Program-made: the position numbers and the translations under genes
Notes under the pieces: model-generated
Told to the model about the DNA's origin: nothing
The model's database searches: none
What the model saw: the letters and a program-made list of their open reading frames with translations, nothing else
From: a virus
Taxonomy: Duplodnaviria > Heunggongvirae > Uroviricota > Caudoviricetes
Virus record (IMG/VR): IMGVR_UViG_2740892273_000003
Length of the DNA stretch: 44,348 bases
Strand: one strand, 5' to 3'
In this document: in pieces, positions 1-44,348 of the stretch
How positions within the stretch are numbered: position 1 is the stretch's first letter
How the letters are laid out: every line of letters begins with the position of its first letter

Positions 1-90
1 GAACAGGAGGGACAGCTGATAGAAACAGAAGCCACTGGAGCACCTCAAAAACACCATCATACACTAAATCAGTAAGTTGGCAGCATCACC
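1..90 (-). mobile_element. insA: IS1 terminal segment (terminal inverted repeat plus first ~12 codons of insA); element continues beyond the window start
   Basis: Reverse complement of 1-90 reads GGTGATGCTGCCAACTTACTGAT... followed by GTG GCT TCT GTT TCT ATC AGC TGT CCC TCC TGT TC (VASVSISCPSC), matching the IS1 end and InsA N-terminus from memory; similarity stops abruptly at 90/91. Confidence 0.75.
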
Positions 91-723
91 AGCCTTCTTG
101 AGGCTACCACCTGTTTTCAGGTGTCATTCAGACGTGATTTGCCCCAGATTGGGAAAGCACGCTTTTTTCTCAGCTATCGTCCTCTTATTTTGCCGTTACA
201 TTTCTTTTTGCATTCTAATGATTAATTTACAATAATAATATCGGTAATTATTGAGTAATAATAAATTAATTATTGCAAATGTAATTTAATTCCATCTTCG
301 CGTTATATTCCAATCTTTAATCTCCGCATGGAACAAGTTGCATGCGTGACTATATTAAGACGACTTATAACCACCAAAACATTTGCTTTGCAAGCAAAAA
401 CAGTGACCATTGACTCTAAGAAAATTCCGATCTATTGTTAGGGTCATCAAAGTTACTTAACAGTATTCCGAAATGAAAATACAAAGCAAGCTAATTGTCT
501 TATTAAACATTATTATTGCATTTATATTATTTGAGCTTTTAGCTCAAAAATTTGGTTTGAGTACATTATTTTAAAGCAAGATAAACAATATCGGGCACTC
601 TAGTTTTTATAATTAACAATTAAACGTCCATAAAATGTTATTTACTTTTCTTCGCTATTGTCATATCTTAATATAGTGGCTTACGCCACTCTACTTTCAT
701 CACATTTTGTACGTTTATGTACT

Positions 724-755
724 CGCCATGAAGCTCTTTCATGGCGATTTTTTAT
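724..755 (+). terminator. Intrinsic terminator on plus strand (CGCCATGAA-gctct-TTCATGGCG then T-run)
   Basis: 9-bp perfect stem, 5-nt loop, followed by ATTTTTTATT; points toward the tfa 3' end, implying a plus-strand transcription unit in the AT-rich 91-720 region. Confidence 0.5.
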
Positions 756-839
756 TCTTAATCCAAGAACATACTCCCTACCTATAGCAAAATCACTTTT
801 TTAACAAAAGAATAACGTATTTAGGTAATCATTACGAAT

Positions 840-1421
840 TTACCCTATAGGTGCTACTGGCCATTCAATATCCGGTGCAGTTGATGTATCAACACGGTTC
901 AGCAACACCCGATACTTTTTCCAAGCTTCCAGCAACAAGGTTTCTTTCTCCGTTGCGATCTCCAGATCCACAGCATCCTGAAGCGGCGCTATATGCTCAC
1001 TGGCTACCTGCATCAGGCTGTTTTTTGTTTCTTCCGCCTCCCGGATCCGGAACAGTTTTTCTGCTTCCGTATCCTTCACCCAGGCTGTGCCGTTCCACTT
1101 CTGAAACTCCCCTTCCGGCGACAACCAAGTAACATTTTCCGGTAACGGACCGAGTTCAGAAATAAATAACGCGTCGCCGGAAGCCACGTCATAAACCGTT
1201 TTACCCCGATGATCTTCAACGAGATGCCACGATGACTCATCACTGTTGAAAACAGCCACGAAACCAGCCGGAATATCTGGCGGTGCAATATCGGTACTGT
1301 TTGCAGGCAGACCTGTATGAGGCGGAATATATGCATCACCTTCACCAATAAATTCATTAGTTCCGGCCAGCAGGTTATAAATTTTTATGGTCCGTGCTTG
1401 TTCACTCATTCTGAATGCCAT
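840..1421 (-). CDS. tfa: Tail fiber assembly protein (lambda Tfa-like, 193 aa)
   Basis: ORF length and position immediately downstream of the side tail fiber gene; start overlaps stf stop. Confidence 0.8.
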
Positions 1422-4400
1422 TATGCGAGCCTCACAATATAGTTAAATGCGATGTTTTTGACGGTGTTTTCCGCGTTACCAGCAGCGTTAACGGTGATGG
1501 TGTGTCCATGTGAACCAATCGCAACAGAGTGCGTATGAGCACCAATACCGACAGTATGCGCGTGTGCACCCGCAGATGCTGCTGTGCCGGACAGTGAGTG
1601 TGTATGGTTTCCTTCTGAAGATGATTTACCTACCCATTGGGAGGTGCCACTGGTTAATGAGCCACTGATACCAACCTGATTAGTCCCGCTAACTTGAGTA
1701 CTCCCTGCCGGAAACATTCCAGTAGGTTGACTCCCGCTATTCGTTCTGGGCCCAGTCTGACTATGTTGGTGGGCCCCAGCTGAACTTGTAGAGCCGCTCA
1801 GACTGTGCGTATGCGCCCCGGTGTTATTCGTGGATTTAGTGCCGTAATCAAACGACGATGTGGTTTTCGTCCCCAAATCCGTACTGGATGCGCTGGCGCT
1901 GTGGGTGTGCGATTTAATGCCATCCTGTTCCTGAGACAATACGGCACGACCACTGGCGGGCTTGCCCTTAATCGTCCAGCCACGCATATCAGGGATCACG
2001 CCTGACGGATAAGCGGCTGCAAGTTTCGGGTAAGCAGATTTGTCAAAAGTCTGCCCCTGCATCAGGGCATAACCAGACGGAACGGTATCTGATGGCCACG
2101 GGATTGGTGCACCGACTGGATAAAACTCTGCAGGAGGATGAGCCGAGGTGTAAAGCTGCGCCCACGGCGACCAGTTTGCGTCGGTCGTATCCCGTCGTGA
2201 ACGAATAAATGCCGGAGCATGAGCACCGCTTGTACCACTCCAGCCGATGAGTAACTCACCTTCGCCAACGGCTGTCATCCCTTTCAGGTGAATGATATTT
2301 CCATACGCTGTTGGATATCCGTTGTTATACACCTCGTATAACTCAAGACCTGCTGCCCCCTGCGTATTGTCTGTCAGCGCGGCTACCCGACCTTTTGAAG
2401 CCAGATTAACTGATGATACTGCTGTTCCACCTGACGGTAGCGCCCCGATCTCTGATGCCGTTGGCTTATTTCTGGAGTTATAGTCCCTTCGCCAGCCAGG
2501 TGAATAATCTGTTCCGTGATTAATATAGGTAAACTGGGCGTTGGTTGTTCCGCCACCGCTGGATGTGGTCGGAGTGGTAATGCGGATCGTCATCGCTGAC
2601 TTTATCCCCATTACTTCAATGACAGCTCCGGCGAGATGAATATTACCGCAGCCAGTATCAGTAATGATTTTATTATTGCCATAAGACCAGGAACCCTTGC
2701 ACATCCAGTATGGATGGTTAAATGCTCCCTGAGAATCCAGCCACTCGATAAACTGTGCAGTCGTCCAGTTTCCTGTTGTTGTGCTTACTGACCCACCGAA
2801 GGCACGGCAGGCACCAATATTTTTCGTAAAGGTGTCTTTGCCAGGGATATCCGCACCGTTCTGATCTTTCTGCAGACGTTTCTCAGCATTGTCATTGGCT
2901 GCTTTTACTGCCTTTGGCGTTGCCGCCAGCGTTTCAGACGTGCTGTTGGTCGCGCTGCTTAGCTGGATTATCCCTTTCTGTGCTGTCGTTGCATCCTGTG
3001 CGGTGTATTTCCCGTTAGCCAGGTCATACGCGGCCTTAACGGCTTTTGGTGTTGCCGCCAGTGACTCGGAAGTGCTGTTAGTCGCACTACTGAGCTGTAC
3101 TATCCCCTTTTTCGTCGTGCTCGCATCCTCAAGCGCCACGGCGGATGCAATATCCTCTGCCCGTTTTGCCGCTGTCTCAGCGCGCGTTGCTGCAGATTCC
3201 GCCGTACTTTTGCTCTGAGCTGCTGCCGTCGCACTACCAGCAGCCTCTGTCGCCTTCGTGGATGCCGTCGTGGCGCTGCCCTTCGCTGCTGACGCCTGTC
3301 TGGTCGCCTCATCTTTTGAAGCAGACGCCGATGATGCCGATGACGCCGCCGAACTGGCGGACGATGCGGCAGCCGTTTTTGAGGATTCTGCACGGGTTTC
3401 CGACGCTTTCGCGTTCGTTTCGGATGTCTTCGCTGCGGAAGCTGACCTCGCTGCTGCCGTGGCCTGCTCAGTGGCTTCGCCAGCCTTCGTTGTGGCTGTT
3501 GAAGCGGATGATGCGGCGCTTTCTGCCGATTTTCCGGCGGCGGTGGCACTGGCTGAGGCCTGCCCGGCACTTGTTGACGCGGCGCTGGCAGACGACGCAG
3601 CCGCTGTTTTTGAGCCTGCCGCAGCTGAGGCACTCTGTCCCGCTGCCGTTTCAGAAGACCTGGCGTTCGTCTCGGACGTTTTGGCCGCCTTCGCAGAATT
3701 TGCAGCCGCCGTCGCCGAGGAAGCTGCGCTACTGGCGCTTGATGATGCGTTCGTTTCTGATGATTTTGCCGCCTCTTTTGAAGCCGACGCATCCCGGGCT
3801 GAGGTGGCAGCTTCTGACGCTTTCGTGGTCGCGGTGGATGCAGAAGTGGCTGCTGATTGTTGTGACGCTGCCGCATTCGTTTCTAACGTTTTCGCCGCAC
3901 CGGCACTGGTAGCCGCCGCGCTTTTTGAGGACTCTGCAGCGGCAGCACTTTTTGAGGCTTCAGTGGCCTTTGTTGATGCCGTTCCTGCGCTGGAAGACGC
4001 TGACTGAGCCGACGAAGCGGCCTGTCCGGCTGACGTGCTGGCTGCACGTGCTGAATCTGCAGCATCAGTCGCATGGGTTGCCGCCTCACGGGCTGATGTG
4101 CTGGCATCGCTGGCTGATTTCTTCGCGGCTGCCGTGTTCTGTGCCACCGCGGACGCGTTACGCGCCACCTCTTCCACCATCAGCTCAAAACGGCGCAGTG
4201 CCTCCGGACGGGCATCATCCTCCGTCATGGCACCGAGAAAATCATTCAGCGTACCGGGTCGGGAATCTTCATACACGGTGATGGTCCCGGCATGTGACGG
4301 CGGGAATCCTTCCACCAACAGAATAACGCTGTACTGACCGTACTCAACGTCCATGCTGTAACGCCCGGCTTCATCCGGATTTTCTGAGGCCAGCGTGTTC

Positions 4401-4510
4401 ACCACCACCGTGGTGCTGTTACGTTTTGCTTTCAGCTGGATTGTGCAGTTCTGTACCGGTTTTCCTGTGCCGTCTTTCAGTACACCTGAAATCTTTACTG
4501 CCATATTCAC
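1421..4510 (-). CDS. stf: Side tail fiber protein (1029 aa) with long Ala/Ser/Thr-rich low-complexity segment and C-terminal His-x-His repeats
   Basis: Duplicated KGI(V/I)[11 protein letters not shown](S/T)[11 protein letters not shown] fiber repeats; C-terminal GNHTHSLSG...AHAHT...AHTHS...GHTIT motif typical of phage tail fibers; sits between lom and tfa as in lambda. Confidence 0.8.
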
Positions 4511-4513
4511 CCC

Positions 4514-4542
4514 ACAAAAAAGCCCGCCTGAACCGGCGGGCT
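4514..4542 (-). terminator. Intrinsic terminator downstream of lom
   Basis: Minus strand reads AGCCCGCC-ggttca-GGCGGGCT followed by TTTTTTG. Confidence 0.5.
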
Positions 4543-4568
4543 GTCATAACACTGTGTTACCTGGCTAA

Positions 4569-5085
4569 TCAGAATTTATAACCGACACCCACGATGAAAC
4601 CGTCAGTGCGCCAGAGACGTGTTGCTGTGGCGACCGTCATCACTTCCGGTCAGCACATCGTGCGTTTTCCCCTTATTGTCAGTTACGCGGATATAATCCC
4701 CGGAAAAAGTCGACACACGGCTGTAAGCCACACCCGCCATCGCATACGCGCTGAACCATTCATTCACGCGCACAGACGGCCCCGCCATTACGCTGAACCA
4801 GCGGTTACGAACGGAATCTTCATGCCAGCGGGTATCGCTGTAACGGGTCAGCTGGCGATTCTTGTCTCCTGCATAGCTGAATGACGTCACCAGCCCCAGC
4901 GTATCCGTAAACTCATAACGGTATTTCACGTTAATCCCGTTCAGATCATCACTGCCGGGAACGTTGGTCCGGGCATGAAGATACCCCGCGCTCAGCGTGG
5001 ACTGATGTTCAGACGCCCATGCAGGCGCACCGGATACGGCCAGGCAAATGGCTGCGGACAAAATGGCTGCACAAACTTTACGCAT
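4569..5085 (-). pseudogene. lom: lom-like outer membrane protein gene, 3' region disrupted by a frameshifting deletion
   Basis: ORF 4603-5085 matches the lambda Lom N-terminal ~158 aa and stops after ...NTSLAH; the expected C-terminal strand DGFIVGVGYKF-stop is present in a different frame at ~4569-4604, so ~83 nt appear to be missing relative to lambda lom. Confidence 0.55.
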
Positions 5086-5108
5086 AATTACCTCTCGCTT
5101 TTCTGCAA

Positions 5109-5133
5109 TAAAAAAGGCGTCATTCCTGACGCC
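5109..5133 (-). terminator. Intrinsic terminator downstream of J
   Basis: Minus strand reads GGCGTCA-ggaa-TGACGCC followed by TTTTTTATT. Confidence 0.5.
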
Positions 5134-5155
5134 ATTTATTGGGGTTATAAATATT

Positions 5156-8100
5156 TCAACGAATACTGATGCCGGAAGCCGCTTTTTTGGTCACAATCAC
5201 CGTACAGTCGGTGATATTGCCTGCCCCCTGATTGCCTTTCTGGAAAATCTTAAACTCCAGAGTGACGCTACCACCACCACTAGGCATATCAATAACTGCA
5301 CTGTAACTACCGGGAATGGCACCTTTAGTTTCTCTGGATGCGATTAATACGCCGTTTTTGCGAACTTCAAAACCATAACCCGTGTATCGCGTGCCTCCTG
5401 GGTTATTTCCGCTCCCCGGATCGTCATACGCTATACCGTTAAAAATAATGGGCGGAATAATAATCTGGCGGTCAAAGTTATGATCATCGCTTATGGTGAC
5501 TGTAACCGTCCCGTTTGGTGTTTCCGTGTTACCCCACGTACCAGCCTGTTTCGGAAATGATTTGGATACAGCTTTAACGAAGTCACCTCTGACCTGAGTC
5601 GCCTCCAGCATGCCCTTAATCGTACAGTTTTCATTTACCGTGACATTGTTGAGCGTCCCGGCGTTCGCATTCACACTGCCACTGATATCCGCATTTTTAG
5701 CGGTCAGCTTTCCGTCCGGAGTCAGGGAAAATGCCGATGGATTTCCACCGCTGGTAATGGTGGGGGCCGTCAGGCGTTTCAGGAACACGTCGTTCATGAA
5801 TATCTGATCGCCCTGACCAACAAACATCGGTTTTGTGTTGCCATTCGCAGGATTAACCATCGCAATCCTGTCCGCCGCCAGCAGCACCTGACTCTGCATG
5901 CCGTCAGGGGTGTTCTCAATACCGGCACCAATACCCGCGATATAAAGGCGTCCGTCCTGCATCTGCTGCAGCTTCACAGCCCACATGCTGTTCAGGTTAT
6001 TATTTGTATCAACCTGAACCTTCTGTATCTGCTGAATTGCCGCACTCTGGTCTTCCAGTTTCTTATTGACGGTCTGCGTGATTTCATTGCTGACATCCGT
6101 AATGGACGTCCTGATTTCAGCCAGGTCAGGCGCAAGCTGACCGTTATCAATCTGCGTCCACAGCTCCTGAGCCAGATGGGTTTTCCCTATCTCGCCTTTG
6201 AAAAAATCCAGATAACCGGATGCATCATCACTCGGCTGACCAACAGCCTCCACGAATGCCGATTTGCCAACGGTGTTCACACTGCGGATATAAAAGTAAT
6301 AATCATGGCCCGGTTTGATATTGATACTGGCGGCTATCCAGTACAGCGCCGTGCCAAGATAGCGTGCTGTGGTTTCAACCTGCCTGATATCCGCAATCCG
6401 CTTTTCCGAGAACCAGAACTCAAACTGTACCGTCGGATCATAAACCGCAAGATGCGGCGTGGCGGTTATCTGAAAATAGCCCGGCGTCAGCTCAATCCGC
6501 GACAGCGCTGCCGGTGCGGCAATCCGGAACGATACCGACGCCGGATCGCCCTGCTGCCCCCACGCATTTACTGCCCGGACTGTCAGCCTGTAGTTCCCCA
6601 GCGCCAGTTGTGTGAAGCGGTAAGTGGTTTCCGTCGTCCGGGCCGTGCTGACCAGCCGCTCACTGCCGTCATCCGCTGTTACGGTCAGACGGAGCAGGAA
6701 GCTCACGCCCTTCACCACCTTCGGCGTGTCCCAGCGCGCCAGCACCTGATATTCCCCGCTGTCTGCGGTGACTTCGGCAGTCAGGTGCTGCACCGCTGGC
6801 GGCGTGACACCATTCACCGTGCCGCTCTGGTCGCCGTCAAAGTGCGCCCCGTTATCCACGATGGCTTCTTTTTCCGGCACATGCTGCACGGCGGTGATGG
6901 CATACGTGCCGTCGTCGTTCTCACGGATACTCACGCAGCGGAACAATCGCTGGTGCAGCGTCGGCAGCTTCAGCCCCCACACGCTGTATTCAGCAACACC
7001 GTCAGGAACACGGCTCACTTTTACCTTCACGCCGTCGGTGACGGACTGGACCTCCACGCTGACCGGATTCCCCTGCCCGTCAACCAGGCTTATCAGCGTG
7101 GTGCCGGAGGATGGCAGCGTGATTTCACGGTCGAGCGTCAGCGTCCGGGTCTGGCTGTTCACCGCCAGCACGCGCCCGCCGGTGCGGATACCGGCATAGT
7201 CATCATCGCAGATTTCAATGACATCGCCCGGTACATGACGAAGCCCTTCAGCACCCACGCTGAAATCCACGGTCTGCGTCTCCAGCAGTTCCGTTTTAAT
7301 CAGCCACAGCCCGGCGCGGTGTGCCTGCCCCCGGCTGGTACAGCCAAAGGCATCCATCTTCGTGACGTTACGACCGTAACGGACAATGGCCTGCGTATCC
7401 TCCACAAGCTCTGTCGCCGTCTCCCAGCCGTTATCCGGGTCAATCCAGTTCACCTCAACGGCATTATGGCGGTCTTTCAGGGCGCTGAAACTGTAGCGGA
7501 ACGGCGCGCCATCATCCGGCATCACCACATTACTGCGGTTATAGGCCCACACCTTATCCGACTGTCGGTCCTGCACGAACGTCAGCGTCTGCCCGTTCCA
7601 TACCGGCATACAGCGCATCGCCGAGCAGAAATCACTGAGCACATCCCACGCCTTGCGCTGTGTGGTCAGCCAGGCATTACAGGTGATGCGCGGCTCCGTG
7701 CTGCCAAAGCCGTCCGGCACCGACTGGTCACAGTACTGGCCGATGACATACAGCGCCCATTTATCCACATCTGCCGCACCAAGACGTTTCCCCATGCCAT
7801 AGCGCGGATGGGTCAGCATATCCCACAGACACCAGGCCATGTTGTTGCTGTATGCCGGTTTTAACGTTCCGTCCCAGATACCGCTGTATTGCCGCGTCTG
7901 CGGATTATAGTTCGACGGCACCTGCAGAATGCGCCCGCGAAGATGATAATTACGGCTCACCTGCTGGCTGCCGAACTGCTCCGAATCCACCTGTACGCCG
8001 ACCAGTGCCGTGTTCGGGTAGCACTGTTTCACATCGATGATTTCGGTGTATGACGACCAGAGCGTTTTGTTCTGCAGCTGGTCTGTGGTGCTGTCTGGCG

Positions 8101-8350
8101 TCATCCTGCGCATCCGGATATTAAACGGGCGCGGCGGCAGGTTATCCACCACCACCGAGGCCAGATACTGCGAGGTGGTTTTGCCCTTAATGGTGATGTC
8201 TTTTTCCGTCACCCAGCCACCGTTACGCTGTATCTGAACCAGCAGGCGAACTTCAGACGGATTCCTGTCTCCCTTTGAGGTGGTTTCCACCAGTGCCTGC
8301 ACACCGAAGGTAAAGCGCAGACGGTCAATGTTTGCCGACACTTTACCCAT
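5156..8350 (-). CDS. J: Tail tip / host specificity protein J (1064 aa; about 68 aa shorter than lambda J because of an N-terminal in-frame deletion)
   Basis: Near-identity to lambda J from [35 protein letters not shown] onward; begins MGKV then joins directly to SANIDRL; an in-frame TGA lies two codons upstream of the ATG. Confidence 0.85.
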
Positions 8351-8370
8351 TCCTCACGCTCCATAAACGA

Positions 8371-8390
8371 CAAAACCGCCCGCAGGCGGT
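8371..8390 (-). terminator. Weak hairpin in the I-J intergenic spacer
   Basis: ACCGCC-tgcg-GGCGGT followed by TTTTG on the minus strand. Confidence 0.3.
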
Positions 8391-8410
8391 TTCACATAAA
8401 ACATTTTGCA

Positions 8411-9082
8411 TCAGCGACCAATCACCACAACCTGACCACCGTCCCCTTCGTCTGCCGTGCTGATCTCCTGAGATACCACACGTGACCCCACGCGCATTTC
8501 ACCATACAGAACAGGCATAACATTGCCCTGGGCAACCATGTTATCCAGTGAGGAGAAATAGGTGTTCTGCTTACCGTTATCCGTTGTCTGTGTGCGGGGA
8601 GTTCTGGCTTTCGGTGCCAGCATCTGAGCCACACCGCCGAGCACCATACTGGCACCGAGAGAAAACAGAATGCCGGTCATACCACCGGCACCAATGGCAG
8701 CCCCCCATGCTGCAAGGGTGGCTCCGGCGGTAAAGAATGATCCGGCAATGGCGGCTGCTCCCAGGACAATCTGGAATACACCACCTGACTTGGCCCCGGC
8801 GACTCTGGGAACAATATGAATCACAGCGCCGTCAGGCAGAGCCTCATGTAACTGTGCCGTTAATCCGGACGTGCTAACATCCTGCCCGGCAATACGCACC
8901 TGATACCAGCCGTCGCTCAGCTTCTGACGAAACGCAGGGAGCTGTGTGGCCATCGCCCGGATGGCTTCGGCACCCGTTTTCACACGAAGGTCGATGCGGC
9001 GGCCAAATCGTTGCAAATCCCCGTAAAGGCAGATGCGTGCCATGCCCGGTGACGCCAGAGGGAGTGTGTGCGTCGCTGCCAT
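8411..9082 (-). CDS. I: Tail assembly protein I (223 aa)
   Basis: Length identical to lambda I; position between K and J; Gly/Ala-rich C-terminal region. Confidence 0.8.
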   Translation of the reverse strand: MAATHTLPLASPGMARICLYGDLQRFGRRIDLRVKTGAEAIRAMATQLPAFRQKLSDGWYQVRIAGQDVSTSGLTAQLHEALPDGAVIHIVPRVAGAKSGGVFQIVLGAAAIAGSFFTAGATLAAWGAAIGAGGMTGILFSLGASMVLGGVAQMLAPKARTPRTQTTDNGKQNTYFSSLDNMVAQGNVMPVLYGEMRVGSRVVSQEISTADEGDGGQVVVIGR

Positions 9083-9723
9083 TTGTCGGTATACCTCTCT
9101 CGTTTGCTCAGTTGTTCAGGAATATGGTGCAGCAGCTCGCCGTCACCACAGTAAATGGCGGCATGATTCGGCACCGATGAACCAAAACAGCACAGCAGCA
9201 CATCGCCCGGCTGCGCCGCTGACAACGGCACCTGATACAGCCCTGTGGCCTCCAGATTATCCAGATAGAGATTCTGACCGTGACGCCACCAGTCATCCTC
9301 ACGATGAAAATCCGGCATCTCAATCCCCGCCAGATGGTAAGCATCCCGGAACAGCGTGTAACAGTCCGTCACCCCGTGCTCAAAGCGCCGCCCGGTAAGA
9401 TGTGGCACACAGCGGAACTTGTGAATCGCCCCCCGGCAGACCAGCCACCACGGCAAATCACTCTGCACCTGCAGCCGCCGGTCGGCCTCACTCAGCCAGG
9501 GCAGACCACCGGGGTGGCTGTGGACCAGTGCCACAATCTCACCCTGCATCTCTGCCTGCAGCCAGTCTTCCGGCGACATACGGAAATACGCCTCCGGCTC
9601 ACCGGAGATATTCACGCAGGGGAAATATCTTTCCCCCTCCGGCGTTCTTACCACGAAGCCGCACGACTCCGCTGGAGCACATCGCCGGGCGTGCGCCAGA
9701 ATCGCTGATTCTGTCTCTGTCAT
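8980..9723 (-). CDS. K: Tail tip assembly protein K (MPN/JAB plus NlpC/P60-like regions)
   Basis: HSHPGG motif and Cys/His-containing C-terminal half; position between L and I; overlaps I start. Confidence 0.75.
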   Translation of the reverse strand: MTETESAILAHARRCAPAESCGFVVRTPEGERYFPCVNISGEPEAYFRMSPEDWLQAEMQGEIVALVHSHPGGLPWLSEADRRLQVQSDLPWWLVCRGAIHKFRCVPHLTGRRFEHGVTDCYTLFRDAYHLAGIEMPDFHREDDWWRHGQNLYLDNLEATGLYQVPLSAAQPGDVLLCCFGSSVPNHAAIYCGDGELLHHIPEQLSKRERYTDKWQRRTHSLWRHRAWHASAFTGICNDLAAASTFV

Positions 9724-9728
9724 GGGAT

Positions 9729-10427
9729 TTACTGCGAAAGTTTGTTAATGGAAAGGAAGCCGCCAAAGTTGCCGACGTTATTGCGAAACTTACAGCCACT
9801 CAGGCATTTGCTGCATTTATCCTTCGTGATGTCGGACGTTGGCTGGTCATATTCATCCGCGACCGCCGGACCGTGATAACCGCACTCATCGCCGCGATAG
9901 GTCCAGGTGCAGGTGTTGGCCAGCATGATACGTCCCGGAAAAACAGCGCCATCTGTTTCCGTCGGCGTGGACAGTACAAAAGAGGCACTCACCGCGCTCA
10001 GTTCGCTGCACTGCTCAATGCGCCAGCGGCTGATCACCTCCTGCTCCGGATCGGCGTCACTGTTTCCGTTGACGAAGTTCACCGCATCCAGAAAACGGGC
10101 GTAAACCTTACGCCGGACCACCGTTCCGCCGACCAGACTCTGTAGATCTTCCGCCATCCCGGTGACCATACCGTACAGGTTAGAAACCATCAGCGTGGGG
10201 CGCGTACTGGTGCCTTTGCCATTCAGTTCAAAACCACTCCCCTGAATGGGATACGGCTGATACTGTCGCCCCTGCCAGGTGACCGGCTCACCTTTTTCGT
10301 TCTGCTCATTACAGAAAAAATAACGTTCTCCACCGACCTCTGTCAGATCGATTTCCCAGAGCACCACGCTGGCCGACTGCTCCGCACGGGTGCATTCATT
10401 CAGTGTTTCCTGCCGGATATCCTGCAT
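9729..10427 (-). CDS. L: Tail tip protein L (232 aa)
   Basis: Length identical to lambda L; Cys-rich C-terminus; gene order M-L-K-I-J. Confidence 0.8.
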   Translation of the reverse strand: MQDIRQETLNECTRAEQSASVVLWEIDLTEVGGERYFFCNEQNEKGEPVTWQGRQYQPYPIQGSGFELNGKGTSTRPTLMVSNLYGMVTGMAEDLQSLVGGTVVRRKVYARFLDAVNFVNGNSDADPEQEVISRWRIEQCSELSAVSASFVLSTPTETDGAVFPGRIMLANTCTWTYRGDECGYHGPAVADEYDQPTSDITKDKCSKCLSGCKFRNNVGNFGGFLSINKLSQ

Positions 10428-10756
10428 CAGTTCACCACCTGTTCAAACTCTGCGCTGAACTCAACACGCAGCATACTGACCCGCGACGACCATTTTGCGC
10501 AGGTCACCTTTATCTGCCGCCACTCATAAGGCGGCGTCCACAGAAAGGCTTTCCAGCCCCCGTGCTCTTCCAGAAACGACTCCAGTACCATGGCCTCCTC
10601 ACGGGGGACAGAAAGCGTCACGCTGTACGTTTTCAGGTTGGCATTCAGCCCGGCAGGCGCTCGCTGGGAATAGCCATCACCAAAGCGCACCTTTCTTACA
10701 GAAGGGGCCGAAGCCACATCCATACCGGGTTTCACTTTCCAGCGGAAGGTTTTCAT
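10427..10756 (-). CDS. M: Tail tip protein M (109 aa)
   Basis: Length identical to lambda M; follows the tape measure gene. Confidence 0.8.
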   Translation of the reverse strand: MKTFRWKVKPGMDVASAPSVRKVRFGDGYSQRAPAGLNANLKTYSVTLSVPREEAMVLESFLEEHGGWKAFLWTPPYEWRQIKVTCAKWSSRVSMLRVEFSAEFEQVVN

Positions 10757-13314
10757 CGTCCACCTCCGGAGAACAGGCCACCATCACGCATCTGTGTCTG
10801 AATTTCATCACGGGCACCCTTGCGGGCCATGTCATACACGGCCTTCATCATCTGTGGACCTGGCAGACCATTCGTACCGTCGTTCTGAATCACCACGTGA
10901 TTGTTCTGATTAAAATTAATGCCTTCAGCCCGCCGCATCTGCGCCGGACTTCCGGCACCGCCCACATAACCACCTTCCGCATAGCCGCGCATCAGCCGGT
11001 AGAGATTCCCCACGCCAATCCGGCTGGTTGCCTCCTTCGTGAAGACAAATTCACCACGGTGAACAATCCCCGCTGGCTCATATTTGCCGCCGGTTCCCGT
11101 AAATCCCCCGGTTGCAAAATGGAATTTCACCGCAGCGGCCTGAATGGCTGTACCACCTGACGCGGATGCGCCGCCACCAACAGCCCCGCCAATGGCGCTG
11201 CCGATACTCCCGACAATCCCCACCATTGCCTGCTTAAGCAGAATTTCTGTCATCATGGACAGCACGGAGCGGGTGAAGCTGCGCCAGTTCTGTTCACTGC
11301 CGGTCAGCATCGCCGCCATATTCTGTGCAATACCATCAAAGGTCTGCGTGGCTGCACTTTTAACCTGTGACATACTGTCCGTGGCGCTCTCTTCCCACTC
11401 ACTCCAGCCGGACTTCAGGCCTGCCATCCAGCTCCCGCGAAGCTGGTCTTCAGCCGCCCAGGTCTTTTTCTGCTCTGACATGACGTTATTCAGCGCCAGA
11501 GGATTATCGCCATACTGTTCCTTCAGGCGCTGTTCCGTGGCTTCCCGCGCTGCCTGCCGGTCAGTCAGCCCCCGGTTTTTCGCATCAATGGCTGCCCGTT
11601 TTGCCCGTTGCTGCTGTGCGAATTTATCCGCCTGCTGCGCCAGCGCATTCAGGTGCTCCTGATACGTAACCTTGTCACCAAGTGCAGCCAGCTGGCGTTT
11701 GTACTCCAGCGTCTCGTCTTTATGCGCCAGCAGGGATTTCTCCTGTGCGGACAGCTGGCGACGTTGTGCCGCCTCCTCCAGTACCGCGAACTGACTTTCT
11801 GCCTTCCACAAATCCCGGCGCTGCTGGCTGATTTTCTCATTCGCTCCGGCATGCTTCTCCAGCGTCCGGAGTTCTGCCTGAAGCGTCAGCAGGGCCGCAT
11901 GAGCACTGTCTTCCTGACGATCGCCCGCATACACCTTCACGCCGGACTGTTTCGGCTTTTTCAGCGTCGCTTCATAATCCTTTTTCGCCGCCGCCATCAG
12001 CGTGTTGTAATCTGCCTGCAGGATTTTTCCGTCTTTCAGTGCCTTGTTCAGTTCTTCCTGACGGGCGGTATATTTCTCCAGCGGCGTCTGCAGCCGTTCG
12101 TAAGCCTTCTGCGCCTCTTCGGTATATTTCAGCCGTGACGCTTCGGTATCGCTCTGCTGCTGCGCATTTTTGTCCTGTTGACGCTGTTGATCTACCCTCT
12201 TTTGGGCTGCATCCCGCTCCAGGCGTTTTTTTTCACGATCATCCCAGTAACGCGCCCGTGCTTCATCGTTAACGAAATAATCATCCTTGCGCAGATTCCA
12301 GATGTCGTCTGCTTTCTTAAACGCAGCCTCTGCCTTAATCAGCATCTCCTGCGCGGTATCAGGACGACCAATATCCAGCACCGCATCCCACATGGATTTG
12401 AATGCACGTGCAGTCCTGTCTGCCCAGGTCTCCAGCGTGCCCATGTTCTCTTTCAGGCGGCGGGTCTGGTCATCAAACCCTTTCGTTGCGGCCTCGTTCG
12501 CCGCCTGCAATGCCCCGGCTTCATCGCCGGAACGCTGCAACTGAGCAACATACGCAATCTGCTCCGCCGTCACGTTATGGAACTGGCGTGCCATCGCCGT
12601 CAGCCCCGACGTCGGGTCTGTGGTCAGCTTCCCGAAGGCTTCAGCGACCTTGTCCACCTCCACGCCGGATGCATAGGAGAAACGCGCCACACTCTGGCTG
12701 ATGGACGCAATCTGAGCCTCACCGCTTACCCCCGCCTTAACCAGTGCGCTGAGTGACTCGCTGGTCTGGTTAAACGTCAGCCCTGCCGCCTGCCCGGCTC
12801 TGGACAGGACCAGCATACGATCTGCCGTCAGTCCCGCCTGATTACCGGAAAGGACCAGCGTTTTGTTGAAATCGGACAGGGTTGAGTTGCCCTGATACCA
12901 GGCATACGCCAGCGCACCGGTCGCCACCGCCAGCGAGGTGGCCCCCACCATCGGCAGGGTGATCGCGCCGGCAAGCCCCCTGAACATGGGGATCATCCCG
13001 CCGAAGGAGTCCTTAACCTGACCACCCTGTTGCAGCAGGATCAGCCAGGGATTCTGCCCCCCTGCAAGCTGCGTGGCCACGTCGGTGAACTGTGCAGGCA
13101 GCATACGCATGGCGGCTTTATACTGCCCGACGGAAATCCCCGCTTTCTGTGCAGCCAGCGCCTGTCGGCTCAGCGACTGTTCAACGACTGCCGCTGTTTT
13201 TTTCGCATCACTTTCCGTACCGGAAAAATGACGCCTGACTCTGGCCATCTGCTCGTCAAATCTGGCCGCATCCAGACTCAAATCAACGACCAGATCGCCT
13301 ACCGGTTCAGCCAT
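10753..13314 (-). CDS. H: Tail tape measure protein H (853 aa)
   Basis: Length identical to lambda H; coiled-coil rich middle; Gly-rich C-terminus; follows G/GT. Confidence 0.85.
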   Translation of the reverse strand: MAEPVGDLVVDLSLDAARFDEQMARVRRHFSGTESDAKKTAAVVEQSLSRQALAAQKAGISVGQYKAAMRMLPAQFTDVATQLAGGQNPWLILLQQGGQVKDSFGGMIPMFRGLAGAITLPMVGATSLAVATGALAYAWYQGNSTLSDFNKTLVLSGNQAGLTADRMLVLSRAGQAAGLTFNQTSESLSALVKAGVSGEAQIASISQSVARFSYASGVEVDKVAEAFGKLTTDPTSGLTAMARQFHNVTAEQIAYVAQLQRSGDEAGALQAANEAATKGFDDQTRRLKENMGTLETWADRTARAFKSMWDAVLDIGRPDTAQEMLIKAEAAFKKADDIWNLRKDDYFVNDEARARYWDDREKKRLERDAAQKRVDQQRQQDKNAQQQSDTEASRLKYTEEAQKAYERLQTPLEKYTARQEELNKALKDGKILQADYNTLMAAAKKDYEATLKKPKQSGVKVYAGDRQEDSAHAALLTLQAELRTLEKHAGANEKISQQRRDLWKAESQFAVLEEAAQRRQLSAQEKSLLAHKDETLEYKRQLAALGDKVTYQEHLNALAQQADKFAQQQRAKRAAIDAKNRGLTDRQAAREATEQRLKEQYGDNPLALNNVMSEQKKTWAAEDQLRGSWMAGLKSGWSEWEESATDSMSQVKSAATQTFDGIAQNMAAMLTGSEQNWRSFTRSVLSMMTEILLKQAMVGIVGSIGSAIGGAVGGGASASGGTAIQAAAVKFHFATGGFTGTGGKYEPAGIVHRGEFVFTKEATSRIGVGNLYRLMRGYAEGGYVGGAGSPAQMRRAEGINFNQNNHVVIQNDGTNGLPGPQMMKAVYDMARKGARDEIQTQMRDGGLFSGGGR

Positions 13315-14145
13315 ACCGGACTCCTCCTGCGATCCCTTCTGATACTGTCATCAGCATTACGTCATCCTCCGTCATGTCCGCCACATCCGGGGAAGCGGGG
13401 ATAACTTCATTCCCGTCCGGGCCAAAGCGGACACCTCCGGCAAGCCCTGCCGCTTTCTGCATCAGCACATCATCTTCAGGCTCTTCGTCAGCCTCGCGCC
13501 GGTTCAGCAGACTGAAATCCAGCGGATGCATCTCCGGATCGCTGAAAAACAGGCTGAGCACGGTGTACGTCAGCCCGGAAAAGTGCATATCCAGCAGAAC
13601 ATCATGAAAATAATGGGTACTGTAAAAGCGGTGCCAGTCGGCATACTCCGTGGATGACATCCCGGCAAGCATGGCGCGCCAGTCGGGTCGCCCCATCTCA
13701 CGCGCCAGTTTCAGGGCAAAACTCAGCTCACCGTCGAACACTTTCCCGCAGAAACAGGCTCTGCAGGCCCGGCGTCCTCTGCCTGTTCAGGAGCATCATT
13801 CACCACAAACTCATACATACCGGACAGCCGGTACACCACGTTTTCAGCATGAGAAATTGCCTCTGTGGGCCAGGTGGTAAGCACTTCCTGCTCAATCTGT
13901 TTAACGGCTTCATTCATGGACGGCATCTGCGTCTTCTTCGGATGGTTATGCCACAGGGACATCGCAACCACAAAAGCGCCGGTTCTGATGGCGTCTTCCA
14001 CAGTAAACTTCCGGTTGCTGTCTGACTCCGCCTGTTCTGCCTGCCGTTTCATCAGGTCGAGATGCTCAATACGCTGCAGGGCTGACAGTTCAGAAAGCGT
14101 GACGGTCACACCGTTATGTTCAAATGATTCGGTTTTCAGGAACAT
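13307..14145 (-). CDS. GT: Tail assembly chaperone GT, produced by programmed -1 frameshift from G into T
   Basis: Slippery heptamer GGGAAAG (minus strand, ~13741-13747) near the G 3' end; the -1 frame continues as VFDGELSFALKLAREMG... (T ORF, 13307-13741). Confidence 0.75.
13723..14145 (-). CDS. G: Tail assembly chaperone G (140 aa)
   Basis: Length identical to lambda G; ends ...PVSAGKCSTVS over the slippery site. Confidence 0.8.
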   Translation of the reverse strand: MFLKTESFEHNGVTVTLSELSALQRIEHLDLMKRQAEQAESDSNRKFTVEDAIRTGAFVVAMSLWHNHPKKTQMPSMNEAVKQIEQEVLTTWPTEAISHAENVVYRLSGMYEFVVNDAPEQAEDAGPAEPVSAGKCSTVS

Positions 14146-14160
14146 CGCTGACTCTCCGGA

Positions 14161-14931
14161 TTAACTGGCGGTGACGTTGATTTCTGCAACCGCAGCAAAC
14201 TCACCATTACCAGATACGACCGGAATGTTGACCTTGCCTGCAGCAACACCTTTCACGGTGATGGTCATACCACTGACCGACACGGTGGCTTTTGTTTTAT
14301 CCGCAGACACCGCACGGAAGCTCTTGTCGGTTGCGCCATCCGGCTGGAATGCCACGGTCAGCGTGGTGCTCTGCCCTTTCACTACGGAAGCACTGGCGGG
14401 TGTCACCGTCATGCCGGTCGTCGCCGTCACCGTGCTGCGATCTTCTGCCATCGACGGACGTCCCACATTGGTGACCTTCACCGTGCGGGTAATCACCTCC
14501 TTCGCCGTCACCGCCTTACCGATACTGCTGACCCAGCCACGGAACACATCGACCGTGCCGTTCGGGAAGCGGATTTTATAGGCACGGGTATCACCTTCAT
14601 TAAACCACGCCAGCAGCGCCTGCTGCCCCTGCTCTCCGGGCATCCACGCCAGCGTGAAGCTGGTATCTCCGGCAGATTTCTGCCCCTGCCCGGTCGCAGT
14701 CCAGTCTGCATCTTCATCATCGAGATAGCTGTCGTCATAGGACTCAGCGGTCAGTTCGCCGGGCGTCAGGTCTTTAACTTTTGCCAGACGCGACCAGTCA
14801 ACGTCTGAAAGCGGGTTCGCATAAGGGTCACCGCTCCCCTTATAAACCCACAGGGTGGTCCCGGCACCTTTCACCGGCATTGTAGGATTTGGTACAGGCA
14901 TAGCGTCCTCACATTTCATAGATAATGACAT
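14161..14931 (-). CDS. V: Major tail protein V (256 aa)
   Basis: Position upstream of G; Ig-like C-terminal region rich in Thr/Val/Ser. Confidence 0.8.
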
Positions 14932-15304
14932 AAGTCAGATCGGCTGAACTCCACAGGCCCGCATCATCGTCGCGCCGGTAGTCATAGCCGCTGGCCACCA
15001 TACTGGTGATCAAATCTGACAGTGCCGGGATATCGCTCATCACAGGATAAATCCGGGACTCCATCCACGAATCCAGCTCTGAATCCGGCACCTGAGCAGG
15101 CAGGAAAACTTCAATATGCAGCTCCGCCTGCCAGGTATCGCTGTCCAGCTCTTCGCCCGTGTATTCAGCGCCGGTGAGATAAACGGCAATTGCCGGAAAA
15201 TCTTCCTCATCAAAAACAGCGGGGCGACCATCAAAAAGCGTCGCCCCGGTGTCATGCTTCTCCAGTGCATCCAGTACGGCTGCACGGAGTTCAGTATGTT
15301 TCAT
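14909..15304 (-). CDS. U: Tail terminator protein U (131 aa)
   Basis: Length identical to lambda U; gene order Z-U-V. Confidence 0.8.
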
Positions 15305-15879
15305 CGCTTTATTACCATTCTCAGTTGATGCTGCAGCGCATAGCCCAGCTCTTTCGGAAGACGTTCACGCCGTATCCGTTCAATATTCTGTTTAAACGCC
15401 GTGGTCAGCGGCACCGCCATCGGGATTTTCACCACATCAATGGGGTAACGGTTTTTCCCGGCCACACGCTGCATAACATGCCACCGGCCGTTTTTCAGTT
15501 GCTGAATAAACGCGCCGGGAATACGACGGTTACCCACCACAAGCACGCTGCCGCCACCTTTCAGGGATGAACGCTGCCCCTTTTTATGACGCCTGCGGCG
15601 GGACAGGACAACCCGCGCATTACCCAGCTTGATTACGGGCAAATCCCCCCGGTTAACTTTGATTCTGGCCTGCGGATTTTTGACCGTGGCCCTTTTCAGC
15701 CTGGCCCTTTCCTTTACCAGTTTCCGGCGTACCTTTGTCTCACGGGCAACCTGTGACGCAGACTGCGATATCGCGGATGAAGCAACGCGGTTAATGGCCA
15801 TTGCGGCGGCACCGGGCACCGCCGTTTTGCTGATACGGCTGAGGTTTTCAACGGCCTGCTCAAGACCTTTTATGGCCAT
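15301..15879 (-). CDS. Z: Tail completion protein Z (192 aa)
   Basis: Length identical to lambda Z; position. Confidence 0.8.
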   Translation of the reverse strand: MAIKGLEQAVENLSRISKTAVPGAAAMAINRVASSAISQSASQVARETKVRRKLVKERARLKRATVKNPQARIKVNRGDLPVIKLGNARVVLSRRRRHKKGQRSSLKGGGSVLVVGNRRIPGAFIQQLKNGRWHVMQRVAGKNRYPIDVVKIPMAVPLTTAFKQNIERIRRERLPKELGYALQHQLRMVIKR

Positions 15880-15890
15880 ACATCCCCCTT

Positions 15891-16244
15891 TCAGCGGCGA
15901 CGGTTAACGGCAGGCGGTACGCCCCGTCCAAGCCAGAGATGACAACTTCCGCCATCATCCGGCGAAACCCGATCTACCCAGAAATTTTCCTCACCGATGG
16001 TCAGCGTGTCTCCACGCCGCAGCTGCCGCACCTCATCAGTCCGGACAAACAGGGACGGGCTGGAGCCTTCAACGCGCACGCCCTGTCCGGCATAGCTGAT
16101 ATTTTCAGGGTCATCAAAAACACCACGTATCACCGCACCTGACTGCTCACCGGATGTCATGGTGGCTGACGTTCCCATGTACCCGCGTATCGTTTCATCG
16201 GCGCGGGCAATGGCAGCATCGAACAGGTTATCGAAATCAGCCAC
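15891..16244 (-). CDS. FII: Head-tail joining protein FII (117 aa)
   Basis: Length identical to lambda FII; position. Confidence 0.8.
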   Translation of the reverse strand: MADFDNLFDAAIARADETIRGYMGTSATMTSGEQSGAVIRGVFDDPENISYAGQGVRVEGSSPSLFVRTDEVRQLRRGDTLTIGEENFWVDRVSPDDGGSCHLWLGRGVPPAVNRRR

Positions 16245-16255
16245 AGCGCCTCCCG

Positions 16256-16693
16256 TTATTGCATTCTGGCCAGGCCGCGCTCTGTCATTTCGGCTGCCAC
16301 ACCGGCAGAGACACGAAACGCCGTTCCCGGCAGCACAAATGCCACAGGTTTATCCCGCGTGGCGTGAAGTGCATCAGTATGCAGCGTCACCAGTGCCACG
16401 ACCGTGACCAGTTCAGCCGTATCCTGAATCACGGTATCCGGCTGCGCTGATACCACCTCATTTTCATGCCCGGTCAGCACATTTTCCCGGCTGAGAGGGG
16501 TGTCCTGACCGGCAGTTTCATCCGTGTCATCAAGCTCTTCTTCCAGCTCTGCCACACGAAGCGCCAGTTCTTCTTTCGTTCCCGTCAAACTGACATCGCG
16601 GTTCAATTGCTCACCCAGCTCCTGAAGACGGGCAATCAGTTCATCTTTCGTCATGAACTCCTCCACAGAGAGAAAATGGCCCCGAAGGGCCAT
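16256..16693 (-). CDS. FI: DNA packaging protein FI-like (145 aa)
   Basis: Position between E and FII; acidic linker region. Confidence 0.65.
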   Translation of the reverse strand: MALRGHFLSVEEFMTKDELIARLQELGEQLNRDVSLTGTKEELALRVAELEEELDDTDETAGQDTPLSRENVLTGHENEVVSAQPDTVIQDTAELVTVVALVTLHTDALHATRDKPVAFVLPGTAFRVSAGVAAEMTERGLARMQ

Positions 16694-16695
16694 GA

Positions 16696-17721
16696 TTACG
16701 CCAGTTGAACGGACACGAACTCATCAGGATCAGCCAGCAGCATCAGCGGTGCTGACTGAATCATGGTGAACTCACGCGCCGGATCGCCGGTGGTCACCCA
16801 GTTTTTCGGGTAACGGGCAGAAGCGTTAATGCCTTCGCGCTGTGCGTCCGCATCCTGAATGCAGCCATAGGTGCGCAGACCGCGAGCCTGAGTGTTCCCC
16901 AGCACCATCGTGTTGTCCGGCAGGAAGTTCTTTTTGACGCCGTTTTCCACGTACTGTCCGGAATACACGACGATGGCCACATCGCCATACATTCCCTTAT
17001 AGGACACCGCTTTGCCCAGGTCTTTTACCGCTGTCTCCAGCTCGGAATGAGAGCCGCGACGGGTATCCAGCTTCTCCTTGACGGCTTTGAAGGAACGGAA
17101 CAGCGCCCAGCCTTTCGGGTCAAACACGATGATATTCACCACACCGCTGGCGTTCAGCGCGTAGGCTTCGATATCGTCGGTCGGGTCATACGTGGACTTG
17201 TCACGCTTGCTCCACTCCGTGACGCCGGACTGTGTGATGTTGTTCGCCGCACTGCGGCCCATATCCACCTCAACCGGATCGAAGGCTTCACCGGTCATGG
17301 TGTATTTGCCCTTGAGCACGGCAGAAACTGCCTGCATCTCTTCGACCTGAGCAATGGCCAGCTCTTCGTCACGCATGTTCTGCATGATGATGCGACGGCG
17401 GCGGTAAGCCGGGTCCGCCAGATTCTGCGGATCTTCATCCGGCAGGCGACGCAGGGTCATCTGCGGATTCACCTCATGCTTGGGTTTGACATATCCCGGC
17501 GTAAATTCAGAGGTGGAGCCGCCACGGGAACGGATAACCTCACCGGAAACAATCGGCGAAACGTACAGCGCCATGTTTACCAGTCCCGGAATTTGTGAGA
17601 GATAGACTTTCTCCGTAGTGAAGGGATAGCTCTCACGGAAAAAGAGACGCAGAAACAGCGGATCAAACTTAAATTTCTGCTCATTTGCCGCCAGCAGCTG
17701 GGCGGTTGTGTACATCGACAT
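16696..17721 (-). CDS. E: Major capsid protein E (341 aa; track ORF extends 9 codons upstream)
   Basis: Sequence from MSMYTTAQLLAANEQKFKFDPLFLRLFF matches lambda E as recalled; length 341 aa from that start. Confidence 0.85.
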   Translation of the reverse strand: MSMYTTAQLLAANEQKFKFDPLFLRLFFRESYPFTTEKVYLSQIPGLVNMALYVSPIVSGEVIRSRGGSTSEFTPGYVKPKHEVNPQMTLRRLPDEDPQNLADPAYRRRRIIMQNMRDEELAIAQVEEMQAVSAVLKGKYTMTGEAFDPVEVDMGRSAANNITQSGVTEWSKRDKSTYDPTDDIEAYALNASGVVNIIVFDPKGWALFRSFKAVKEKLDTRRGSHSELETAVKDLGKAVSYKGMYGDVAIVVYSGQYVENGVKKNFLPDNTMVLGNTQARGLRTYGCIQDADAQREGINASARYPKNWVTTGDPAREFTMIQSAPLMLLADPDEFVSVQLA

Positions 17722-17776
17722 AAAAAAATCCCGTAAAAAAAGCCACACAGGCGGCCTTTAGTGATGAAGGGTAAAG

Positions 17777-18109
17777 TTAAACGATGCTGATTGCCGTTCC
17801 GGCAAACACGGTCCGTTTTTTCGTCTCGTCGCTGGCAGCCTCCGGCCAGAGCACATCCTCATAACGGAACGTGCCGGACTTGTAGAACGTCAGTGTGGTG
17901 CTGGTCTGGTCAGCAGCAACCGCAAGAATGCCAACGGCAGCACCGTCGGTGGTGCCATCCCACGCAACCAGCTTACGGGTGGAGGTGTCCAGCATCAGCG
18001 GGGTCATTGCAGGCGCTTTCGCACTCAATCCGCCGGGCGCGGTTGCGGTATGAGCCGGGTCACTATTGCCCAGCGGCTGGTAATGGGTAAAGGTTTCTTT
18101 GCTCGTCAT
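17777..18109 (-). CDS. D: Capsid decoration protein D (110 aa)
   Basis: [12 protein letters not shown]... matches lambda D as recalled; track ORF has 2 extra upstream codons. Confidence 0.85.
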
Positions 18110-18118
18110 AAACATCCC

Positions 18119-19418
18119 TTACACTGGTGTGTTCAGCAAATCGTTAACGGCATCAGATGCCGGGTTACCTGCAGCCAGCGGTGCCGGTGCCCCCTGCATC
18201 AGACGATCCAGCGCAGTGTCACTGCGCGTCTGTGCACTCTGTGGTGCTGCGGCCAGAATACGGCGGGCCGTTTCCACGGTCATACCGGGGGTTTCGGCCA
18301 GCACGCGTGCCTGTTCTTCGCGTCCGTGAGCCTCCTCACAGTTGAGGATCCCCATAATGCGACTGTTTTCTGCCGCAACCGCTGCGGTGATCTGCGCGTT
18401 CACGTCCGGCTGCGCCGCGCTGGCGTTCTCGCCCTCCGTCGCTTGCACCACGCCAGTAACGTCAGCCTGCGAAGCAGTGGCTGAAACAGTTGTTGATTGA
18501 GTCTCTTTGGTCATTCGCCCTCCTGAGAGACGGGATTTACGTGCATCCAGTGCATCACGCATGACGGTGATCGCATCGGTACTGTTAACAAGTTCATCAG
18601 CCAGTCCGGCATCAATGGCCTCCTGACCGCTGTACACTGCAGCCTCGGTATCCAGCACAGCCTGCACGGACAGGCCGGTATATGCCGACACCTTCTGTGC
18701 AAACATCCGGCGGGTTGCATCCATCCGGGACTGCAATGTTTCCCGGACATCATCCGGTAGATGGCTGTAGGGGTTGCCATCCACCTTATGGCTGCCGCTG
18801 TAAATCAGCGTGATTTCCACGCCCTGTTTCTCCAGTGCAGCGCCGTAATTACTGTGAGCCATCATGACGCCGATGGAGCCTGTCCGGGCGGTCTGCGTGA
18901 CCAGACGCCGGGAGGCGGCACTGGCAAGCAGCTGACCTGCGCTGCAGTTCATGTCATTGGCCAGCGCCCATACCGGCTTTATGTCACGCACACGGGCGAT
19001 GATGTCAGCGCAGTCAAATGCTCCCGCCACCATTCCGCCCGGTGTGTCCATATCGAGCAGAATGCCGTCCACCATCGGGTCGCTGGCAGCCTGTTGCAGA
19101 CGGGCGATAATGCCGTTGTAACCGGTCATCCCCGAGTACGGCTGCAGCGCCCGCGTCCGGCTGACCAGCGTGCCGGACACCGGCAGCACGGCGATGCCGT
19201 TCATTACCTGATAACTGCGGGCCTGTCGTGGTCCGTCATCATCACCGGATAACGCCAGCGCCGCGGGTGCCTCTCCGGCAGTCAGGCTGTCGCCGGATAC
19301 TGCATCCGTCAGGCAGCTGATCCCAAGCTGGCCTGCAAGCGCACAAAAGAAAACCCGCGCATAGGCGGGTTCAAGCATCAGCGGCTCATTAAAAGCCATG
19401 CTGGCAATATGCGGGAGA

Positions 19419-19438
<20 letters not shown>
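18119..19438 (-). CDS. C: Capsid assembly protease / scaffold C (about 439 aa from a GTG start)
   Basis: Sequence from (V)TAELRNLPHIASMAFNEPLMLEPAYARVFF matches lambda C; the track ORF (to 19573) is an upstream in-frame extension overlapping B. Confidence 0.7.
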
Positions 19439-23119
<3,681 letters not shown>

Positions 23120-23145
<26 letters not shown>

Positions 23146-23665
23146 TCAGCAACCCCGGTATCAGTTCATCCAGCGCGGCTGCTTTGTTCATGGCTTTGAT
23201 GATATCCCGTTTCAGGAAATCAACATGTCGGTTTTCCAGTTCCGGAAAACGCCGCTGCACCGACAGGGGGATCCCGTCGAGAATACTGGCAATTTCACCT
23301 GCGATCCGCGACAGCACGAAAGTACAGAATGCGGTTTCCACCACTTCAGCGGAGTCTCTGGCATTTTTCAGCTCCTGTGCGTCGGCCTGCGCACGCGTAA
23401 GTCGATGGCGTTCGTACTCAATAGTCCCTGGCTGGAGATCTGTCTCGCTGGCCTGCCGCAGTTCTTCAACTTCCCGGCGCAGCTTTTCGTTCTCAATTTC
23501 AGCATCCCTTTCGGCATACCATCTTATAACGGCGGCAGAGTCATAAAGCACCTCATTACCCTTGCCACCGCCTCGCAGAACGGGCATTCCCTGTTCCTGC
23601 CAGTTCTGAATGGTACGGATACTCGCACCGAAAATGTCAGCCAGCTGCTTTTTGTTGACTTCCAT
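23120..23665 (-). CDS. nu1: Terminase small subunit Nu1 (181 aa)
   Basis: MEVNKKQLADIFGASIRTIQNWQEQGMPVLRGGGKGNEVLYDSAAV... is near-identical to lambda Nu1 as recalled. Confidence 0.9.
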
Positions 23666-23699
23666 TGTTCATTCCACGGACAAAAACAGAGAAAGGAAA

Positions 23700-23880
23700 C
23701 GACAGAGGCCAAAAAGCCCGTTTTCAGCACCTGTCGTTTCCTTTCTTTTCAGGGGGTGTTTTAAATAAAAACATTAGGTTACGGCGAAGAAGAACGGAAA
23801 CGCCTTAAACCGGAAAATTGTCATAAATAGCGAAAACCCGCGCGCCTTCCGCCCCGTAACCTGTCGGATCACTGGAAAGG
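23700..23880 (-). other. cos: cos site (cosB with Nu1/IHF-binding region, and cosN)
   Basis: Minus strand reads ...ACGGGGCGGAAGGCGCGCGGGTTTTCGCTATTTATGACAATTTTCCGGTTTAAGGCGTTTCCGTTCTTCTTCG..., closely matching the lambda cos region; the candidate 12-nt cohesive end GGGCGGAAGGCG lies at ~23843-23854. Confidence 0.7.
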
Positions 23881-23955
23881 ACCCGCAATGATAATAATTA
23901 TCATCTGCATGCCGCAACACCTGAAAGTCAACGCGCCCTGAAAGCTGATTTGCTG

Positions 23956-24270
23956 TTACAAGCAATGCTTTTTTCTTTTTGTTTTATTGCTCATTGCCAC
24001 CAACTGTTCAGCCATCTCTCTTGTCACACTACCAGAAACCCTTTCTTGAATTTTCACAGAAAATTTTCTGGATGTAGTAGCATCGACATTAAAAAATCTG
24101 GATGTCATCAGGCAGTTATTAACAATTGGCATCAGCTCACTTACGATTGTAAAAAATTCCCGGTAAAGCTCATTTTGCTTTTCAACACACAGCTTTCCAC
24201 AATCGTCCAGCTTACGCTCAAGAGCACTTAACCTTTCCATTATTGAATTAATTTTTTGCAACTCTTTCAT
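23956..24270 (-). CDS. Hypothetical protein (104 aa) between the lysis genes and cos
   Basis: ATG at ~24270 preceded by AGGAGG at 7-nt spacing; the longer track ORF (to 24531) is an upstream extension running through a centromere-like palindrome. Confidence 0.5.
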   Translation of the reverse strand: MKELQKINSIMERLSALERKLDDCGKLCVEKQNELYREFFTIVSELMPIVNNCLMTSRFFNVDATTSRKFSVKIQERVSGSVTREMAEQLVAMSNKTKRKKHCL

Positions 24271-24294
24271 CAAAACCTCCTGACAAAGATACCG

Positions 24295-24310
24295 TGCGAC
24301 CACGGTCGCA
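24295..24310. repeat. sopC-like centromere palindrome copy 1 (TGCGACCACGGTCGCA)
   Basis: 16-bp inverted repeat with 7-bp arms TGCGACC/GGTCGCA; one of five copies in the window. Confidence 0.6.
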
Positions 24311-24514
24311 CGCTCCTGAATACATGCCCTGTTTCTTCCACCCTCGCACAGGACTGGCGAGCATGAGGGACAAACCCGCGAATCATTAGCGCGGTAAAAA
24401 CCCGGTGTGCATCGTTTTTGATTATTTCCGCACACTCGCGCAGAGGAGTTCCCCGTCGGGCTACGGTCATGGTTAATGCGGAAATACGGCGACGATGCAG
24501 CGCGGTATTTAATG

Positions 24515-24530
24515 TGCGACCACGGTCGCA
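24515..24530. repeat. sopC-like centromere palindrome copy 2 (TGCGACCACGGTCGCA)
   Basis: Identical 18-mer GTGCGACCACGGTCGCAC to copy 1, about 220 bp away in the same orientation. Confidence 0.6.
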
Positions 24531-24550
24531 CACGAGAAACAAAGAGATTT

Positions 24551-24862
24551 TTATGCTACAGAGGAACAAGCTGGCGGGTAATTCAGCGTAGTGAATACCG
24601 GCATCTCCATCTTGTATGCGTAATGATACTCAGCAGTTGCTCCAGCAGACGCTTTCCAGCCAGGAAGCATCAAAATAGCATCAGCACAACGAAGCATTGC
24701 AAAGCAAATATCCATGTATTCACGTTGTGTCAGACCATTAGGCAAAGTGGCTGGATTCAAGACAGAGTGACCATGTCGTGACAAACGATCTGCCTCTTTA
24801 TTAAAGGCGTCACGATTAAAGTTCTCATATCCAGTCATTGGCCCGGCAATATAAATTTTCAT
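24551..24862 (-). CDS. DUF4406-like protein (103 aa, nucleoside 2-deoxyribosyltransferase-like fold)
   Basis: MKIYIAGPMTGYENFN...VLNPA pattern recalled for DUF4406 proteins; occupies the post-Rz position. Confidence 0.45.
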   Translation of the reverse strand: MKIYIAGPMTGYENFNRDAFNKEADRLSRHGHSVLNPATLPNGLTQREYMDICFAMLRCADAILMLPGWKASAGATAEYHYAYKMEMPVFTTLNYPPACSSVA

Positions 24863-24903
24863 TCACTATCCAACAAATTGAGTTCGTTTTTGATACAGAG
24901 GGA

Positions 24904-25371
24904 TTAATTCGGGCATTGCGTCTTGATGTATTCCTGAAGCGTTCTCAGTGCTGTCTGGTCTCTGATGATTCCGTCCCGGATACCGAGAACGTTTCGTCCA
25001 GCAACTGGAGAGAGTTCGACGGTGGCATCATTGCCCATGCCGGAGGCGCTGGAGGTTTCGGCTGAGGATGGCACAGAGCATTTTCCTTTGACGAGCACCC
25101 GACCACCATTATCAAGCTTGCGCCGAAGAGCATCATTTTCAGCTTTCGCATCAGCCAACTCCTTCGTGTATTTTGCATCGAGCGCAGCAACATCACGCTG
25201 ACGCTGCTGCATGTCAGCGATGGTGGCGGTCGCCTGCTTCAGCTCACTGACTTTTTTATCACGCTGTTCTTTGTAGGCGATGGCGTTATCACGGTAATGA
25301 TTAACAGCCCACGACAGGCAGACGATGATGCAGATAACCAGTGCGGAGATAATTGCGGTTACTCTGCTCAT
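24904..25371 (-). CDS. Rz: i-spanin Rz
   Basis: [31 protein letters not shown]... (N-terminal TM, then coiled coil) matches the lambda Rz N-terminus; start overlaps R stop. Confidence 0.8.
24945..25151 (-). CDS. Rz1: o-spanin Rz1, embedded in Rz in the +1 frame
   Basis: [21 protein letters not shown]... has a lipobox (VVGC) followed by a proline-rich segment [11 protein letters not shown], as in lambda Rz1. Confidence 0.7.
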
Positions 25372-25868
25372 TGCTGCCCCCACAAACAGACTTCACGCTC
25401 AATCTCACGGCGAGTCATCAGCCCTTTCCATTGCTTGCCGCCAGCATATGTCCAGCGACGTAGTTGATCACATGCACCTTTGATATCGCCCTGGTTGATT
25501 TTGCGAAGAAGTGTCGATGTTCTGAAATTGCCTGCACCCACGTTGTAAACGAACGAGTAAAGAGCACCACGCGTTGTTTCCGGTATATCGACTTTGATGT
25601 ACGGGTTAATTTGTCTGGCGACAGTAGCAAGGTCTTTATTCAGGAGAGCTTTGCATTCTGCTTCGGTATACGTTTTACCGAGCATAATGTCTTTTCCTGT
25701 ATGCCCGTAACATACAGTCCATACACCAACGATGTCTTTGTAGGGGTTATGTCTCACACCTTCCAGACCATCGTTGCCGCTCGGACCAGAGATGAGCACA
25801 GATGCTATGGCAATAGCCCCGCCACCAATAGCAGTTGCGACAGCTTTGCGTAATGATGACTGCATCAT
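25368..25868 (-). CDS. R: SAR endolysin (T4-lysozyme-type muramidase with N-terminal signal-arrest-release domain)
   Basis: Gly/Ala-rich weakly hydrophobic N-terminus [18 protein letters not shown] followed by the E...D...T catalytic triad region [24 protein letters not shown]. Confidence 0.7.
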
Positions 25869-26137
25869 ATTTCCTTCGGTGCTCTCTTTCCCAATTCACC
25901 AATAACCATCGCCGTGGCGGAAATATTATTGGCATCAGTTTTATCCAATATGTCCTGCAATATCTTCGTGCGCTTCATCTGCTCGCGTTTATTGAGCCGG
26001 TATGTAAGTACACCGAGGATAATGCTGAACGCGACACCGATAATGAAGCCCCAATCCTGCAATGACAGGCTGGCAAAGAACGCAGTAAGACCAGCACTAC
26101 CATAAGATGCGCTGCTGTATCGTTCATCCATCTTCAT
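25865..26137 (-). CDS. S: Class II holin, pinholin-like (90 aa)
   Basis: Dual-start MKM..., two hydrophobic segments ([11 protein letters not shown] and [16 protein letters not shown]), charged C-terminus; immediately upstream of a SAR endolysin. Confidence 0.6.
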
Positions 26138-26232
26138 ATCTCTTACCTCGCAATAGTTGCTGAGGTTTCGGCTTGGAAACTATACGGCGAGAAATAACCC
26201 CATCAAAAACGGCAGGGGAATATATTCTTCAG

Positions 26233-27354
26233 TTACTCAAATAACTTTTTCACTTCATCAACTGTCTGAAGATAACGTTCACCCTCAATCTCAATACCGA
26301 TTGCCTGACGACCTAACTTCAGCGCGGCTTTAATAGTAGAGCCTGATCCCATAAAGAAATCGGCAACGATATCTCCGGGGCGGGAACTACTTTTTATAAT
26401 ATGTTCCATCATCGCTGCAGGTTTTTCACATGGGTGCTTGCCAGGATAATATTGCACAGGAGGAAACTCCCATACATCGGTATAAGGTACATCAGCAGTA
26501 ACATGAAATGGGCGGCGCAAATTTTCATACTGAGCCTTCAAATCATCATACTGCTTCTTTACTTCCTCATAACGCAATTTCAGATCGCTATAACGCTTTT
26601 CATGTTCTGAATAATCAACATTAAAAGGATATGGACACGGGACACCGAGTGAATCTGCCTTCCTGCGAAATAATTCGCATAGTTTATTAAAATCACTTAA
26701 TGATGGAAGCCGCCACTGCGAATAAGAAAACCAGTGCGAACACATCTGCTTTCCTGTTGCTGAATTAATGTCTGCGGCTGATATATCTAACTGACGGCGA
26801 GCCAGCGAAAAAGCATCAATTAGTGGAGAAAAAATATTTTTTCTTAAATCTGCACATTTTGAAGCATAACCTGACTGACCTTTAGCATAACCTGACGCGC
26901 CGTAATGCTCTGCAAATAATATTCTTTCAGTGGCAGGAAAATAAGCCCTTAAACTTTCTTTATGACAACCGCGCCACATACCACTGGGTTTAGCCCAAAT
27001 GATATGGTTCAGAACATTGAAACGGTCGCGAGTTAATAATTCAATTTTTGACGCAAGGCGAGAGCCGGTAAACATATACAGGCTGCCATTAGGGGCCAAT
27101 ATCCGCCAAAATTCTGCCAAAAATTCATCAATCCACCCCAAAAAGTCAGCATCGCTATCCCACTGGTTATCCCATGCGTTAGCCTTTACGCCGAAGTATG
27201 GTGGGTCTGTTGCAATCAAATTGACCGAGTTATCAGGGATGGTTTTGATAAATTGCAGAGAATCTGCGCAAACGAGTTGCGCGCCATGAATATTAGTGGT
27301 TTTGAACATAGCTATTATTTTTTTGCCTGGGTAAGCTAACCCGGCGATGCGCAT
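26233..27354 (-). CDS. Orphan DNA amino-methyltransferase (N6-adenine or N4-cytosine); true start may be the internal MFKTT
   Basis: DPPY motif near the N-terminus (LIATDPPYFG) and FxGxG AdoMet motif near the C-terminus (DFFMGSGST); no adjacent restriction endonuclease gene. Confidence 0.75.
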   Translation of the reverse strand: MRIAGLAYPGKKIIAMFKTTNIHGAQLVCADSLQFIKTIPDNSVNLIATDPPYFGVKANAWDNQWDSDADFLGWIDEFLAEFWRILAPNGSLYMFTGSRLASKIELLTRDRFNVLNHIIWAKPSGMWRGCHKESLRAYFPATERILFAEHYGASGYAKGQSGYASKCADLRKNIFSPLIDAFSLARRQLDISAADINSATGKQMCSHWFSYSQWRLPSLSDFNKLCELFRRKADSLGVPCPYPFNVDYSEHEKRYSDLKLRYEEVKKQYDDLKAQYENLRRPFHVTADVPYTDVWEFPPVQYYPGKHPCEKPAAMMEHIIKSSSRPGDIVADFFMGSGSTIKAALKLGRQAIGIEIEGERYLQTVDEVKKLFE

Positions 27355-27443
27355 CGCGGGTGGGCTTTAGGTTCAGCCTATAGCTCTGGCATGGGTTGAC
27401 CGCAGGACAAGCTGCAACTTGTCCTGCACCCACTTTTCAGGCA

Positions 27444-27467
27444 CAAAAAAACCGCCATAAAGGCGGC
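27444..27467 (-). terminator. Intrinsic terminator (tR'-like) between a candidate late promoter and the methyltransferase/lysis/virion genes
   Basis: Minus strand reads GCCGCC-tttat-GGCGG followed by TTTTTTT; preceded by hairpin GTTGGGT-tttttgt-ACCCAAC and followed by a 10-bp-stem hairpin GCAGGACAAG-n6-CTTGTCCTGC. Confidence 0.6.
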
Positions 27468-27505
27468 TTGTTGGCTGTTGGGTACAAAAAACCCAACTTA
27501 ACAAA

Positions 27506-27534
27506 ACAATAACTAAAAACCGTAATTTTGCCAA
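27506..27534 (-). promoter_or_regulatory. Candidate late promoter (PR'-like): TTGGCA, 17-bp spacer, TATTGT
   Basis: Sigma70-like hexamers on the minus strand ~30 nt upstream of the hairpin/terminator series; a centromere-like palindrome sits just upstream. Confidence 0.45.
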
Positions 27535-27554
27535 GCTTTTTCGTTTTTGTGCTG

Positions 27555-27570
27555 TGCGACCGTGGTCGCA
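27555..27570. repeat. sopC-like centromere palindrome copy 3 (TGCGACCGTGGTCGCA, opposite orientation)
   Basis: Same arms as copies 1 and 2 with the central dinucleotide GT instead of AC; extended palindrome CTGTGCGACCGTGGTCGCACAG. Confidence 0.6.
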
Positions 27571-27576
27571 CAGTTT

Positions 27577-27804
27577 TTAGAAAGTTGCCTGCTTATATTC
27601 ATCGGTCAAAGAATATCGACCAGACCCGCTACGCTTTGCAACCCCAAAACAGATCATCTGTTCGATGATAAATTCAACGGCAGCTTGACTCAAAAAACAG
27701 GCTTCGCTTAACTCTTTCAGGGAAATGCGTGGGTATCCACGCATAACACATTCCACACTCAGGGCCGCTTCAGTCATATTTCCACGAATTTCATTAATAT
27801 TCAT
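27577..27804 (-). CDS. Hypothetical small protein (75 aa), possible winged-helix DNA-binding protein
   Basis: ORF with a helix-turn-helix-like segment ISLKELSEACFLSQAAVEFI; immediately upstream of the candidate late promoter. Confidence 0.45.
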   Translation of the reverse strand: MNINEIRGNMTEAALSVECVMRGYPRISLKELSEACFLSQAAVEFIIEQMICFGVAKRSGSGRYSLTDEYKQATF

Positions 27805-27817
27805 AACGCCTCTCTAA

Positions 27818-28057
27818 TCAATCTTGAAACTGGAAATCAACATCAGCCATAAAGCGGTTCAACTCAGCCAGTTTTGGCCCCATAGTCCCAACTAAGCGAC
27901 CAGCCAGTCGGTCTGCCAGGTTGGTACTGTTGAAACCATATTCCTTTTCGAAACGTTCAACCTTCTGCCACAACTCATACAGTTCGTTAGCTATCTCCGC
28001 AACGTCGTCGCGCATTTTTTCGTTACCTTGATAATTCATAATATCCTCCAAATTCAT
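27818..28057 (-). CDS. Hypothetical acidic small protein (79 aa)
   Basis: ORF in an operon with the 75-aa gene; divergent from the toxin-antitoxin pair. Confidence 0.45.
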   Translation of the reverse strand: MNLEDIMNYQGNEKMRDDVAEIANELYELWQKVERFEKEYGFNSTNLADRLAGRLVGTMGPKLAELNRFMADVDFQFQD

Positions 28058-28204
28058 ATAGTTAGTGGGTTATTGCCCCTCAATGACACGAACTGTAACT
28101 CTGCCAAACGAACACATCCAGTGTTATTTTTCACTTTTTAGTGAAATTTTTAATTTGCGCTTTTTTCTTGTTTTGGTGTATTTTATGGCTATGGAGGCTA
28201 TAAT

Positions 28205-28516
28205 ATGTTTAACGTGATAACCCACCCTGCAGCACTGGATGAACTGCTTGAACTACCAGATGATTTGCGAGGTCGCATGACCAGATTAATTGAGCGACTG
28301 GAGAAGGAAGGCAACAAACTGAAGATGCCCCATAGCCGTGTAATAGGTGGAGGGCTTTTTGAACTACGAGTAGGGGATAAAAACATCGCAAGAACGCTGT
28401 ACGCCTACGCGACTGGTAACGAAATTTATCTATTGCATGCATTTGTAAAAAAGACACAGAAAACACCGGTGAAGGCTATTGAAATCGCCAGAACTCGCCT
28501 GAAGGAGATGAACTGA
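28205..28516 (+). CDS. Type II toxin, RelE/HigB superfamily (N15 gp49-like, 103 aa)
   Basis: Small basic protein resembling gp49-like/HigB toxins; GGAGG RBS 7 nt upstream; encoded upstream of an HTH protein with ATGA start/stop overlap; opposite strand to flanking phage genes. Confidence 0.65.
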   Translation: MFNVITHPAALDELLELPDDLRGRMTRLIERLEKEGNKLKMPHSRVIGGGLFELRVGDKNIARTLYAYATGNEIYLLHAFVKKTQKTPVKAIEIARTRLKEMN

Positions 28517-28803
28517 TGAAAGCGAAAGGCATCCCGTTTAACGAAGTAAAAGAAAAACTTCTCAACACTCCAGAAGCCATCAAAGGATATGAAGAGGCCG
28601 ATAAAGAGCTGGAGATGGTCGAAATGTTATACGAAATGAGGGAAAGAGCAGGTTTAACGAAGTCAGCTCTGGCTGAACGAATGGGATTGCGCCCGTCAGC
28701 TATCAGCCGCCTGGAAAGCAATCCTTTAGGGGCAAGCATGAAAACTTTATCAAAATATGCCCAAGCATGCGGTGCAACGATTAATATTAATGCCGTCTAT
28801 TGA
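28516..28803 (+). CDS. HTH (XRE-family) antitoxin, HigA-like (95 aa)
   Basis: Helix-turn-helix segment LTKSALAERMGLRPSAISRLE; translationally coupled to the toxin gene. Confidence 0.65.
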   Translation: MKAKGIPFNEVKEKLLNTPEAIKGYEEADKELEMVEMLYEMRERAGLTKSALAERMGLRPSAISRLESNPLGASMKTLSKYAQACGATININAVY

Positions 28804-28846
28804 TTAGACCCTTTTCGCTACCCCGTCCAGAAGGGCGGGGTGTGTA

Positions 28847-29065
28847 TCAATGATGCAAACACTCAACAGCAATAACTTGTTGGCAATTCTGAGCAATCTC
28901 CCGCGACATACTAACAAGTCGTGAAATCTCGCCAAGATGCAAGCTGGCTTCTGGAGAAGCCAGAGCAACGCTAACCAGATCCAAAACGGCGTCGATGTCT
29001 TTTAGGTTTGATCCGAGTTCTTCAAGAGTTGATACAGGTGCTTCAGTCATTGAATCTAATACCAT
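28847..29065 (-). CDS. Small protein (67-72 aa) downstream of a LexA box; candidate SOS-inducible antirepressor
   Basis: ORF with alternative ATGs at ~29065 and ~29050; a LexA-box-like sequence lies ~25 bp upstream. Confidence 0.45.
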   Translation of the reverse strand: MVLDSMTEAPVSTLEELGSNLKDIDAVLDLVSVALASPEASLHLGEISRLVSMSREIAQNCQQVIAVECLHH

Positions 29066-29087
29066 TTAATTAAAAAAGGTTATTTGA

Positions 29088-29107
29088 TACTGTATAAAAT
29101 TACAGGG
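29088..29107 (-). promoter_or_regulatory. LexA box (SOS operator) overlapping a candidate promoter
   Basis: TACTGTATAAAATTACAGGG fits CTGT-N8-ACAG with an AT-rich centre; on the minus strand it overlaps TTGAGT-17-TACAGT promoter-like hexamers. Confidence 0.6.
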
Positions 29108-29134
29108 TAAAACTCAAATTTTATAGCCAACTTT

Positions 29135-29289
29135 CAATGGATTAACTGGTTAAATATCTTTGTAGTCCGATACTTATGTTCCCTTCCTACGCCTCGCCCA
29201 ACCACTTTCAAAAGCCCATCACCACCATCAGAAAAGCTCTTTTCGCTCCGTTTTCGTATCATTTCAAAAAGCAATGCCTTTTTGTCCAT
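29135..29289 (-). CDS. Unannotated small ORF (about 50 aa) with a strong Shine-Dalgarno sequence
   Basis: ATG at ~29289 preceded by GGAGGG at 5-nt spacing; translation MDKKALLFEMIRKRSEKSFSDGGDGLLKVVGRGVGREHKYRTTKIFNQLIH; below the track's 60-aa cutoff. Confidence 0.3.
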
Positions 29290-29298
29290 TTATCCCTC

Positions 29299-29312
29299 CG
29301 TGACCAGTCACA
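29299..29312. repeat. Palindrome CCGTGACCAGTCAC (GTGAC-N2-GTCAC), copy 1 of 2
   Basis: Shares the 14-bp core GTGACTGGTCACGG (reverse complement) with the palindrome at 40633-40652. Confidence 0.5.
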
Positions 29313-29634
29313 CTTTGAGCGCAAGTTTCAGCCTCGTGGTTGTAAGGTGGCATGAGCCTTCACCATCAAAAATGCATTCTGAAACAGGCATTTTTTGACC
29401 ACATCGCGGACAAGTAGTAGATAGCTGTTTCTGCAACTCCTTATAGTTTTTCCTGATCAGCAGTCCGATGACTTCGTTCTCTGAATATGGAACTCGCCCT
29501 GGTCTACGCAATACACAAATTTCCCCCAACATACGTAACTCGTCAGGTTCCAGAATCCAGTCACGTCTTGATGTTCCTTCCTTCTTCAACCGTTCCCTGC
29601 GTCTTCTTTGCCGTTCTGCCGGTGTCAGCGCCAT
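29308..29634 (-). CDS. Hypothetical protein (108 aa) with basic N-terminus and CxxC motif
   Basis: ORF; Arg-rich N-terminus MALTPAERQRRRRERLKKEG and CPRCG motif. Confidence 0.5.
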   Translation of the reverse strand: MALTPAERQRRRRERLKKEGTSRRDWILEPDELRMLGEICVLRRPGRVPYSENEVIGLLIRKNYKELQKQLSTTCPRCGQKMPVSECIFDGEGSCHLTTTRLKLALKV

Positions 29635-29649
29635 AAATCCTCCTGAAAA

Positions 29650-30180
29650 TTACTTAACCCAATTAACTACACCGCCAGCGGCCACAACCGCCCTTTCACA
29701 GTCACGCTCATATCTCAAAGGTTGAAATACACCATCAATAAAATATTTATCTCCACCAAACGCTGCAGGAAGTGAAACAGAAAACTGAATATGACCATCC
29801 GGAGTTACCGGAGAGTTGCCAGCCAGTCTACGCAACACAGCCTTAACGGCCTCAATACGGTCATCATCAACTTTTTCTACAATATTGGAATTTAAATACT
29901 TCGAAGCCTTGCTATGCCAATCGCTGGTTTTAGGGTCTTGTCCATCCATCAAACGCCAAGCTTCAGCGATTAACTCATAGCCAGTGACAGTGGCTTCCTG
30001 CGCATCACCAATAAGTCGTGTAATCTCTCTTTCAAGCCGACCGCCTAGCTCTGTTTTAGTGCAATGTTCTGACCAATCGCCAGCCTCAAGCAGCGCGAGA
30101 ATGCTTAAAATATCGTCCAATAGAACGGTAGTATTATCGACTTCCTTCTGAAACTCACCGGCTACTGATTTATGCATCAT
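29650..30180 (-). CDS. Hypothetical protein (176 aa)
   Basis: ORF in the early-right operon; contains a PVTPDGHIQFSVSLP segment related to the PVTPDGWISCSERMP segment of the neighbouring DUF551-like protein. Confidence 0.5.
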   Translation of the reverse strand: MMHKSVAGEFQKEVDNTTVLLDDILSILALLEAGDWSEHCTKTELGGRLEREITRLIGDAQEATVTGYELIAEAWRLMDGQDPKTSDWHSKASKYLNSNIVEKVDDDRIEAVKAVLRRLAGNSPVTPDGHIQFSVSLPAAFGGDKYFIDGVFQPLRYERDCERAVVAAGGVVNWVK

Positions 30181-30479
30181 TCGTCATCCTCATCTGAGTC
30201 ATCCTCATCACAGGATGAGAGTAGTGGGTTAGTCATTCGCCCTACTTGAGTGGCGTAGCCACGCCGACAGAGATTGCGCAGCACACTGTATATTTCGAAC
30301 ATCTCGGTTCGTTCATCACCAACATCAAGCTCAGATGCTATAGCGTGGCATTCAGTCGCGAGAGCCGATATTTTCTGAAATAACTCTGCTTTATTCACTC
30401 TTCGACTCCTGCGGCGGTTCTGGTAGTGGCATCCAGTGAGTTGCTTGCTCAATACCATTACCCGGCTTAATCGTTGCAT
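30177..30479 (-). CDS. Hypothetical acidic protein (100 aa as given; start uncertain)
   Basis: ORF overlapping the 3' end of the upstream gene by ~89 nt; poly-Asp/Glu C-terminus; true start likely internal. Confidence 0.3.
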   Translation of the reverse strand: MQRLSRVMVLSKQLTGCHYQNRRRSRRVNKAELFQKISALATECHAIASELDVGDERTEMFEIYSVLRNLCRRGYATQVGRMTNPLLSSCDEDDSDEDDE

Positions 30480-31140
30480 CTCCGCGCCGAAAGGTGCTTC
30501 CGGTATAGCGTGCGGAGCATATTAGCGGTTCAACCAGAGAGCTATCGAAATTCACCGAAATAAGCACGTTCTGGCCCTTTTCAGGCATTCGCTCACTACA
30601 GCTTATCCAACCATCCGGAGTTACCGGATAGTTGCCAGCCTCATACGCGACCCTTATCCAGTGCATAAGCATTTCAGTACTTACACATCCACAATCAACA
30701 TCAATTTTGTCATGCTGCTGTTCCAGCCATTGCTCAAAAGTTAACTTGTAAGTTTGGCTTACAGGTTTGGCTTCCAGTTCTGCTATGTGATTTTTGGCTG
30801 ATTCCAACTCAATCGACAATTTTTCCAACTGCTCTTTATGATTTTTATATTCCTGATATGCGTGCCAAGACTGACCTTTGCGCACACTATCAGTGATATC
30901 AGTAATCTGTTCTGGTGTTAGCGTGGTCAGTGGCTGTGATGGGAAAATAAGCACTTTCCCGGAATCCCAATCAAAACCAGCGTGAATTGACTGAACCTCA
31001 ACTGAAGGTGTTGAACCAATGCTGCCAGGCGAATGAACAACGATTGTTACATCCATATCGCGACGATGGCTGTGGTTGTTGGACAAAATACGATTCAACA
31101 AAATACGATTCACCAACTCAGAAAATTTAGAAAATTTCAT
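30391..31140 (-). CDS. DUF551-domain protein (249 aa)
   Basis: C-terminal WISCSERMPEKGQNVLISV...WMPLPEPP pattern typical of DUF551 proteins from lambdoid early regions. Confidence 0.55.
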   Translation of the reverse strand: MKFSKFSELVNRILLNRILSNNHSHRRDMDVTIVVHSPGSIGSTPSVEVQSIHAGFDWDSGKVLIFPSQPLTTLTPEQITDITDSVRKGQSWHAYQEYKNHKEQLEKLSIELESAKNHIAELEAKPVSQTYKLTFEQWLEQQHDKIDVDCGCVSTEMLMHWIRVAYEAGNYPVTPDGWISCSERMPEKGQNVLISVNFDSSLVEPLICSARYTGSTFRRGDATIKPGNGIEQATHWMPLPEPPQESKSE

Positions 31141-31505
31141 GCTGATTCACCTTTCTCTGCTCTCTCCTGTCGGAACATCACTATCATCAGGTCGCCTTTT
31201 GTCGCTATCTTGGCTGTTGTGCCTGGCTCAATGCGGCTAAGTTCAAATGCGTCATAGAACGCCTCCAACGCTTTCTGGCGTTTTTCCTGTTTGCGGCGCT
31301 TTCCCCACTGCTTTAGAAAAACAGAGGCCGCCCACTTCCCCGCACTGAACATGATGTAAAACCAACCGAGAAGTGCCAGACCGGTATTTAGGGCCGTATC
31401 GATCGTTATCGTGGTGTCGATATTCACTACGCCACCTCCTGAAAATTTCCCTGATAAAACGCCAACACACGCTGCATAACTTCGCTCTTCCGACAATCGT
31501 GACAA
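31137..31505 (-). CDS. Hypothetical membrane protein (122 aa as given; start uncertain)
   Basis: ORF overlapping the upstream gene by ~79 nt; one predicted TM segment LALLGWFYIMFSAGKWAASVF. Confidence 0.3.
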   Translation of the reverse strand: MSRLSEERSYAACVGVLSGKFSGGGVVNIDTTITIDTALNTGLALLGWFYIMFSAGKWAASVFLKQWGKRRKQEKRQKALEAFYDAFELSRIEPGTTAKIATKGDLMIVMFRQERAEKGESA

Positions 31506-31846
31506 ATCATGTTCAAGCGCCTGTCGTAACGACGTATTTCTCCGTCAGGTAATGACCAGATAAGGTCTGGATCAACCACTACCGATTTCTTCGGCTTTAC
31601 TCTTGATAGTTTTTTACGGGCGTTTTGCCAGTCCTTGCGTGCTTGTGCAGACAGAAATATCCCGGAGCCAGAGATATACAAATCACCGCTGGCAGCAAGC
31701 TCTCTTGATAAACGACTAACAGCACACCGGCTAATACCAGTTTCATCCGCAAGTTGCCTAACCGTTCCTCGTCCATTCAGGCGCACGAGTTCCACAATTT
31801 GTTTATTCAGTTCTTCCCTCTGTTCTGGTGTAAAAGCCTTTGCCAT
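31427..31846 (-). CDS. HTH DNA-binding protein (139 aa)
   Basis: Helix-turn-helix-like segment VRQLADETGISRCAVSRLSRELAASG. Confidence 0.5.
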   Translation of the reverse strand: MAKAFTPEQREELNKQIVELVRLNGRGTVRQLADETGISRCAVSRLSRELAASGDLYISGSGIFLSAQARKDWQNARKKLSRVKPKKSVVVDPDLIWSLPDGEIRRYDRRLNMICHDCRKSEVMQRVLAFYQGNFQEVA

Positions 31847-32445
31847 TACGATTCTCCTTGCCCTTTTACAAGACGGGAGAAAATTGCGGATACATATTTA
31901 GCCTGATGAATAGCATCAGCCAGGGCATTGTGTCGTTCGCCATCAAATGGCATATCTTTTTTAGGATTAAAACCAATAAACTGACCAAGATTAACGATTG
32001 TTCGAACATCCTGATCATTAAAATATTCCCACGGACAGGCTAAGCCAACGCGCTCATAAGCACCGCGTAAAATTACATTATCGAACGTTGCTCCATTTCC
32101 CCATACTTTCAACTTTTTTAAATTACATGCATGGCAAGTAATAAAGTGTGATAATTCAAAAAGTGCATCCTTAATATCAAGGGCATCATTAGTACAAATA
32201 GCGGCTCTGGCTTCCTTGCTCTGTTTCAACCACCATAAAATGGTATCACCATCGGCGATACCACCATTCAACATCGAGCTTCTGAGATTCACTGGCACAT
32301 AAAAGGTAGGACCTAATTCCTCACTTTCTGGAGAAAAAAACACTGCCCCGATAGAAACAATTGCAGCACATGTATTAGTACCCATTGTTTCAAGGTCAAT
32401 CATTACATCAGACCGTTTCCTGTCGTAAATAATCTGATTAGTCAC
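31846..32445 (-). CDS. DEDD-type 3'-5' exonuclease (199 aa)
   Basis: N-terminal MIDLETMG (Exo I motif) and C-terminal H...ALADA (Exo III-like motif). Confidence 0.65.
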   Translation of the reverse strand: MTNQIIYDRKRSDVMIDLETMGTNTCAAIVSIGAVFFSPESEELGPTFYVPVNLRSSMLNGGIADGDTILWWLKQSKEARAAICTNDALDIKDALFELSHFITCHACNLKKLKVWGNGATFDNVILRGAYERVGLACPWEYFNDQDVRTIVNLGQFIGFNPKKDMPFDGERHNALADAIHQAKYVSAIFSRLVKGQGES

Positions 32446-32468
32446 GAATAATTATCCTCAACGTTTAT

Positions 32469-32672
32469 CTATACCCAAAACTTCTGTTGATATGTTCTGG
32501 ATGGTTTTGGCGCTCTTTCTGATTCAGGTAAATGAACATAAACGCAATATCCATCACCTAAAAAATCAGAACGAACAACCAGAACTTTCTTACCACGCCG
32601 CCGATAAGTATCTGAAAGACGCTCTGCTTCATCATGCGTCATCGGCCCCTGCTTAAATGGCGTTATTTTCAT
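32469..32672 (-). CDS. Hypothetical small protein (about 67 aa from MKITPF)
   Basis: The track ORF starts inside a centromere-like palindrome; the internal ATG gives a 67-aa product. Confidence 0.4.
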   Translation of the reverse strand: MKITPFKQGPMTHDEAERLSDTYRRRGKKVLVVRSDFLGDGYCVYVHLPESERAPKPSRTYQQKFWV

Positions 32673-32973
32673 TTTCTTGTGCGACCACGGTCGCACCCTC
32701 TCTGATTTCCAAGTAACGCTTAATCCAAAGATTTTCTATATGCTTATTACCTGGCTGATTTGATAAATACCAATCGGCAATTACAGACTGCTTATTACTA
32801 TCTGGTCGTGTCCTGTAACCACAAGTTGGACACCAGATAACATATTCATTTCTTACCCCCGAATACCTTAATTCTGGCTTCGACGGTTTCCTGAACATAA
32901 CTTGTTTACAAAGGCAGAATGGCACTTCCTGCCCGATGGCGTTTGATGATTTCACTGCGCTTCTCCGCCGCAT
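32653..32973 (-). CDS. Hypothetical protein with zinc-ribbon-like motifs (106 aa as given)
   Basis: CxC...CxxC spacing (FCLCK ... WCPTCGY); start uncertain (internal MFRKP also possible). Confidence 0.4.
   Translation of the reverse strand: MRRRSAVKSSNAIGQEVPFCLCKQVMFRKPSKPELRYSGVRNEYVIWCPTCGYRTRPDSNKQSVIADWYLSNQPGNKHIENLWIKRYLEIREGATVVAQENENNAI
32680..32695. repeat. sopC-like centromere palindrome copy 4 (TGCGACCACGGTCGCA)
   Basis: Same 16-bp palindrome in the early-right operon, at the junction of two small ORFs. Confidence 0.6.
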
Positions 32974-33616
32974 TTAATAATGCAGTTCGATTTAAGCTCA
33001 GACATCGCGACTTAATTAAAAGCCAGCGTTCTTTATAATCTTGTCTCCAGCTATCAATAGATATATTCAGTAGAAAACTCAGATGCCTGTCCTGTTCTCT
33101 CTCATCAACTGCCTCAGCACACGTAAGTTCTGACTTAACCTGCTGTGCCGCGTAATAAATCAATTTTCTCATGGCTTTTTTCGTGGAGGCCTTCATTTTT
33201 TTAAACCCGCCACCCGAATGCGCAACCAGAAAATCAAGCCATAACCACTGACAAACAATCACATCATTGTTGTAGTCAGGCTTGCATCCGTAGCAATAAT
33301 AAAGCCAGGCTGATTCCTCGTTATTCAACTGACCAATAGCCCTGCGCCAGCTGGCGCTCTGAAAATCAATATCAGTGAGCAACATTGATGATTGTTTAAA
33401 TGTTTTGCCCTGGTGGAATCTAACCGGCTCAGCAGGAACAGACACTTCGTATGAGTTATCATCACCTACACTGATTGACCGGACTGGTTTATTGTTAAAG
33501 CGTCCTGATCTGCCTAGACGCATCTGCTCAAGCTGGACCTCTAGGATGCCACGCTGGCGATAATGAATATCAGCCAATGCCGTGGAGACGCAGCTGCGTA
33601 TATACTCAAGCTCCAC
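32906..33616 (-). CDS. Hypothetical protein (236 aa) translationally coupled to cro; possible late regulator, function not established
   Basis: ORF overlapping the cro 3' end; contains a CxxC pair (YYCYGC); no family recognised by eye. Confidence 0.45.
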   Translation of the reverse strand: MELEYIRSCVSTALADIHYRQRGILEVQLEQMRLGRSGRFNNKPVRSISVGDDNSYEVSVPAEPVRFHQGKTFKQSSMLLTDIDFQSASWRRAIGQLNNEESAWLYYCYGCKPDYNNDVIVCQWLWLDFLVAHSGGGFKKMKASTKKAMRKLIYYAAQQVKSELTCAEAVDEREQDRHLSFLLNISIDSWRQDYKERWLLIKSRCLSLNRTALLNAAEKRSEIIKRHRAGSAILPL

Positions 33617-33854
33617 GCTTACGGCTCTCCTTAATCGACTGCTTTACCCGCCGAGTTGTAAAGTCACTCTTCAGCTTGTAAGCAGTACGAACTTCAATAT
33701 CACTTTGCCGCAATGAAGGAATCTCTCCAGCGGTTAACCATTGGTAAACAGCACCGGGTGTTACACCTACCCCAGCCGCTGCTTTTTCTACACTGCCAAA
33801 GTGGCGAATAAGTTCTTCTGGTTTCATGCGGTTATTATAAGCAATAAATCGCAT
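33606..33854 (-). CDS. cro: Cro-like DNA-binding protein (82 aa)
   Basis: Small HTH protein (AAGVGVTPGAVYQWL) transcribed divergently from the repressor gene across an operator-containing 64-bp spacer. Confidence 0.7.
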   Translation of the reverse strand: MRFIAYNNRMKPEELIRHFGSVEKAAAGVGVTPGAVYQWLTAGEIPSLRQSDIEVRTAYKLKSDFTTRRVKQSIKESRKRGA

Positions 33855-33870
33855 TTAAAGCCAGCTATAA
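33855..33870. promoter_or_regulatory. Operator-like site TTAAAGCCAGCTATAA between cro and cB
   Basis: Imperfect copy of the adjacent 16-bp palindrome; located at the cro start. Confidence 0.5.
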
Positions 33871-33880
33871 TAAATAAATT

Positions 33881-33896
33881 TTATAGCCAGCTATAA
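33881..33896. promoter_or_regulatory. Operator-like palindrome TTATAGCCAGCTATAA between cro and cB
   Basis: Perfect 7-bp inverted arms TTATAGC/GCTATAA with a 2-bp centre, flanked by AT-rich promoter-like sequence. Confidence 0.55.
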
Positions 33897-33918
33897 GAAG
33901 ATCATTTATGATTAAGCT

Positions 33919-34515
33919 ATGAAAACACGAGGCGAACGACTGAAAGCACGCCGTTTAGAGATGAAGCTGACGTTGCGAGAAGTTGCTGAGGCTGTCGATA
34001 TCTCTATTGCAGGCGTCCAAAACTTAGAACGTGGCGACGTAATGCCGTCACTGGAGATAGGTATTGCCCTGGCTAAATGCTTACGCAAGCCAGTGCATTG
34101 GGTGCTGTATGGGACAGAATATGACCCTGATCGCATTCCTGTTATTGGCACAACTGAAAGTGGACCTGATGAAGAGTGGAAGCCAGGACAGGTTCCAAAT
34201 ACTGAGCGATTCCTGCCATTCATCAGCCAGCGCAATACTGTTTATGCGTTAACTATCAGCAATCTGGCGCAGGGAAACTATCAGCCTGGCGATTTTCTCC
34301 TGGTCGATTCTGCGCTGGAACTGGTCCCCGGCGAGGATGTTCTGGTTCGTGATACTGCAGGAAATATCACCATCCAGCGCCTGGCCCGTTTTGATGATGA
34401 AAATTACTATCTGGACGGAACAAATTCACAACGCGCTATCTTCAGGAAAAGCGATCTTGAATTTGTTCACCAAATAGTCGGAACGATCAAATCATTCATG
34501 GTTGAGGGTAGATGA
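33919..34515 (+). CDS. cB: Prophage repressor, cB/cI-type (HTH_XRE N-terminal domain plus LexA/S24-like C-terminal domain that appears to lack the catalytic Lys)
   Basis: N-terminal HTH LREVAEAVDISIAGVQNLERG; the C-terminal domain aligns by eye to the cI/LexA peptidase fold (PGDFLLVD) but has QRLAR where the catalytic Lys is expected. Confidence 0.75.
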   Translation: MKTRGERLKARRLEMKLTLREVAEAVDISIAGVQNLERGDVMPSLEIGIALAKCLRKPVHWVLYGTEYDPDRIPVIGTTESGPDEEWKPGQVPNTERFLPFISQRNTVYALTISNLAQGNYQPGDFLLVDSALELVPGEDVLVRDTAGNITIQRLARFDDENYYLDGTNSQRAIFRKSDLEFVHQIVGTIKSFMVEGR

Positions 34516-34616
34516 CTTAATACGGGGTTTATTGTTTGCTGTAAATCTGGTTTAATGCAGAGCATATGTTCTGTGGGTTGACTCAGGTTACAGCAGCAGA
34601 AAAAAGACGAAAAAAA

Positions 34617-34645
34617 ACCCGAGTCGGCAAACTCGGGTCCTTTTC
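34617..34645 (+). terminator. Intrinsic terminator between cB and repA
   Basis: A-tract, ACCCGAGT-cggcaa-ACTCGGGT, then CCTTTTC. Confidence 0.6.
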
Positions 34646-34760
34646 AGGAAGCAGCCACAGTAACGCGACGGATTCCGTCAATTCAAGATGCGTTTATTGT
34701 GGCTGCTCCTGCGGATTTTTTCAACCCGAAAAAACATAATTCGCATGGAATGGCTAAAAA

Positions 34761-37700
34761 ATGACATTAAACGATTTCTATGCGGATCGCTTTGGCAGCG
34801 ATCCGTTCTCGCTAATTGAAGCAGCACGGGATGAACTAACCGAGCTGGCACAGATGGCTGGTATCAACTGGTCTGCCTGTTCCGACAACATCCAACTCAA
34901 CCCTCGCGGGGGTGTTGAGCGTTACTCTTCATACAATAAAACATCCCCAGAAGCTCTCGAAAAGAGCCTCAAAGGACGCGTAGAAATTTACTCCCGGCTG
35001 GAACACAGCAAAGGGATTGATTACCCGTTCATTAACTTCGTCCATAAAGGCAGCGATGCTGGCTCATGGAGCGGTTTCTCCTTCCTGTTTTCTGAATATC
35101 GCCGTGAGCAACAACGGAATAATGCGACCGTGGTCGCACAACCGGAAGAAGAACGGGCAAGAATAGAACGTCAGGCCGAAGCACGTCGTCGCCGTGAAGA
35201 ACAAAAACGAATTAATGACCTGAAAAACAACCAAATGGACCATGAACGTTTGCTGGGATGGCTGGCATTCCACAGTGCTTGGGAACATGCTCCTGCAGAA
35301 GACGGCTCATGGCCATATGCGATTAAAAAAGGTATTCGTGACGTTTTTAATTCGTGTGATGTGCGTCGCGTGACCAGTCACGACAGCGCAAAATGGAGCA
35401 GGGGGCCAACCACGTATATGGCTATCCCTCTGGCTCACCTGGACGGTCGTTACGATGGTCGTATTGTTGGTTGGCAGCGAATCGACAAACAAGGTGGAAA
35501 ATACCAGACCAGCGCCGTAACCAGCGGCGATTTCGTCGGTGCCTGCTTTGTTATCGGTGAGCTGAAAGGGGCGCAAAACATCGCTGTTACAGAAGGTTTT
35601 GCTACTGGTGCATCCATCTGGCTTGCCACGAAAAAAGATAAACGCTTTGACGCTGTGGTTGTCGCTGTATCCGCTAACAACATGGTTCATGTTGTGGAAC
35701 AACTGGTAAACATGTACCCGGCGGCAAAAATCACCTGCGCACTGGATAATGACCGGAAATCAGCTACAGAAGGAAAAGGGAATACCGGCCTGCGGACTGG
35801 CTATGAAATCTTATCGAAATTCAACGATGTCCGCTGCGTCTATCCAACTTTTGAAGACGATCCGCAAATGGAGTGCAGTGACTTCAACGACCTGCACAAA
35901 CTACGTGGACTTCGTGAAACAGCACGTCAACTGTTTGCAACTGCAAACCGCCTGAAAACTGGCACTGATTTGCTATCTCTGACGCTCAACCGCCTGAAGA
36001 CAATTAAGCGGGATAACCGTCGTACTTTTGCCAAAGAGCTGCTGAGAGCAGTGGATATTGGCATGCTAACCTGTCCGGTTCCTAACAGTCCGTCAGACTT
36101 ATTTAACATGTTCTGCATCGTCCTGCGTGAAATTGGGCTGGAAAATATCTATCGCGCTACGGTAAAAGACCACATTGCCCGTCGCCTGAATAAAAAGTGC
36201 CGTATTGCCCAGGCTCCGCGCTCATTCAGCGAACGAATAACTGATCCCAATAAACGTCCTCAACATATCACCTATAAGCGTTTTGAAACTTCGGTAATGA
36301 CCGATGACGTCCTGAAGTATGTGCAATCACTACAGGGGATAGTCATCGTTCGTGCTGGTATGGGTTCCGGCAAATCTACTGGATTGTTACGACCTTTAAT
36401 GCATAGCTCAGAACGTGGTATCTCTGTTGCTCACCGTGTTTCCCTTATTGGTGGCCTGTGGGAAATGATGACAGAAGGAAAAGGTGTAAAAGCCGATATC
36501 CTGCACTATCAGGACCCTGGCTATCAGGAAATGGCTCCATACGCCAGTAAACTGACCATCTGCATAAACTCGATTGTTAAAAACTGCTGGCAACCATTGA
36601 TGCGCCAGCACGACTATTTTGGCTTTGACGAGGCCACGCAAGGGCTACGTGCCGTTCTTTCCGGTCGGGCTATGGAAAACCCGGTGGCTGTATTCAATAC
36701 GTTAATTGACGCGCTGGCCAGAACGGAACAACACCCAATAATGGTGGATGCTGATGCGAACGATCTGCTGGTTGACCTGGCTGAACTGGCTATGAAACGC
36801 CGTGAAGAACTAGGTTTACCGGCATGGCTGCAGATCCACGTAATTGAATTACCTGTTGATGTTCGCAACCGCGAAACAGGTGAGCCAATCCGGGTTTTTT
36901 ATACAGAAAAAGATCGCATTATGACCGAGGTGGTGAAAGCTGTATCGAATGGCGAAAAAATCATGTTGGCCACCGACAGCTCCACCTTTGCAGAAGATGT
37001 GACCGCCACCCTGAGAATGCATTTTCCTGGTAAGAAATTTCTGTGTGTAAACCAGAAAAACAAACCAGAGCCAGAAGTTGAAGCATTTACCAATCAACCG
37101 AAAAAGATGGTCAAAAAATACGACGGCCTGATTTATAGCCCGTCTATTTCATCCGGTGTGTCGATTGAGCAAAAACATTTTGACCGTCATTTCGGCATGT
37201 TCTGTGGTGAAGTTGTACCCAGCGACGCAGTGCAAATGCTACGCCGCGACCGTACAGCAAAAGAATTTATTATCGGCTTTGATAAAGCTCGCGCAAAACG
37301 TGAAACTGACCCGCAAAAAATAGAACGAGCATTCGCCCAGGCATTGCTTGCTACCGCAGGCATGAACGGTGAACTGACGGATGTCGTTTTCGATGGCGAC
37401 CGTATATCAATGGGGGTGGCCAATACCGACTTTACCAGGATGAAAATTAAAGCAGCCGCAATTGAAGCGTCTGCGCGTAACGACTACGCCAGCAACATGA
37501 TCTGCATCATGCACAGCGACGGTTATAAGGTATCGCCGCTGGCCACCGATTATGCTGCGAATGATATCGGTAAAGATCTGCGTAAAGAAGCGCGGGATAT
37601 TGTGTGGGAACAGACACTGGATCTGCATCTCAATACAGAAACTCCACAAGAATCAGAGCGTGAAGAACTGCTAAAAAAACGCGCGCTGACGCTTGAAGAA

Positions 37701-38756
37701 CAAGCAAAACTTGTCCGCTGGGATATTGAGAACGAACTGAAACTACCGGTTGAAGAAGGCACGCTGAAATTCTATTTCGATGGTGCTCGAGACAAAGTTC
37801 GCCGCTATGAAACAATGCTTTTAGATGAGGTAACAGCTCGTCGTTACGACCGGGAAGAAGCAGCCATCAATTTTACCTACGCATACCGTCAGGCGGGACA
37901 GTGGCAATATTTTGTAGTGACCGCGATGACTCGCGAGCAGGCTGATGATGTCTTTAAAACTAAATTCCCTGGAATAATCGACTACAAGGTAAAAGCTACT
38001 CCTACTGTTGAAGTCGGGGCGCGCGGTTTCTATGCGCTTAAATCAGCAACTCTCCGGCAGTACTTTATCGACTGCGGTATCAACCCTGAGACTATGACCG
38101 GCGAGGCGACTCAGGAGCGTCTCAAATTCGCTCGAGATAACCTCATGACAGCCGAACGCCGTGACCTGTTGAATAACGTTCTGCACATTGGTGGTTTTAT
38201 GACGCCAAAAGGGAAGCCTAAAGTGCCGGAAGCGTTGTTTAAAAACATTTGCGACTCTCTTGGCCTTAAAACAGGTAAACGTCGCGGCAGAGACGGCGAT
38301 AAGCGTCCAACCTTGCGTTTTGTTGAGCCTGAATCAGCGGCATTTATGCTGGATATTCTTGTTCAGCGTCAGAAAGATGGCCTAACCCTAAAAACGCGTA
38401 AAGCCGAGAAGACAGCCATCGAAATGGATCGCGATTTGGATCTCAATATATATATGGATGATAAAACGCGATCCACAAACGAGCAGGTTCAAAACGCCCC
38501 TCATTCAGTAATTTCTGAGGCTTTGGCCGTATTGCCGGTGGCTGTTCCTGAGTCCTGGGCGATGAGTGCGCTTTCCGGTGAGGAGCTGGCCACTATGTCA
38601 TCATGGTCATCAGCCAGCATAGCTATGACGTTTGCATCTCTGTATCTCACAGAGTTCATGGATCACTTGTCCAGCAATGAATTGCGGCGGTTACGAGAAT
38701 ACATTACCGGGAATAGCTCATGCAGCTACGAAGAGCAGGGCGCTTTCTATGGGTAA
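34761..38756 (+). CDS. repA: Replication protein RepA, multidomain primase-helicase (1331 aa, N15 RepA-like)
   Basis: Toprim-like primase motifs (NIAVTEGFATGASI; CALDNDRK), Walker A (GMGSGKST) and Walker B (YFGFDEAT) in the central region; size close to the ~1.3 kaa N15 RepA as recalled. Confidence 0.8.
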   Translation: MTLNDFYADRFGSDPFSLIEAARDELTELAQMAGINWSACSDNIQLNPRGGVERYSSYNKTSPEALEKSLKGRVEIYSRLEHSKGIDYPFINFVHKGSDAGSWSGFSFLFSEYRREQQRNNATVVAQPEEERARIERQAEARRRREEQKRINDLKNNQMDHERLLGWLAFHSAWEHAPAEDGSWPYAIKKGIRDVFNSCDVRRVTSHDSAKWSRGPTTYMAIPLAHLDGRYDGRIVGWQRIDKQGGKYQTSAVTSGDFVGACFVIGELKGAQNIAVTEGFATGASIWLATKKDKRFDAVVVAVSANNMVHVVEQLVNMYPAAKITCALDNDRKSATEGKGNTGLRTGYEILSKFNDVRCVYPTFEDDPQMECSDFNDLHKLRGLRETARQLFATANRLKTGTDLLSLTLNRLKTIKRDNRRTFAKELLRAVDIGMLTCPVPNSPSDLFNMFCIVLREIGLENIYRATVKDHIARRLNKKCRIAQAPRSFSERITDPNKRPQHITYKRFETSVMTDDVLKYVQSLQGIVIVRAGMGSGKSTGLLRPLMHSSERGISVAHRVSLIGGLWEMMTEGKGVKADILHYQDPGYQEMAPYASKLTICINSIVKNCWQPLMRQHDYFGFDEATQGLRAVLSGRAMENPVAVFNTLIDALARTEQHPIMVDADANDLLVDLAELAMKRREELGLPAWLQIHVIELPVDVRNRETGEPIRVFYTEKDRIMTEVVKAVSNGEKIMLATDSSTFAEDVTATLRMHFPGKKFLCVNQKNKPEPEVEAFTNQPKKMVKKYDGLIYSPSISSGVSIEQKHFDRHFGMFCGEVVPSDAVQMLRRDRTAKEFIIGFDKARAKRETDPQKIERAFAQALLATAGMNGELTDVVFDGDRISMGVANTDFTRMKIKAAAIEASARNDYASNMICIMHSDGYKVSPLATDYAANDIGKDLRKEARDIVWEQTLDLHLNTETPQESEREELLKKRALTLEEQAKLVRWDIENELKLPVEEGTLKFYFDGARDKVRRYETMLLDEVTARRYDREEAAINFTYAYRQAGQWQYFVVTAMTREQADDVFKTKFPGIIDYKVKATPTVEVGARGFYALKSATLRQYFIDCGINPETMTGEATQERLKFARDNLMTAERRDLLNNVLHIGGFMTPKGKPKVPEALFKNICDSLGLKTGKRRGRDGDKRPTLRFVEPESAAFMLDILVQRQKDGLTLKTRKAEKTAIEMDRDLDLNIYMDDKTRSTNEQVQNAPHSVISEALAVLPVAVPESWAMSALSGEELATMSSWSSASIAMTFASLYLTEFMDHLSSNELRRLREYITGNSSCSYEEQGAFYG
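35123..35138. repeat. sopC-like centromere palindrome copy 5 (TGCGACCGTGGTCGCA), inside repA
   Basis: Same palindrome embedded in the repA coding sequence (encodes NATVVAQ). Confidence 0.6.
38424..38476. other. Candidate replication origin inside the repA 3' region
   Basis: Imperfect inverted repeats GGATCGCGATTT / AAACGCGATCC containing GATC sites, flanking an ATATATATAT tract. Confidence 0.35.
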
Positions 38757-38940
38757 TCAGTGGATATTATCTTTGTGTCTCTTGCTTTGTGTGTTCCAGC
38801 AATGGTTTTGGTTCATAGATCGAAAGTCTCACAAGGAAAACATGAAGGCCAGGAAGGCGATGTTTCGTGGTGAACAACTCGCGCAGACTTATCGTATGTG
38901 GAAACGCTTCTATCGTGATTTTTCGGTGAACGGGGAGTAA
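38749..38940 (+). CDS. Small membrane protein (63 aa) translationally coupled to repA
   Basis: ATG overlaps the repA stop (TATGGGTAA); hydrophobic N-terminus ILSLCLLLCVFQQWFWFI. Confidence 0.4.
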   Translation: MGNQWILSLCLLLCVFQQWFWFIDRKSHKENMKARKAMFRGEQLAQTYRMWKRFYRDFSVNGE

Positions 38941-38944
38941 AAAT

Positions 38945-39271
38945 ATGTCTACTACTGCATTTTTGGACAAACTTGATTACCGTCAGCTGCAGTTCTGCCG
39001 GGATGAATGCGATCGACGCATTAAGGCTATCCAGGAGGAAGAAAAAAAGGTCGCCTGGGCTGTAACAGATCGTGGCCTTATCTTTGGCTGGTTCCGTACG
39101 GAGGATTACCTGAAAGCAGTGGAATTATTGGCGCGTAAGGCTGCTGAGCGTTGGGAACGAGCCGACAAGGAAAACCCGGAGACGAAGTATGAACTGAATC
39201 TCTACATCGAGGGCAACCGTCTACCATTGTCAGAGTATAACGCTTTGTTTGCTGATGGTGAGTGGGGTTAA
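38945..39271 (+). CDS. Hypothetical protein (108 aa)
   Basis: ORF in an operon downstream of repA. Confidence 0.45.
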   Translation: MSTTAFLDKLDYRQLQFCRDECDRRIKAIQEEEKKVAWAVTDRGLIFGWFRTEDYLKAVELLARKAAERWERADKENPETKYELNLYIEGNRLPLSEYNALFADGEWG

Positions 39272-39273
39272 AA

Positions 39274-39669
39274 ATGGCTGTTCAATCATACAAATACGAA
39301 TCCCCTTTGGATAAGGGATACATTCGTATCAAGTTAAGTCGTTCTCAACATAAGGCTATTTTTAAGGTAAGGAAAATTCGCATATTGGATGCGTATGCGT
39401 ATTACTACAACGGTGAAAATGTTGTTGTTGAACACTTTCTTGCACGATGGTTTGTAGCTCTGATTTTTGTCCCTCTCCTGTTAATTGGTACTTTTGTGGA
39501 TGGTTTTCCTAGTACATGGCGGGAGATAAAGAAAGGCCTATTCCCGCGTAAGTACGGCAGATTTTCGCAAGATAGCTGGCGAGTTATACCTGGTAAACAT
39601 TCTGTGGATGAGCAGCCGATTGTTGATTACTGGTTGAAGCGTATGGCTGATGCTAAAAAAGTTGATTGA
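39274..39669 (+). CDS. Hypothetical membrane protein (about 131 aa), AT-rich
   Basis: One central TM segment WFVALIFVPLLLIGTFV; GC content visibly lower than flanking genes. Confidence 0.45.
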   Translation: MAVQSYKYESPLDKGYIRIKLSRSQHKAIFKVRKIRILDAYAYYYNGENVVVEHFLARWFVALIFVPLLLIGTFVDGFPSTWREIKKGLFPRKYGRFSQDSWRVIPGKHSVDEQPIVDYWLKRMADAKKVD

Positions 39670-39758
39670 ATAGTGATGACTGTTCAAGTTAAACCGTTCT
39701 CGGCATATTTTATTTAATGGAATAACATATTATTAATCAAATAGGTTAAGTTAATATT

Positions 39759-40571
39759 ATGCGTAACAAAAAAACAACAGCTTTATTACTCTCTATCTTG
39801 TTATTATCTGGATGCACTTATCAATATGATAATAAGGCATCAACGGACGTTGAGTATAAATTCGAAAAAGAAAAAAGAGTACCTATCAACTCTGTTGGTG
39901 ATTTTAGCAGCAAAATACTCACAGGTAAGGAATTTAATAGAATTATTGCATCAAAGATAGATGATGGTTCATGGCGTGGATATGTCGTTCACTCATTAAC
40001 ATACGCGCCATACAACAACGTTTTAACATCTCAAGGTTTGTCTATCCCTAGAAGTATCACATACTCAGGAACATATCTTAACCGTGATTTTGTTGAGAAT
40101 AGCGGTAGTGATAGCGTGATAACATCTCGAGATATGTCTGGATGGTATGGTTTTCATGTCGATTCCTCTGAAATAACAAAGCATGGAAGCTATGTTGGTG
40201 CTAATGCTTTTGGAATATCTGCTGATGTAGAAGTGTTAAATACTTTAGGTGCCGAAATTATCTTTGGTAGTACACAAATAAATGAAGGGAACCCTGAAAC
40301 AATATGGGCAGATATTGATATAAAAGGACAAATACCAAAAGATGTTAATGTAAAAGACCTTAGAATTGAATATTTAGCAAAGATAAATGGGTTAAGCAGT
40401 AATCATATTGATATAACATCACCTACTATTTTTAACCCGTCAGATATGAGCCATAAAACTCAGGTTTTTATGGGTGAGTTATTAGCCGCGCGCCTAATAA
40501 ATATTAAAACGGGAGAAATTTATCCAGTACAGCTAGAGTGGGTGTTCCGTTCGCGTGAGGCTTTCTTATAA
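39759..40571 (+). CDS. Lipoprotein (270 aa), AT-rich moron-like gene
   Basis: Signal peptide with lipobox LLLSGC; markedly AT-rich coding sequence; followed by a perfect hairpin GAACAAT-aac-ATTGTTC. Confidence 0.55.
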   Translation: MRNKKTTALLLSILLLSGCTYQYDNKASTDVEYKFEKEKRVPINSVGDFSSKILTGKEFNRIIASKIDDGSWRGYVVHSLTYAPYNNVLTSQGLSIPRSITYSGTYLNRDFVENSGSDSVITSRDMSGWYGFHVDSSEITKHGSYVGANAFGISADVEVLNTLGAEIIFGSTQINEGNPETIWADIDIKGQIPKDVNVKDLRIEYLAKINGLSSNHIDITSPTIFNPSDMSHKTQVFMGELLAARLINIKTGEIYPVQLEWVFRSREAFL

Positions 40572-40632
40572 CGGAACAATAACATTGTTCATGTTCTGAT
40601 CGTTTGTTCAAGCAAACTATAAAAACACCTGT

Positions 40633-40652
40633 CCCCGTGACTGGTCACGGGG
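40633..40652. repeat. 20-bp palindrome CCCCGTGAC-TG-GTCACGGGG upstream of the antirepressor locus (GTGAC-N2-GTCAC copy 2)
   Basis: Perfect 9-bp arms with a 2-bp centre, too tight for an RNA hairpin, so more likely a protein-binding site; shares a 14-bp core with the 29299-29312 site. Confidence 0.5.
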
Positions 40653-40699
40653 TAAAATGTCTTTGCAAATTATTGACGTGTGCGTCGTTTTGGAGGTAA

Positions 40700-40786
40700 A
40701 GTCACCTCGCTGCGGTAAATCCCGCAGTCGGGACTTCGCAATCCTGGCAAAACGAAGCGCACAACACGCGCCAGCGTGTTTTTTTG
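40700..40786 (+). ncRNA. Candidate small regulatory RNA (P1 c4 / N15 CA-like) preceding icd-ant
   Basis: Promoter-like TTGACG (~40673) with a weak -10; hairpin CTGCGG-taaatc-CCGCAG; intrinsic terminator ACACGC-gcca-GCGTGT then TTTTTTT at ~40764-40786; lies directly upstream of an icd-like gene. Confidence 0.4.
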
Positions 40787-40951
40787 TGTGTATAGACCTG
40801 CGCATATCCGAATTATGGTGGCTCAGGTGGGGCTGACTTCGGTCGGGCCGGTTTCTTCGTTTACCGGTATTGCGAACCCCGCCTGGGCTACCACCAATAA
40901 AGAGATTCGCAACTCTGGTGGTAGCACGACCAATAAAACGGAGTGCATACC

Positions 40952-41116
40952 ATGTTCAAATTCAAATTTGCGGCAGTCGTTCGCACAGACAAAAAGTCCC
41001 ACATTCATCATCTTTCCACTATCGCGTCATCTGAACGGGAAGCTCGTCGCCAGTTCGCCAGCCGGTTTGTCCTGGTATTGTCTGCCCGTATTCCGGTGCG
41101 CGAGGTGGCTGCATGA
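40952..41116 (+). CDS. icd: Icd-like cell division inhibitor (54 aa)
   Basis: MFKFKFAAVVRTDKK...EREARRQFASRFVLVLSARIPVREV fits the pattern recalled for P1-type Icd-like proteins; GGAG RBS. Confidence 0.55.
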   Translation: MFKFKFAAVVRTDKKSHIHHLSTIASSEREARRQFASRFVLVLSARIPVREVAA

Positions 41117-41346
41117 ATCAGGTAAAAATGAACACTGTTGGCCTGCTGGAATCGTTGGATGAACGTCTGGCTCAGGTCTATGCGCTCGTATCATCAGCCC
41201 ATCGGACAGTCTCCAGTTGTGAGGCGTCGATTTACCTCTCAGAGGCTGGAAAACTTCTGCAGATTGCGTGTGAGTTAACGCATGAAGCACAGGGATATTC
41301 TGCGTCTCTCTCGTCGCACTTGCTGCGCGATAAGGAGGCTGAATGA
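41113..41346 (+). CDS. Hypothetical protein (77 aa) in the icd-ant operon
   Basis: ATGA overlaps with both the upstream and downstream genes. Confidence 0.5.
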   Translation: MNQVKMNTVGLLESLDERLAQVYALVSSAHRTVSSCEASIYLSEAGKLLQIACELTHEAQGYSASLSSHLLRDKEAE

Positions 41347-42125
41347 GCGCGTTAGCAGTCTTTTCCTTTCAGGAAGAGCATCAGGTTCGTGTAGTGATGA
41401 TTAACGGTGAGCCGTGGTTTGTGGCTAAGGATGTATGTGATGCTTTAAGACTCGTTAATTCCCGGAAGGCGCTAATGTCTCTGGATGAGGATGAAAAGGG
41501 TGTAACTTTAAGTTACACCCCTGGCGGAGAGCAAAAGCTAAATATTATTTCAGAGTCAGGTCTATACACCCTGATCCTCCGCTGCCGTGACGCGGTGAAG
41601 CAAGGCACAACAGCTTGGCGGTTTCGCAAATGGGTAACGAACGAAGTCTTGCCCTCTATTCGCAAAAATGGAGAGTACGTTTACATCGAGCCTGAGCCAA
41701 TGCGAGCAGCGGAGCCGTTGAACTGGAGGCAGAAAGAGTATCTGCGAGGGCTGATTAACGATATAGCACAAAGTTTTCAGTACCGAAATGCCTGGATTAG
41801 CGGTGTATGGTTAGCTTTGCGTCGGGCGTGTCGTAATCCATCCCCGAACCCCATAACGGTTGATGATTTGCCAGCAATTACGGCAGAACTGCGCCGGATT
41901 TTGACGGCTGCTGAGTCGGCATTGGGGAACATGCGCACGTATGAACGAGAGTTGTTGCGTGATGTTGTTCGTGGGGGTAGGCGGAGTATGTCGTGTGGTG
42001 ATTTACCCATCACCGATATTAACTCTGATCTGGAAAAGGCGTTACCCGCGCATTTTGAACTGGCAGTTCAAAAACTTGAGCAGTTATCCGCGCAGCTAAA
42101 GCCAGCAGAAATCACCAATAAATAG
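41343..42125 (+). CDS. ant: Antirepressor with Bro-N domain (260 aa)
   Basis: N-terminal FSFQEEHQVRVVMINGEPWFVAKDVCDALRL...SESGLYTLILR...KWVTNEVLPSIRKNG matches the Bro-N domain pattern. Confidence 0.7.
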   Translation: MSALAVFSFQEEHQVRVVMINGEPWFVAKDVCDALRLVNSRKALMSLDEDEKGVTLSYTPGGEQKLNIISESGLYTLILRCRDAVKQGTTAWRFRKWVTNEVLPSIRKNGEYVYIEPEPMRAAEPLNWRQKEYLRGLINDIAQSFQYRNAWISGVWLALRRACRNPSPNPITVDDLPAITAELRRILTAAESALGNMRTYERELLRDVVRGGRRSMSCGDLPITDINSDLEKALPAHFELAVQKLEQLSAQLKPAEITNK

Positions 42126-42147
42126 GGTTGACCAGCCCGAATTTATG

Positions 42148-42164
42148 CCCTTCTTAGAGAAGGG
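42148..42164 (+). terminator. Hairpin CCCTTCT-tag-AGAAGGG just after ant
   Basis: Perfect 7-bp stem; no T-run, so terminator function is uncertain. Confidence 0.3.
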
Positions 42165-42261
42165 AAGCCTCGCAGTCGGGGCGGTGATGTCTGTGGTTGC
42201 AGCCGCGTTTCCTCCGTTACTTCTGCCCTTTGCAGGGGGCAGGCGAGGTAGGTCACACAAC

Positions 42262-42285
42262 AAGGCACCGTTAATTCGGTGCCTT
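42262..42285. terminator. Bidirectional terminator between convergent ant and telN
   Basis: AAGGCACCG-ttaatt-CGGTGCCTT with flanking A/T. Confidence 0.55.
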
Positions 42286-42296
42286 TACTGTATGCT

Positions 42297-44198
42297 TTAA
42301 CCGAAATATGTCAGCCATGCTAACTGCATTGCTGACATGGGGCTGTTTGCACTGCCGGACCACGCATAATTCTGGCCATTATAATGAAACTCAACAACGT
42401 ATGAGCCATCACCAATATTTCTCACCGGCTTAAATACCGGCTTAGATACAGGCGAAGAAGGTGCAGGCGGTTGCTGTTCTTCTACGCTATCTTCCTCTTC
42501 CTCTTCCTCTTCCTCTATCTCAATTTCGTCGTCATCCAGATCGTCATCCTCTGATAATTCATCCGCCAGTTCAGGTATTGCTTCCAGTTCTTCTTCGTCA
42601 GGCATAACGATTTCTGGAGTATCTATTTTCAGTTGCCATTGTCCGTTTTCGCCAACAAATTGCCCCAGAGCATCAGCAGCAAATTCCAGGTATCGACTAA
42701 TCATTGTTGGGCTAAATTTGAACGCTCTTAGAGTGCTGTTCGTGATTTTTATAGAGGGGTCCTGCTCTACCAGCTGCTTAACTGTGTTATGCAGACGAAC
42801 CCCGGCATCTCCTCTGGCGAATCCAGGCATTTCGTCATCAAGCTGCTGCAATGCTTCCAGCCTGGTATTTTCGTTTCCAGTATTTGGCCTCCATGTCTTT
42901 GAGAAGTTGGCCAGCTTGAATTGCTTATAGTGTAATTGAGTGTTTTCATCGTCATGGCCTAAAATTTCCATAAAGAAAACATCTTCATCTACGTTTTTCC
43001 AACGAGGATCTACGCGGAAAAACATTTCATACGCAATACGGGCATAAATAGCACGACTATCTTTATAAACACGGCGGTCATCTTTGAAAAATGATTTAAC
43101 CCACGGGTTAAAAGCCTTTGCTAATATGGCATTAATACGTCCGTTTTCAGAGCGTGTGTCGTTATCTCCATAACCTTTAACGACATCATCAAAATCAGAT
43201 GCTGCTGGGCATGAGCGAAGTACATTTATTAAATAAACAAATGTTTTTGCTTCGCATAATGTATATATTTTTCTGGTTATATCATCAGAAGTTCTTTTTT
43301 TAGCTTGGCCTAAAAAATCAACGGTATACTTACCAGAAACAGTAAATGTACCTTGATACATAATCTCAATCATTCGTCTTCCTGACAATGCAGCAAGTGC
43401 AAATGCCAAAGGAGCCATACCTGAACGAGTGTTTAGATTATTTAATGTAGCAGGGCTATTTATAATATCGTAAATAGCTTGCATATATTTAGGGTAATCA
43501 ATGACCACCACGTTACGTTTCTTATTGTGCAGAACGTCCGCCCATCGTTGCTGGATAGATGCACGTTCGGCAGGGCTTAGTTGAAGATGATAGAGAATCT
43601 CATGGTTAACTTTTAGCTGATTCAACTCCTCAAGTAAGGCAGATCCTTGCTGTAGTAATTTATATAAATAATCGCGCTTATCTTTCCAGTTATCGCTGGT
43701 TAAATCAGAAATGGCGAATTGCCACTCTTTATATTTATTTGATAATTTCAATAACTTATTATGACTTTTGTTATCGCCAATTCTGATATTAGATAAATCT
43801 TCTGATAGAGGGAGAATTAATTTTAATTTTGCCTGTAAAGCTGACATTCTCTGGCGAATATCGGCAGCAGGTAGAGAAAGCCATGACAATAGCTCCTCAT
43901 TATATAAAGGATACTTTTCAGATAGGCGATGTATATTTTTTTCAAAGCTATGATGAAGTTTATCATCAAACCGTTTTCTGGCCCTGCTCATATAGGCATT
44001 GAATGTGTTGGCTGTAATTCTTTTTTCTAATCCTTTCCCCCTAAACTTTCGCTTGTCATTAAATAATGCATTTTTAAATTTTAATGCAACAGCCTTTATT
44101 TTTTTTGTTTTCTCCCCTTGAGGACGGTCAGAGTTATCTATTGACTCAACATCGCTAACAAGTGAGTTTATTAATTCACCGATTTTTACTTTGCTCAT
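42297..44198 (-). CDS. telN: Protelomerase (telomere resolvase), TelN-like (633 aa)
   Basis: N-terminus MSKVKIGELIN..., internal blocks such as RITANTFNAYMSRARKRFDD and WRPN..ENTRL, and a C-terminal acidic tract match the N15 TelN protein as recalled; length is close to the 631-aa N15 protein. Confidence 0.8.
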   Translation of the reverse strand: MSKVKIGELINSLVSDVESIDNSDRPQGEKTKKIKAVALKFKNALFNDKRKFRGKGLEKRITANTFNAYMSRARKRFDDKLHHSFEKNIHRLSEKYPLYNEELLSWLSLPAADIRQRMSALQAKLKLILPLSEDLSNIRIGDNKSHNKLLKLSNKYKEWQFAISDLTSDNWKDKRDYLYKLLQQGSALLEELNQLKVNHEILYHLQLSPAERASIQQRWADVLHNKKRNVVVIDYPKYMQAIYDIINSPATLNNLNTRSGMAPLAFALAALSGRRMIEIMYQGTFTVSGKYTVDFLGQAKKRTSDDITRKIYTLCEAKTFVYLINVLRSCPAASDFDDVVKGYGDNDTRSENGRINAILAKAFNPWVKSFFKDDRRVYKDSRAIYARIAYEMFFRVDPRWKNVDEDVFFMEILGHDDENTQLHYKQFKLANFSKTWRPNTGNENTRLEALQQLDDEMPGFARGDAGVRLHNTVKQLVEQDPSIKITNSTLRAFKFSPTMISRYLEFAADALGQFVGENGQWQLKIDTPEIVMPDEEELEAIPELADELSEDDDLDDDEIEIEEEEEEEEDSVEEQQPPAPSSPVSKPVFKPVRNIGDGSYVVEFHYNGQNYAWSGSANSPMSAMQLAWLTYFG

Positions 44199-44289
44199 CT
44201 TTCCTCTCCTGATTATCCGCTCGGATTATCGTAACACAATTTGAGAATAAGATAACTAATAACGCGTTAACTTAGGCACAAACTAACAG

Positions 44290-44327
44290 AACACAATAAC
44301 GGATAATAAATAAAAACACAATATCGG
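44290..44327. repeat. Two direct copies of AACACAATA(A/T)CGG, 25 bp apart, ~90-130 bp upstream of telN
   Basis: Both copies contain a CACAAT core resembling the outer TelN-binding repeats of the N15 telomere-resolution site as recalled; the window ends 21 bp later. Confidence 0.35.
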
Positions 44328-44348
44328 AACGTTAAAATTTGTTCCTTG

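Follow-up and report, generated by a model that had tools for sequence, protein, structure and literature searches.

Which protein reads the short palindrome GTGAC-NN-GTCAC, and what does it do at the places where the palindrome lies? We analyzed a window of 44,348 nucleotides, the whole stretch of a tailed-phage genome, an N15-like phage-plasmid, in which the palindrome had been noticed. A preliminary description proposed that it forms a sequence family of its own, read by a third sequence-specific DNA-binding protein and marking both antirepressor-associated loci of the phage.

Three copies of the palindrome in the window

The window contains exactly three exact copies of GTGAC-NN-GTCAC, at positions 29300-29311 (site 1), 35370-35381 (site 2) and 40637-40648 (site 3); the usual extended form of the 12-base motif is CGTGAC-NN-GTCACG. 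The preliminary description placed two copies at 29299-29312 and 40633-40652. Both were confirmed, the second interval being a 20-bp palindrome, CCCCGTGACTGGTCACGGGG, whereas the first was one base off. The 14-mer GTGACTGGTCACGG, which is contained in the 20-bp palindrome, was found exactly at 40637-40650 on the plus strand and at 29298-29311 on the minus strand. The third exact copy of the 12-bp core, at site 2, had been overlooked. The shared 14-mer is not significant by itself, as about 10 unrelated pairs of 14-mers occur in the window. For three copies of one 5-N2-5 palindrome the expectation is 0.04, which is nominally significant and borderline after counting the possible palindromes. 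The presence of the same sites in related phages settles the reality of the motif.

Site 1: The site reads GTGACCAGTCAC on the plus strand and GTGACTGGTCAC on the minus strand. The TGA within the minus-strand sequence serves the 108-aa gp46 homologue (29308..29634, minus strand) as stop codon, and immediately after it comes the GGAGG ribosome-binding site for the next ORF. Directly downstream of the site lies a gp47 homologue (29134..29289, minus strand), shortened to 51 aa in the window by an in-frame internal deletion. About 195-200 bp from site 1 is a LexA (SOS) box, CTGTATAAAATTACAG (29090..29105), upstream of an antC-like ORF of 72 aa for an SOS-controlled antirepressor (28847..29065, minus strand; PHROG 6301/10889, anti-repressor). 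This ORF aligns to an unannotated N15 ORF behind the LexA box; AntC has been described (PMC3121763). In all 34 unique N15-clade loci (34/34), a LexA box was found 200-294 nt downstream of the gp46 stop codon. Beyond the N15 clade the association of the two is weak (3/75 and 2/26 loci in two larger sets). A general link between the gene and a LexA box was thus dropped, the two being linked in the N15 clade and in a few other lineages.

Site 2: The site, again GTGACCAGTCAC, lies 610 nt into repA, the primase/helicase/origin-binding replication gene (34761..38756, plus strand), where it spans the codons V-T-S-H. This gene also contains a Sop centromere site and the probable ori. Neither an internal or antisense promoter nor an intrinsic terminator was found at site 2.

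Site 3: The site reads GTGACTGGTCAC, forms the core of the 20-bp palindrome, and is located 66 bp past the last ORF of the repA operon. It ends 24 bp upstream of the -35 element of the sigma-70-like immA promoter (40673..40702, plus strand; TTGACG, 18 nt, TAAAGT), which serves isrK/C4-icd-antA-antB. The predicted start of this promoter is the 5' end of an isrK-like RNA with a terminator (40709-40784, plus strand; RF01394, 52.8 bits). Together with a C4 antisense RNA (40811-40898, plus strand; RF01695, 82.3 bits), it makes up the leader (40709..40898) of the antirepressor operon, which carries an antA-like gene (41113-41346, plus strand) and an antB-like gene with a Bro-N domain (41343-42125, plus strand), both antirepressor genes.

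In promoter scans, none of the three sites overlapped a recognizable promoter. The intrinsic-terminator scan flagged the isrK terminator and none of the motif sites, and site 1 had neither a promoter nor an intrinsic terminator. The view that the motif marks both antirepressor loci stands insofar as sites 1 and 3 of the N15 clade lie at their entrances. The mark is not exclusive, given the site in repA and the other contexts described below.

Conservation of the sites and their linkage to the gp46 gene

The comparison with N15-like genomes revealed that the motif is not absent from the relatives. N15, PhiR46_1 and phiKO2 each possess three exact sites and no more, at the places corresponding to those of the window (28550, 33237 and 39269 in N15). 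The same three syntenic sites were present in 47 N15-clade loci despite diverging flanks, the count of three applying to every N15-clade locus that extends far enough. In PY54-like loci, the motif was detected in 0 of 21. Across 26-29 unique sequences the half-sites do not change, in contrast to the flanks and the central two bases; site 1 is kept in 29 unique N15-clade sequences whose flanks vary. The spacing between site 3 and the immA -35 element is constant at 24 bp in the N15-clade comparison.

Of the three sites, site 2 is the most strongly constrained. It lies in the invariant run 35367-35383, CGCGTGACCAGTCACGA; among 35 unique sequences, repA has no longer stretch of fully invariant nucleotides. 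In the same sequences, five consecutive third (synonymous) positions of the site are invariant, against a background of 12.7%. The Sop centromere site within repA shows a similar synonymous-site invariance. A conserved half-site, ATTCGTGACGT (35334..35344), is located 32 bp upstream of site 2; in L051 and L075, two more distantly related lineages, it is completed to a second palindrome. These two telomere-phage lineages have sites in repA only. By comparison of sequences, the motif is real, conserved and under nucleotide-level selection.

The sites were also found outside the N15 clade. In 1.47 Mb of unrelated phages, 152 exact sites were present and about 1.4 were expected. Therefore, a chance repeat is excluded. 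In epsilon15, ZF40, Pantoea AH07, a P2-like Yersinia phage and lambdoid prophages, the palindrome lies over the stop codon of the gp46 homologue or directly beside it. One copy lies at the stop codon in 66 of 78 loci and in many more, in unrelated phage types. Further sites in other phage types lie at the ends of operons, within cII-like or Q-like genes, and near terminase genes (upstream of terS). The gp46 gene and one site form a cassette in which the site lies over the gene's own stop codon, with one or two more copies elsewhere in the genome. AT-rich palindromes at the stop codon in L079 and L080 were considered as an alternative specificity. This was rejected, 31 relatives of that subfamily having GTGAC-NN-GTCAC, and the AT-rich palindromes are regarded as coincidental.

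At 50% identity, the gp46 family falls into about 100 clusters; its members come from epsilon15-like, P2-like, lambdoid and Vibrio temperate phages. They lack a Pfam model and are annotated only as "hypothetical" or as a generic "transcriptional regulator".

The predicted gp46 protein and the proposed roadblock

The preliminary description offered three ORFs (139, 75 and 108 aa) as candidate helix-turn-helix binders. The 108-aa ORF, the gp46 homologue, proved to be the best candidate by its linkage to the site, although the predicted fold is ribbon-helix-helix (RHH) and not helix-turn-helix. Its gene was found in 45 of 48 motif-positive loci and in 0 of 21 motif-negative loci, in which the contrast between PY54 and N15 amounts to about one phylogenetic split. 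The AlphaFold (AF2) model, built on an alignment of 64 sequences, is confident; with 18 close homologues, the pLDDT was only 56. In the model, a basic helix at the N-terminus precedes an RHH fold, and the C-terminal tail is Cys-rich. The succession of beta-strand, helix and helix that characterizes the RHH superfamily is present in the model, and the best structural matches of the predicted beta-alpha-alpha fold are RHH proteins (the Arc, Mnt, CopG, MetJ and ParD/TacA group). In sequence searches, gp46 had no Pfam or NCBIfam match, an RHH Pfam match was obtained for 0 of the 64 family members, and the best hit of the PDB profile search, TTHA0139, had only E ~0.8. The Cys-rich C-terminal part, which is zinc-ribbon-like, gave weak matches (E 0.045-0.07) to YbiI/TraR in a comparison with DksA/TraR C4 zinc fingers. 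The family keeps C75, C78 and C95, and C87 less strictly, and a second CxxC is absent. On the basis of the model, the gp46-family protein is predicted to be a DNA binder with an RHH fold. The predicted DNA-facing positions of the beta-strand vary among family members with the same motif. Since these ribbon positions are not conserved, the DNA may be read by the basic helix instead, or by a different binder altogether.

Linkage, phyletic pattern and fold point to GTGAC-NN-GTCAC as, most likely, the binding site (operator) of the gp46-family protein, bound as a dimer. Sites away from promoters are unusual for an RHH repressor, which counts against the operator reading.

The joint explanation that we favor, with moderate confidence, is that a gp46-family RHH dimer reads the sites and, once bound, acts as a roadblock or insulator at operon junctions and in repA. 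Its gene follows cro and Q in the early rightward operon, so that gp46 would be made after infection or induction. The protein would then occupy site 1, the junction of the early rightward operon with gp47 and the SOS-controlled antC; site 2 in repA with the half-site upstream of it; and site 3, the junction of the repA operon with the isrK/C4-icd-antA-antB promoter. Bound gp46 might thereby limit transcription from the two early operons into both antirepressor loci and through repA, comparable in effect to the control of ant by Arc and Mnt in P22 but in another arrangement. At site 3, it may also modulate the immA promoter. We know of no close precedent for a roadblock formed by an RHH protein.

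The heterogeneous contexts of the sites in other phages fit an architectural role as well as a roadblock. The gp46 dimers at two or three dispersed sites might connect these sites by bridging, or might recruit host factors or keep them away, as MatP does at matS, so that the segment carrying the replication module would be organized or insulated. We regard this as rather unlikely. The hhalign comparison found no sequence relationship between gp46 and MatP (probability 0.3%), and of the four-helix bundle, RHH core and coiled coil of MatP, the gp46 model shares only the RHH core, with a single N-terminal helix. The spacer is 2 and not 3, nothing points to gp46 oligomers beyond the dimer, and the fixed 24 bp between site 3 and the immA -35 element suggests coupling to a promoter. 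A more specific proposal is that the gp46 family represents a phage-borne MatP-like architectural class, a minimal RHH dimer reading "matS minus one base" at its own stop codon and at one or two distant places, which would partition the genome into insulated transcription and replication domains or interfere with the host systems acting on matS (MatP, MukBEF, the divisome); this we consider unlikely. The shorter spacer would hide the phage sites from MatP, which fits the reported avoidance of matS in prophages: matS was reported absent from 500 prophages (PMC3603311).

Alternatively, a host protein could read the sites, either MatP tolerating the shorter spacer or another host factor, and gp46 would be a mere neighbor. 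The half-sites are those of matS, and the hosts of the phages and the bacteria with MatP overlap. However, the motif follows the phage gene and not the host, and the copies at the stop codon of the RHH gene in so many loci of unrelated phage types are unexplained by a host factor. A change of 1 bp in the spacer normally abolishes binding by a rigid dimer, which speaks against MatP, and no exact copy of the true 13-bp matS was found in the window, all phage sites having the 2-bp spacer. A host reader is improbable.

Another phage protein could also be the binder, for example gp47 (winged-helix-like) or AntB, each of whose genes adjoins a site. Bro-N domains such as that of AntB are predicted DNA binders, and AntB and AntA were found in 42 of 48 and 41 of 48 motif-positive loci, versus 0 of 21 and 1 of 21 motif-negative loci. 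For gp47, homologues are present in 17 of the 21 motif-free loci. It was rejected on this phyletic pattern, and the sites are intact in the window in spite of the deletion within gp47. Furthermore, L075 and L051 (a truncated contig) have the sites in repA, yet homologues of antA, antB and gp47 were not found in them. For epsilon15, ZF40 and the Yersinia phage, the annotated records list no gp47-, AntA- or AntB-like gene; the feature that these phages share with N15 is an RHH gene at the site. We judge either protein quite improbable as the binder.

Least probable is an action of the palindrome in RNA (as a hairpin, terminator, RNase III site or in translational coupling) or its being a chance repeat: the 20-bp extension of site 3 in the window, the place of site 1 after a stop codon and before the ribosome-binding site that comes next, and the annotated terminators beside the epsilon15 sites are in line with the former, but the transcribed strand has no T-run after the site, the extension is not kept in N15 or phiKO2, the core alone makes a stem of only 4 bp, and across very distant phages this stem is invariant without compensatory changes while the "loop" varies, the opposite of selection on RNA structure.

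Significance and comparison with known systems

N15 serves as the model of a linear phage-plasmid, and the linear pJAZZ cloning vectors are based on it. These vectors retain repA (PMC2847241) and therefore carry site 2. The control circuits of N15 described in the accessible literature are CB/Cro, Q, the CA RNA, LexA/AntC and Sop, and a search of the accessible literature for the motif, its variants and N15 regulators found no relevant paper with these sequences. If the explanation that we favor is true, N15 has an additional regulator-operator pair, whose targets lie at the two antirepressor loci and within the replication gene. Outside N15, the gp46 family would gain a fold, a DNA motif and a testable function. 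An operator overlapping a stop codon, with half-sites identical to those of matS, is unusual and easily tested.

The CB/Cro operators and the SopB centromere sites are, like the motif, dispersed short palindromes of the same genome. Their sequences and positions differ from those of the motif, and in other phage types neither of them is found together with the gp46 gene. The CB/Cro operators of N15, which are 16 bp long and of the TTATAGC type, lie between cB and cro as well as upstream of repA and are annotated at 34056-34094 and 34729-34793; those in the Hammerl CB/Cro papers are immB sites only (PMC4488713, PMC4997575). In the window, the Sop centromere palindromes of the GCGACCACGGTCGC type lie at 24296, 24516, 27556, 32681 and 35124. 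The proposal of a third sequence-specific site family thus holds.

With Arc, Mnt, CopG, MetJ and the ParD/TacA antitoxins, gp46 shares the predicted fold, the small size and a short two-fold symmetric site linked to its own gene. It differs from them in the additional N-terminal basic helix and Cys-rich C-terminal part, in the absence of a sequence match to RHH families, and in sites away from promoters (at its own stop codon, within a gene and at operon ends).

In immI of P22, where Arc and Mnt control ant, an RHH protein is likewise associated with an antirepressor locus of a temperate phage. The P22 operators overlap Pant and Pmnt, and arc is in the ant operon. In the N15 clade, one site marks the entrance to the SOS-controlled antC locus and another that to the RNA-controlled antA/antB locus. 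Unlike in P22, these sites do not lie over the antirepressor promoters, being 24 bp upstream of the -35 element or roughly 200 bp upstream of the LexA box; the gp46 gene is in the early operon, and a third site is in repA.

The consensus of matS is the 13-bp GTGAC[AG]N[TC]GTCAC (PMC3603311, PMC8669397). MatP/matS and the phage system have in common the half-sites GTGAC and GTCAC, an RHH core after a basic helix, and a few dispersed sites away from promoters. They differ in the spacer (2 bp in the phage versus 3 bp) and in that the protein is encoded by the phage and its sites are on the phage genome.

Palindromic sites in the N15-like phages

The window is 98% identical to Escherichia phage PhiR46_1, 95% to YDC107_1 and, in the early and replication regions, ~75% to N15 and phiKO2. 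On these identities, it was assigned to the N15-like (Ravinvirus) linear phage-plasmids, and its gene names were taken from the annotated records of these four phages. An Rfam IS009 sRNA match (218 bits) lies in the left part, at 880-1078 (-). An exact 19-nt direct repeat, ACCATCCGGAGTTACCGGA, occurs at 29794-29812 and 30610-30628, inside two adjoining minus-strand ORFs.

A preliminary description of the sequence had noted a 14-mer shared by two antirepressor-associated loci. This 14-mer, GTGACTGGTCACGG, was confirmed as exact at 40637-40650 (+) and 29298-29311 (-); the span named there, 40633-40652, is a real 20-bp palindrome, CCCCGTGACTGGTCACGGGG, but is longer than the exact 14-mer. The 12-bp core GTGAC-NN-GTCAC is present at the antirepressor loci, at 29300-29311 (site 1) and 40637-40648 (site 3), but a third exact core inside repA, at 35370-35381 (site 2), had been overlooked. 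Since ~10 unrelated 14-mer pairs occur within the window, one shared 14-mer is no proof. Three copies of a 5-N2-5 palindrome, against ~0.04 expected, are borderline once all possible palindromes are counted. Therefore, a comparative test was needed.

The comparison with N15-like genomes, which the description had proposed, was performed. The whole N15 genome contains exactly three exact sites (28550, 33237, and 39269), and PhiR46_1 and phiKO2 have three each in the regions compared, in the same three places. No site was found in PY54. In YDC107_1 (L003, CP025712.1), the repA-to-telN region is present twice, inverted, and the record has five sites; the doubled region resembles a head-to-head replication intermediate or an artefact of assembly. 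From viral contigs, we analyzed 69 loci surrounding homologues of repA. In the N15/phiKO2 clade (RepA identity of at least 78%), every locus of sufficient extent has these three sites; their spacing differs by kilobases, owing to the mosaic genes between them. The motif was detected in 0 of 21 PY54-like loci. All ten half-site positions are identical across the 26-29 unique sequences of each site, and the flanks vary. Since the two central bases also vary (TG/CA, GG/CC), the alignments show a true palindrome, both halves of which would be read.

For site 2, 35 unique repA sequences were aligned by codon; 12.7% of their third positions are invariant. Site 2 forms the longest invariant nucleotide run of the 4-kb gene (17 nt, CGCGTGACCAGTCACGA), with five consecutive invariant third positions, a sign of selection on the nucleotide sequence itself. 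Comparable invariance was found only at the known Sop centromere site (codon 122), whose invariant synonymous positions served as a positive control for this approach, and in an ori-like segment near codon 1223. The latter cluster (codons ~1223-1242, window ~38420-38490; ATCGAAATGGATCGCGAT, AATATATAT, CGATCCACA) is GATC- and AT-rich with a DnaA-box-like end, and is probably an internal ori. The centromere-type palindrome GCGACCACGGTCGC has five copies in the window, in one orientation or the other (24296, 24516, 27556, 32681, and 35124).

An invariant 11-nt half-site, ATTCGTGACGT, lies 32 bp upstream of site 2. At this place, contigs L051 (RepA 65%) and L075 (RepA 55%) possess a second full palindrome inside repA, so that the two sites of each (6753 and 6785 in L051; 1272 and 1304 in L075) are also 32 bp apart. 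These are two more distant telomere-phage lineages with two sites three helical turns apart. No motif was found elsewhere on either contig; L075 has a gp46 homologue, but its stop codon carries no site.

Linkage of the motif to gp46-family genes

Site 1 provides the TGA stop codon of the gp46 homologue (108 aa, 29308..29634 (-)), and the GGAGG ribosome-binding site of the gp47 homologue (51 aa, 29134-29289 (-)) directly follows. The window gp47 has an in-frame internal deletion of ~29 residues relative to PhiR46_1 (80 aa) and N15 gp47 (73 aa); the deleted segment looks like a winged-helix core. A LexA box (29090-29105) lies ~195 bp beyond site 1, ahead of an antC-like ORF (72 aa, 28847-29065), which belongs to the same PHROG as antA and aligns with the N15 ORF behind the LexA box. 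AntC has been described as a LexA-controlled antirepressor (PMC3121763). The N15 RefSeq record (NC_001901, L002; region 39564-39832) has no CDS for the antC-like ORF at 39605-39832, which is preceded by LexA box CTGTGTTTATATACAG at 39564. The 14-mer AAATTTTATAGCCA occurs beside the antC SOS box (29116-29129) and between cB and cro (33876-33889), a hint that the antC promoter has an operator of the CB/Cro type.

Site 3 is 66 bp past the last repA-operon ORF and ends 24 bp upstream of the -35 element of a promoter, TTGACG-18-TAAAGT, whose predicted start coincides with an isrK-like RNA. A C4 antisense RNA and then icd/antA/antB follow. In signal scans of the window, no promoter-like or terminator-like signal coincided with sites 1, 2 or 3.

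Outside the N15-like phages, the motif overlaps the stop codon, or comes immediately after it, in genes for gp46 homologues with only 30-40% identity. It is at the stop codon in an integrated lambdoid prophage (L076, GTGACCTGTCAC), a metagenomic contig (L082), Salmonella podovirus epsilon15 (L083, gp49), Pantoea myovirus AH07 (gene 31) and a P2-like Yersinia phage, and 3 nt past it in Pectobacterium phage ZF40 (gp22). Against ~0.04 exact sites expected per genome, epsilon15 and ZF40 have three each and AH07 two; Vibrio phage K233 has three in the 24-kb part examined. Among 80 relatives of the L076 protein, 78 loci had enough sequence, and in 66 the motif was no more than 15 nt from the stop codon, the stop being the motif's own TGA in 58 of these. 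This set contains 94 exact sites in 940 kb (0.9 expected), and a second subfamily of 31 relatives 58 sites in 528 kb (0.5 expected). Chance origin is ruled out by the site counts across gp46-family loci. In Aeromonas phage 14AhydR10PP (L088), a ~26-nt non-palindromic variant repeat, GTGACCGGACACGA(A/G)(G/A)GGTTAAAT, lies at 251 and 3032, upstream of two genes, one of which is the RHH homologue.

Since Yersinia PY54 has neither gp46 nor the motif and the Yersinia P2-like phage has both, the motif by these comparisons tracks the phage gene, not the host. In a screen with N15 proteins, gp46 was found in 45 of 48 motif-positive loci, the other three being contigs that end early on that side, and in 0 of 21 motif-negative loci. 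The family comprises ~100 clusters at 50% identity in an exhaustive profile search; gp46 has no match in Pfam or NCBIfam and is PHROG 536, labelled 'transcriptional regulator', and its relatives are named 'hypothetical' in public sources. Its AlphaFold model has pLDDT 89 (64-sequence alignment). The parts common to the family are an N-terminal basic helix (R8 invariant, R13 nearly so), a predicted ribbon-helix-helix (RHH) core and a C-terminal C-x2-C...C...C segment weakly resembling TraR/YbiI zinc fingers (E ~0.05). Because the linkage recurs outside the N15-like phages and tracks the phage gene, we infer that gp46-family RHH proteins are the readers of the motif.

Possible roles of the sites

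The gp46 gene is part of the early rightward operon, where it comes after cro and Q; if control is like that of lambdoid phages, the protein would therefore be produced once the phage has infected or been induced. Bound gp46 could then be a roadblock or insulator, curbing transcription that would otherwise run on into the antirepressor genes and through repA. Several patterns favour such a role. Sites 1 and 3 of the N15 clade lie at the junctions of two divergent early operons with the two antirepressor loci, and all 34 unique loci of the clade have a LexA box 200-294 nt beyond the gp46 stop. On their contigs, L051 lacks the immA operon and L075 the antC locus; the corresponding site is absent too, and the repA sites are kept. 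In epsilon15, all three sites are at 3' ends of rightward transcription units, and one abuts a LexA-box gene. In L075, L193 and the Yersinia phage, too, the RHH gene has a LexA box behind it, at 28-165 nt. Since its distance to the -35 element is fixed at 24 bp, site 3 might additionally act directly on the immA promoter.

The epsilon15 site at 19517 overlaps the gp18 stop codon and abuts the 3' end of convergent gp19. Because LexA box CTGTATAAACATACAG (19841) precedes gp19, this may be an SOS-controlled antirepressor-like gene.

In two larger sets, the RHH gene is followed by a LexA box in only 3 of 75 and 2 of 26 loci, which argues against a general rule. Extra sites in other phages occur within cII-like or Q-like genes, ahead of terS or to either side of the replication genes. 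These varied contexts make an architectural role, bridging or domain insulation, a serious rival to the roadblock.

Other explanations ranked low. An RNA hairpin or terminator is disfavoured by the lack of a T-run, by the non-conserved extension of site 3 and by invariant stem positions, among which no compensatory changes are seen. A host factor as reader leaves the gene-site cassette unexplained. The motif correlates with AntA and AntB as well, but gp47 is common in motif-free loci (17 of 21), no antA, antB or gp47 homologue was found on the L051 or L075 contigs, which have repA sites, and none is listed in the annotated records of the unrelated phages; gp47 or AntB is thus an improbable binder.

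Comparison with known systems

The motif and its variants were not found in the accessible literature, and the N15, phiKO2 and epsilon15 GenBank records have nothing annotated at its positions. The motif shares both half-sites with matS, the 13-bp site GTGAC[AG]N[TC]GTCAC of the host RHH protein MatP (PMC3603311); the phage spacer is one base shorter. No true matS was found in the window, and it was reported absent from 500 prophages (PMC3603311). In K233 (L086), a 13-mer at 6772, GTGACACCGTCAC, fits the matS consensus, alongside the 12-bp sites. MatP has a four-helix bundle and a coiled coil, both of which are absent from gp46 as modelled. The likeness is a lead on recognition mode, not evidence of membership: by analogy, one RHH dimer may bind each short palindrome, with the basic helix helping. 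Functionally, the proposed roadblock at antirepressor loci resembles the control of ant by P22 Arc/Mnt. RHH regulator-operator pairs are a known kind; the pair suggested here would be new in that it comes from an uncharacterised family, with an operator on the regulator's own stop codon and dispersed sites off promoters.

Follow-up and report, generated by a model that had tools for sequence, protein, structure and literature searches.

The CB repressor of an N15-like telomere phage carries an S24-like domain without its catalytic residues, with SOS induction predicted to pass through a LexA-controlled antirepressor

In the CB repressors of the phages phiKO2 and N15, the RecA cleavage site and the essential serine and lysine residues were "not detected" (Hammerl 2016, PMC4997575). 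Under ciprofloxacin, the HALO-tagged N15 repressor was described as "non-proteolytic"; in the same study N15 "is known to be subject to antirepression", and the N15-like repressor type accounts for 210 of the 271 repressors of linear-plasmid phages (Silpe 2023, PMC10432266). The induction of N15 is started by the LexA-controlled antirepressor AntC, according to the passages of Hammerl 2015 (PMC4488713) and Lemire 2011 (PMC3121763) that cite Mardanov & Ravin 2007. The absence of the dyad and of the cleavage site from CB, the lack of cleavage of the N15 repressor and the AntC-driven SOS induction are thus already known for N15/phiKO2.

The corresponding repressor gene was analysed in a stretch of 44,348 nucleotides from a virus of the Caudoviricetes (IMG/VR record IMGVR_UViG_2740892273_000003), called here the window. 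The protelomerase gene telN at 42297-44198 confirms the window as an N15-like telomere phage, i.e. a linear plasmid-prophage. The cB gene (33919..34515, + strand) is an ORF of 198 aa with an ATG at 33919 and a stop codon at 34513-34515. Its product is 100% identical to the "cI" protein of Escherichia phage PhiR46_1 and 77-78% identical to the CB proteins of N15 and phiKO2 with a coverage of 100%, and the full-length protein matches phrog_4, "transcriptional repressor", in PHROGs with an E value of 2.9e-25. By homology to N15 gp38/CB, the ORF is identified as the CB (cI-type) repressor of primary immunity in an N15-like telomere prophage of E. coli. The DNA around cB is 99.7% identical to PhiR46_1 and about 77% identical to N15, and the cro-cB-repA stretch (33700-34800) is found at an identity of at least 95% in 29 plasmid records (PLSDB), almost all of them from Escherichia.

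The cB start codon aligns with the codon for Met5 in the N15 protein as annotated. The window lacks one nucleotide there relative to N15 (33906-33921), which puts the upstream ATG annotated in N15, the one that gives the MIKG extension, out of frame and lets its frame run into a TGA; the CB start must therefore be the ATG at 33919. No obvious Shine-Dalgarno sequence precedes this ATG, and the -10 element of the cB promoter annotated in N15 abuts the start codon. By analogy with lambda cI transcribed from PRM, the cB mRNA may be leaderless. An antisense ORF of 107 aa (33912-34235, - strand) lies over cB and a similar ORF, labelled "unknown", is found opposite cB in the old N15 immB record; it is probably not a gene.

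The gene order cro-cB-repA of the immB locus is the same as in N15. The cro homologue (33606..33854, - strand; N15 gene 39 at the same position) and Q are divergent from cB, and repA (34761..38756, + strand; N15 gene 37), which encodes a primase/replication protein of 1331 aa, is located downstream. In N15, repA is under OL control. With the N15 operator coordinates of record U45242, a pattern search and an alignment to N15 OR gave three predicted 16-bp CB operators in the OR region (33832..33896). OR3 (33881-33896, TTATAGCCAGCTATAA) has the same sequence as N15 OR3, OR2 (33855-33870) is one position off the OR3 sequence and OR1 (33832-33847) was placed by the alignment to the N15 OR region. 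The pattern search yielded 5 matches, compared with 0.24 expected. Two putative operators of the OL region 5' of repA (34529..34567), OL2 at 34529-34544 and OL1 at 34552-34567, were assigned solely by homology, through alignment to N15 OL. The central bases of OR1, OR2, OL1 and OL2 differ from those of N15, so that the immunity specificity of the window phage may differ from that of N15. A match with three mismatches to the CB operator consensus, TTATAGCCAACTTTCA, at 29121-29136, just 5' of the LexA box of antC described below, is not conserved in N15 in the alignment and probably arose by chance.

The cB protein consists of an N-terminal HTH_3 DNA-binding domain (aa 8-61; 33940..34101, + strand; Pfam E 3.4e-11) and a C-terminal LexA/S24-like beta domain (aa 72-190; 34132..34488, + strand) that is catalytically degenerate. 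Peptidase_S24 (PF00717) matches aa 99-171 with 21.3 bits (E 2.2e-4, Pfam), slightly lower than the gathering score of 23.3 bits, and a precomputed PF00717 match exists for most CB homologues of 75-79% identity. Comparison by hhalign of a profile built from 24 CB family members with a profile of LexA, lambda cI and UmuD gave a probability of 89.9% and an E value of 1.7e-6. The AlphaFold2 model of the protein (mean pLDDT 87) presents five helices at the N-terminal end and, after them, an all-beta domain, and the top ranks of a Foldseek search of this model against the PDB are the lambda repressor, the lambda-186 hybrid repressor, 186 CI and LexA. In sequence searches of the PDB, with the single sequence or with the family profile, the HTH domain dominates and UmuD, lambda cI and LexA reach E values of 0.02-0.8 only. 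The similarity of the CB C-terminal domain to S24 domains is well over chance, and the agreement of Pfam, of the profile comparison and of Foldseek upholds the original prediction, made from the sequence alone, that an S24-like C-terminal fold is kept.

The catalytic positions were then read in a MAFFT alignment of lambda cI, E. coli LexA, UmuD, the cB protein, N15 CB and remoter repressors of telomere phages, the columns of which were numbered by script. The scissile bond, A84-G85 in LexA, A111-G112 in lambda cI and C24-G25 in UmuD, corresponds to S81-G82 in the cB protein (34159..34164, + strand) and to T85-G86 in N15 CB; the glycine is retained here and the alanine is replaced by serine. 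The nucleophile, S119 in LexA, S149 in lambda cI and S60 in UmuD, corresponds to A117 (34267..34269, + strand) and to I121 in N15 CB. The general-base lysine, K156 in LexA, K192 in lambda cI and K97 in UmuD, corresponds to Q153 (34375..34377, + strand) and to Q157 in N15 CB. The register of all three sites is the same by hhalign, independently of the MAFFT alignment, and in an L-INS-i alignment of 90 sequences the Ser column moves by one residue, to L116. Neither register places a serine at the nucleophile column (A117 by MAFFT and hhalign, L116 by L-INS-i), Q153 and no lysine is found at the general-base column in any of these alignments, and the linker contains S81-G82 and no Ala-Gly or Cys-Gly bond by MAFFT and hhalign.

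Both strings on which the original prediction was based occur in the protein: aa 123-130 read PGDFLLVD and aa 153-157 read QRLAR. Its statements that the position of the catalytic lysine is QRLAR and that the Ser motif is altered both stand, Q153 being aligned with LexA K156 in all alignments and A117 (or L116) with LexA S119. In the HMM alignment neither a Ser/Lys dyad nor an Ala-Gly site is in register, these positions being Ala/Gln and Ser-Gly (with Leu for Ala in the L-INS-i alignment). A serine present nearby, S113, pairs by hhalign with the non-catalytic S116 of LexA; it varies in the family and is a glycine in N15. The glycine of the scissile site is invariant in the CB family, members of the dyad-less clade have Ser or Thr just before it, and the strand of the former cleavage site, PVIGTT-x-S/T-GP, is strongly conserved. 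Considering the loss of the Ser nucleophile (Ala117), of the Lys base (Gln153) and of the Ala of the Ala-Gly bond (Ser81), the C-terminal domain of CB is, on these alignments, a pseudo-peptidase descended from the LexA/lambda-cI S24 autopeptidase domain.

A probable antC gene, encoding a small antirepressor of 72 aa, was located at 28847..29065 (- strand) by homology, LexA box and PHROG match. Its product shares 57% identity (E 9e-27) with an N15 ORF that has no annotation (NC_001901 39604-39828), and it matches phrog_6301 (E 3.6e-36) and phrog_10889, "anti-repressor" (E 1.4e-6), both of which are also matched by the N15 counterpart. A perfect LexA (SOS) box, CTGTAATTTTATACAG, lies at 29090..29105 (- strand), some 25 nt 5' of the antC start. 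A LexA box, CTGTGTTTATATACAG, also stands before the N15 counterpart. In the alignment of the window with N15 the box is conserved together with its flanks, and the same box is present in PhiR46_1. By eye, a TACAGT -10-like hexamer overlaps the LexA box, 17 nt downstream of TTGAGT, with 8 of the 12 positions of this promoter matching; an automatic promoter/terminator scan around antC called nothing, and no sigma-70 promoter before antC. Taken together, the ORF 28847-29065 is a probable antC, coding for a predicted antirepressor under LexA control. On the homology, the LexA box and the PHROG match, the N15 ORF behind the LexA box is probably antC as well.

N15 gp47 was discarded as the antC counterpart: it has no similarity to the LexA-box ORF and corresponds to a separate, shortened ORF of the window (29134-29289). 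A second LexA-box match, CTGTCATCATGGACAG at 11247-11262, was attributed to chance; it is situated in the late structural-gene region, as judged from where PhiR46_1 has its equivalent match, and the TA-rich core is absent. Two LexA-box matches were reached in 10 of 100 shuffles. Genes for a RelE/ParE-type toxin (103 aa) and an HTH antitoxin (95 aa), the counterparts of N15 genes 49 and 48, adjoin antC at 28205-28803 (+ strand).

The window also contains the immA operon (40943..42125, + strand), defined by its ORFs and by matches to phrog_1743, phrog_6301 and phrog_130. It comprises an icd-like gene (40943-41116), a gene for an AntC-family small antirepressor of 77 aa that corresponds to N15 gp31 (41113-41346; phrog_6301, E 1.5e-36) and antB (41343-42125), which encodes a Bro-N/Ant-type protein of 260 aa matching phrog_130, "anti-repressor Ant", all on the + strand. 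Directly upstream of the icd-like gene are an isrK-like RNA (40709-40784, + strand; Rfam RF01394, 52.8 bits) and, after it, a C4-type antisense RNA, the cA of N15 immA (40811..40898, + strand; Rfam RF01695, 82.3 bits for a gathering score of 45). AntC and the product of the middle immA gene share the core DA-L...SPEASL..E..RL..SRE in a multiple alignment, and a direct BLASTP comparison of the two was not significant. On the basis of the shared PHROG profiles and of the multiple alignment, they look like paralogous small antirepressors, the former controlled by a LexA box and the latter by a C4 antisense RNA.

The comparison with PhiR46_1 bears on how these modules are assembled. Its CB is identical to that of the window and its AntC (13260-13475) is only 76% identical to the product of 28847-29065. 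By annotated ORF lengths, PhiR46_1 has ORFs of 54, 77 and 54 aa at the immA position (2150-2705), compared with a full antB of 260 aa in the window. The regulatory modules therefore appear mosaic between these near-identical phages. Upstream of the immA region, an ORF of 270 aa (39759-40571, + strand) has a lipoprotein-like signal peptide (…LLLSGC…), and PhiR46_1 has a 95-aa "Spackle" exclusion protein annotated at roughly this position; this ORF is a possible moron or superinfection-exclusion gene. In another part of the window, Rfam IS009 (RF02111, 218 bits) is found at 880-1078 (- strand), within a tail-fibre-assembly gene (840-1421, - strand).

The account we consider very probable as a whole combines a dead-S24 CB repressor, an SOS signal routed via LexA-controlled antC and a second route through immA. 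The HTH domain of CB would bind the 16-bp operators, OR1-3 between cB and cro and OL1-2 before repA, and CB bound there would silence the lytic genes and prevent run-away replication. The dead C-terminal domain would probably serve dimerisation and cooperative operator binding, by analogy with lambda cI and 186 CI. As the catalytic residues are absent, DNA damage would not be able to inactivate CB through RecA*-stimulated self-cleavage. The SOS signal would instead go through the host LexA, whose cleavage would de-repress antC, and AntC would bind CB and remove it from the DNA, as shown for N15 and expected by analogy for the window phage, in which AntC would contact CB directly. The second route would be the immA operon (icd, AntC paralogue and antB), restrained by the C4-type antisense RNA. 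The further claim of the original prediction, no RecA autocleavage and induction by antirepressors instead, is supported in this way and agrees with what is published for N15 CB (78% identity); the cB protein differs from N15 CB at 22% of the positions, including Ser81 for Thr and Ala117 for Ile.

An extension of this account, which we regard as rather unlikely, is that the dead S24 domain is the receptor for both paralogous antirepressors, AntC (LexA) and the product of the middle immA gene (C4 RNA). In this extension the docking surface may be the PVIGTT-x-S/T-GP strand together with the pseudo-active-site cleft. If true, the substrate groove of a peptidase would have been re-used as a protein-protein switch integrating two induction signals.

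The presence of two antirepressor systems raises the possibility that the main inducer is the immA operon, i.e. the AntC paralogue and the Bro-N protein AntB freed from the C4 RNA, with AntC being minor or redundant. The immA operon and its C4 RNA are complete in the window and the middle gene of the operon belongs to the AntC family. Nevertheless, the LexA box before antC is perfectly conserved in N15, PhiR46_1 and the window, and the DNA-damage induction of N15 is attributed to antC in the cited passages of PMC4488713 and PMC3121763, so we hold a leading role of immA to be improbable; it would in any case complement the main account, CB being inactivated by antirepression either way.

Cleavage of CB in trans, at the region of the former cleavage site, by a UmuD-like S24 protein, an ImmA-type metalloprotease or a host protease is less probable still. 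Intermolecular cleavage is known for UmuD, and N15 has a UmuD-like gene (gp26) behind a LexA box. The published N15 assay was apparently performed with the repressor alone (PMC10432266). However, a tblastn search found no UmuD-like or other S24 gene in the window that could cleave CB in trans, and no ImmA-like gene was seen in its annotated parts. A protease is also unnecessary if the induction of N15 needs antC, as these same passages of PMC4488713 and PMC3121763 report.

The loss of the dyad was further placed among the relatives of CB. The C-terminal domain was searched against 1.84 billion cluster representatives, which gave about 86 usable matches. Ser and Lys together with A-G, G-G or L-G are found in 59 of these, and in about 20 at least one dyad residue is missing, most of these having Thr-Gly or Ser-Gly at the scissile site. 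In the family alignments, the dyad-less proteins show no conserved Ser or Lys near the dyad positions. In the MAFFT alignment, Ala-Gly, Ser and Lys are all kept in P0054 (43% identity to the cB protein; motifs QAGP, GDSM and VKRL), in Vibrio phage Valp1 and in Aeromonas phage ARM81ld, and the cI proteins of PY54 and P840 stand in between: they retain the Lys but have Ala in place of Ser, and Thr-Gly at the scissile site. By these comparisons the CB clade is one among several degenerate branches in an otherwise catalytic repressor family. The CB family as a whole forms a graded series, from the full dyad through loss of Ser with Lys kept (PY54) to loss of both, which is useful for studying the shift from self-cleaving to antirepressor-controlled repressors. 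The best representative match, with an E value of 8e-31, was set aside as an artefact: P0064 is a giant plakin-repeat protein of 5594 aa, at least 12 repeats of which contribute 8-10 bits each to the summed score; P0070, P0102 and P0125 show the same repeat-sum artefact.

Three dyad-less relatives, P0058, P0047 and P0044, have one AntC-like small ORF each, the one of P0058 being weak (28% identity, E 0.001). Two of the three have a perfect LexA box before this ORF, and in P0044 the AntC homologue has no obvious LexA box. P0054, which retains the dyad, shows no AntC homologue and no LexA box within its left flank of 10 kb. The comparative support from these sequences for dyad loss alongside AntC and a LexA box is modest but consistent. 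In PY54, the stretch 39277-39864 contains a perfect LexA box, CTGTATACATATACAG, just 5' of a dinI-like gene (39315), which is followed by antA (39601); this suggests that the SOS induction of PY54 also passes via a LexA-controlled antirepressor, of the AntA family.

Least probable of all is that CB still cleaves itself through non-canonical residues (Ser113 or Ser81 as the nucleophile, Arg154 or another residue as the base) and is induced directly by RecA*: the S24 fold, the scissile-bond Gly and the strongly conserved strand around it would be compatible with this, but Ser113, itself unconserved in the family, occupies the column of the non-catalytic LexA Ser116, no alternative Ser or Lys is conserved near the dyad positions in the dyad-less proteins, and the N15 orthologue was assayed and remained uncleaved under SOS (PMC10432266).

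Induction of a non-cleaving CB by antirepressors is thus the reading retained here. The original prediction is right on this reading, yet a rediscovery of published N15 biology, and the identical "cI" of PhiR46_1 has a GenBank record already. The use of the analysis lies mainly in annotation. The cB protein, N15 gp38 (NC_001901 gene 38) and the clusters P0029 and P0060 carry the database labels "LexA family transcriptional regulator" or "S24 family peptidase", and such labels wrongly imply self-cleavage for CB-type proteins without the dyad. The antC gene has no annotation in N15 and is called "hypothetical" or "Gp47" in relatives.

Compared with known systems, the locus is closest to CB/AntC of N15 and CB of phiKO2, with which it shares the HTH plus S24-like architecture, the cro-cB-repA locus with 16-bp operators and the Gln at the Lys position. 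The syntenic pair of LexA box and small ORF, the presumed antC, and the same immA operon are also found in N15. The differences from N15 are Thr85 and Ile121 there for Ser81 and Ala117 here, none of them catalytic, and an AntC candidate that is only 57% identical.

The active S24 autopeptidases lambda cI, LexA and UmuD are more distant, with an identity of about 20%; since Ser is replaced by Ala, Lys by Gln and Ala-Gly by Ser-Gly, self-cleavage of CB is not expected. CB would work like the CI/Tum pair of phage 186 without being a member of that system: 186 CI is a structural match only and is absent from the PDB sequence searches, and AntC has no detectable sequence relation to Tum, its PHROG matches being phrog_6301 and phrog_10889 and no Tum family. 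The Gifsy repressors of Salmonella, which are controlled by the antirepressors GfoA and GftA, are short and, unlike CB, have no C-terminal S24-like domain.

The cI proteins of VP882 and ARM81ld, with their Qtip/smORF antirepressors, belong to the same repressor family and adjoin repA in telomere phages, as CB does, the ARM81ld protein being 24% identical to the cB protein. In contrast to CB, they keep Ala-Gly, Ser and Lys and are autoproteolytic (PMC10432266), and their antirepressors, unlike AntC, are triggered by quorum sensing or by other inputs independent of SOS.

Follow-up and report, generated by a model that had tools for sequence, protein, structure and literature searches.

Does the repA gene of a linear phage-plasmid carry, within its own coding sequence, the site from which the replicon is initiated, and how narrowly can such a site be delimited? 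The question arises for a stretch of 44,348 nucleotides of phage DNA (IMG/VR record IMGVR_UViG_2740892273_000003; hereafter the window), in which the initial annotation had pointed to inverted repeats around an AT tract inside repA and had read them as a candidate internal origin. N15-like phage-plasmids, the group concerned, are common in Klebsiella and E. coli and are the basis of the pJAZZ linear cloning vectors.

A linear replicon of the N15 type

Sequence comparisons mark the window as a linear, N15-like telomere phage-plasmid. Along most of its length it matches Escherichia phage PhiR46_1 at 95-99.9% identity; it encodes TelN and RepA and carries Sop-type centromere sites. The two genes that matter here are the following.

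34761..38756, + strand: repA, ORF of 1331 aa; primase (Toprim) and helicase/origin-binding-type replication initiator; contains the 51-bp element
42297-44198: telN, protelomerase TelN

RepA carries the Pfam domains Toprim_3 and Herpes_ori_bp together with the NCBIfam CyRepA1 domain (aa 525-1034), matches PHROG 4913 'replication' with E = 0, and is homologous to N15 gp37 and PY54 RepA. The window also encodes a methylase, a PF01555 N6/N4 enzyme, an assignment that says nothing on GATC.

A dyad-symmetric element near the 3' end of repA

The element, whose full sequence at 38425-38475 is TGGATCGCGATTTGGATCTCAATATATATATGGATGATAAAACGCGATCCA, lies within repA, 306 nt upstream of the end of the ORF, and codes for RepA residues ~1222-1239, which form a linker of low conservation close to the C-terminus. 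Its parts are listed below; columns refer to alignment A2 of the homologues.

38425..38475, unstranded: dyad-symmetric element, proposed origin core; 51 bp, with GATC-bearing inverted arms around an AT-rich spacer
38425..38437, unstranded: left arm TGGATCGCGATTT, from the repeat search and its pairing with the right arm across homologues
38427..38430, unstranded: outer GATC 1 (Dam site), invariant, columns 18-21
38438..38462, unstranded: AT-rich spacer, proposed DNA-unwinding element; 28% G+C, least stable duplex of repA
38439..38442, unstranded: inner GATC, whose position and number differ between clades
38463..38475, unstranded: right arm AAAACGCGATCCA, from the repeat search and its pairing with the left arm across homologues
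38470..38473, unstranded: outer GATC 2 (Dam site), invariant, columns 61-64

According to the repeat search, the arms are 13 nt long, ungapped and complementary at 12 of 13 positions, with a 25-nt spacer between them; their longest perfect stretch is 9 nt (TGGATCGCG/CGCGATCCA). All the strings named in the initial annotation were located, namely GGATCGCGATTT at 38426-38437, AAACGCGATCC at 38464-38474 and, within the spacer, the (AT)5 tract ATATATATAT at 38447-38456. The two arms described there, 12 and 11 nt long, pair only with a 1-nt bulge; the ungapped repeat is the 13-nt one.

Taken within the window, the inverted repeat by itself is not special. The window holds 45 perfect inverted repeats of 9 nt whose loops do not exceed 40 nt, against 8 +/- 4 in Markov simulations. 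The GATC-N39-GATC spacing is not significant by itself either, 0.64 single occurrences being expected by chance. What is unusual is the co-location of features at the element. At window sizes of 15, 20, 30 and 40 nt, no other part of the 4-kb repA ORF forms a less stable duplex than the AT core, and nowhere else in the 44 kb do three GATC sites fall within 60 nt, as they do here at 38427, 38439 and 38470. GATC is depleted genome-wide, with 96 sites observed against 167.6 +/- 12.3 in dinucleotide shuffles. The single-stranded segment folds at -13.1 kcal/mol (z = -3.5 against shuffles). The cumulative GC-skew minimum lies at ~33-34 kb, where the direction of transcription flips, and not at 38.4 kb; as the skew cannot resolve an origin 4 kb off in a 46-kb phage, this result is uninformative rather than contrary to an origin at 38.4 kb. 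The decisive evidence for more than a chance arrangement is comparative.

Conservation of the block across the RepA family

We compared the block in 37 non-redundant relatives with 37-100% amino-acid identity, over which the alignment is gapless. GATC-N39-GATC was present at the homologous place in 72/72 IMG/VR loci and in 6/6 genome loci checked, and the distance from GATC 1 to GATC 2 is exactly 43 nt in all loci. The homologous 70 nt hold three or four GATC sites in 36/37 relatives and two in the remaining one (L030), which amounts to 54 per kb, the remainder of the loci having 3.8 per kb. Moreover, the densest GATC window of each ~2.8-kb locus is centred exactly on the element in 30 of the 37 relatives and within 30 nt of it in 35.

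The codons beneath these sites are equally constrained. Outer GATC 1 is read as the codon GAT in 37/37 sequences, and the next codon, which encodes H, R, L or P, begins with C. Outer GATC 2 is formed by an NGA codon (CGA 18, GGA 18, AGA 1) followed by TCN, and the R/G position is always occupied by a rare CGA, GGA or AGA codon; the amino acids thus vary beneath invariant GATC sites. At the centre of the spacer the family consensus is TATAnAT, with an invariant T at column 40 and a T conserved in at least 90% of sequences at column 38; the ATA Ile codon is used in the core in 30/37 sequences, against a background of 18%. In the window the GAT, ATA and CGA codons concerned are numbers 1223, 1230 and 1237. 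Altogether, the outer GATC pair, its fixed spacing, the dyad and the TATAnAT core are family-wide, whereas the CGCG arm sequence and the (AT)5 run seen in the window are not.

Selection at the DNA level was gauged from synonymous and third-position identities in 558 distant sequence pairs over the 1.65-kb 3' region. Synonymous codon identity reaches 0.68-0.76 at 38412-38454, against a mean of 0.43, and third-position identity 0.55, against a mean of 0.37; amino-acid identity in the same interval is 0.23-0.33, below its mean of 0.49. The windows concerned have the highest residuals in the 1.65-kb region, which shows nothing comparable elsewhere, and the amino-acid conservation profile places the element in a weakly constrained stretch of RepA. 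Such figures indicate that throughout the RepA family selection acts on the element as DNA and not as protein.

The two arms also change together. In the 37 homologues 86% of arm cells are paired, against 25-45% with the partner slid, and complementarity per position ranges from 59 to 100% of the homologues, with several pair types at each position and two-sided changes in 8/13 arm pairs. The covariation score of the arms is 0.346, against 0.126 in shuffles, and none of 500 shuffles reaches the observed value. A strict Watson-Crick count gives 13.6/24, against 3.7-7.1 at shifted centres; ~83% of arm cells are strict Watson-Crick and G-U contributes ~4%. This covariation fits a hairpin or cruciform and a symmetric protein site equally.

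Copies of the module are also found outside the gene. Two distant clades have a second 51-nt module in non-coding DNA, 15-30 nt past the repA stop, and a third copy was seen once, ~100 nt past the stop. The extra copies share the architecture of the intragenic element and lie ~300 nt apart in some clades. Relatives with two or three copies include a contig of Erwinia tasmaniensis and the plasmid pSP2 of Rouxiella badensis. The 51-nt element thus also exists as a free-standing module in non-coding DNA.

Counterparts in N15 and PY54

Mardanov and Ravin (2006) reportedly mapped the origin of N15 to the 3' part of repA; that of PY54, as Ziegelin et al. (2005) are said to have found, is a segment of 212 bp in the 3' portion of repA. 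For N15, replication is described as starting within repA (PMC2847241). By blastn and tblastn matches and by codon and DNA alignments, the element region is homologous to its N15, phiKO2 and PY54 counterpart. In N15 the element corresponds to positions 30143-30193, where GenBank U63085.1 annotates three 11-nt repeat_regions in the same alignment columns. The aligned N15 block is GTGGATCGCGATTTGGATCTAAATATAGATATA...CGATCCAAAAC, and GTGGATCGCGATTTGGATCT-AATATA is common to both almost base for base. The right arm is CCCTCGATCCAAA in N15 and AAAACGCGATCCA in the window, and because of this difference the dyad of N15 is the shorter one. As its core, N15 has ATATAGATATA where the window has (AT)5. 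The initiator architecture and the type of replicon (TelN, Sop sites) are the same, although N15 RepA is only ~59-66% identical to the window RepA in the element region.

PY54, whose RepA is ~39-45% identical, has a 51-nt module at the homologous place (27861-27911) with GATC-N39-GATC, dyad arms GATCTAACTTG/CAAGTTGGATC and the core ATATAGATATA. Its arms are unrelated to those of the window outside the GATC, and it has four GATC sites against three in the window, the second being in another reading frame (GGA TCT, against TTG GAT CTA in N15).

The element of the window thus lies in the 3' part of an N15-type primase-helicase repA on a protelomerase replicon, with repeats on either side of an AT-rich stretch of low duplex stability. 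Very probably it is homologous to the intragenic origin of N15 and PY54, a kind of origin that is already known. We therefore consider it likely that the 51-bp block at 38425-38475 is the core of a RepA-dependent replication origin. The internal-origin reading of the initial annotation gains support from the homology with the N15 repA repeats and from the family-wide signatures of a cis-acting DNA element.

Alternative explanations

That a chance inverted repeat beside an AT run, or conservation from protein coding alone, accounts for the block is hardly credible. Within the window the repeat is one of 45 in its class and the GATC spacing has an expectation of 0.64, which would suit chance; yet the protein is least conserved where nucleotide and synonymous identity peak, rare codons are fixed, amino acids change under the invariant GATC sites, the motif keeps its place while its reading frame shifts, and copies of it lie in non-coding DNA. 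The synonymous peak, the codon detail and the non-coding copies refute this reading as far as sequence analysis goes. A stem-loop in the repA mRNA, by which the 3' part of the message would be stabilised or destabilised, processed or translated differently, would explain why the arms co-vary like an RNA helix and why the strand folds more stably than its shuffles, and the copies just past the stop could still be transcribed. However, an RNA stem needs no invariant GATC pair, no fixed 43-nt spacing and no TATAnAT in a 25-nt loop, and the pairs are mostly strict Watson-Crick with little G-U. Rfam holds no family for the element (only a chance miRNA match, E = 0.77), and there is no T-run terminator at the hairpin. 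An RNA-level role is accordingly very unlikely. A search for sigma-70-like sites in 38200-39000 gave no internal promoter.

Somewhat more weight, although it too is unlikely, belongs to the possibility that the element is a cis-acting site of the replicon other than the initiation site: a RepA copy-number or handcuffing site, an autoregulatory site or a Dam/SeqA switch, with unwinding and priming elsewhere. Indeed, the comparative evidence establishes a functional DNA element and not its function, and in some clades the extra copies, spaced 300 nt apart, have a layout like that of iterons or control sites. Against this, the most easily melted stretch of repA is inside the element, the 3' 1.65 kb has no second DNA-level signal of the kind, and the element is homologous in place to the repeats of N15, the origin of which is reported within repA (PMC2847241). 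The same source places one N15 centromere site within repA, and the element is an inverted repeat, as a partition site bound by SopB/ParB might be; such a role is nevertheless extremely improbable. The centromere-type palindrome TGCGACCNNGGTCGCA (TGCGACC-NN-GGTCGCA) occurs in five copies, at 24295, 24515, 27555, 32680 and 35123, where the search pattern is expected to match 1.5 times by chance in the window. We rejected the element as a centromere because its sequence differs from that of the palindromes and because the copy in repA, at 35123-35138, is 3.3 kb away from it.

Proposed mechanism and significance

We infer the initiation site itself, the binding of RepA to the arms, the melting of the spacer and any part played by Dam or SeqA. 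In the scenario that we propose for an origin core at 38425-38475, RepA, a fused primase-helicase initiator, would recognise the two inverted arms, each with its GATC, and open the AT-rich spacer, where the duplex is weaker than anywhere else in the gene. RepA would then load itself as helicase and prime with its own primase domain, and replication would proceed both ways to the hairpin telomeres, which TelN would resolve. RepA may be delivered beside its own site, since it is made from the DNA that carries that site; this would fit the cis preference of N15 RepA, which is reported to be active only in cis (PMC3155836). The invariant Dam pair 43 bp apart (~four helical turns) and the inner GATC sites point to a possible tuning of firing by adenine methylation, either through easier melting or through SeqA on hemimethylated sites after firing. 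In a genome-contig scan for Dam-negative hosts among the relatives, only Enterobacterales and two probable contaminants, labelled Limoniibacter and Microbacterium, were found; as all hosts found are Dam-positive Enterobacterales, they offer no natural control for the Dam link. Since the minimal PY54 origin is reportedly 212 bp, the 51-bp core may be necessary but insufficient.

A broader proposal is offered tentatively, and we hold it to be possible rather than probable. The origin of the whole N15/PY54 family may be a portable 51-bp module, made of two invariant Dam sites 43 bp apart, dyad arms and a TATAnAT core, with firing gated by adenine methylation: full methylation would ease melting or RepA binding, and hemimethylation, once the origin has fired, would recruit SeqA against re-initiation. 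If so, a methylation-timed, DnaA-independent origin would be kept in an otherwise GATC-avoiding genome, and the arms outside the GATC would set the RepA-origin specificity and co-evolve with each RepA.

For this group of linear phage-plasmids, the analysis defines the putative origin core to the base and in testable form. The mapped origin, known as lying "within repA" and reportedly 212 bp long in PY54, would be narrowed to a module of 51 bp that includes two invariant GATC sites, and the comparative data show which positions can be recoded without altering RepA. This raises the question of whether Dam or SeqA controls the copy number of the replicon. The locus is also a clean case of a coding linker onto which a cis element is overprinted, one that synonymous-site conservation alone suffices to detect.

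Comparison with other origins

Other replicons share parts of this arrangement. In repABC plasmids oriV lies inside repC, in an A+T-rich stretch or close to one, and the initiator is weak in trans (PMC3155836); their initiator family is unrelated, and a GATC dyad is not described there. Iteron-type origins, such as those of lambda, F, P1 and R6K, have at least three direct repeats of an iteron to which the initiator binds. No tandem array was found in the window repeat search, the window having two adjacent 11-mers (CGAAATGGATC, CGATTTGGATC) and one inverted copy. In E. coli oriC and P1 oriR, clusters of Dam sites occur within the AT-rich melting region or next to it, spaced so that SeqA could bind on one face of the helix (PMC2691817). 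The element resembles them in its GATC cluster in or beside the proposed unwinding region, but is without their 13-mer or 7-mer tandem arrays. No DnaA box (TTATCCACA-like, with at most one mismatch) lies in 37500-39300, the nearest being at 39306.

The lambda origin has no sequence or protein homology with the element. Lambda uses four direct 19-bp iterons and recruits the host DnaB through the P protein, whereas the window has one GATC dyad and an initiator with its own primase and helicase. The likeness lies in the design: the lambda ori sits within gene O, which codes for its own initiator, at a place where the protein tolerates sequence constraint, and its initiator-binding repeats adjoin an AT-rich region, as is proposed for the element described here.

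Results

Escherichia phage PhiR46_1 (PV340565.1) shares 99.9% identity with the window in the 3' part of repA and 95-99% over most of the window's length (85-99% outside three unmatched stretches). According to this identity, together with the protelomerase, the RepA type and five Sop-type palindromes, the window is an N15-like linear phage-plasmid.

Features of the window
34761-38756, + strand: RepA, 1331 aa, combining a Toprim primase part with one of helicase/origin-binding type
42297-44198, - strand: protelomerase
24295-24310: Sop-type palindrome, TGCGACC(AC/GT)GGTCGCA
24515-24530: Sop-type palindrome
27555-27570: Sop-type palindrome
32680-32695: Sop-type palindrome
35123-35138: Sop-type palindrome

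The stretches without a PhiR46_1 match (1-4154, 39685-40593 and 41426-42235) look like module replacements that affect the tail-fibre end and the small genes separating repA from telN. The window stops 52 bases before the telL end of the PhiR46_1 record. NCBIfam assigns the centre of RepA (aa 525-1034, window 36333-37862) to its CyRepA1 family with 259 bits against a cutoff of 200; for the copies in E. coli, the PGAP name is 'plasmid replication protein, CyRepA1 family'. Among 5426 complete E. coli genomes, 17 carried the matching 300 nt, in every case on plasmids no smaller than about 46 kb. The repA 3' region occurs twice in E. coli plasmids NZ_CP019258.1 (75 kb), NZ_CP126957.1 (68 kb) and NZ_LT906558.1 (61.5 kb), the usual size being 46 kb, and twice in opposite orientation in IMG/VR contigs such as 3300045988_113976. 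Head-to-head misassembly of linear plasmids with hairpin ends may explain these doubled regions, as may true dimers.

The initial annotation had proposed an origin inside repA from inverted repeats bracketing an AT tract, and all three strings were found, at 38426-38437, 38447-38456 and 38464-38474. The 51-nt element (38425-38475) reads TGGATCGCGATTT GGATCTCAATATATATATGGATGAT AAAACGCGATCCA, with ungapped 13-nt arms complementary at 12 of 13 positions and a 25-nt spacer. On its own the inverted repeat is not remarkable, since the window contains 45 short-loop inverted repeats with perfect 9-nt arms and the chance expectation for one GATC-N39-GATC is about 0.6. What stands out is a coincidence: the element is the least stable duplex stretch (15-40 nt) of the entire repA ORF and the only place in the whole 44 kb where 60 nt hold three GATC sites, in a genome strongly depleted of GATC (96 sites vs 167.6 +/- 12.3 expected from dinucleotide-preserving shuffles of the window). 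Such a shortage is unexpected for a phage whose hosts are Dam-positive, and the cluster at the proposed origin stands out against it. A second Dam-sensitive spot could exist near the start of repA, where two GATC sites 15 nt apart (34785-34788 and 34800-34803) fall among the first 45 coding nt. The GC skew of the window was uninformative on origin position.

Three 11-nt repeat_region features of the N15 repA record (U63085.1) fall exactly on the bases homologous to the element: cgaagtggatc, cgatttggatc and the inverted gatccaaaac, for which the window has CGAAATGGATC, CGATTTGGATC and the inverted GATCCACAAAC. The PhiR46_1 record carries no annotation at this position. In U63085.1 (1-2025 of our N15 locus, L001) the repA CDS ends inside the origin block, giving 1228 aa vs 1324 aa in AF064539, and tblastn matched it in two pieces; the short CDS probably results from a frameshift error in that early record.

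We then compared repA over its 3' 1.65 kb in 9 named phages and 72 IMG/VR loci (37-100% amino-acid identity), reduced to 37 non-redundant sequences differing mutually by at least 5% in nucleotides. Across these 37, no gap interrupts the alignment of the 81 nt surrounding the element, two GATC exactly 43 nt apart are invariant, and the centre is TATAnAT. GATC-N39-GATC occupied the homologous place in 72/72 loci and in the 6/6 genome loci checked, and the homologous 70 nt held 54 GATC per kb vs 3.8 per kb elsewhere in the loci. The densest GATC window of each locus (about 2.8 kb) was centred exactly on the element in 30/37 and lay within 30 nt of it in 35/37. Over 558 distant sequence pairs, nowhere in the region did nucleotide identity exceed protein identity as much as at 38412-38454.

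Identity at 38412-38454 and region mean
Amino acid: 0.23-0.33; mean 0.49
Synonymous codon: 0.68-0.76; mean 0.43
Third position: 0.55; mean 0.37

The element is conserved as DNA, not as protein. Codon 1223 is GAT in 37/37, against roughly equal use of GAT and GAC elsewhere, and the following codon always begins with C, yet stands for any of H, R, L or P. At codon 1237 the residue alternates between Arg and Gly, but every sequence has NGA there (CGA 18, GGA 18, AGA 1, all rare), with TCN after it in 37/37; 30/37 use the rare ATA at codon 1230. The second GATC is read GGA TCT in PY54 vs GAT CTA in N15, and the motif has kept its position while the overlying reading frame changed.

The dyad symmetry is maintained through covariation. 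About a fixed centre at 38450 the arms are complementary in 59-100% of sequences per position, and most non-GATC arm positions show two or three different base pairs. In the 37-sequence alignment, 86% of cells paired vs 25-45% with the partner displaced by 1-3 columns, changes on both sides occurred in 8 of 13 pairs, and the covariation score was 0.346 vs 0.126 in shuffles (reached by 0/500). Such covariation fits a symmetric protein site and a hairpin or cruciform alike.

Arms of the element (left; right)
Window: TGGATCGCGATTT; AAAACGCGATCCA
Klebsiella phages: GTGGATCACGATTT; AAATCGCGATCCAC
PY54: GATCTAACTTG; CAAGTTGGATC
Erwinia/Rouxiella clade: TGATCCAGATCT; AGATCTGGATCA

Two distant clades (L072/L073, and L077-L083 with L089 from Erwinia and L091 from Rouxiella) carry a second full 51-nt module in the non-coding DNA 15-30 nt past the repA stop; L073 has a third, about 100 nt past the stop. 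The extra copies, about 290-380 nt from the intragenic one, keep the GATC-N39-GATC frame, with arm complementarity of 10-13/13 in second copies and 9/13 in the third. First and second copies of one genome differ at 1-10 of 51 positions. Window and N15 have the intragenic copy alone. Because free-standing copies exist in non-coding DNA, the element is a discrete DNA module for which no coding context is required.

Extra copies (positions within repA loci of relatives)
L072: 2206-2252
L073: 2205-2251, 2292-2338
L077, L079, L083, L089: 2261-2307
L078: 2252-2298
L081, L091: 2239-2285

Centromere identity of the element was rejected, as the centromere palindromes TGCGACCNNGGTCGCA sit elsewhere. The five palindromes resemble the F sopC/N15 centromere sites (search pattern: 6 matches in total vs 1.5 expected by chance). 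The one at 35123-35138 falls in the 5' part of repA, matching a passage in PMC2847241 that places an N15 centromere site within repA. We found no DnaA box within about 800 nt of the element, no promoter-like site at it (38200-39000 scanned) and no Rfam family for it.

Discussion

The simplest reading is that the element would be the core of the intra-repA origin known from N15 and PY54 experiments. The N15 origin reportedly lies in the 3' part of repA (Mardanov and Ravin, in 2006), and that of PY54 is said to be 212 bp in the 3' portion of repA (Ziegelin et al., in 2005); in these studies the repA 3' end was reportedly dispensable for RepA in trans. We propose that RepA would bind both arms, melt the AT-rich spacer and load as a helicase, and that priming would be performed by its own primase. 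PMC2847241 puts the start of N15 replication within repA, and one passage of PMC3155836 cites N15 RepA as a cis-only initiator.

The GATC sites are spaced by 12, 31 and 43 nt, roughly on one helix face, and SeqA prefers sites so arranged (PMC2691817). As a working hypothesis, the invariant Dam sites and their one-face spacings suggest methylation control. A role of the element as a control site, with replication starting elsewhere, seems rather unlikely. All hosts found were Dam-positive enterobacteria. Close relatives of this RepA in a Limoniibacter endophyticus contig (L086, 52 kb, 81% identity; labelled alphaproteobacterium) and a 712-nt Microbacterium barkeri contig (L090, 96%; actinobacterium) are likely contamination. 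The window also encodes a 373-aa DNA methyltransferase (26233-27354, - strand; N6_N4_Mtase family, PF01555, E = 1e-46), whose PhiR46_1 counterpart is annotated as DNA adenine methylase.

The window element is the homologue, in another N15-like phage, of an already known kind of origin. Two results may extend the published maps: the delimitation of the module to the base (51 nt, co-varying arms, two invariant GATC at a distance of 43 nt) and the additional non-coding copies in distant clades.

What the first reader, a model, noticed from the sequence alone, without database searches (positions are those of the whole stretch)
39274..40590. AT-rich moron between repA and the antirepressor locus: membrane protein plus 270-aa lipoprotein
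The two genes are clearly lower in GC than their neighbours. The second has a lipobox signal peptide and ends at a perfect hairpin. Phage-encoded envelope lipoproteins in such positions often act in superinfection exclusion or receptor masking; no family was recognised by eye, so it is a candidate for an uncharacterised exclusion or defence function.
Basis: inference. Interest (0 to 1): 0.55.

Follow-up and report, generated by a model that had tools for sequence, protein, structure and literature searches.

The report
Orphan lipoprotein cassette in telomere-phage cargo slot
An N15-like linear plasmid-prophage carries, in the same swap-in slot where related Klebsiella phages keep bacteriocin genes, a single AT-rich gene for an exported lipoprotein of an unnamed family that recurs in phage tail regions and on tiny plasmids and most likely helps keep other phages out, although its function has not been tested.

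The parts
39685..40593 (.). Exchangeable cargo cassette (909 bp): AT-rich leader plus lipoprotein gene plus a short tail
   Evidence: blastn against PhiR46_1 and YDC107_1: flanks are 99% and 98%/89% identical, and this segment is replaced by 322 bp or 251 bp of unrelated DNA. In PLSDB, 7 N15-like plasmids carry it, and 18 of the listed records have both flanks without it (62% coverage rows).
39759..40571 (+). 270-aa lipoprotein gene. Signal peptide is aa 1-18 and the lipidated Cys19 codon is 39813-39815. The +2 residue is Thr, which predicts outer-membrane sorting. A disordered tether of about 18 residues precedes a beta-rich domain from about residue 38.
   Evidence: ORF; lipobox by direct reading; Cys conserved; AF2 pLDDT 85, low confidence for residues 20-37; 35.3% GC, GC3 25.8%; no Pfam/NCBIfam/PADLOC hit; weak phrog_13753 match, which 15 of 18 relatives also match.
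39670..39758 (+). AT-rich leader (24.7% GC) upstream of the lipoprotein gene; no strong sigma-70 match on the + strand and a weak Shine-Dalgarno
40543..40578 (+).
39274..39669 (+). ORF A, 131 aa, one predicted TM helix (FLARWFVALIFVPLLLIGTFV), phrog_15458. A separate, semi-conserved module, not part of the swapped cassette.
38945..39271 (+). ORF108 (phrog_10878), the conserved left anchor of the cargo slot; 65% identical to the gene left of ImmA/TelA in Klebsiella phage NAR688
40594..40951 (+). Conserved backbone right of the slot. It contains a GC-rich hairpin (40633-40652), a promoter-like site (40673-40702), a c4-a1b1 target (40696-40750), an isrK-like element with a U-tract terminator (40709-40784) and a C4 antisense RNA (40811-40898). 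Together these form the control region of the icd/ant operon.
40952..42125 (+). icd-like gene (40952-41116), 77-aa anti-repressor-family gene (41113-41346) and Bro-N antirepressor (41343-42125)
   Evidence: RefSeq annotation of the identical record mapped by an offset of 33669; phrog_6301/10889
33919..38756 (+). Prophage repressor (33919-34515) and RepA (34761-38756), on the same strand as the cargo genes and upstream of them

Best explanation
The thing to explain is one gene, not two. It is a self-contained, horizontally acquired cassette (39685-40593) encoding a lipid-anchored exported protein, dropped into the cargo hot-spot of an N15-like telomere phage-plasmid. That hot-spot lies between the repA-ORF108(-ORF A) block and the C4-RNA-controlled icd/ant operon.

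Proposed mechanism, all inferred:
1. The gene is transcribed in the lysogen, either by read-through from the repressor/repA transcription unit on the same strand or from a weak promoter in its AT-rich leader.
2. The product is exported, lipidated at Cys19 and sorted by Lol to the outer membrane, because the +2 residue is Thr rather than Asp.
3. There, its roughly 230-residue beta-rich domain, on a tether of about 18 residues, acts as an entry barrier to incoming phages. It could do this by binding the periplasmic face of an outer-membrane receptor and making it unusable, as Llp, Cor and Rtp45 do. Alternatively it could intercept the tape-measure/tail-tip conduit of lambda-like siphophages in the periplasm, which is analogous to HK97 gp15.
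4. This protects the lysogen or plasmid host from superinfection and, in lytic growth, protects progeny from debris.

ORF A is an unrelated small membrane protein of the phage early region, with unknown role.

Shown: cassette boundaries, composition, lipobox, family membership, genomic contexts and the lack of known relatives. Inferred: expression, localisation, target and phenotype.
For: Cassette behaviour:
- Precise replacement by other small exported-protein genes in genomes 99% identical on both sides.
- One allele is knocked out by IS2 in E. albertii, so the gene is dispensable for the element.

Slot:
- In Klebsiella phage NAR688 the same interval holds ImmA (Colicin_im) and TelA (colicin pore domain). 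The interval runs from the ORF108 homologue (65% identity) to the conserved icd/ant leader.
- PMC12042878 places the telocin locus between RepA and the protelomerase and detects TelA and ImmA in the lysogen proteome.
- The repressor, repA and the cargo genes share one strand.

Family:
- Only 5 clusters among 5.8 billion proteins, and 20 representatives among 1.84 billion.
- The subfamilies are linked by hhalign at 99.8% probability, E 1.7e-28, over 253 columns.
- All but one member have a lipobox and none has Asp at +2.
- A distant subfamily has two extra invariant Cys, which fits an oxidising compartment.

Contexts of relatives:
- Four mutually diverged members (about 30-36% identity) sit between the tail assembly chaperone G/T and the tape measure gene (L035 comes from the same sample). 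This is the position of the HK97 gp15 superinfection-exclusion moron (PMC3594210).
- Others sit after the tape measure gene, between M and L, and between K and I beside Lom and two Ant genes.
- One sits directly downstream of an S24 CI-type repressor on the same strand.
- Two other N15-like lineages carry one in the same slot.
- Others are on MOB plasmids of about 3.7-4.4 kb, on a 2.4-kb contig with only a Rep-like gene, and on 2.7-kb ColE1 plasmids with only rop. That last cluster is seen on more than 600 contigs.
- In all 11 other loci checked, the gene is 5-12 GC points below its surroundings.

A signal-peptide lipoprotein cannot be a cytoplasmically assembled virion part. No residue typical of a catalytic centre is conserved: only Y145, N149, A150 and G152 are invariant. 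This favours a binding protein with a variable N-terminal half.
Against: - There is no experimental or homology evidence of any function.
- There is no hit to PADLOC, Cor (phrog_1119 E 0.14, signal peptide only), or TraT/Bor (no Pfam hit in any of 18 members).
- Known receptor-masking lipoproteins are about 6-8 kDa (PMC12685063), whereas this mature protein has 252 residues.
- Among N15-like plasmids the cassette does not track the J/tail-fibre allele. The best tail match is a non-carrier, and carriers have divergent tails. It is therefore not obviously paired with the phage's own receptor-binding protein.
- No convincing own promoter or terminator was found, so expression in the lysogen is assumed.
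- The conserved G/T|TMP synteny could mean a lytic-cycle role rather than lysogen protection.
Confidence: 0.4

Rival explanations
1. Protection against bacteriocins or other interbacterial weapons. The lipoprotein would be an orphan immunity factor, or a receptor or translocator mask against colicin/telocin-type toxins or periplasm-acting effectors. It would be carried by phage-plasmids and ColE1-type plasmids for competitive benefit.
For: It occupies the same slot as the telocin:immunity cassettes of Klebsiella telomere phages. Relatives ride on ColE1/MOB small plasmids, the classical colicin-plasmid backbones. Receptor masking by Cor also protects against colicin M (PMC3594210), so this rival overlaps with the best explanation.
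Against: No toxin gene accompanies it in any context examined. No member matches a Pfam immunity family. Most relatives sit inside phage tail modules, which is not where immunity genes are usually found.
Confidence: 0.2
2. A lysogenic-conversion surface factor in the manner of Bor, Lom or TraT. It would alter envelope properties such as serum resistance, adhesion or envelope-stress tolerance, rather than blocking phages.
For: It is an outer-membrane lipoprotein moron. One homologue lies next to a Lom-like gene. The window itself carries a Lom-like gene. Many carriers are clinical Enterobacteriaceae.
Against: There is no homology to Bor, TraT or Lom. The family also occurs in Xanthomonas, Tatumella, Serratia and Providencia prophages, which argues against a function specific to mammalian hosts.
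Confidence: 0.12
3. One reading: ORF A (membrane protein) and the lipoprotein form a two-component envelope system that was acquired together and works as a pair.
For: The genes are adjacent, on the same strand, and both below backbone GC. In other N15-like lineages a small TM protein also precedes the homologue.
Against: ORF A is 99% identical in PhiR46_1 and YDC107_1, where different cargo follows it. The upstream proteins of homologues are unrelated to each other. Plasmid and tail-module copies have no such partner. ORF A relatives occur in unrelated phages without the lipoprotein.
Confidence: 0.08
4. A lytic-cycle helper with no benefit to the lysogen, for example preventing progeny from adsorbing to debris or modulating the envelope at lysis. 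Its presence in the N15-like slot and on plasmids would then be secondary hitch-hiking or neutral cargo.
For: Synteny inside late tail operons is conserved across diverged phages. No clear own promoter was found in the window.
Against: It lies in the early/lysogenic arm of the N15-like element and after a CI repressor. It is the sole cargo of widespread 2.7-kb plasmids that have no lytic cycle.
Confidence: 0.1

Closest known systems
Cor (phi80/N15/HK022) and Llp (T5) / Rtp45 (Rtp) superinfection-exclusion lipoproteins
   Same: These are phage-encoded, signal peptidase II-processed outer-membrane lipoproteins. Each is encoded as a single accessory gene, often near tail genes. They bind the periplasmic side of an OM receptor (FhuA, LptDE) and abolish RBP binding (PMC9586334, PMC12685063, PMC3594210).
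   Different: There is no sequence relationship: phrog_1119 scores E 0.14 and only over the signal peptide. The known proteins are about 6-8 kDa, whereas this one has 252 mature residues in a beta-rich fold with no solved-structure match. The target is unknown, and no linkage to the J/fibre allele is seen among N15-like elements.
HK97 gp15 moron (superinfection exclusion at DNA entry)
   Same: [quoted passage not shown] One of them lies in an HK97-like module (Phage_HK97_TLTM) (PMC3594210). Both are low-GC single-gene additions encoding envelope proteins.
   Different: gp15 is a small inner-membrane YebO-like protein, not a lipoprotein, and there is no homology. The window copy is not in the tail module.
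Telocin:immunity cassettes of Klebsiella telomere phages (TelA/ImmA of NAR688)
   Same: They occupy the same genomic slot, from the ORF108 homologue to the icd/ant leader, between RepA and the protelomerase. They are interchangeable cargo that is expressed in the lysogen.
   Different: The content is unrelated. They comprise a colicin-type pore-former plus a four-helix inner-membrane immunity protein, rather than a single lipoprotein. The window gene has no colicin or immunity domain.
phrog_13753 (PHROGs family of unknown function)
   Same: This is the only library family with a reproducible match. 15 of 18 relatives hit it, with a best E of 3.7e-10. The window protein hits at E 1.3e-3 over residues 135-259.
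   Different: The family has no annotation, and the window protein's own match is weak and covers only the C-terminal half.
TraT and lambda Bor (plasmid/phage OM lipoproteins for surface exclusion and serum resistance)
   Same: They are OM lipoproteins carried by mobile elements as accessory genes. TraT is of similar size (recalled from memory, not checked here).
   Different: No Pfam match in any of 18 family members at E <= 0.1. The presence of TraT and Bor models in Pfam is assumed from memory.

Membership tests
Bacterial lipoprotein (signal peptidase II substrate) | Positively charged n-region, hydrophobic h-region, lipobox [LVI][ASTVI][GAS]C within the first ~35 residues | tested here: met
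   MRNKK-TTALLLSILL-LSG-C19. The Cys column is conserved in at least 90% of 18 relatives. The Pfam LPAM_1 match is only sub-threshold.
Bacterial lipoprotein (signal peptidase II substrate) | Outer-membrane sorting: no Asp at position +2 | tested here: met
   The +2 residue is Thr. None of the lipobox-bearing relatives has Asp at +2. Actual localisation cannot be tested here.
Moron (Hendrix/Juhala sense) | Present in one genome and absent between the same flanking genes in close relatives | tested here: met
   39685-40593 is replaced in PhiR46_1 and YDC107_1. In PLSDB there are 7 carriers and 18 listed non-carriers with both flanks.
Moron (Hendrix/Juhala sense) | Base composition different from neighbours | tested here: met
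   35.3% versus about 49-50% GC, in the lowest 1.4% of windows. The same offset is seen in all 11 other loci checked.
Moron (Hendrix/Juhala sense) | Own promoter and own terminator | tested here: inconclusive
   No + strand sigma-70 match in the leader at the scan's thresholds. The hairpin at the stop codon lacks a U-tract, z = -1.3. Homologues in L012 and L023 are followed by canonical terminators.
Moron (Hendrix/Juhala sense) | Expression from the repressed prophage | not testable with these tools
   Only indirect evidence: same strand as the repressor and repA, and cargo of the same slot is detected in NAR688 lysogens (PMC12042878).
Cor superinfection exclusion protein (phrog_1119) | Sequence match to the family profile beyond the signal peptide | tested here: not met
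   E 0.14, residues 4-48 only. One of 18 relatives matches at E 0.0095.
Llp/Rtp45-type SE lipoproteins | Small (~6-8 kDa) mature lipoprotein that binds the periplasmic face of the phage's OM receptor | tested here: not met
   Size is not met: 252 mature residues, versus ~6 kDa for Rtp45 and a 'small' Llp (PMC12685063). Receptor binding cannot be tested here.
TraT / Lambda_Bor (Pfam) | Match to the Pfam family model | tested here: not met
   No such hit for the window protein at E <= 1, nor for any of 18 relatives at E <= 0.1. Presence of TraT and Bor models in Pfam is assumed from memory.
Known anti-phage defence systems (PADLOC-DB 2.0) | Match to any PADLOC model | tested here: not met
   0 families for both ORFs at E <= 1.
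Telocin:immunity cassette | Colicin-type toxin domain plus cognate immunity protein | tested here: not met
   NAR688 ORFs hit Colicin and Colicin_im. The window ORFs hit neither. Only the slot is shared.
phrog_13753-related lipoprotein family (unnamed) | Full-length homology to the family: Y-x-G-x-NAFG motif, IEYLA, PT..P, and the LLAARLIN-K-G..YP C-terminal block | tested here: met
   Motifs are present. hhalign of A1 versus A3 gives 99.8% probability, E 1.7e-28. hmmsearch E-values range from 2e-18 to 7e-4 for the distant members.

The most novel reading that the evidence does not exclude
The family is a previously unrecognised class of large (~28 kDa) outer-membrane lipoproteins with a new fold. 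They would block genome entry of lambda-like siphophages after adsorption, by intercepting the tape-measure/tail-tip conduit in the periplasm. This would explain why most members are kept next to tape measure genes. The family would spread as a one-gene, plug-in immunity cassette between prophage tail modules, telomere phage-plasmid cargo slots and minimal ColE1 plasmids.
Probability: 0.2. Interest if true: 0.75.

Novelty: new variant of a known kind. Interest (0 to 1): 0.55.

Why it matters
If the protein is an entry-blocking factor, it would add a mechanistically and structurally new member to the short list of envelope-level superinfection-exclusion proteins of Gram-negative bacteria. Several consequences would follow:
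- It would give a function to phrog_13753 and to the only cargo gene of very common 2.7-kb 'cryptic' ColE1 plasmids of Salmonella, E. coli and Klebsiella.
- It would show that the telomere-phage cargo slot known for bacteriocins in Klebsiella is a general hot-spot for host-protective envelope genes in Escherichia.
- Carriage of such cassettes could narrow the host range of therapeutic siphophages.

The experiment is simple, because it involves one gene.

Tried and rejected
- Family libraries. Pfam, NCBIfam and PADLOC gave nothing for the window protein beyond signal-peptide noise. Pfam scans of all 18 relatives gave only scattered single hits.
- First AF2 run. With six close sequences the model was unusable, at pLDDT 50.
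- Second word-indexed search. Using the wide alignment added only one protein.
- The search for related loci. It found nothing in 185,579 species-representative genomes with the close alignment.
- Conserved upstream partner. A two-gene system was tested by all-against-all BLAST of neighbours and rejected.
- The 'Spackle' label. This label on the alternative cargo in PhiR46_1 is not supported by PHROGs or Pfam, so I did not use it as evidence that the slot holds exclusion genes.
- Linkage to the receptor-binding allele. I tested whether the cassette tracks the J/tail-fibre allele, as expected for self-receptor masking, and found no correlation.
- PKD and Ig-like hits. Matches of profile positions 194-231 to PKD repeats in a 2516-aa protein, and of 178-228 to an Ig-like protein, were judged uninformative.
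- My own error. I first took the 1027-aa ORF upstream of P0005 for RepA. It is a tape measure protein.
- Frame error. My translation of the icd-like gene was one base out of frame (the correct CDS is 40952-41116), so those two 'no hit' results for it are void.
- Literature. Searches by accession numbers and keywords found no study of this protein.
Full report
What the window is. The 44-kb window is an N15-like linear plasmid-prophage (a 'telomere phage').
- It has a 1331-aa RepA (34761-38756, +) and a 633-aa protelomerase (42297-44198, -).
- It carries a lambda-like tail module with J, a Lom-like gene, a side tail fibre and its assembly protein.
- A prophage repressor (33919-34515, +) lies just upstream of repA on the same strand.
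- The region of the finding is 100% identical to E. coli G749 plasmid pG749_3. RefSeq annotates that record as RepA (CyRepA1 family), three hypothetical proteins, an Icd-like protein, a hypothetical protein, a Bro-N protein and a protelomerase.

Checking the observation.
- Both ORFs are real and at the stated coordinates. ORF A is 39274-39669 (131 aa from the ATG). The lipoprotein gene is 39759-40571 (270 aa).
- GC content is 40.4% for ORF A, 24.7% for the 89-bp spacer and 35.3% for the lipoprotein gene (GC3 25.8%). The window is 50.5% overall and the flanking genes are 48.5-52%.
- Only 1.4% of all 813-bp windows are as AT-rich as the lipoprotein gene. The protelomerase gene is also AT-rich, at 39%.
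- The N-terminus MRNKKTTALLLSILLLSGC is a canonical lipoprotein signal, and the Cys is conserved across relatives.
- The hairpin is a 9-bp perfect inverted repeat with an 18-nt spacer across the stop codon. It has no U-tract, folds no better than shuffled sequence (z = -1.3), was not reported by the terminator scan, and is not conserved in homologous cassettes.

Anatomy: one cassette, not two genes.
- blastn against Escherichia phages PhiR46_1 and YDC107_1 shows 99% and 98% identity up to window 39684/39675, and again from 40594/40586 (99% and 89%).
- In between, the window has 909 bp with the lipoprotein gene. PhiR46_1 has 322 bp with a 95-aa secreted protein. YDC107_1 has 251 bp with a 74-aa protein.
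- ORF A is 99% identical in both of those phages. It belongs to phrog_15458 and has relatives in unrelated Yersinia, Salmonella, Enterobacter and Proteus phages.
- The proteins upstream of the lipoprotein's homologues are unrelated to each other.
- In PLSDB, 7 N15-like plasmids of E. coli, E. albertii and E. fergusonii carry the lipoprotein cassette. Of the listed records, 18 have both flanks without it (62% coverage).
- Among 5,426 complete E. coli genomes, only 3 carry it, always on plasmids.
- In E. albertii p2011C-4180-1, IS2 is inserted at the 5' end of the gene. The gene is therefore dispensable for the element.

The slot.
- Immediately to the right of the cassette lies the conserved control region of the antirepressor operon. 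It holds a promoter-like site (40673-40702), a c4-a1b1 target, an isrK-like element ending in a U-tract terminator, and a C4 antisense RNA (82 bits). These are followed by icd, a 77-aa anti-repressor-family gene and a Bro-N gene.
- In Klebsiella phage NAR688 the homologue of ORF108 (65% identity) is followed by a 181-aa protein with a Colicin_im match and, on the other strand, a 377-aa protein with a colicin pore domain. The same conserved leader then follows.
- These two proteins are ImmA and TelA of PMC12042878. That paper places the telocin locus between RepA and the protelomerase, finds five interchangeable telocin cassettes there, and detects TelA and ImmA among only nine phage proteins in the lysogen proteome.
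- The window's ORF A plus lipoprotein therefore occupy the established cargo hot-spot of telomere phages. Its contents are, at least in Klebsiella, expressed in the lysogen.

The protein and its family.
- There is no Pfam, NCBIfam or PADLOC match. The only library hit is a weak one to phrog_13753, a family of unknown function (E 1.3e-3).
- The word-indexed search of 5.8 billion proteins found five clusters at 53-99% identity. An exhaustive HMM search of 1.84 billion representatives found only 20 proteins at E <= 1e-3.
- The more distant ones are lipoproteins of 243-303 aa from Serratia, Tatumella, Providencia, Klebsiella, Salmonella, E. coli and Xanthomonas. All are annotated 'hypothetical' or 'lipoprotein'.
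- 15 of 18 aligned members hit phrog_13753, with a best E of 3.7e-10.
- Homology between the window's subfamily and the distant subfamily is full-length: hhalign gives 99.8% probability, E 1.7e-28. The Xanthomonas member is linked at 97.7%, E 1.6e-12.
- Conserved features are the lipobox Cys, Y-x-G-x-NAFG, IEYLA, PT..P and LLAARLIN-K-G..YP. Only Y145, N149, A150 and G152 are invariant, so no residue typical of a catalytic centre is conserved. The N-terminal half is much more variable than the C-terminal half.
- A distant subfamily has two further invariant cysteines, which is consistent with a disulfide in an oxidising compartment.
- With the 18-sequence alignment, AlphaFold2 gives a confident model (pLDDT 85, pTM 0.77). 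It has a disordered tether (residues 20-37), one long helix and a beta-rich body with 20-residue strands.

Where relatives live. This is the most informative result. Three kinds of context recur.
(a) The same slot of other N15-like elements, at 52-59% identity: Enterobacter p53EVA-1 and metagenomic contigs.
(b) Tail modules of lambda-like or HK97-like siphophage prophages.
- Two lie just after the tape measure gene (P0008; P0005).
- One lies between M and L.
- One, at 53% identity, lies between K and I beside a Lom-like gene and two anti-repressors.
- The G/T|TMP site is where the founding moron, HK97 gene 15, sits. gp15 is a prophage-expressed superinfection-exclusion protein that blocks DNA entry (PMC3594210).
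(c) Other sites. One member lies directly after an S24 CI-type repressor on the same strand in a Xanthomonas prophage.
(d) Very small plasmids.
- MOB plasmids of about 3.7-4.4 kb in Salmonella, Enterobacter and Klebsiella.
- A 2.4-kb contig carrying only a Rep-like gene.
- 2.7-kb ColE1 plasmids carrying only rop plus a 254-aa family member. That protein's cluster is seen on more than 600 contigs.
In all 11 other loci checked, the gene is 5-12 GC points below its surroundings.

Interpretation.
- A signal-peptide lipoprotein cannot be a cytoplasmically assembled tail part. These genes are therefore accessory envelope genes carried by temperate phages, phage-plasmids and minimal plasmids, in places typical of lysogen-expressed or late-co-expressed protective genes.
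- The best-supported reading is an outer-membrane-anchored entry barrier against phages. The +2 Thr predicts outer-membrane sorting, and no family member has Asp at +2.
- Two mechanisms are possible. The first is receptor inactivation from the periplasmic side, as in Llp, Cor and Rtp45 (PMC9586334, PMC12685063). The second is interference with the tape-measure/tail-tip conduit, analogous to HK97 gp15.
- I put this at about 0.4, because nothing about function is shown. Three points count against it. The protein is four times larger than known masking lipoproteins. It has no homology to any exclusion or defence protein. Among N15-like plasmids the cassette does not co-vary with the J/fibre allele.

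Novelty and verdict.
- The kind of thing, a moron-encoded envelope lipoprotein, is well known.
- This family is unnamed and unstudied (no literature hits). It has no relative among solved structures and an unusual distribution across three classes of mobile element.
- I rate it a new variant of a known kind, with interest 0.55. It is a well-defined, cheap-to-test candidate rather than a demonstrated new mechanism.

Noticed in passing
window 40696-40898 (+): Rfam finds a C4 antisense RNA (40811-40898, 82 bits), an isrK-like element (40709-40784, 52.8 bits versus gathering score 50) and a c4-a1b1 target (40696-40750). A promoter-like site lies at 40673-40702 and a U-tract terminator at 40763-40780. 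This looks like a P1 immI-type RNA switch controlling the icd/ant operon. RefSeq annotates an 'ash family' pseudogene over the C4 RNA.
   Followed up: partly
window 40633-40652 (+): A GC-rich 8-bp perfect stem (CCCGTGAC/GTCACGGG) lies in the conserved backbone between the cassette and the ant promoter. It folds significantly better than shuffles (z = -3.0) but has no U-tract. It could insulate the ant operon from upstream read-through.
   Followed up: partly
window 40583-40590; L001 ~4101-4108; L002 ~3669-3676; L004 downstream of 5459: The right junction of different cargo cassettes shares a TCTGATC(A/G) motif containing or flanked by TGATCA-type palindromes. This may be a recombination hot-spot for cassette exchange.
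   Followed up: no
L034 (E. albertii p2011C-4180-1) 1240-2468: IS2 is inserted in the 5' end of the lipoprotein gene, leaving a CDS without its signal peptide. This is a natural knockout allele.
   Followed up: partly
L016 (E. coli pRHEcCUB-4, 2724 bp) 1390-2154: Minimal ColE1-type plasmids carry only rop and a 254-aa distant family member. The protein's 90% cluster is seen on more than 600 contigs in Salmonella, E. coli, Klebsiella and Enterobacter. This is a possible function for a common 'cryptic' plasmid.
   Followed up: partly
L001 (PhiR46_1) 3798-4085: The alternative cargo in the same slot is annotated 'Spackle exclusion protein', but it matches only PHROG families of unknown function and no Pfam family. 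It is a 95-aa Cys-rich secreted protein.
   Followed up: yes
window 4603-5085 (-): A Lom/Ail-family gene between J and the side tail fibre is only 160 aa and matches positions 1-159 of the 199-position PHROG profile. It may be truncated at the C-terminus.
   Followed up: no
window 31750-32900: A second low-GC patch holds an exonuclease-like gene (31846-32445, -) and a Lar-like restriction-alleviation gene (32653-32973, -), next to a Q-like antiterminator (32906-33616, -). A DNA methyltransferase lies at 26233-27354 (-).
   Followed up: no
L003 (pG749_3) 8628-12801: The RefSeq record is a 62.5-kb 'circular' plasmid with two identical protelomerase genes in inverted orientation and the cargo region present twice. 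This is most likely an assembly artefact from reading through the hairpin telomere of a linear plasmid.
   Followed up: no
L012 3153-3569: In one tail-module locus, a second, unrelated 138-aa lipoprotein (phrog_2320) sits between the tape measure gene and the family member. This gives two exported lipoproteins in tandem.
   Followed up: no
window 840-6400 versus PLSDB: The tail-fibre/J region is mosaic. The best matches are N15-like plasmids that lack the lipoprotein cassette, while carriers of the cassette have divergent fibres. The early and late arms therefore recombine freely.
   Followed up: partly

Follow-up and report, generated by a model that had tools for sequence, protein, structure and literature searches.

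Which RNA keeps the small operon beside the protelomerase gene of this phage silent, and which of its proteins, once made, would act against the prophage repressor? Our answer is that the locus is very probably an antirepressor operon of the P1 immI type, silenced by an antisense RNA that is encoded in cis and acts in trans, and we base this on homology, RNA folds, co-varying complementarity, gene overlaps, protein families and a LexA-controlled AntC paralogue found elsewhere in the same DNA, all of them computed here. The window, by which we mean the whole 44,348-nucleotide stretch that was analysed (IMG/VR record IMGVR_UViG_2740892273_000003), is an N15-like telomere phage-plasmid with a protelomerase gene at 42297-44198 on the minus strand, and TelK/TelN domains are present in it. 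Plasmids of E. coli and E. albertii show 100% identity to the operon region, and PLSDB holds 136 related plasmids.

The operon and its borders

Judged from its sequence, the region 40633-42285 is the orthologue of N15 immA, an operon of secondary immunity or anti-immunity, and comprises promoter Pa, a leader, a C4/CA RNA, icd, antA and antB (Table); the N15 locus is reportedly laid out as Pa, CA RNA, icd, antA and antB. The operon lies between cargo on the repA side and a convergent telN, in the same place and gene order as genes 32-31-30 of N15 and Gp29-28-27 of phiKO2, and its position, gene order and ATGA overlaps are those of immA in N15, phiKO2 and YDC107_1. Over their full length, Icd, AntA and AntB are 94%, 63% and 74% identical to N15 gp32 (its C-terminal part), gp31 and gp30. 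The likeness to P1 immI and N15 immA that an earlier note on this DNA had drawn is thus borne out, by the synteny beside telN, by the orthologous proteins and by an order of sites that is the same in P1.

The same note had read three coupled ORFs of 54, 77 and 260 aa here, the first icd-like and the last with a Bro-N domain, and in this it was right. The start codons of antA and antB overlap the stop codons of the genes before them (ATGA at 41113-41116 and 41343-41346), with Shine-Dalgarno sequences GAGGTGG at 41101-41107 and AAGGAGG at 41331-41337, respectively. Icd scores 67 bits against a cutoff of 25 with its NCBIfam model, which P1 Icd also matches, and BLASTP gave no alignment between the window Icd and P1 Icd.

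Table. Features of the immA region, and of the cB and antC loci, in the window
Feature	Position	Strand	Basis and remarks
antC homologue, 72 aa	28847..29065	-	57% identity (E = 9e-27) to the N15 ORF in antC position
LexA box CTGTATAAAATTACAG	29090..29105	no strand	overlaps spacer and -10 of putative antC promoter
cB, prophage repressor	33919..34515	+	HTH and S24-like C-terminal region; 78% identity to N15 CB; Pfam HTH_3
Perfect 20-bp palindrome CCCCGTGACTGGTCACGGGG	40633..40652	no strand	21 bp upstream of Pa -35
Promoter Pa, sigma-70-like	40673..40702	+	promoter scan; -35 TTGACG 40673-40678, 18-nt spacer, -10 TAAAGT 40697-40702
Operon leader, IsrK / c4-a1b1 equivalent	40709..40787	+	Rfam isrK; fold
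a1 site UUCGCAAU	40735..40742	+	loop of leader hairpin 2; complementary to C4 a'
b1 site AAACGAAG	40750..40757	+	single-stranded, between hairpin 2 and terminator; complementary to C4 b'
C4/CA-type antisense RNA gene	40811..40898	+	Rfam C4 (RF01695), 82.3 bits; fold
a2 site AUUCGCAA	40905..40912	+	loop of small hairpin, AGAG 40901-40904 with CUCU 40913-40916
GGUGGUAGC	40917..40925	+	exact complement of GCUACCACC at 40887-40895, in the 3' strand of the C4 closing stem
b2 site AAACGGAG	40936..40943	+	overlaps icd Shine-Dalgarno GGAG 40940-40943, 8 nt before ATG
icd, 54-aa Icd-like cell-division inhibitor	40952..41116	+	NCBIfam NF033153; first (coupling) ORF
antA, 77-aa small antirepressor	41113..41346	+	N15 gp31 63%, phiKO2 Gp28 66% identity
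antB, 260 aa, N-terminal Bro-N	41343..42125	+	Pfam Bro-N 77.8 bits; N15 gp30 74%, phiKO2 Gp27 76% identity
9-bp hairpin AAGGCACCG-ttaatt-CGGTGCCTT	42262..42285	no strand	between convergent antB and telN; read from sequence

Downstream, the operon likely ends at the hairpin at 42262-42285. The phiKO2 record has a putative bidirectional terminator annotated at the matching site, and the terminator scan did not call the window hairpin, whose T-run is poor. Upstream, the core of the palindrome, GTGACTGGTCAC, occurs three times in the window against 0.16 expected and is near-invariant in relatives; the palindrome could be bound by a regulator or could mark where an upstream transcription unit ends. 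Two identities proposed for GTGACTGGTCAC were rejected, one as the N15 SopB centromere, for which PMC7205306 gives GTGCGACCACGGTCGCAC as the IR, and the other as a CB operator, on comparison with that operator. Pa itself has no convincing CB operator; the only match to the consensus TTATAGCNNGCTATAA, 51 bp upstream of the -35 (40607-40622), has three mismatches and is at chance level; the P1 promoter, in contrast, bears the C1 operator Op51. A conserved upstream repeat, CTGATCAG, is degenerate in the window. In alignments of about 38 relatives the -35 of Pa is invariant and its -10 nearly so, and we infer a transcription start at about 40709, which is also where the match to the Rfam isrK model (RF01394) begins.

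A leader, an antisense RNA and their sites

What lies between Pa and icd? The earlier note had placed a promoter-hairpin-terminator unit at about 40670-40786 and taken it for a c4-like small RNA. The promoter, two hairpins and the terminator are all real, but the unit is a leader that carries the sites a1 and b1. In the fold, hairpin 1 spans 40709-40728 and hairpin 2 spans 40729-40746, and an intrinsic terminator, detected by both scan and fold, follows at 40763-40787 (stem 40763-40780, U-run to 40787). Across 35 sequences, both hairpin 1 and the terminator are 100% paired, and four of the pairs in hairpin 1 are compensatory. The leader scores 52.8 bits with isrK against a gathering threshold of 50, a margin of less than 3 bits (E = 1e-8 over the whole window), and 24.8 bits with the c4-a1b1 model (RF03163) against a threshold of 46.7, which the NAR688 orthologue (47.7) and P1 (51.0) both pass. 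If terminated, the leader would yield a short RNA of about 78 nt.

For the antisense repressor one has to look to the next element downstream, which the earlier note missed; the Rfam scan for c4 that it had suggested finds this element. The C4 model matches over its full length, with 82.3 bits against a gathering threshold of 45 (E = 8.5e-15 over the whole window), and the minimum free energy structure (-48.1 kcal/mol, z = -5.56) is the Rfam consensus. A 17-bp closing stem (40816-40832 with 40877-40893) encloses hairpin 1 (40833-40846) and hairpin 2 (40847-40868); the segment b', CUUCGUUU, sits at 40855-40862 in the loop of hairpin 2, and a', AUUGCGAA, forms the single-stranded joining segment at 40869-40876. 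In the 35 sequences each of the three helices keeps 99-100% of its pairing and shows compensatory changes. C4-type RNAs are about 77 nt long when mature and are processed from a leader transcript, by RNase P in the case of P1. In the window, the 3' end of the C4 RNA reads ACCACCA (40890-40896) and the promoter scan gave no match for a promoter of its own, both of which are consistent with release by processing of the leader transcript. The Rfam scan found the pair of isrK and C4 in N15, YDC107_1, NAR688, Kpn74 and PhiR46_1 as well, and in the window it gave no match to isrJ or any other Rfam RNA downstream of antB; Rfam itself groups C4 and related RNAs in clan CL00128.

Could the region instead encode a protein repressor, with no role for RNA? 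Older records would have it so: a 'cA secondary immunity repressor' is annotated as a CDS at the corresponding place in the N15 record U63086, related plasmids carry 'ash family protein' labels, and the 128-aa ORF at 40776-41162 matches Pfam Phage_ASH with 48 bits. We nevertheless find this barely conceivable. The long N15 frame across the RNA, gp32, is not conserved but is broken in the window by TAA at 40934-40936, the window ORF that covers the RNA uses another frame and runs into icd, the base-pair changes are of the compensatory kind typical of structured RNA, and the region matches a covariance model at 82 bits.

It is the target sites, which we name a and b after P1 and compared with the P1 record, that bear most directly on which of the two RNAs could be the repressor. 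On the reading of the earlier note, the unit at 40670-40786 would be a c4-like repressor RNA directed at the icd leader by base-pairing, with the Bro-N protein as the antirepressor; this combined reading we consider very unlikely. The unit is real enough, would yield a short terminated RNA and matches a small-RNA family, isrK. However, a1 and b1 have the same sense as a2 and b2, so the leader cannot pair with the icd leader as had been proposed, and the partner of both is the C4 RNA. In addition, the C4 covariance model matches 40811-40898 instead of the leader, and the P1 annotation places c4 after a1/b1.

We therefore keep to the C4 RNA as the probable repressor, in an arrangement that P1 shares. 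In P1 the order is likewise a1, b1, c4, a2, b2 (over the icd Shine-Dalgarno), icd and then ant1 with an ATGA overlap, the whole of immI being P51 promoters - a1 b1 - c4 - a2 b2 - icd - ant1/ant2, with P7 alike; P1 matches the same Rfam models, and its segments are displayed in the same way: a1 by the loop of the second leader hairpin, b' by that of the second C4 hairpin, and a' by the joining strand.

Do the sites change together? Over 35 distinct sequences, the seven pairs between a' and a2 are 100% paired, five of them with changes on both sides, and the six-pair core of a' with a1 is 97-100% paired, with two-sided changes in four. The latter count was made in the majority register of alignment A2, since indels shift the register in alignment A1, where only 48% are paired; a1 of the window is shifted by one nucleotide from the register that most relatives keep. 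Column-based counting was dropped for b' with b1 and b2, because there too indels shift the register between sequences, and alignment-free duplex energies were used. In eight phages, each of the four site pairs gains 4-7 kcal/mol in duplex stability when the partners are cognate and not non-cognate; the b'-b2 duplex of the window is short, with 8 bp including one G-U and -8.4 kcal/mol. N15 has different recognition segments (CUUCUUGU for b' and GUUGAGAA for a'), so its CA RNA is predicted to pair poorly with the window operon.

About 38 distinct relatives show at least 19 combinations of a' and b', and all six interleaved sites agree in each; the 18 types that we examined each have matching a1, a2, b1 and b2. 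Two types of b' loop each occur with three types of a' strand, so that six of six combinations are seen, and the window shares its loop type with NAR688 and its strand type with Kpn74. Might recognition in the C4 system of telomere phage-plasmids follow a code of two independently assorting parts, rebuilt under heteroimmunity, together with a type-specific decoy leader? We offer this tentatively and think it rather unlikely as a whole. If it were true, heteroimmunity selection at immA would repeatedly rebuild a six-site RNA interaction network, and the IsrK-like leader, as a type-specific decoy, could be an SOS-independent, strain-specific trigger of induction or of cross-talk between co-resident phage-plasmids.

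Proposed silencing, termination and activation

How would the C4 RNA silence the operon? For RNA processing, for the translational block or termination and for the action of AntA on CB, we draw on work in P1, N15 and Gifsy-1. Transcription from Pa would begin at about 40709, and the leader would present a1 in a hairpin loop and b1 as a single strand before reaching its terminator. Transcripts that read through would include the C4/CA RNA, which would be excised from this precursor and, once mature, would leave two segments exposed, b' as part of the second hairpin's loop and a' as the unpaired joining segment. These would then pair in trans with a2 and b2 on new transcripts; icd would go untranslated because b2 covers its Shine-Dalgarno, and antA and antB would fall silent too, since each starts inside the preceding gene and translational coupling would be lost, probably along with premature transcription termination. 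Pairing of C4 RNA with the leader sites a1/b1 would amount to autoregulation and may promote termination; alternatively, the short terminated leader would be a decoy for C4 RNA, like IsrK in Gifsy-1. Whenever C4 RNA became limiting, for example on infection or by titration, Icd would be expected to block cell division and AntA, aided by AntB, to inactivate the CB prophage repressor.

Is the block at the icd ribosome-binding site really the main step, or is it premature termination, with RNA polymerase halted either by the leader terminator or, ahead of antA, at a Rho-dependent site once C4 RNA has paired with a1/b1 and a2/b2 on the nascent RNA? We regard the latter as plausible, while leaning slightly against it. 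A strong intrinsic terminator, annotated in the records of N15 and phiKO2 too, follows directly on a1/b1. In P1 the translational block at icd reportedly leads to Rho-dependent termination before ant, the CI RNA of P4 acts by premature transcription termination, and the same has been proposed for the CA RNA of N15. An analogy with P4 seqA/CI is also made in the Gifsy-1 paper (PMC4825925). Nevertheless, b2 lies over the Shine-Dalgarno in every type examined, which speaks for at least a translational component, and the folds showed no obvious antiterminator that would compete with the leader terminator. P4 (seqA - CI RNA - seqC), which we compared by description, is like what we propose for the window in that the operon's own leader gives rise, by processing, to the small RNA that controls it, and this RNA has complementary sites both upstream and downstream of itself; unlike the window, it has no icd or ant, and transcription termination controls its replication genes.

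A second question is whether control is dominated by activation, with the terminated leader (about 40709-40787) acting in trans, independently of SOS, to turn on icd-antA-antB. Its a1 and b1 would pair with a' and b' on free C4 RNA or on the read-through mRNA, sequestering the repressor segment or refolding the mRNA. The leader scores above the isrK threshold, and the complementarity of a1/b1 to a'/b' has been kept by compensatory change. In Gifsy-1, IsrK supplied in trans raises antirepressor translation more than 100-fold, and spontaneous induction requires the isrK promoter (PMC4825925). Before processing, the read-through transcript might also form an alternative helix between GGUGGUAGC and GCUACCACC, which uses the 3' strand of the C4 stem and is conserved, being 100% paired in the 35 sequences. 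However, this helix is almost invariant, and the two of its nine pairs that changed on both sides owe this to one sequence each (phiKO2, in alignment A1); covariation therefore says little in its favour; moreover, the processed downstream RNA of Gifsy-1 could not be demonstrated as a terminator or repressor (PMC4825925). Dominance of such activation is a possibility that we take seriously but would not quite put our weight on. As an added layer, activation of the IsrK type is compatible with silencing by C4 RNA.

The Salmonella prophage Gifsy-1 (PisrK - IsrK - STnc1160/orf45 - anrP; PMC4825925) resembles the window in having an isrK-type leader with an intrinsic terminator. Transcripts that pass the terminator there yield a stable RNA by processing and carry a small ORF, whose coupling to the antirepressor was shown experimentally (PMC4825925, Hershko-Shalev et al. 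2016). It differs in its downstream genes, orf45 and AnrP as against Icd, AntA and AntB, and in being an integrated lambdoid prophage and not a phage-plasmid, and the model published for it puts more weight on the short leader RNA as an activator than on a C4-like RNA as a repressor (PMC4825925).

Antirepressors and relatives

Which protein, then, is the antirepressor? The earlier note gave this part to the Bro-N protein and left the 77-aa gene anonymous, and Bro-N proteins are indeed often annotated in that way, as their PHROG matches show. Against this second half of its reading stands the annotation derived from N15, in which the 77-aa protein is the antirepressor and the Bro-N protein an auxiliary: the phiKO2 record calls Gp28 'antirepressor AntA' and Gp27 'auxiliary anti-repressor AntB'. 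PhiR46_1, moreover, has an identical leader, icd and antA but an antB cut to only 54 aa. AntA matches phrog_6301 (E = 1.5e-36) and phrog_10889, 'anti-repressor', families that it shares with the AntC homologue, and Bro-N is the sole Pfam match in AntB, whose function, according to a review, has not been elucidated; antA of phage P840 prevents lysogenisation when expressed. On the strength of GenBank annotation and secondary citations, the primary effector is probably the 77-aa AntA and not the Bro-N protein AntB. A search for solved structures related in sequence to AntA or AntB found none.

Are there two independent anti-immunity routes, as the earlier note suggested? The SOS-controlled one is there: a LexA box of the pattern CTGT-N8-ACAG precedes the AntC homologue, as in N15, which has a separate LexA-controlled antC with its own box, CTGTGTTTATATACAG, at the corresponding place before its antC-position ORF. 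Yet at the level of the proteins the two routes are not fully independent, for AntA and the AntC homologue are paralogues, as the PHROG profiles that they have in common show; BLASTP did not detect a similarity between them. Both presumably target CB. The element would thus have two copies of one small antirepressor fold, one controlled by RNA and the other by SOS.

With P1, the kinship lies in the working of the locus and not in all of its proteins. P1 Icd belongs to the same NCBIfam family as the window Icd, but the only match in P1 Ant1 is Pfam ANT (the KilAC/ANT domain), where the window has the 77-aa AntA and a Bro-N protein, and window AntB and P1 Ant1 are unrelated (BLASTP E = 0.18). 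The window locus is immI-like in how it works and outside P1 immI at the protein level.

We are dealing with a known kind of system, which adds no principle beyond P1, P4, N15 and Gifsy-1, and the main value of the analysis is in annotation, of use to work on the widespread linear plasmids of Escherichia and Klebsiella. Both RNA elements are generally unannotated in this phage-plasmid and its 136 PLSDB relatives, AntA is labelled "hypothetical", and some "ash family protein" records are translations of the C4 RNA gene. With the correct RNA and its four target sites in hand, one can say which 8-nt segments set the specificity of immA.

N15 is among the closest known systems, with promoter, leader, terminator and C4-type RNA as in the window and both RNAs above their Rfam thresholds; its upstream cargo is different, that of the window being an AT-rich lipoprotein-like gene.

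The operon and the element that carries it

All four TelK/ResT protelomerase domains are found in the ORF at 42297-44198(-) of the window, and the region at 40574-42125 shares 90% identity with Escherichia phage YDC107_1 (genus Ravinvirus), 79% with N15 across its first 700 bp and 100% with E. coli and E. albertii linear plasmids (NZ_CP014491.1, NZ_CP117561.1, NZ_CP126913.1), which together mark the window, on sequence, as an N15-like telomere phage-plasmid. The locus is present in 136 plasmids (PLSDB).

The anatomy described in the earlier note is real: scan, folding and reading frames recover its promoter, hairpins, terminator and three overlapping ORFs, and the icd-like gene and the Bro-N gene that it claimed both find their family matches. 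Among relatives the -35 element of the operon promoter, Pa, is invariant and the -10 nearly so, the ORFs are joined by ATGA overlaps, and antA and antB each have a Shine-Dalgarno (SD) of their own within the preceding gene.

Features of the immA region and of the SOS-controlled locus (window coordinates)
Feature	Position	Sequence	Evidence or remark
Pa, promoter-like site	40673-40702	TTGACG-18-TAAAGT	promoter scan
isrK	40709-40784		Rfam, 52.8 bits; coincides with the earlier "hairpin-terminator unit"
a1 (leader)	40735-40742	UUCGCAAU	leader hairpin 2 loop
b1 (leader)	40750-40757	AAACGAAG	single-stranded
Intrinsic terminator	stem 40763-40780 + T-run		downstream of Pa, after two hairpins
C4 antisense RNA	40811-40898		Rfam, 82.3 bits; between leader terminator and icd
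b' (C4 RNA)	40855-40862	CUUCGUUU	C4 hairpin 2 loop
a' (C4 RNA)	40869-40876	AUUGCGAA	joining strand, unpaired
a2 (3' of C4)	40905-40912	AUUCGCAA	small-hairpin loop
b2 (3' of C4)	40936-40943	AAACGGAG	over icd SD GGAG; 8 nt 5' of ATG
icd-like ORF, 54 aa from ATG	40952-41116		NCBIfam NF033153, 67 bits
antA ORF, 77 aa	41113-41346
antB ORF, 260 aa	41343-42125		Bro-N domain
antC homologue, 72-aa ORF	28847-29065(-)		57% identical to unannotated N15 ORF between genes 47 and 48
LexA box	29090-29105	CTGTATAAAATTACAG	overlaps predicted antC-homologue promoter
CB repressor	33919-34515		78% identical to N15 CB

Genes 32, 31 and 30 of N15 have the same order and position as the window operon, convergent with telN, and Gp29, Gp28 and Gp27 of phiKO2 correspond likewise in order and position, the GenBank notes there reading Icd, "antirepressor AntA" and "auxiliary anti-repressor AntB". 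The N15 counterparts are 94% (Icd), 63% (AntA) and 74% (AntB) identical, and the suspected resemblance to the N15 immA region holds good: judged by synteny, orthologous proteins and shared RNAs, the locus is a member of that family. According to reviews on telomere phages, immA comprises antA, icd and antB as one operon, the function of AntB not having been elucidated; antA of phage P840, when expressed, abolishes PY54 lysogenisation. The whole locus is of a well-described kind and no surprise to specialists. In Escherichia phage PhiR46_1, leader, C4, icd and antA are identical to the window and antB (L004 3250-3414) is truncated to 54 aa, directly before telN, which suggests that at least one phage isolate can do without AntB.

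The C4 RNA and its recognition sites

The Rfam search for c4 proposed in the earlier note, with only matches above gathering thresholds counted, gave two matches in the region, isrK and C4. The note had placed its small RNA at the leader unit, which is real and matches isrK, but the C4 RNA lies downstream and had been missed. It folds into the family structure, with two hairpins within a 17-bp closing stem (-48.1 kcal/mol, z = -5.56), and the isrK and C4 pair recurs in N15, YDC107_1, NAR688, Kpn74 and PhiR46_1, and indeed in >200 phage records, Stx phages among them; both RNAs are annotated in one of these records. In N15, gp32 and the former annotation of a "cA" protein extend across the C4 RNA gene; in the window the gp32/cA frame is broken by a TAA (40934-40936) and the ORF covering the RNA uses a different frame, a pattern that fits a non-coding RNA. 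When the C4 RNA gene is conceptually translated, the product matches Pfam Phage_ASH (PF10554; 48 bits, aa 6-61; window 40776-41162(+)); in N15 the gene concerned is gene 32 (L001:3748-4038). Because of that match, CDSs that related records annotate as 'ash family protein' or 'secondary immunity repressor', which overlie non-coding RNA, are probably spurious.

Sites carry their P1 names, which were checked against the P1 record. In eight telomere phages cognate duplexes are stabler than non-cognate ones for each of the four pairings (-17.1 versus -10.1, -9.2 versus -4.2, -12.4 versus -7.4 and -11.1 versus -7.1 kcal/mol). Scanning IMG/VR with Icd added 48 further loci, and among 35 distinct leaders (alignment A2) 100% of cells are paired for a'-a2, with both-side changes in 5/7 pairs; for a'-a1, pairing in the six-pair core is 97-100%, with such changes in four of six. 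Compensatory changes also occur in the C4 helices and leader hairpin 1, and a1, a2, b1 and b2 match in all 18 distinct (a', b') types. Stability, compensation and matching types together argue strongly, on comparative grounds, for functional pairings. A possible conserved helix, in which the C4 stem's 3' strand (40887-40895) would pair with GGUGGUAGC (40917-40925), weakly suggests, since it is nearly invariant, alternative conformers of the unprocessed transcript.

Comparison of the 330 nt upstream of icd in the phage loci and the further related loci L012-L058 (~38 distinct leaders) gave at least 19 combinations of b' (loop) and a' (strand). Two loop types are each found with three strand types, all six combinations being seen, and the window joins the NAR688 loop type to the Kpn74 strand type. 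The two recognition modules may assort independently among relatives, an only mildly new observation; with six cognate sites that interleave on the DNA, this would need multiple crossovers or repeated co-evolution.

Proposed repression in the light of P1 and Gifsy-1

The P1 record annotates a1, b1, c4, a2 and b2 over the icd SD, with icd overlapping ant1, in the same site and gene order as the window, so the supposed echo of the c4-icd-ant layout is a true one; the same Rfam models score P1 at 68.8 (C4), 51.0 (c4-a1b1) and 35.1 bits (isrK). The window locus would work like P1 immI, but with other proteins: P1 Ant1 is a KilAC/ANT protein unrelated to AntB, and the two Icd proteins have only a family profile in common.

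Read-through transcripts from Pa would be processed to C4 RNA, which would block the icd ribosome-binding site in trans and silence antA and antB too, via translational coupling or polarity; the leader may be a target for autoregulation and, in its terminated form, a decoy or activator. Such repression may be mainly translational, the control established for P1, or may act by premature termination, as proposed for P4 and N15. The Gifsy-1 isrK locus has its leader and RNA architecture in common with the window, and work on IsrK there found that a short leader RNA raises translation of the coupled antirepressor >100-fold. A CB operator was sought at Pa, with no convincing match.

The SOS-controlled route and flanking sequences

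N15, too, has a LexA box at its ORF between genes 47 and 48, and this interval is the position of antC, whose product is an SOS-controlled antirepressor according to the cited literature. AntA and the AntC homologue both match phrog_6301 (E = 1.5e-36 and 3.6e-36) and phrog_10889 ("anti-repressor"), with no similarity in pairwise BLASTP. Membership of the same two families points to a single small antirepressor fold present in two copies with different wiring, each presumably aimed at the CB repressor, an arrangement already known from N15. Of the two independent anti-immunity routes once supposed, the LexA-box antC route is indeed present, but the shared families make independence a matter of wiring rather than of fold. 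Directly adjoining antC, a pair of small ORFs of 103 and 95 aa that overlap (28205-28803(+)) correspond by position to N15 genes 49 and 48, the second clearly related in sequence to gp48, and look like a candidate toxin-antitoxin pair.

A perfect palindrome, CCCCGTGACTGGTCACGGGG (40633-40652), lies 21 bp 5' of the Pa -35 and matches the CB operator no more than it does the SopB centromere repeat of N15, being neither. Its core, GTGACTGGTCAC, is near-invariant in ~38 relatives and recurs at 29300-29311, the gp46-like/gp47-like junction (the same place in N15), and at 35370-35381 within repA (three copies against 0.16 expected). The conserved block 5' of Pa at 40577-40625, where the junction to variable upstream cargo falls, opens in most relatives with CTGATCAG-GTT-CTGATCAG, a sequence that includes two Dam sites, is capable of forming a hairpin and is degenerate in the window; a weak CB-operator-like TTCAAGCAAACTATAA (40607-40622, three mismatches) is likewise conserved.

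The cargo slot between repA and immA, which holds bacteriocin ('telocin') cassettes in Klebsiella telomere phages (PMC12042878), here contains a 270-aa ORF (39759-40571(+)) with a lipoprotein-type signal (MRNKKTTALLLSILLLSGC), a GC content of 0.30-0.38 against ~0.50 in neighbouring genes, and no match in Pfam, NCBIfam or PHROG. The 170-bp antB-telN spacer (42126-42296) has no Rfam match and, unlike Gifsy-1, no isrJ-like RNA; it has a 9-bp hairpin (42262-42285) and a 51-aa ORF (42145-42300), hypothetical in the YDC107_1 annotation. The left part of the window holds a full-length match to Rfam IS009 at 880-1078(-), scoring 218 bits (gathering threshold 117).

Follow-up and report, generated by a model that had tools for sequence, protein, structure and literature searches.

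The DNA analysed here, a stretch of 44,348 nt that we refer to as the window, is very probably a draft contig, nearly complete, of a linear plasmid-prophage of Escherichia of the N15 type (Ravinvirus-like), an assignment that includes the mechanism of telomere resolution and the role of the subtelomeric repeats. On the left the contig breaks off at an IS1 element; on the right it stops about 41 nt before the telL hairpin. Its right end is a textbook example of the DNA beside an N15-type telomere, and public databases already contain identical sequences. The present analysis adds a third repeat copy, the predicted position of the hairpin tip (+41 relative to the window end), and the finding that the outer repeats are conserved across lineages and strictly polar. 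N15-type phage-plasmids are a recognised group (PMC7969092).

The last gene in the window, telN, is directed inward in the ORF listing, and 150 nt of upstream DNA are left between its ATG at 44198 and the window end at 44348, as described in an earlier sequence-only reading of this DNA. The predicted protein contains the Pfam domains TelK_N, TelK_muzzle, ResT-TelK_cat and TelK_stirrup, with scores of 88.7-170.9 bits (cut-offs 27-28). Its sole match in the PDB is TelK of phage phiKO2 (2V6E; E=2.4e-295, residues 1-536), and N15 TelN shares 76.8% identity with it from end to end. The catalytic tyrosine is kept as Tyr424 in the motif LHYKQF, aligning with the Tyr of HYKQF in TelK and with Tyr425 of N15 TelN; the Y425F mutant of N15 TelN is catalytically dead (PMC12624138). 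An acidic, E/D-rich linker at about residues 536-575 is followed by a short C-terminal domain. At least 40 blocks of the public collection include contigs that encode the identical TelN protein. The four TelK domains, the structural match and the identity to N15 TelN bear out the proposal that the gene at the window edge is a protelomerase, with a predicted cleaving-joining activity.

No telO-like sequence (up to 3 mismatches) was detected in the window, and palindromes in its last 400 nt do not exceed 10 bp. That telRL/telO is missing reflects truncation of the window and does not imply that the element lacks the site. Over the last 449 nt, the window is 100% identical to the E. coli plasmid CP088379, 99.6% identical to YDC107_1 (CP025712; Escherichia phage, genus Ravinvirus) and 98.9% identical to PhiR46_1 (PV340565); plasmids of E. 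coli, E. albertii and Shigella, ~30 in all, are 95-100% identical over this segment. Every matching record that extends past 44348 continues ACTTTGTTCTGAAAATCAGCACATAATnnCCCATTATACGC|GCG, i.e. into its own reverse complement. In the records with 98-100% identity the dyad centre, CCATTATACGC|GCGTATAATGG, is located 41 nt past the window end. At this centre the relatives carry the 22-bp telO CCATTATACGCGCGTATAATGG, which is the telO of N15, and the 28-nt half of an N15-type telRL begins 14 nt past base 44348. The true half-site ATCAGCACATAAT (at about -28 to -16 from the tip) and the telO half CCATTATACGC both fall 14-41 nt past the boundary. Since telO is identical to that of N15 and the relatives supply the 41-nt continuation, the hairpin tip of the source molecule is predicted at +41 from 44348. 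The sequence-only reading had placed the resolution site probably just outside or at the boundary, to be recognised by a ~56-bp palindrome beyond 44348 and to be abandoned if more than 500 bp of ordinary non-palindromic sequence followed. In the relatives the site does lie 14-41 nt past 44348 with the telO dyad 41 nt out, the opposite of such ordinary sequence. The expected continuation past 44348 is ACTTTGTTCTGAAAATCAGCACATAAT..CCCATTATACGC; fold-back into the reverse complement would mean a hairpin telL or a telLL junction.

The distance between tip and start codon is nearly constant. Contigs with identical TelN differ from the window at 0-1 of the 150 upstream nt and, where long enough, carry the dyad 191 nt from the ATG. 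The terminal 22 nt of PhiR46_1 are annotated as 'telL site'. In the 38 loci of IMG/VR and GTDB that carry telO, gathered by exact telO DNA search, the tip-to-ATG distance was 190-193 nt, with one outlier at 178. Note that a locus search with the TelN protein was dominated by a poly-Glu pattern, with 3 loci in viral contigs and 0 in genome contigs.

Elsewhere the window has lambda-like genes for terminase, head, tail and tail fibres, including terminase GpA and tail-fibre domains, with head and tail modules 96-97% identical to those of lambdoid phages, and a DNA methylase gene. A long RepA-like ORF (Table 1) is annotated as primase or origin-binding protein in relatives; its Toprim_3 match, at 22.4 bits, is below the cut-off of 27.2. 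A C4-type antisense RNA and an isrK-like RNA are located just upstream of a Bro-N gene, which is followed by telN. This placement of the C4-type RNA is that of the N15 antirepressor region, where gene 30 is convergent with telN. The sopAB partition operon was not found in the window. In pEA8_3, sopA and sopB are situated between telRL and the tail-fibre region, and the sopAB-telR arm of the present element is probably on another contig. At the left end, bases 1-90 are the terminal 90 nt of IS1; they match at least 5000 plasmid records that carry IS1 transposase annotations, and related phages are similar from base 91 onward. An IS1 terminus at a contig end is a classic repeat-induced break. 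Mirroring of the first and last window bases, as in a complete linear record, was not observed, the first 90 bases being the IS1 terminus.

We analyzed the 150 nt upstream of telN, which have a G+C content of 33% (50% for the window) and can be aligned to the telN arms of N15, phiKO2 and others; the 41 outer nt of the arm, half of telRL included, are outside the window. A 13-mer, AACACAATAWCGG, i.e. AACACAATA(A/T)CGG, is present in two copies 25 nt apart. With up to 1 mismatch allowed, the window has no further match, and two or more were never reached in 100 shuffles. The CACAAT-containing direct repeats previously noted at 44290-44327 are thus borne out by exact positions and shuffles. The shorter 8-mer AACACAAT occurs 3 times in the whole 44-kb window when both strands are searched, in each case on the + strand and upstream of telN. 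Its copy at 44233-44240 had been overlooked in the earlier reading. The spacings of 57, 25 and 53 nt place the repeats on no common helical face. The arm also contains an inverted repeat, GGAAC-N10-GTTCC, whose right arm repeats the motif in short, inverted form (TTTGTTCC); relatives have another such copy (TTTGTTCT) just past the window end.

Table 1. Coordinates of features in the window and conservation of the telN-side arm (distances in nt from the predicted telL tip; conservation is the mean over the aligned arms).
Feature	Coordinates	Strand	Distance from tip	Conservation	Remarks
RepA-like primase/helicase	34761-38756				1331 aa; Herpes_ori_bp helicase match above cut-off
telN	42297..44198	-			633-aa ORF, ATG start; protelomerase (telomere resolvase)
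telN-side arm of 'tos' region	44199..44348	.			inner 150 nt of the 191-nt stretch from ATG to predicted telL tip
Putative Shine-Dalgarno of telN, GGAGAGG	44203..44209	-			read from sequence
Candidate extended -10 of telN, TGT-TACGAT	44228..44236	-			read from sequence; overlaps innermost repeat
Innermost repeat AACACAAT	44233..44240	+	-157	0.92	conserved island
Repeat copy AACACAATAACGG	44290..44302	+	-100	0.89	conserved island
Repeat copy AACACAATATCGG	44315..44327	+	-75	0.89	conserved island
Inverted repeat GGAAC-N10-GTTCC	44326..44345	.			from L001 coordinates 1927-1946 and alignment
L3-type half-site ATCAGCACAYAAT	beyond window		-27 to -16	0.91	conserved island
telO half	beyond window		-11 to -1	1.00	conserved island
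Remaining 137 intergenic columns				0.64	

Conservation of the arm was assessed by anchoring telN-side arms on the tip and aligning the 26 unique ones, which represent 9 lineages with pairwise identities below 90%. The three repeats stand out as conserved islands, as do the L3-type half-site and the telO half (Table 1). In the telN arms, the motif [AC]ACA[CT]A[AC] was directed toward the tip 119 times and away from it 5 times; in 28 unique sop-side arms the corresponding counts were 138 and 0, neither set of counts being phylogenetically independent. The tip-directed polarity of the motif is absolute in every lineage. The C/T position is free to vary in L3 and in the outer copies alike.

Several explanations of the repeats were weighed against a telomere function. 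The region is AT-rich and the copies are short (8-13 nt), as would be expected of chance recurrences in intergenic DNA, but such an origin has practically nothing left to stand on. Three AACAYAAT on one strand of 150 nt have a Poisson probability of about 5e-8, and not one of 20,000 shuffles of these 150 nt with matched composition (0 of 20,000) reached three copies. Moreover, the copies hold fixed positions across the 9 diverged lineages and their orientation is strictly biased. Together these observations refute a chance origin. A second explanation, which overlaps with the telomere reading and which we consider doubtful as a replacement for it, is that the repeats control transcription of telN. 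The innermost copy would be the extended -10 of the only telN promoter in the hairpin state, and the other two repeats would be operators for autoregulation by TelN or for another regulator. In the linear prophage, only the 191 nt from the tip to the ATG can accommodate the telN promoter, and the repeats cover much of this available upstream DNA. The extended -10 pattern TGnTAYGrT is kept in 26 of 26 aligned arms, including the distant L048 in which AACAYAA is lost. The innermost island is therefore probably the telN promoter, and its conservation could be explained by promoter function alone. However, the motif in the same polarity is even commoner on the sop-side arm, which has no telN downstream, and it matches the L3/R3 half-site of telRL. 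A consensus scan for a telN-sense promoter requiring both hexamers found none. Among SopB centromere sites, the CB repressor and IHF, we know of none with a consensus matching the motif. An outward-facing TTGACT-18-CATAAT straddling the window end in this lineage was considered separately; shuffles give ~1 such match, and the -35 is not kept in N15 or the Klebsiella types. A junction-dependent promoter reading through telLL into telN was dropped on account of this chance-level match and unconserved -35.

The nature of the right contig end also allows two readings. Contigs with identical TelN end at -117, -28 or -22 nt relative to the tip or at +63 nt. The E. coli-lineage GenBank records (n = 9) end from about 93 nt short of the tip to 11 nt past it, and IMG/VR contigs commonly end 11-51 nt past the tip. 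In CP088379 and in CP025712, telN is present twice, as mirror images on either side of a perfect palindrome; several 'circular' or 'complete' records of the lineage are fold-back read-throughs of the hairpin. The stop of the window 41 nt short of the tip fits this telomere pattern, without being proof of a physical end. Of the earlier suggestion that the boundary may be a hairpin telomere if the source contig ends there, the proximity of a tip is upheld by the relatives, but the boundary itself stops 41 nt before it. Alternatively, the right end could be an ordinary assembly or extraction break in a source where an intact telRL leads on to sopA-sopB, as it does in phage-form DNA or in assemblies joined into a circle. 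We regard this as unlikely. An intact telRL joined to sopA is indeed present in two contigs with identical TelN and in an E. albertii plasmid record, the window is without the sopAB arm, and the left end is itself a repeat-induced break in IS1. On the other hand, draft contigs and finished records of the lineage end within ~120 nt of the tip far beyond chance. Whichever form was sequenced, the tel site would be found 14-41 nt past the boundary.

Protelomerases of the TelN/TelK type bind as dimers to the palindromic telRL, or to replicated telLL/telRR junctions, and make staggered cuts around the dyad. A 3'-phosphotyrosyl intermediate is formed, and the halves are resealed as covalently closed hairpins; the telLL and telRR junctions are resolved in the same manner after replication. 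In the element described here, Tyr424 of TelN would be the nucleophile for the staggered cuts around the telRL dyad. The outer repeat copies share the core of the half-site that is contacted in telRL, and their position and polarity are kept on both arms. They most likely recruit TelN. Additional TelN molecules would probably be brought in through the stirrup/CTD1, giving rise to a subtelomeric nucleoprotein complex. As the innermost copy overlaps the candidate extended -10 of telN, occupancy by TelN could feed back on telN expression.

We tentatively propose, as a possibility that falls short of being the probable one, that the tip-directed AACAYAAT arrays on both arms may be loading sites for a multi-TelN cap. 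Such a cap would shield the hairpin from SbcCD, with telN expression responsive to telomere occupancy via the innermost copy. If true, a bacterial phage would have an analogue of the shelterin-type telomere caps that bind to repeats. The cap idea has been voiced for N15; binding of TelN CTD1 to all repeat copies was called 'conceivable', CTD1 was dispensable for telomere protection against SbcCD, and the 56-bp telRL alone was enough for processing (PMC12624138). That the outer repeats are conserved across lineages and share one polarity, as described above, is new support, from sequence comparison, for the idea of a repeat-bound cap.

These results have consequences mainly for annotation. The contig is to be described as an N15-type linear phage-plasmid, its right end being the telL telomere without the last 41 nt and its sopAB-telR arm having been split off by IS1. 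Several 'circular, complete' public plasmid and phage records of the lineage are to be read as fold-back read-throughs, and draft contigs typically end within about 120 nt of the tip. In addition, the conserved polar outer repeats offer a ready target for work on hairpin-telomere protection by TelN, a subject independent of the present window.

Yersinia phage PY54 has in common with the present element a protelomerase (Tel) and a palindromic target (pal) with the central TACGCGCGTA; as for N15, the full in vivo target of PY54 (142 bp) is larger than the minimal 42-bp palindrome (PMC3540006). PY54 differs in its more distant protein and in its flanks. TelK of phiKO2 (2V6E) is about 80% identical to the present TelN over residues 1-536, with the same 4 domains and the same telO core, whereas phiKO2-type arms have extra motif copies (-138, -92/-86/-81) and a differing layout of the sop arm.

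N15 has the same gene order as the window, a Bro-type gene convergent with telN followed by tos/telRL, and its tip-to-ATG distance is 193 nt compared to about 191-192 nt here. The AACAYAA copies of N15 are at -157, -100 and -76, versus -157, -100 and -75 in the window, with L3/R3 at -22. PMC12624138 gives the natural TelN target as about 310 bp, with L1/L2 and R1/R2 as degenerate copies of the 10-bp L3/R3 (citing Deneke 2000, 2002). The outermost N15 copies (-157 and -167) would span about 324 bp. Because this is close to the reported 310 bp, the copy at 44233 is probably equivalent to R1/L1 and that at 44290 to R2/L2 of N15, a naming that we infer from the distances. The N15 tos PCR primer tosROC-2 (GTCTCTGGATATCGTAACAC) terminates in the motif homologous to the 44233 copy (PMC2847241). 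Degenerate copies of the L3/R3 motif are likewise seen in the window, with three copies of AACACAAT compared to L3 as CACATAAT or CACACAAT. By position and sequence, the repeats correspond to the outer 'tos' repeats of the N15 type, for which TelN binding is conjectured. The resemblance to outer TelN-binding repeats of N15 noted in the sequence-only reading thus gains a positional match, but 'TelN-binding' is a conjecture in the literature. There are also differences from N15. The L3-type half-site is CACATAAT in the lineage of the window and CACACAAT in N15, and in the remainder of the 191-nt arm conservation is down to about 64%. Unlike in N15, the telR arm of the lineage (L004) diverges outside the 42-bp perfect palindrome, and the structural genes are closest to those of other lambdoid E. 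coli phages.

The closest known elements are YDC107_1, PhiR46_1, CP088379 and pEA8_3, which are 98-100% identical to the window over telN and its upstream region and 96-98.5% identical over most of its right half. In contrast to these records, the window has an IS1 left end and is without the sopAB-telR arm. It represents the same element type and, in places, effectively the same element.

Two public records of related elements, CP088379.1 (E. coli plasmid) and CP025712.1 (Escherichia phage YDC107_1), carry in nucleotides 1-3449 two copies of the protelomerase gene telN in mirror orientation round a perfect palindrome, the centre of which is telO. The records are described as a circular plasmid or as a complete phage genome, and in YDC107_1 the second telN copy is split into several 'protelomerase domain' CDSs. 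Both records are fold-back chimeras, generated from long reads running through the hairpin telomere.

We compared the arms of five relatives (L001 and L002, the loci of the two chimeric records, and the further loci L004, L051 and L052). Positions -12 to -15 from the hairpin tip, which separate the telO core from the L3 half-site, are variable among these otherwise near-identical elements, with CC, TT, TA, TC, AC or GA at -14/-13. The telL and telR arms within one intact site also differ at -12 to -15. The arms of L051 read ...AATTCCACATTA versus ...AATTACCCATTA, and thus telO itself is imperfect in this element.

A promoter-like sequence, TTGACT-18-CATAAT, spans window positions 44346-44348 and the 27 nt beyond (1947-1976, + strand, in CP088379.1), with 10/12 matches, a quality of match expected about once by chance. 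It is directed at the hairpin tip, and its -10 element is the L3 half-site; the -35 element is not conserved in the N15 or Klebsiella lineages. In the replicated telLL junction before resolution, or in uncut telRL, it would read over the dyad.

Both flanks of telN inside the window contain inverted repeats (see table). Having no T-run, the G+C-rich hairpin downstream was passed over by the terminator scan, but it may act as a bidirectional terminator. Among the arms, the upstream palindrome occurs only in the E. coli lineage.

Features of the window outside the telomere site
Feature	Position	Strand	Evidence or setting
IS009 family	880-1078	-	Rfam, full-length, 218 bits
270-aa ORF, lipoprotein-type signal (MRNKKTTALLLSILLLSGC...)	39759-40571	+	between repA and immunity RNAs
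isrK Hfq-binding RNA	40709-40784	+	Rfam, 52.8 bits
C4 antisense RNA	40811-40898	+	Rfam, 82.3 bits
G+C-rich hairpin AAGGCACCgttaattcGGTGCCTT	42263-42287		between convergent Bro-N gene and telN
10-bp perfect palindrome TAACGCGTTA	44259-44268		telN upstream region, between repeat copies

At the left end, positions 1-90 are the terminal 90 nt of an IS1 element, the last bases of which, up to base 90, are ...GGCAGCATCACC. This stretch matches at least 5000 plasmid records, which carry annotations of transposases of the IS1 family; the resemblance to related phages begins at base 91. The window lacks the sopAB-telR arm, which would be expected past the tail-fibre region. Therefore, either IS1 inserted into the prophage or the assembly broke there. 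The IS009 match lies downstream of the tail-fibre genes.

The 270-aa ORF had no match in a Pfam search and is possibly a cargo gene or a moron. The C4 antisense RNA directly follows isrK; small ORFs and the Bro-N gene (41343-42125) lie downstream of both. This block adjoining telN is an antirepressor module under antisense-RNA control, of the P1/N15 type.
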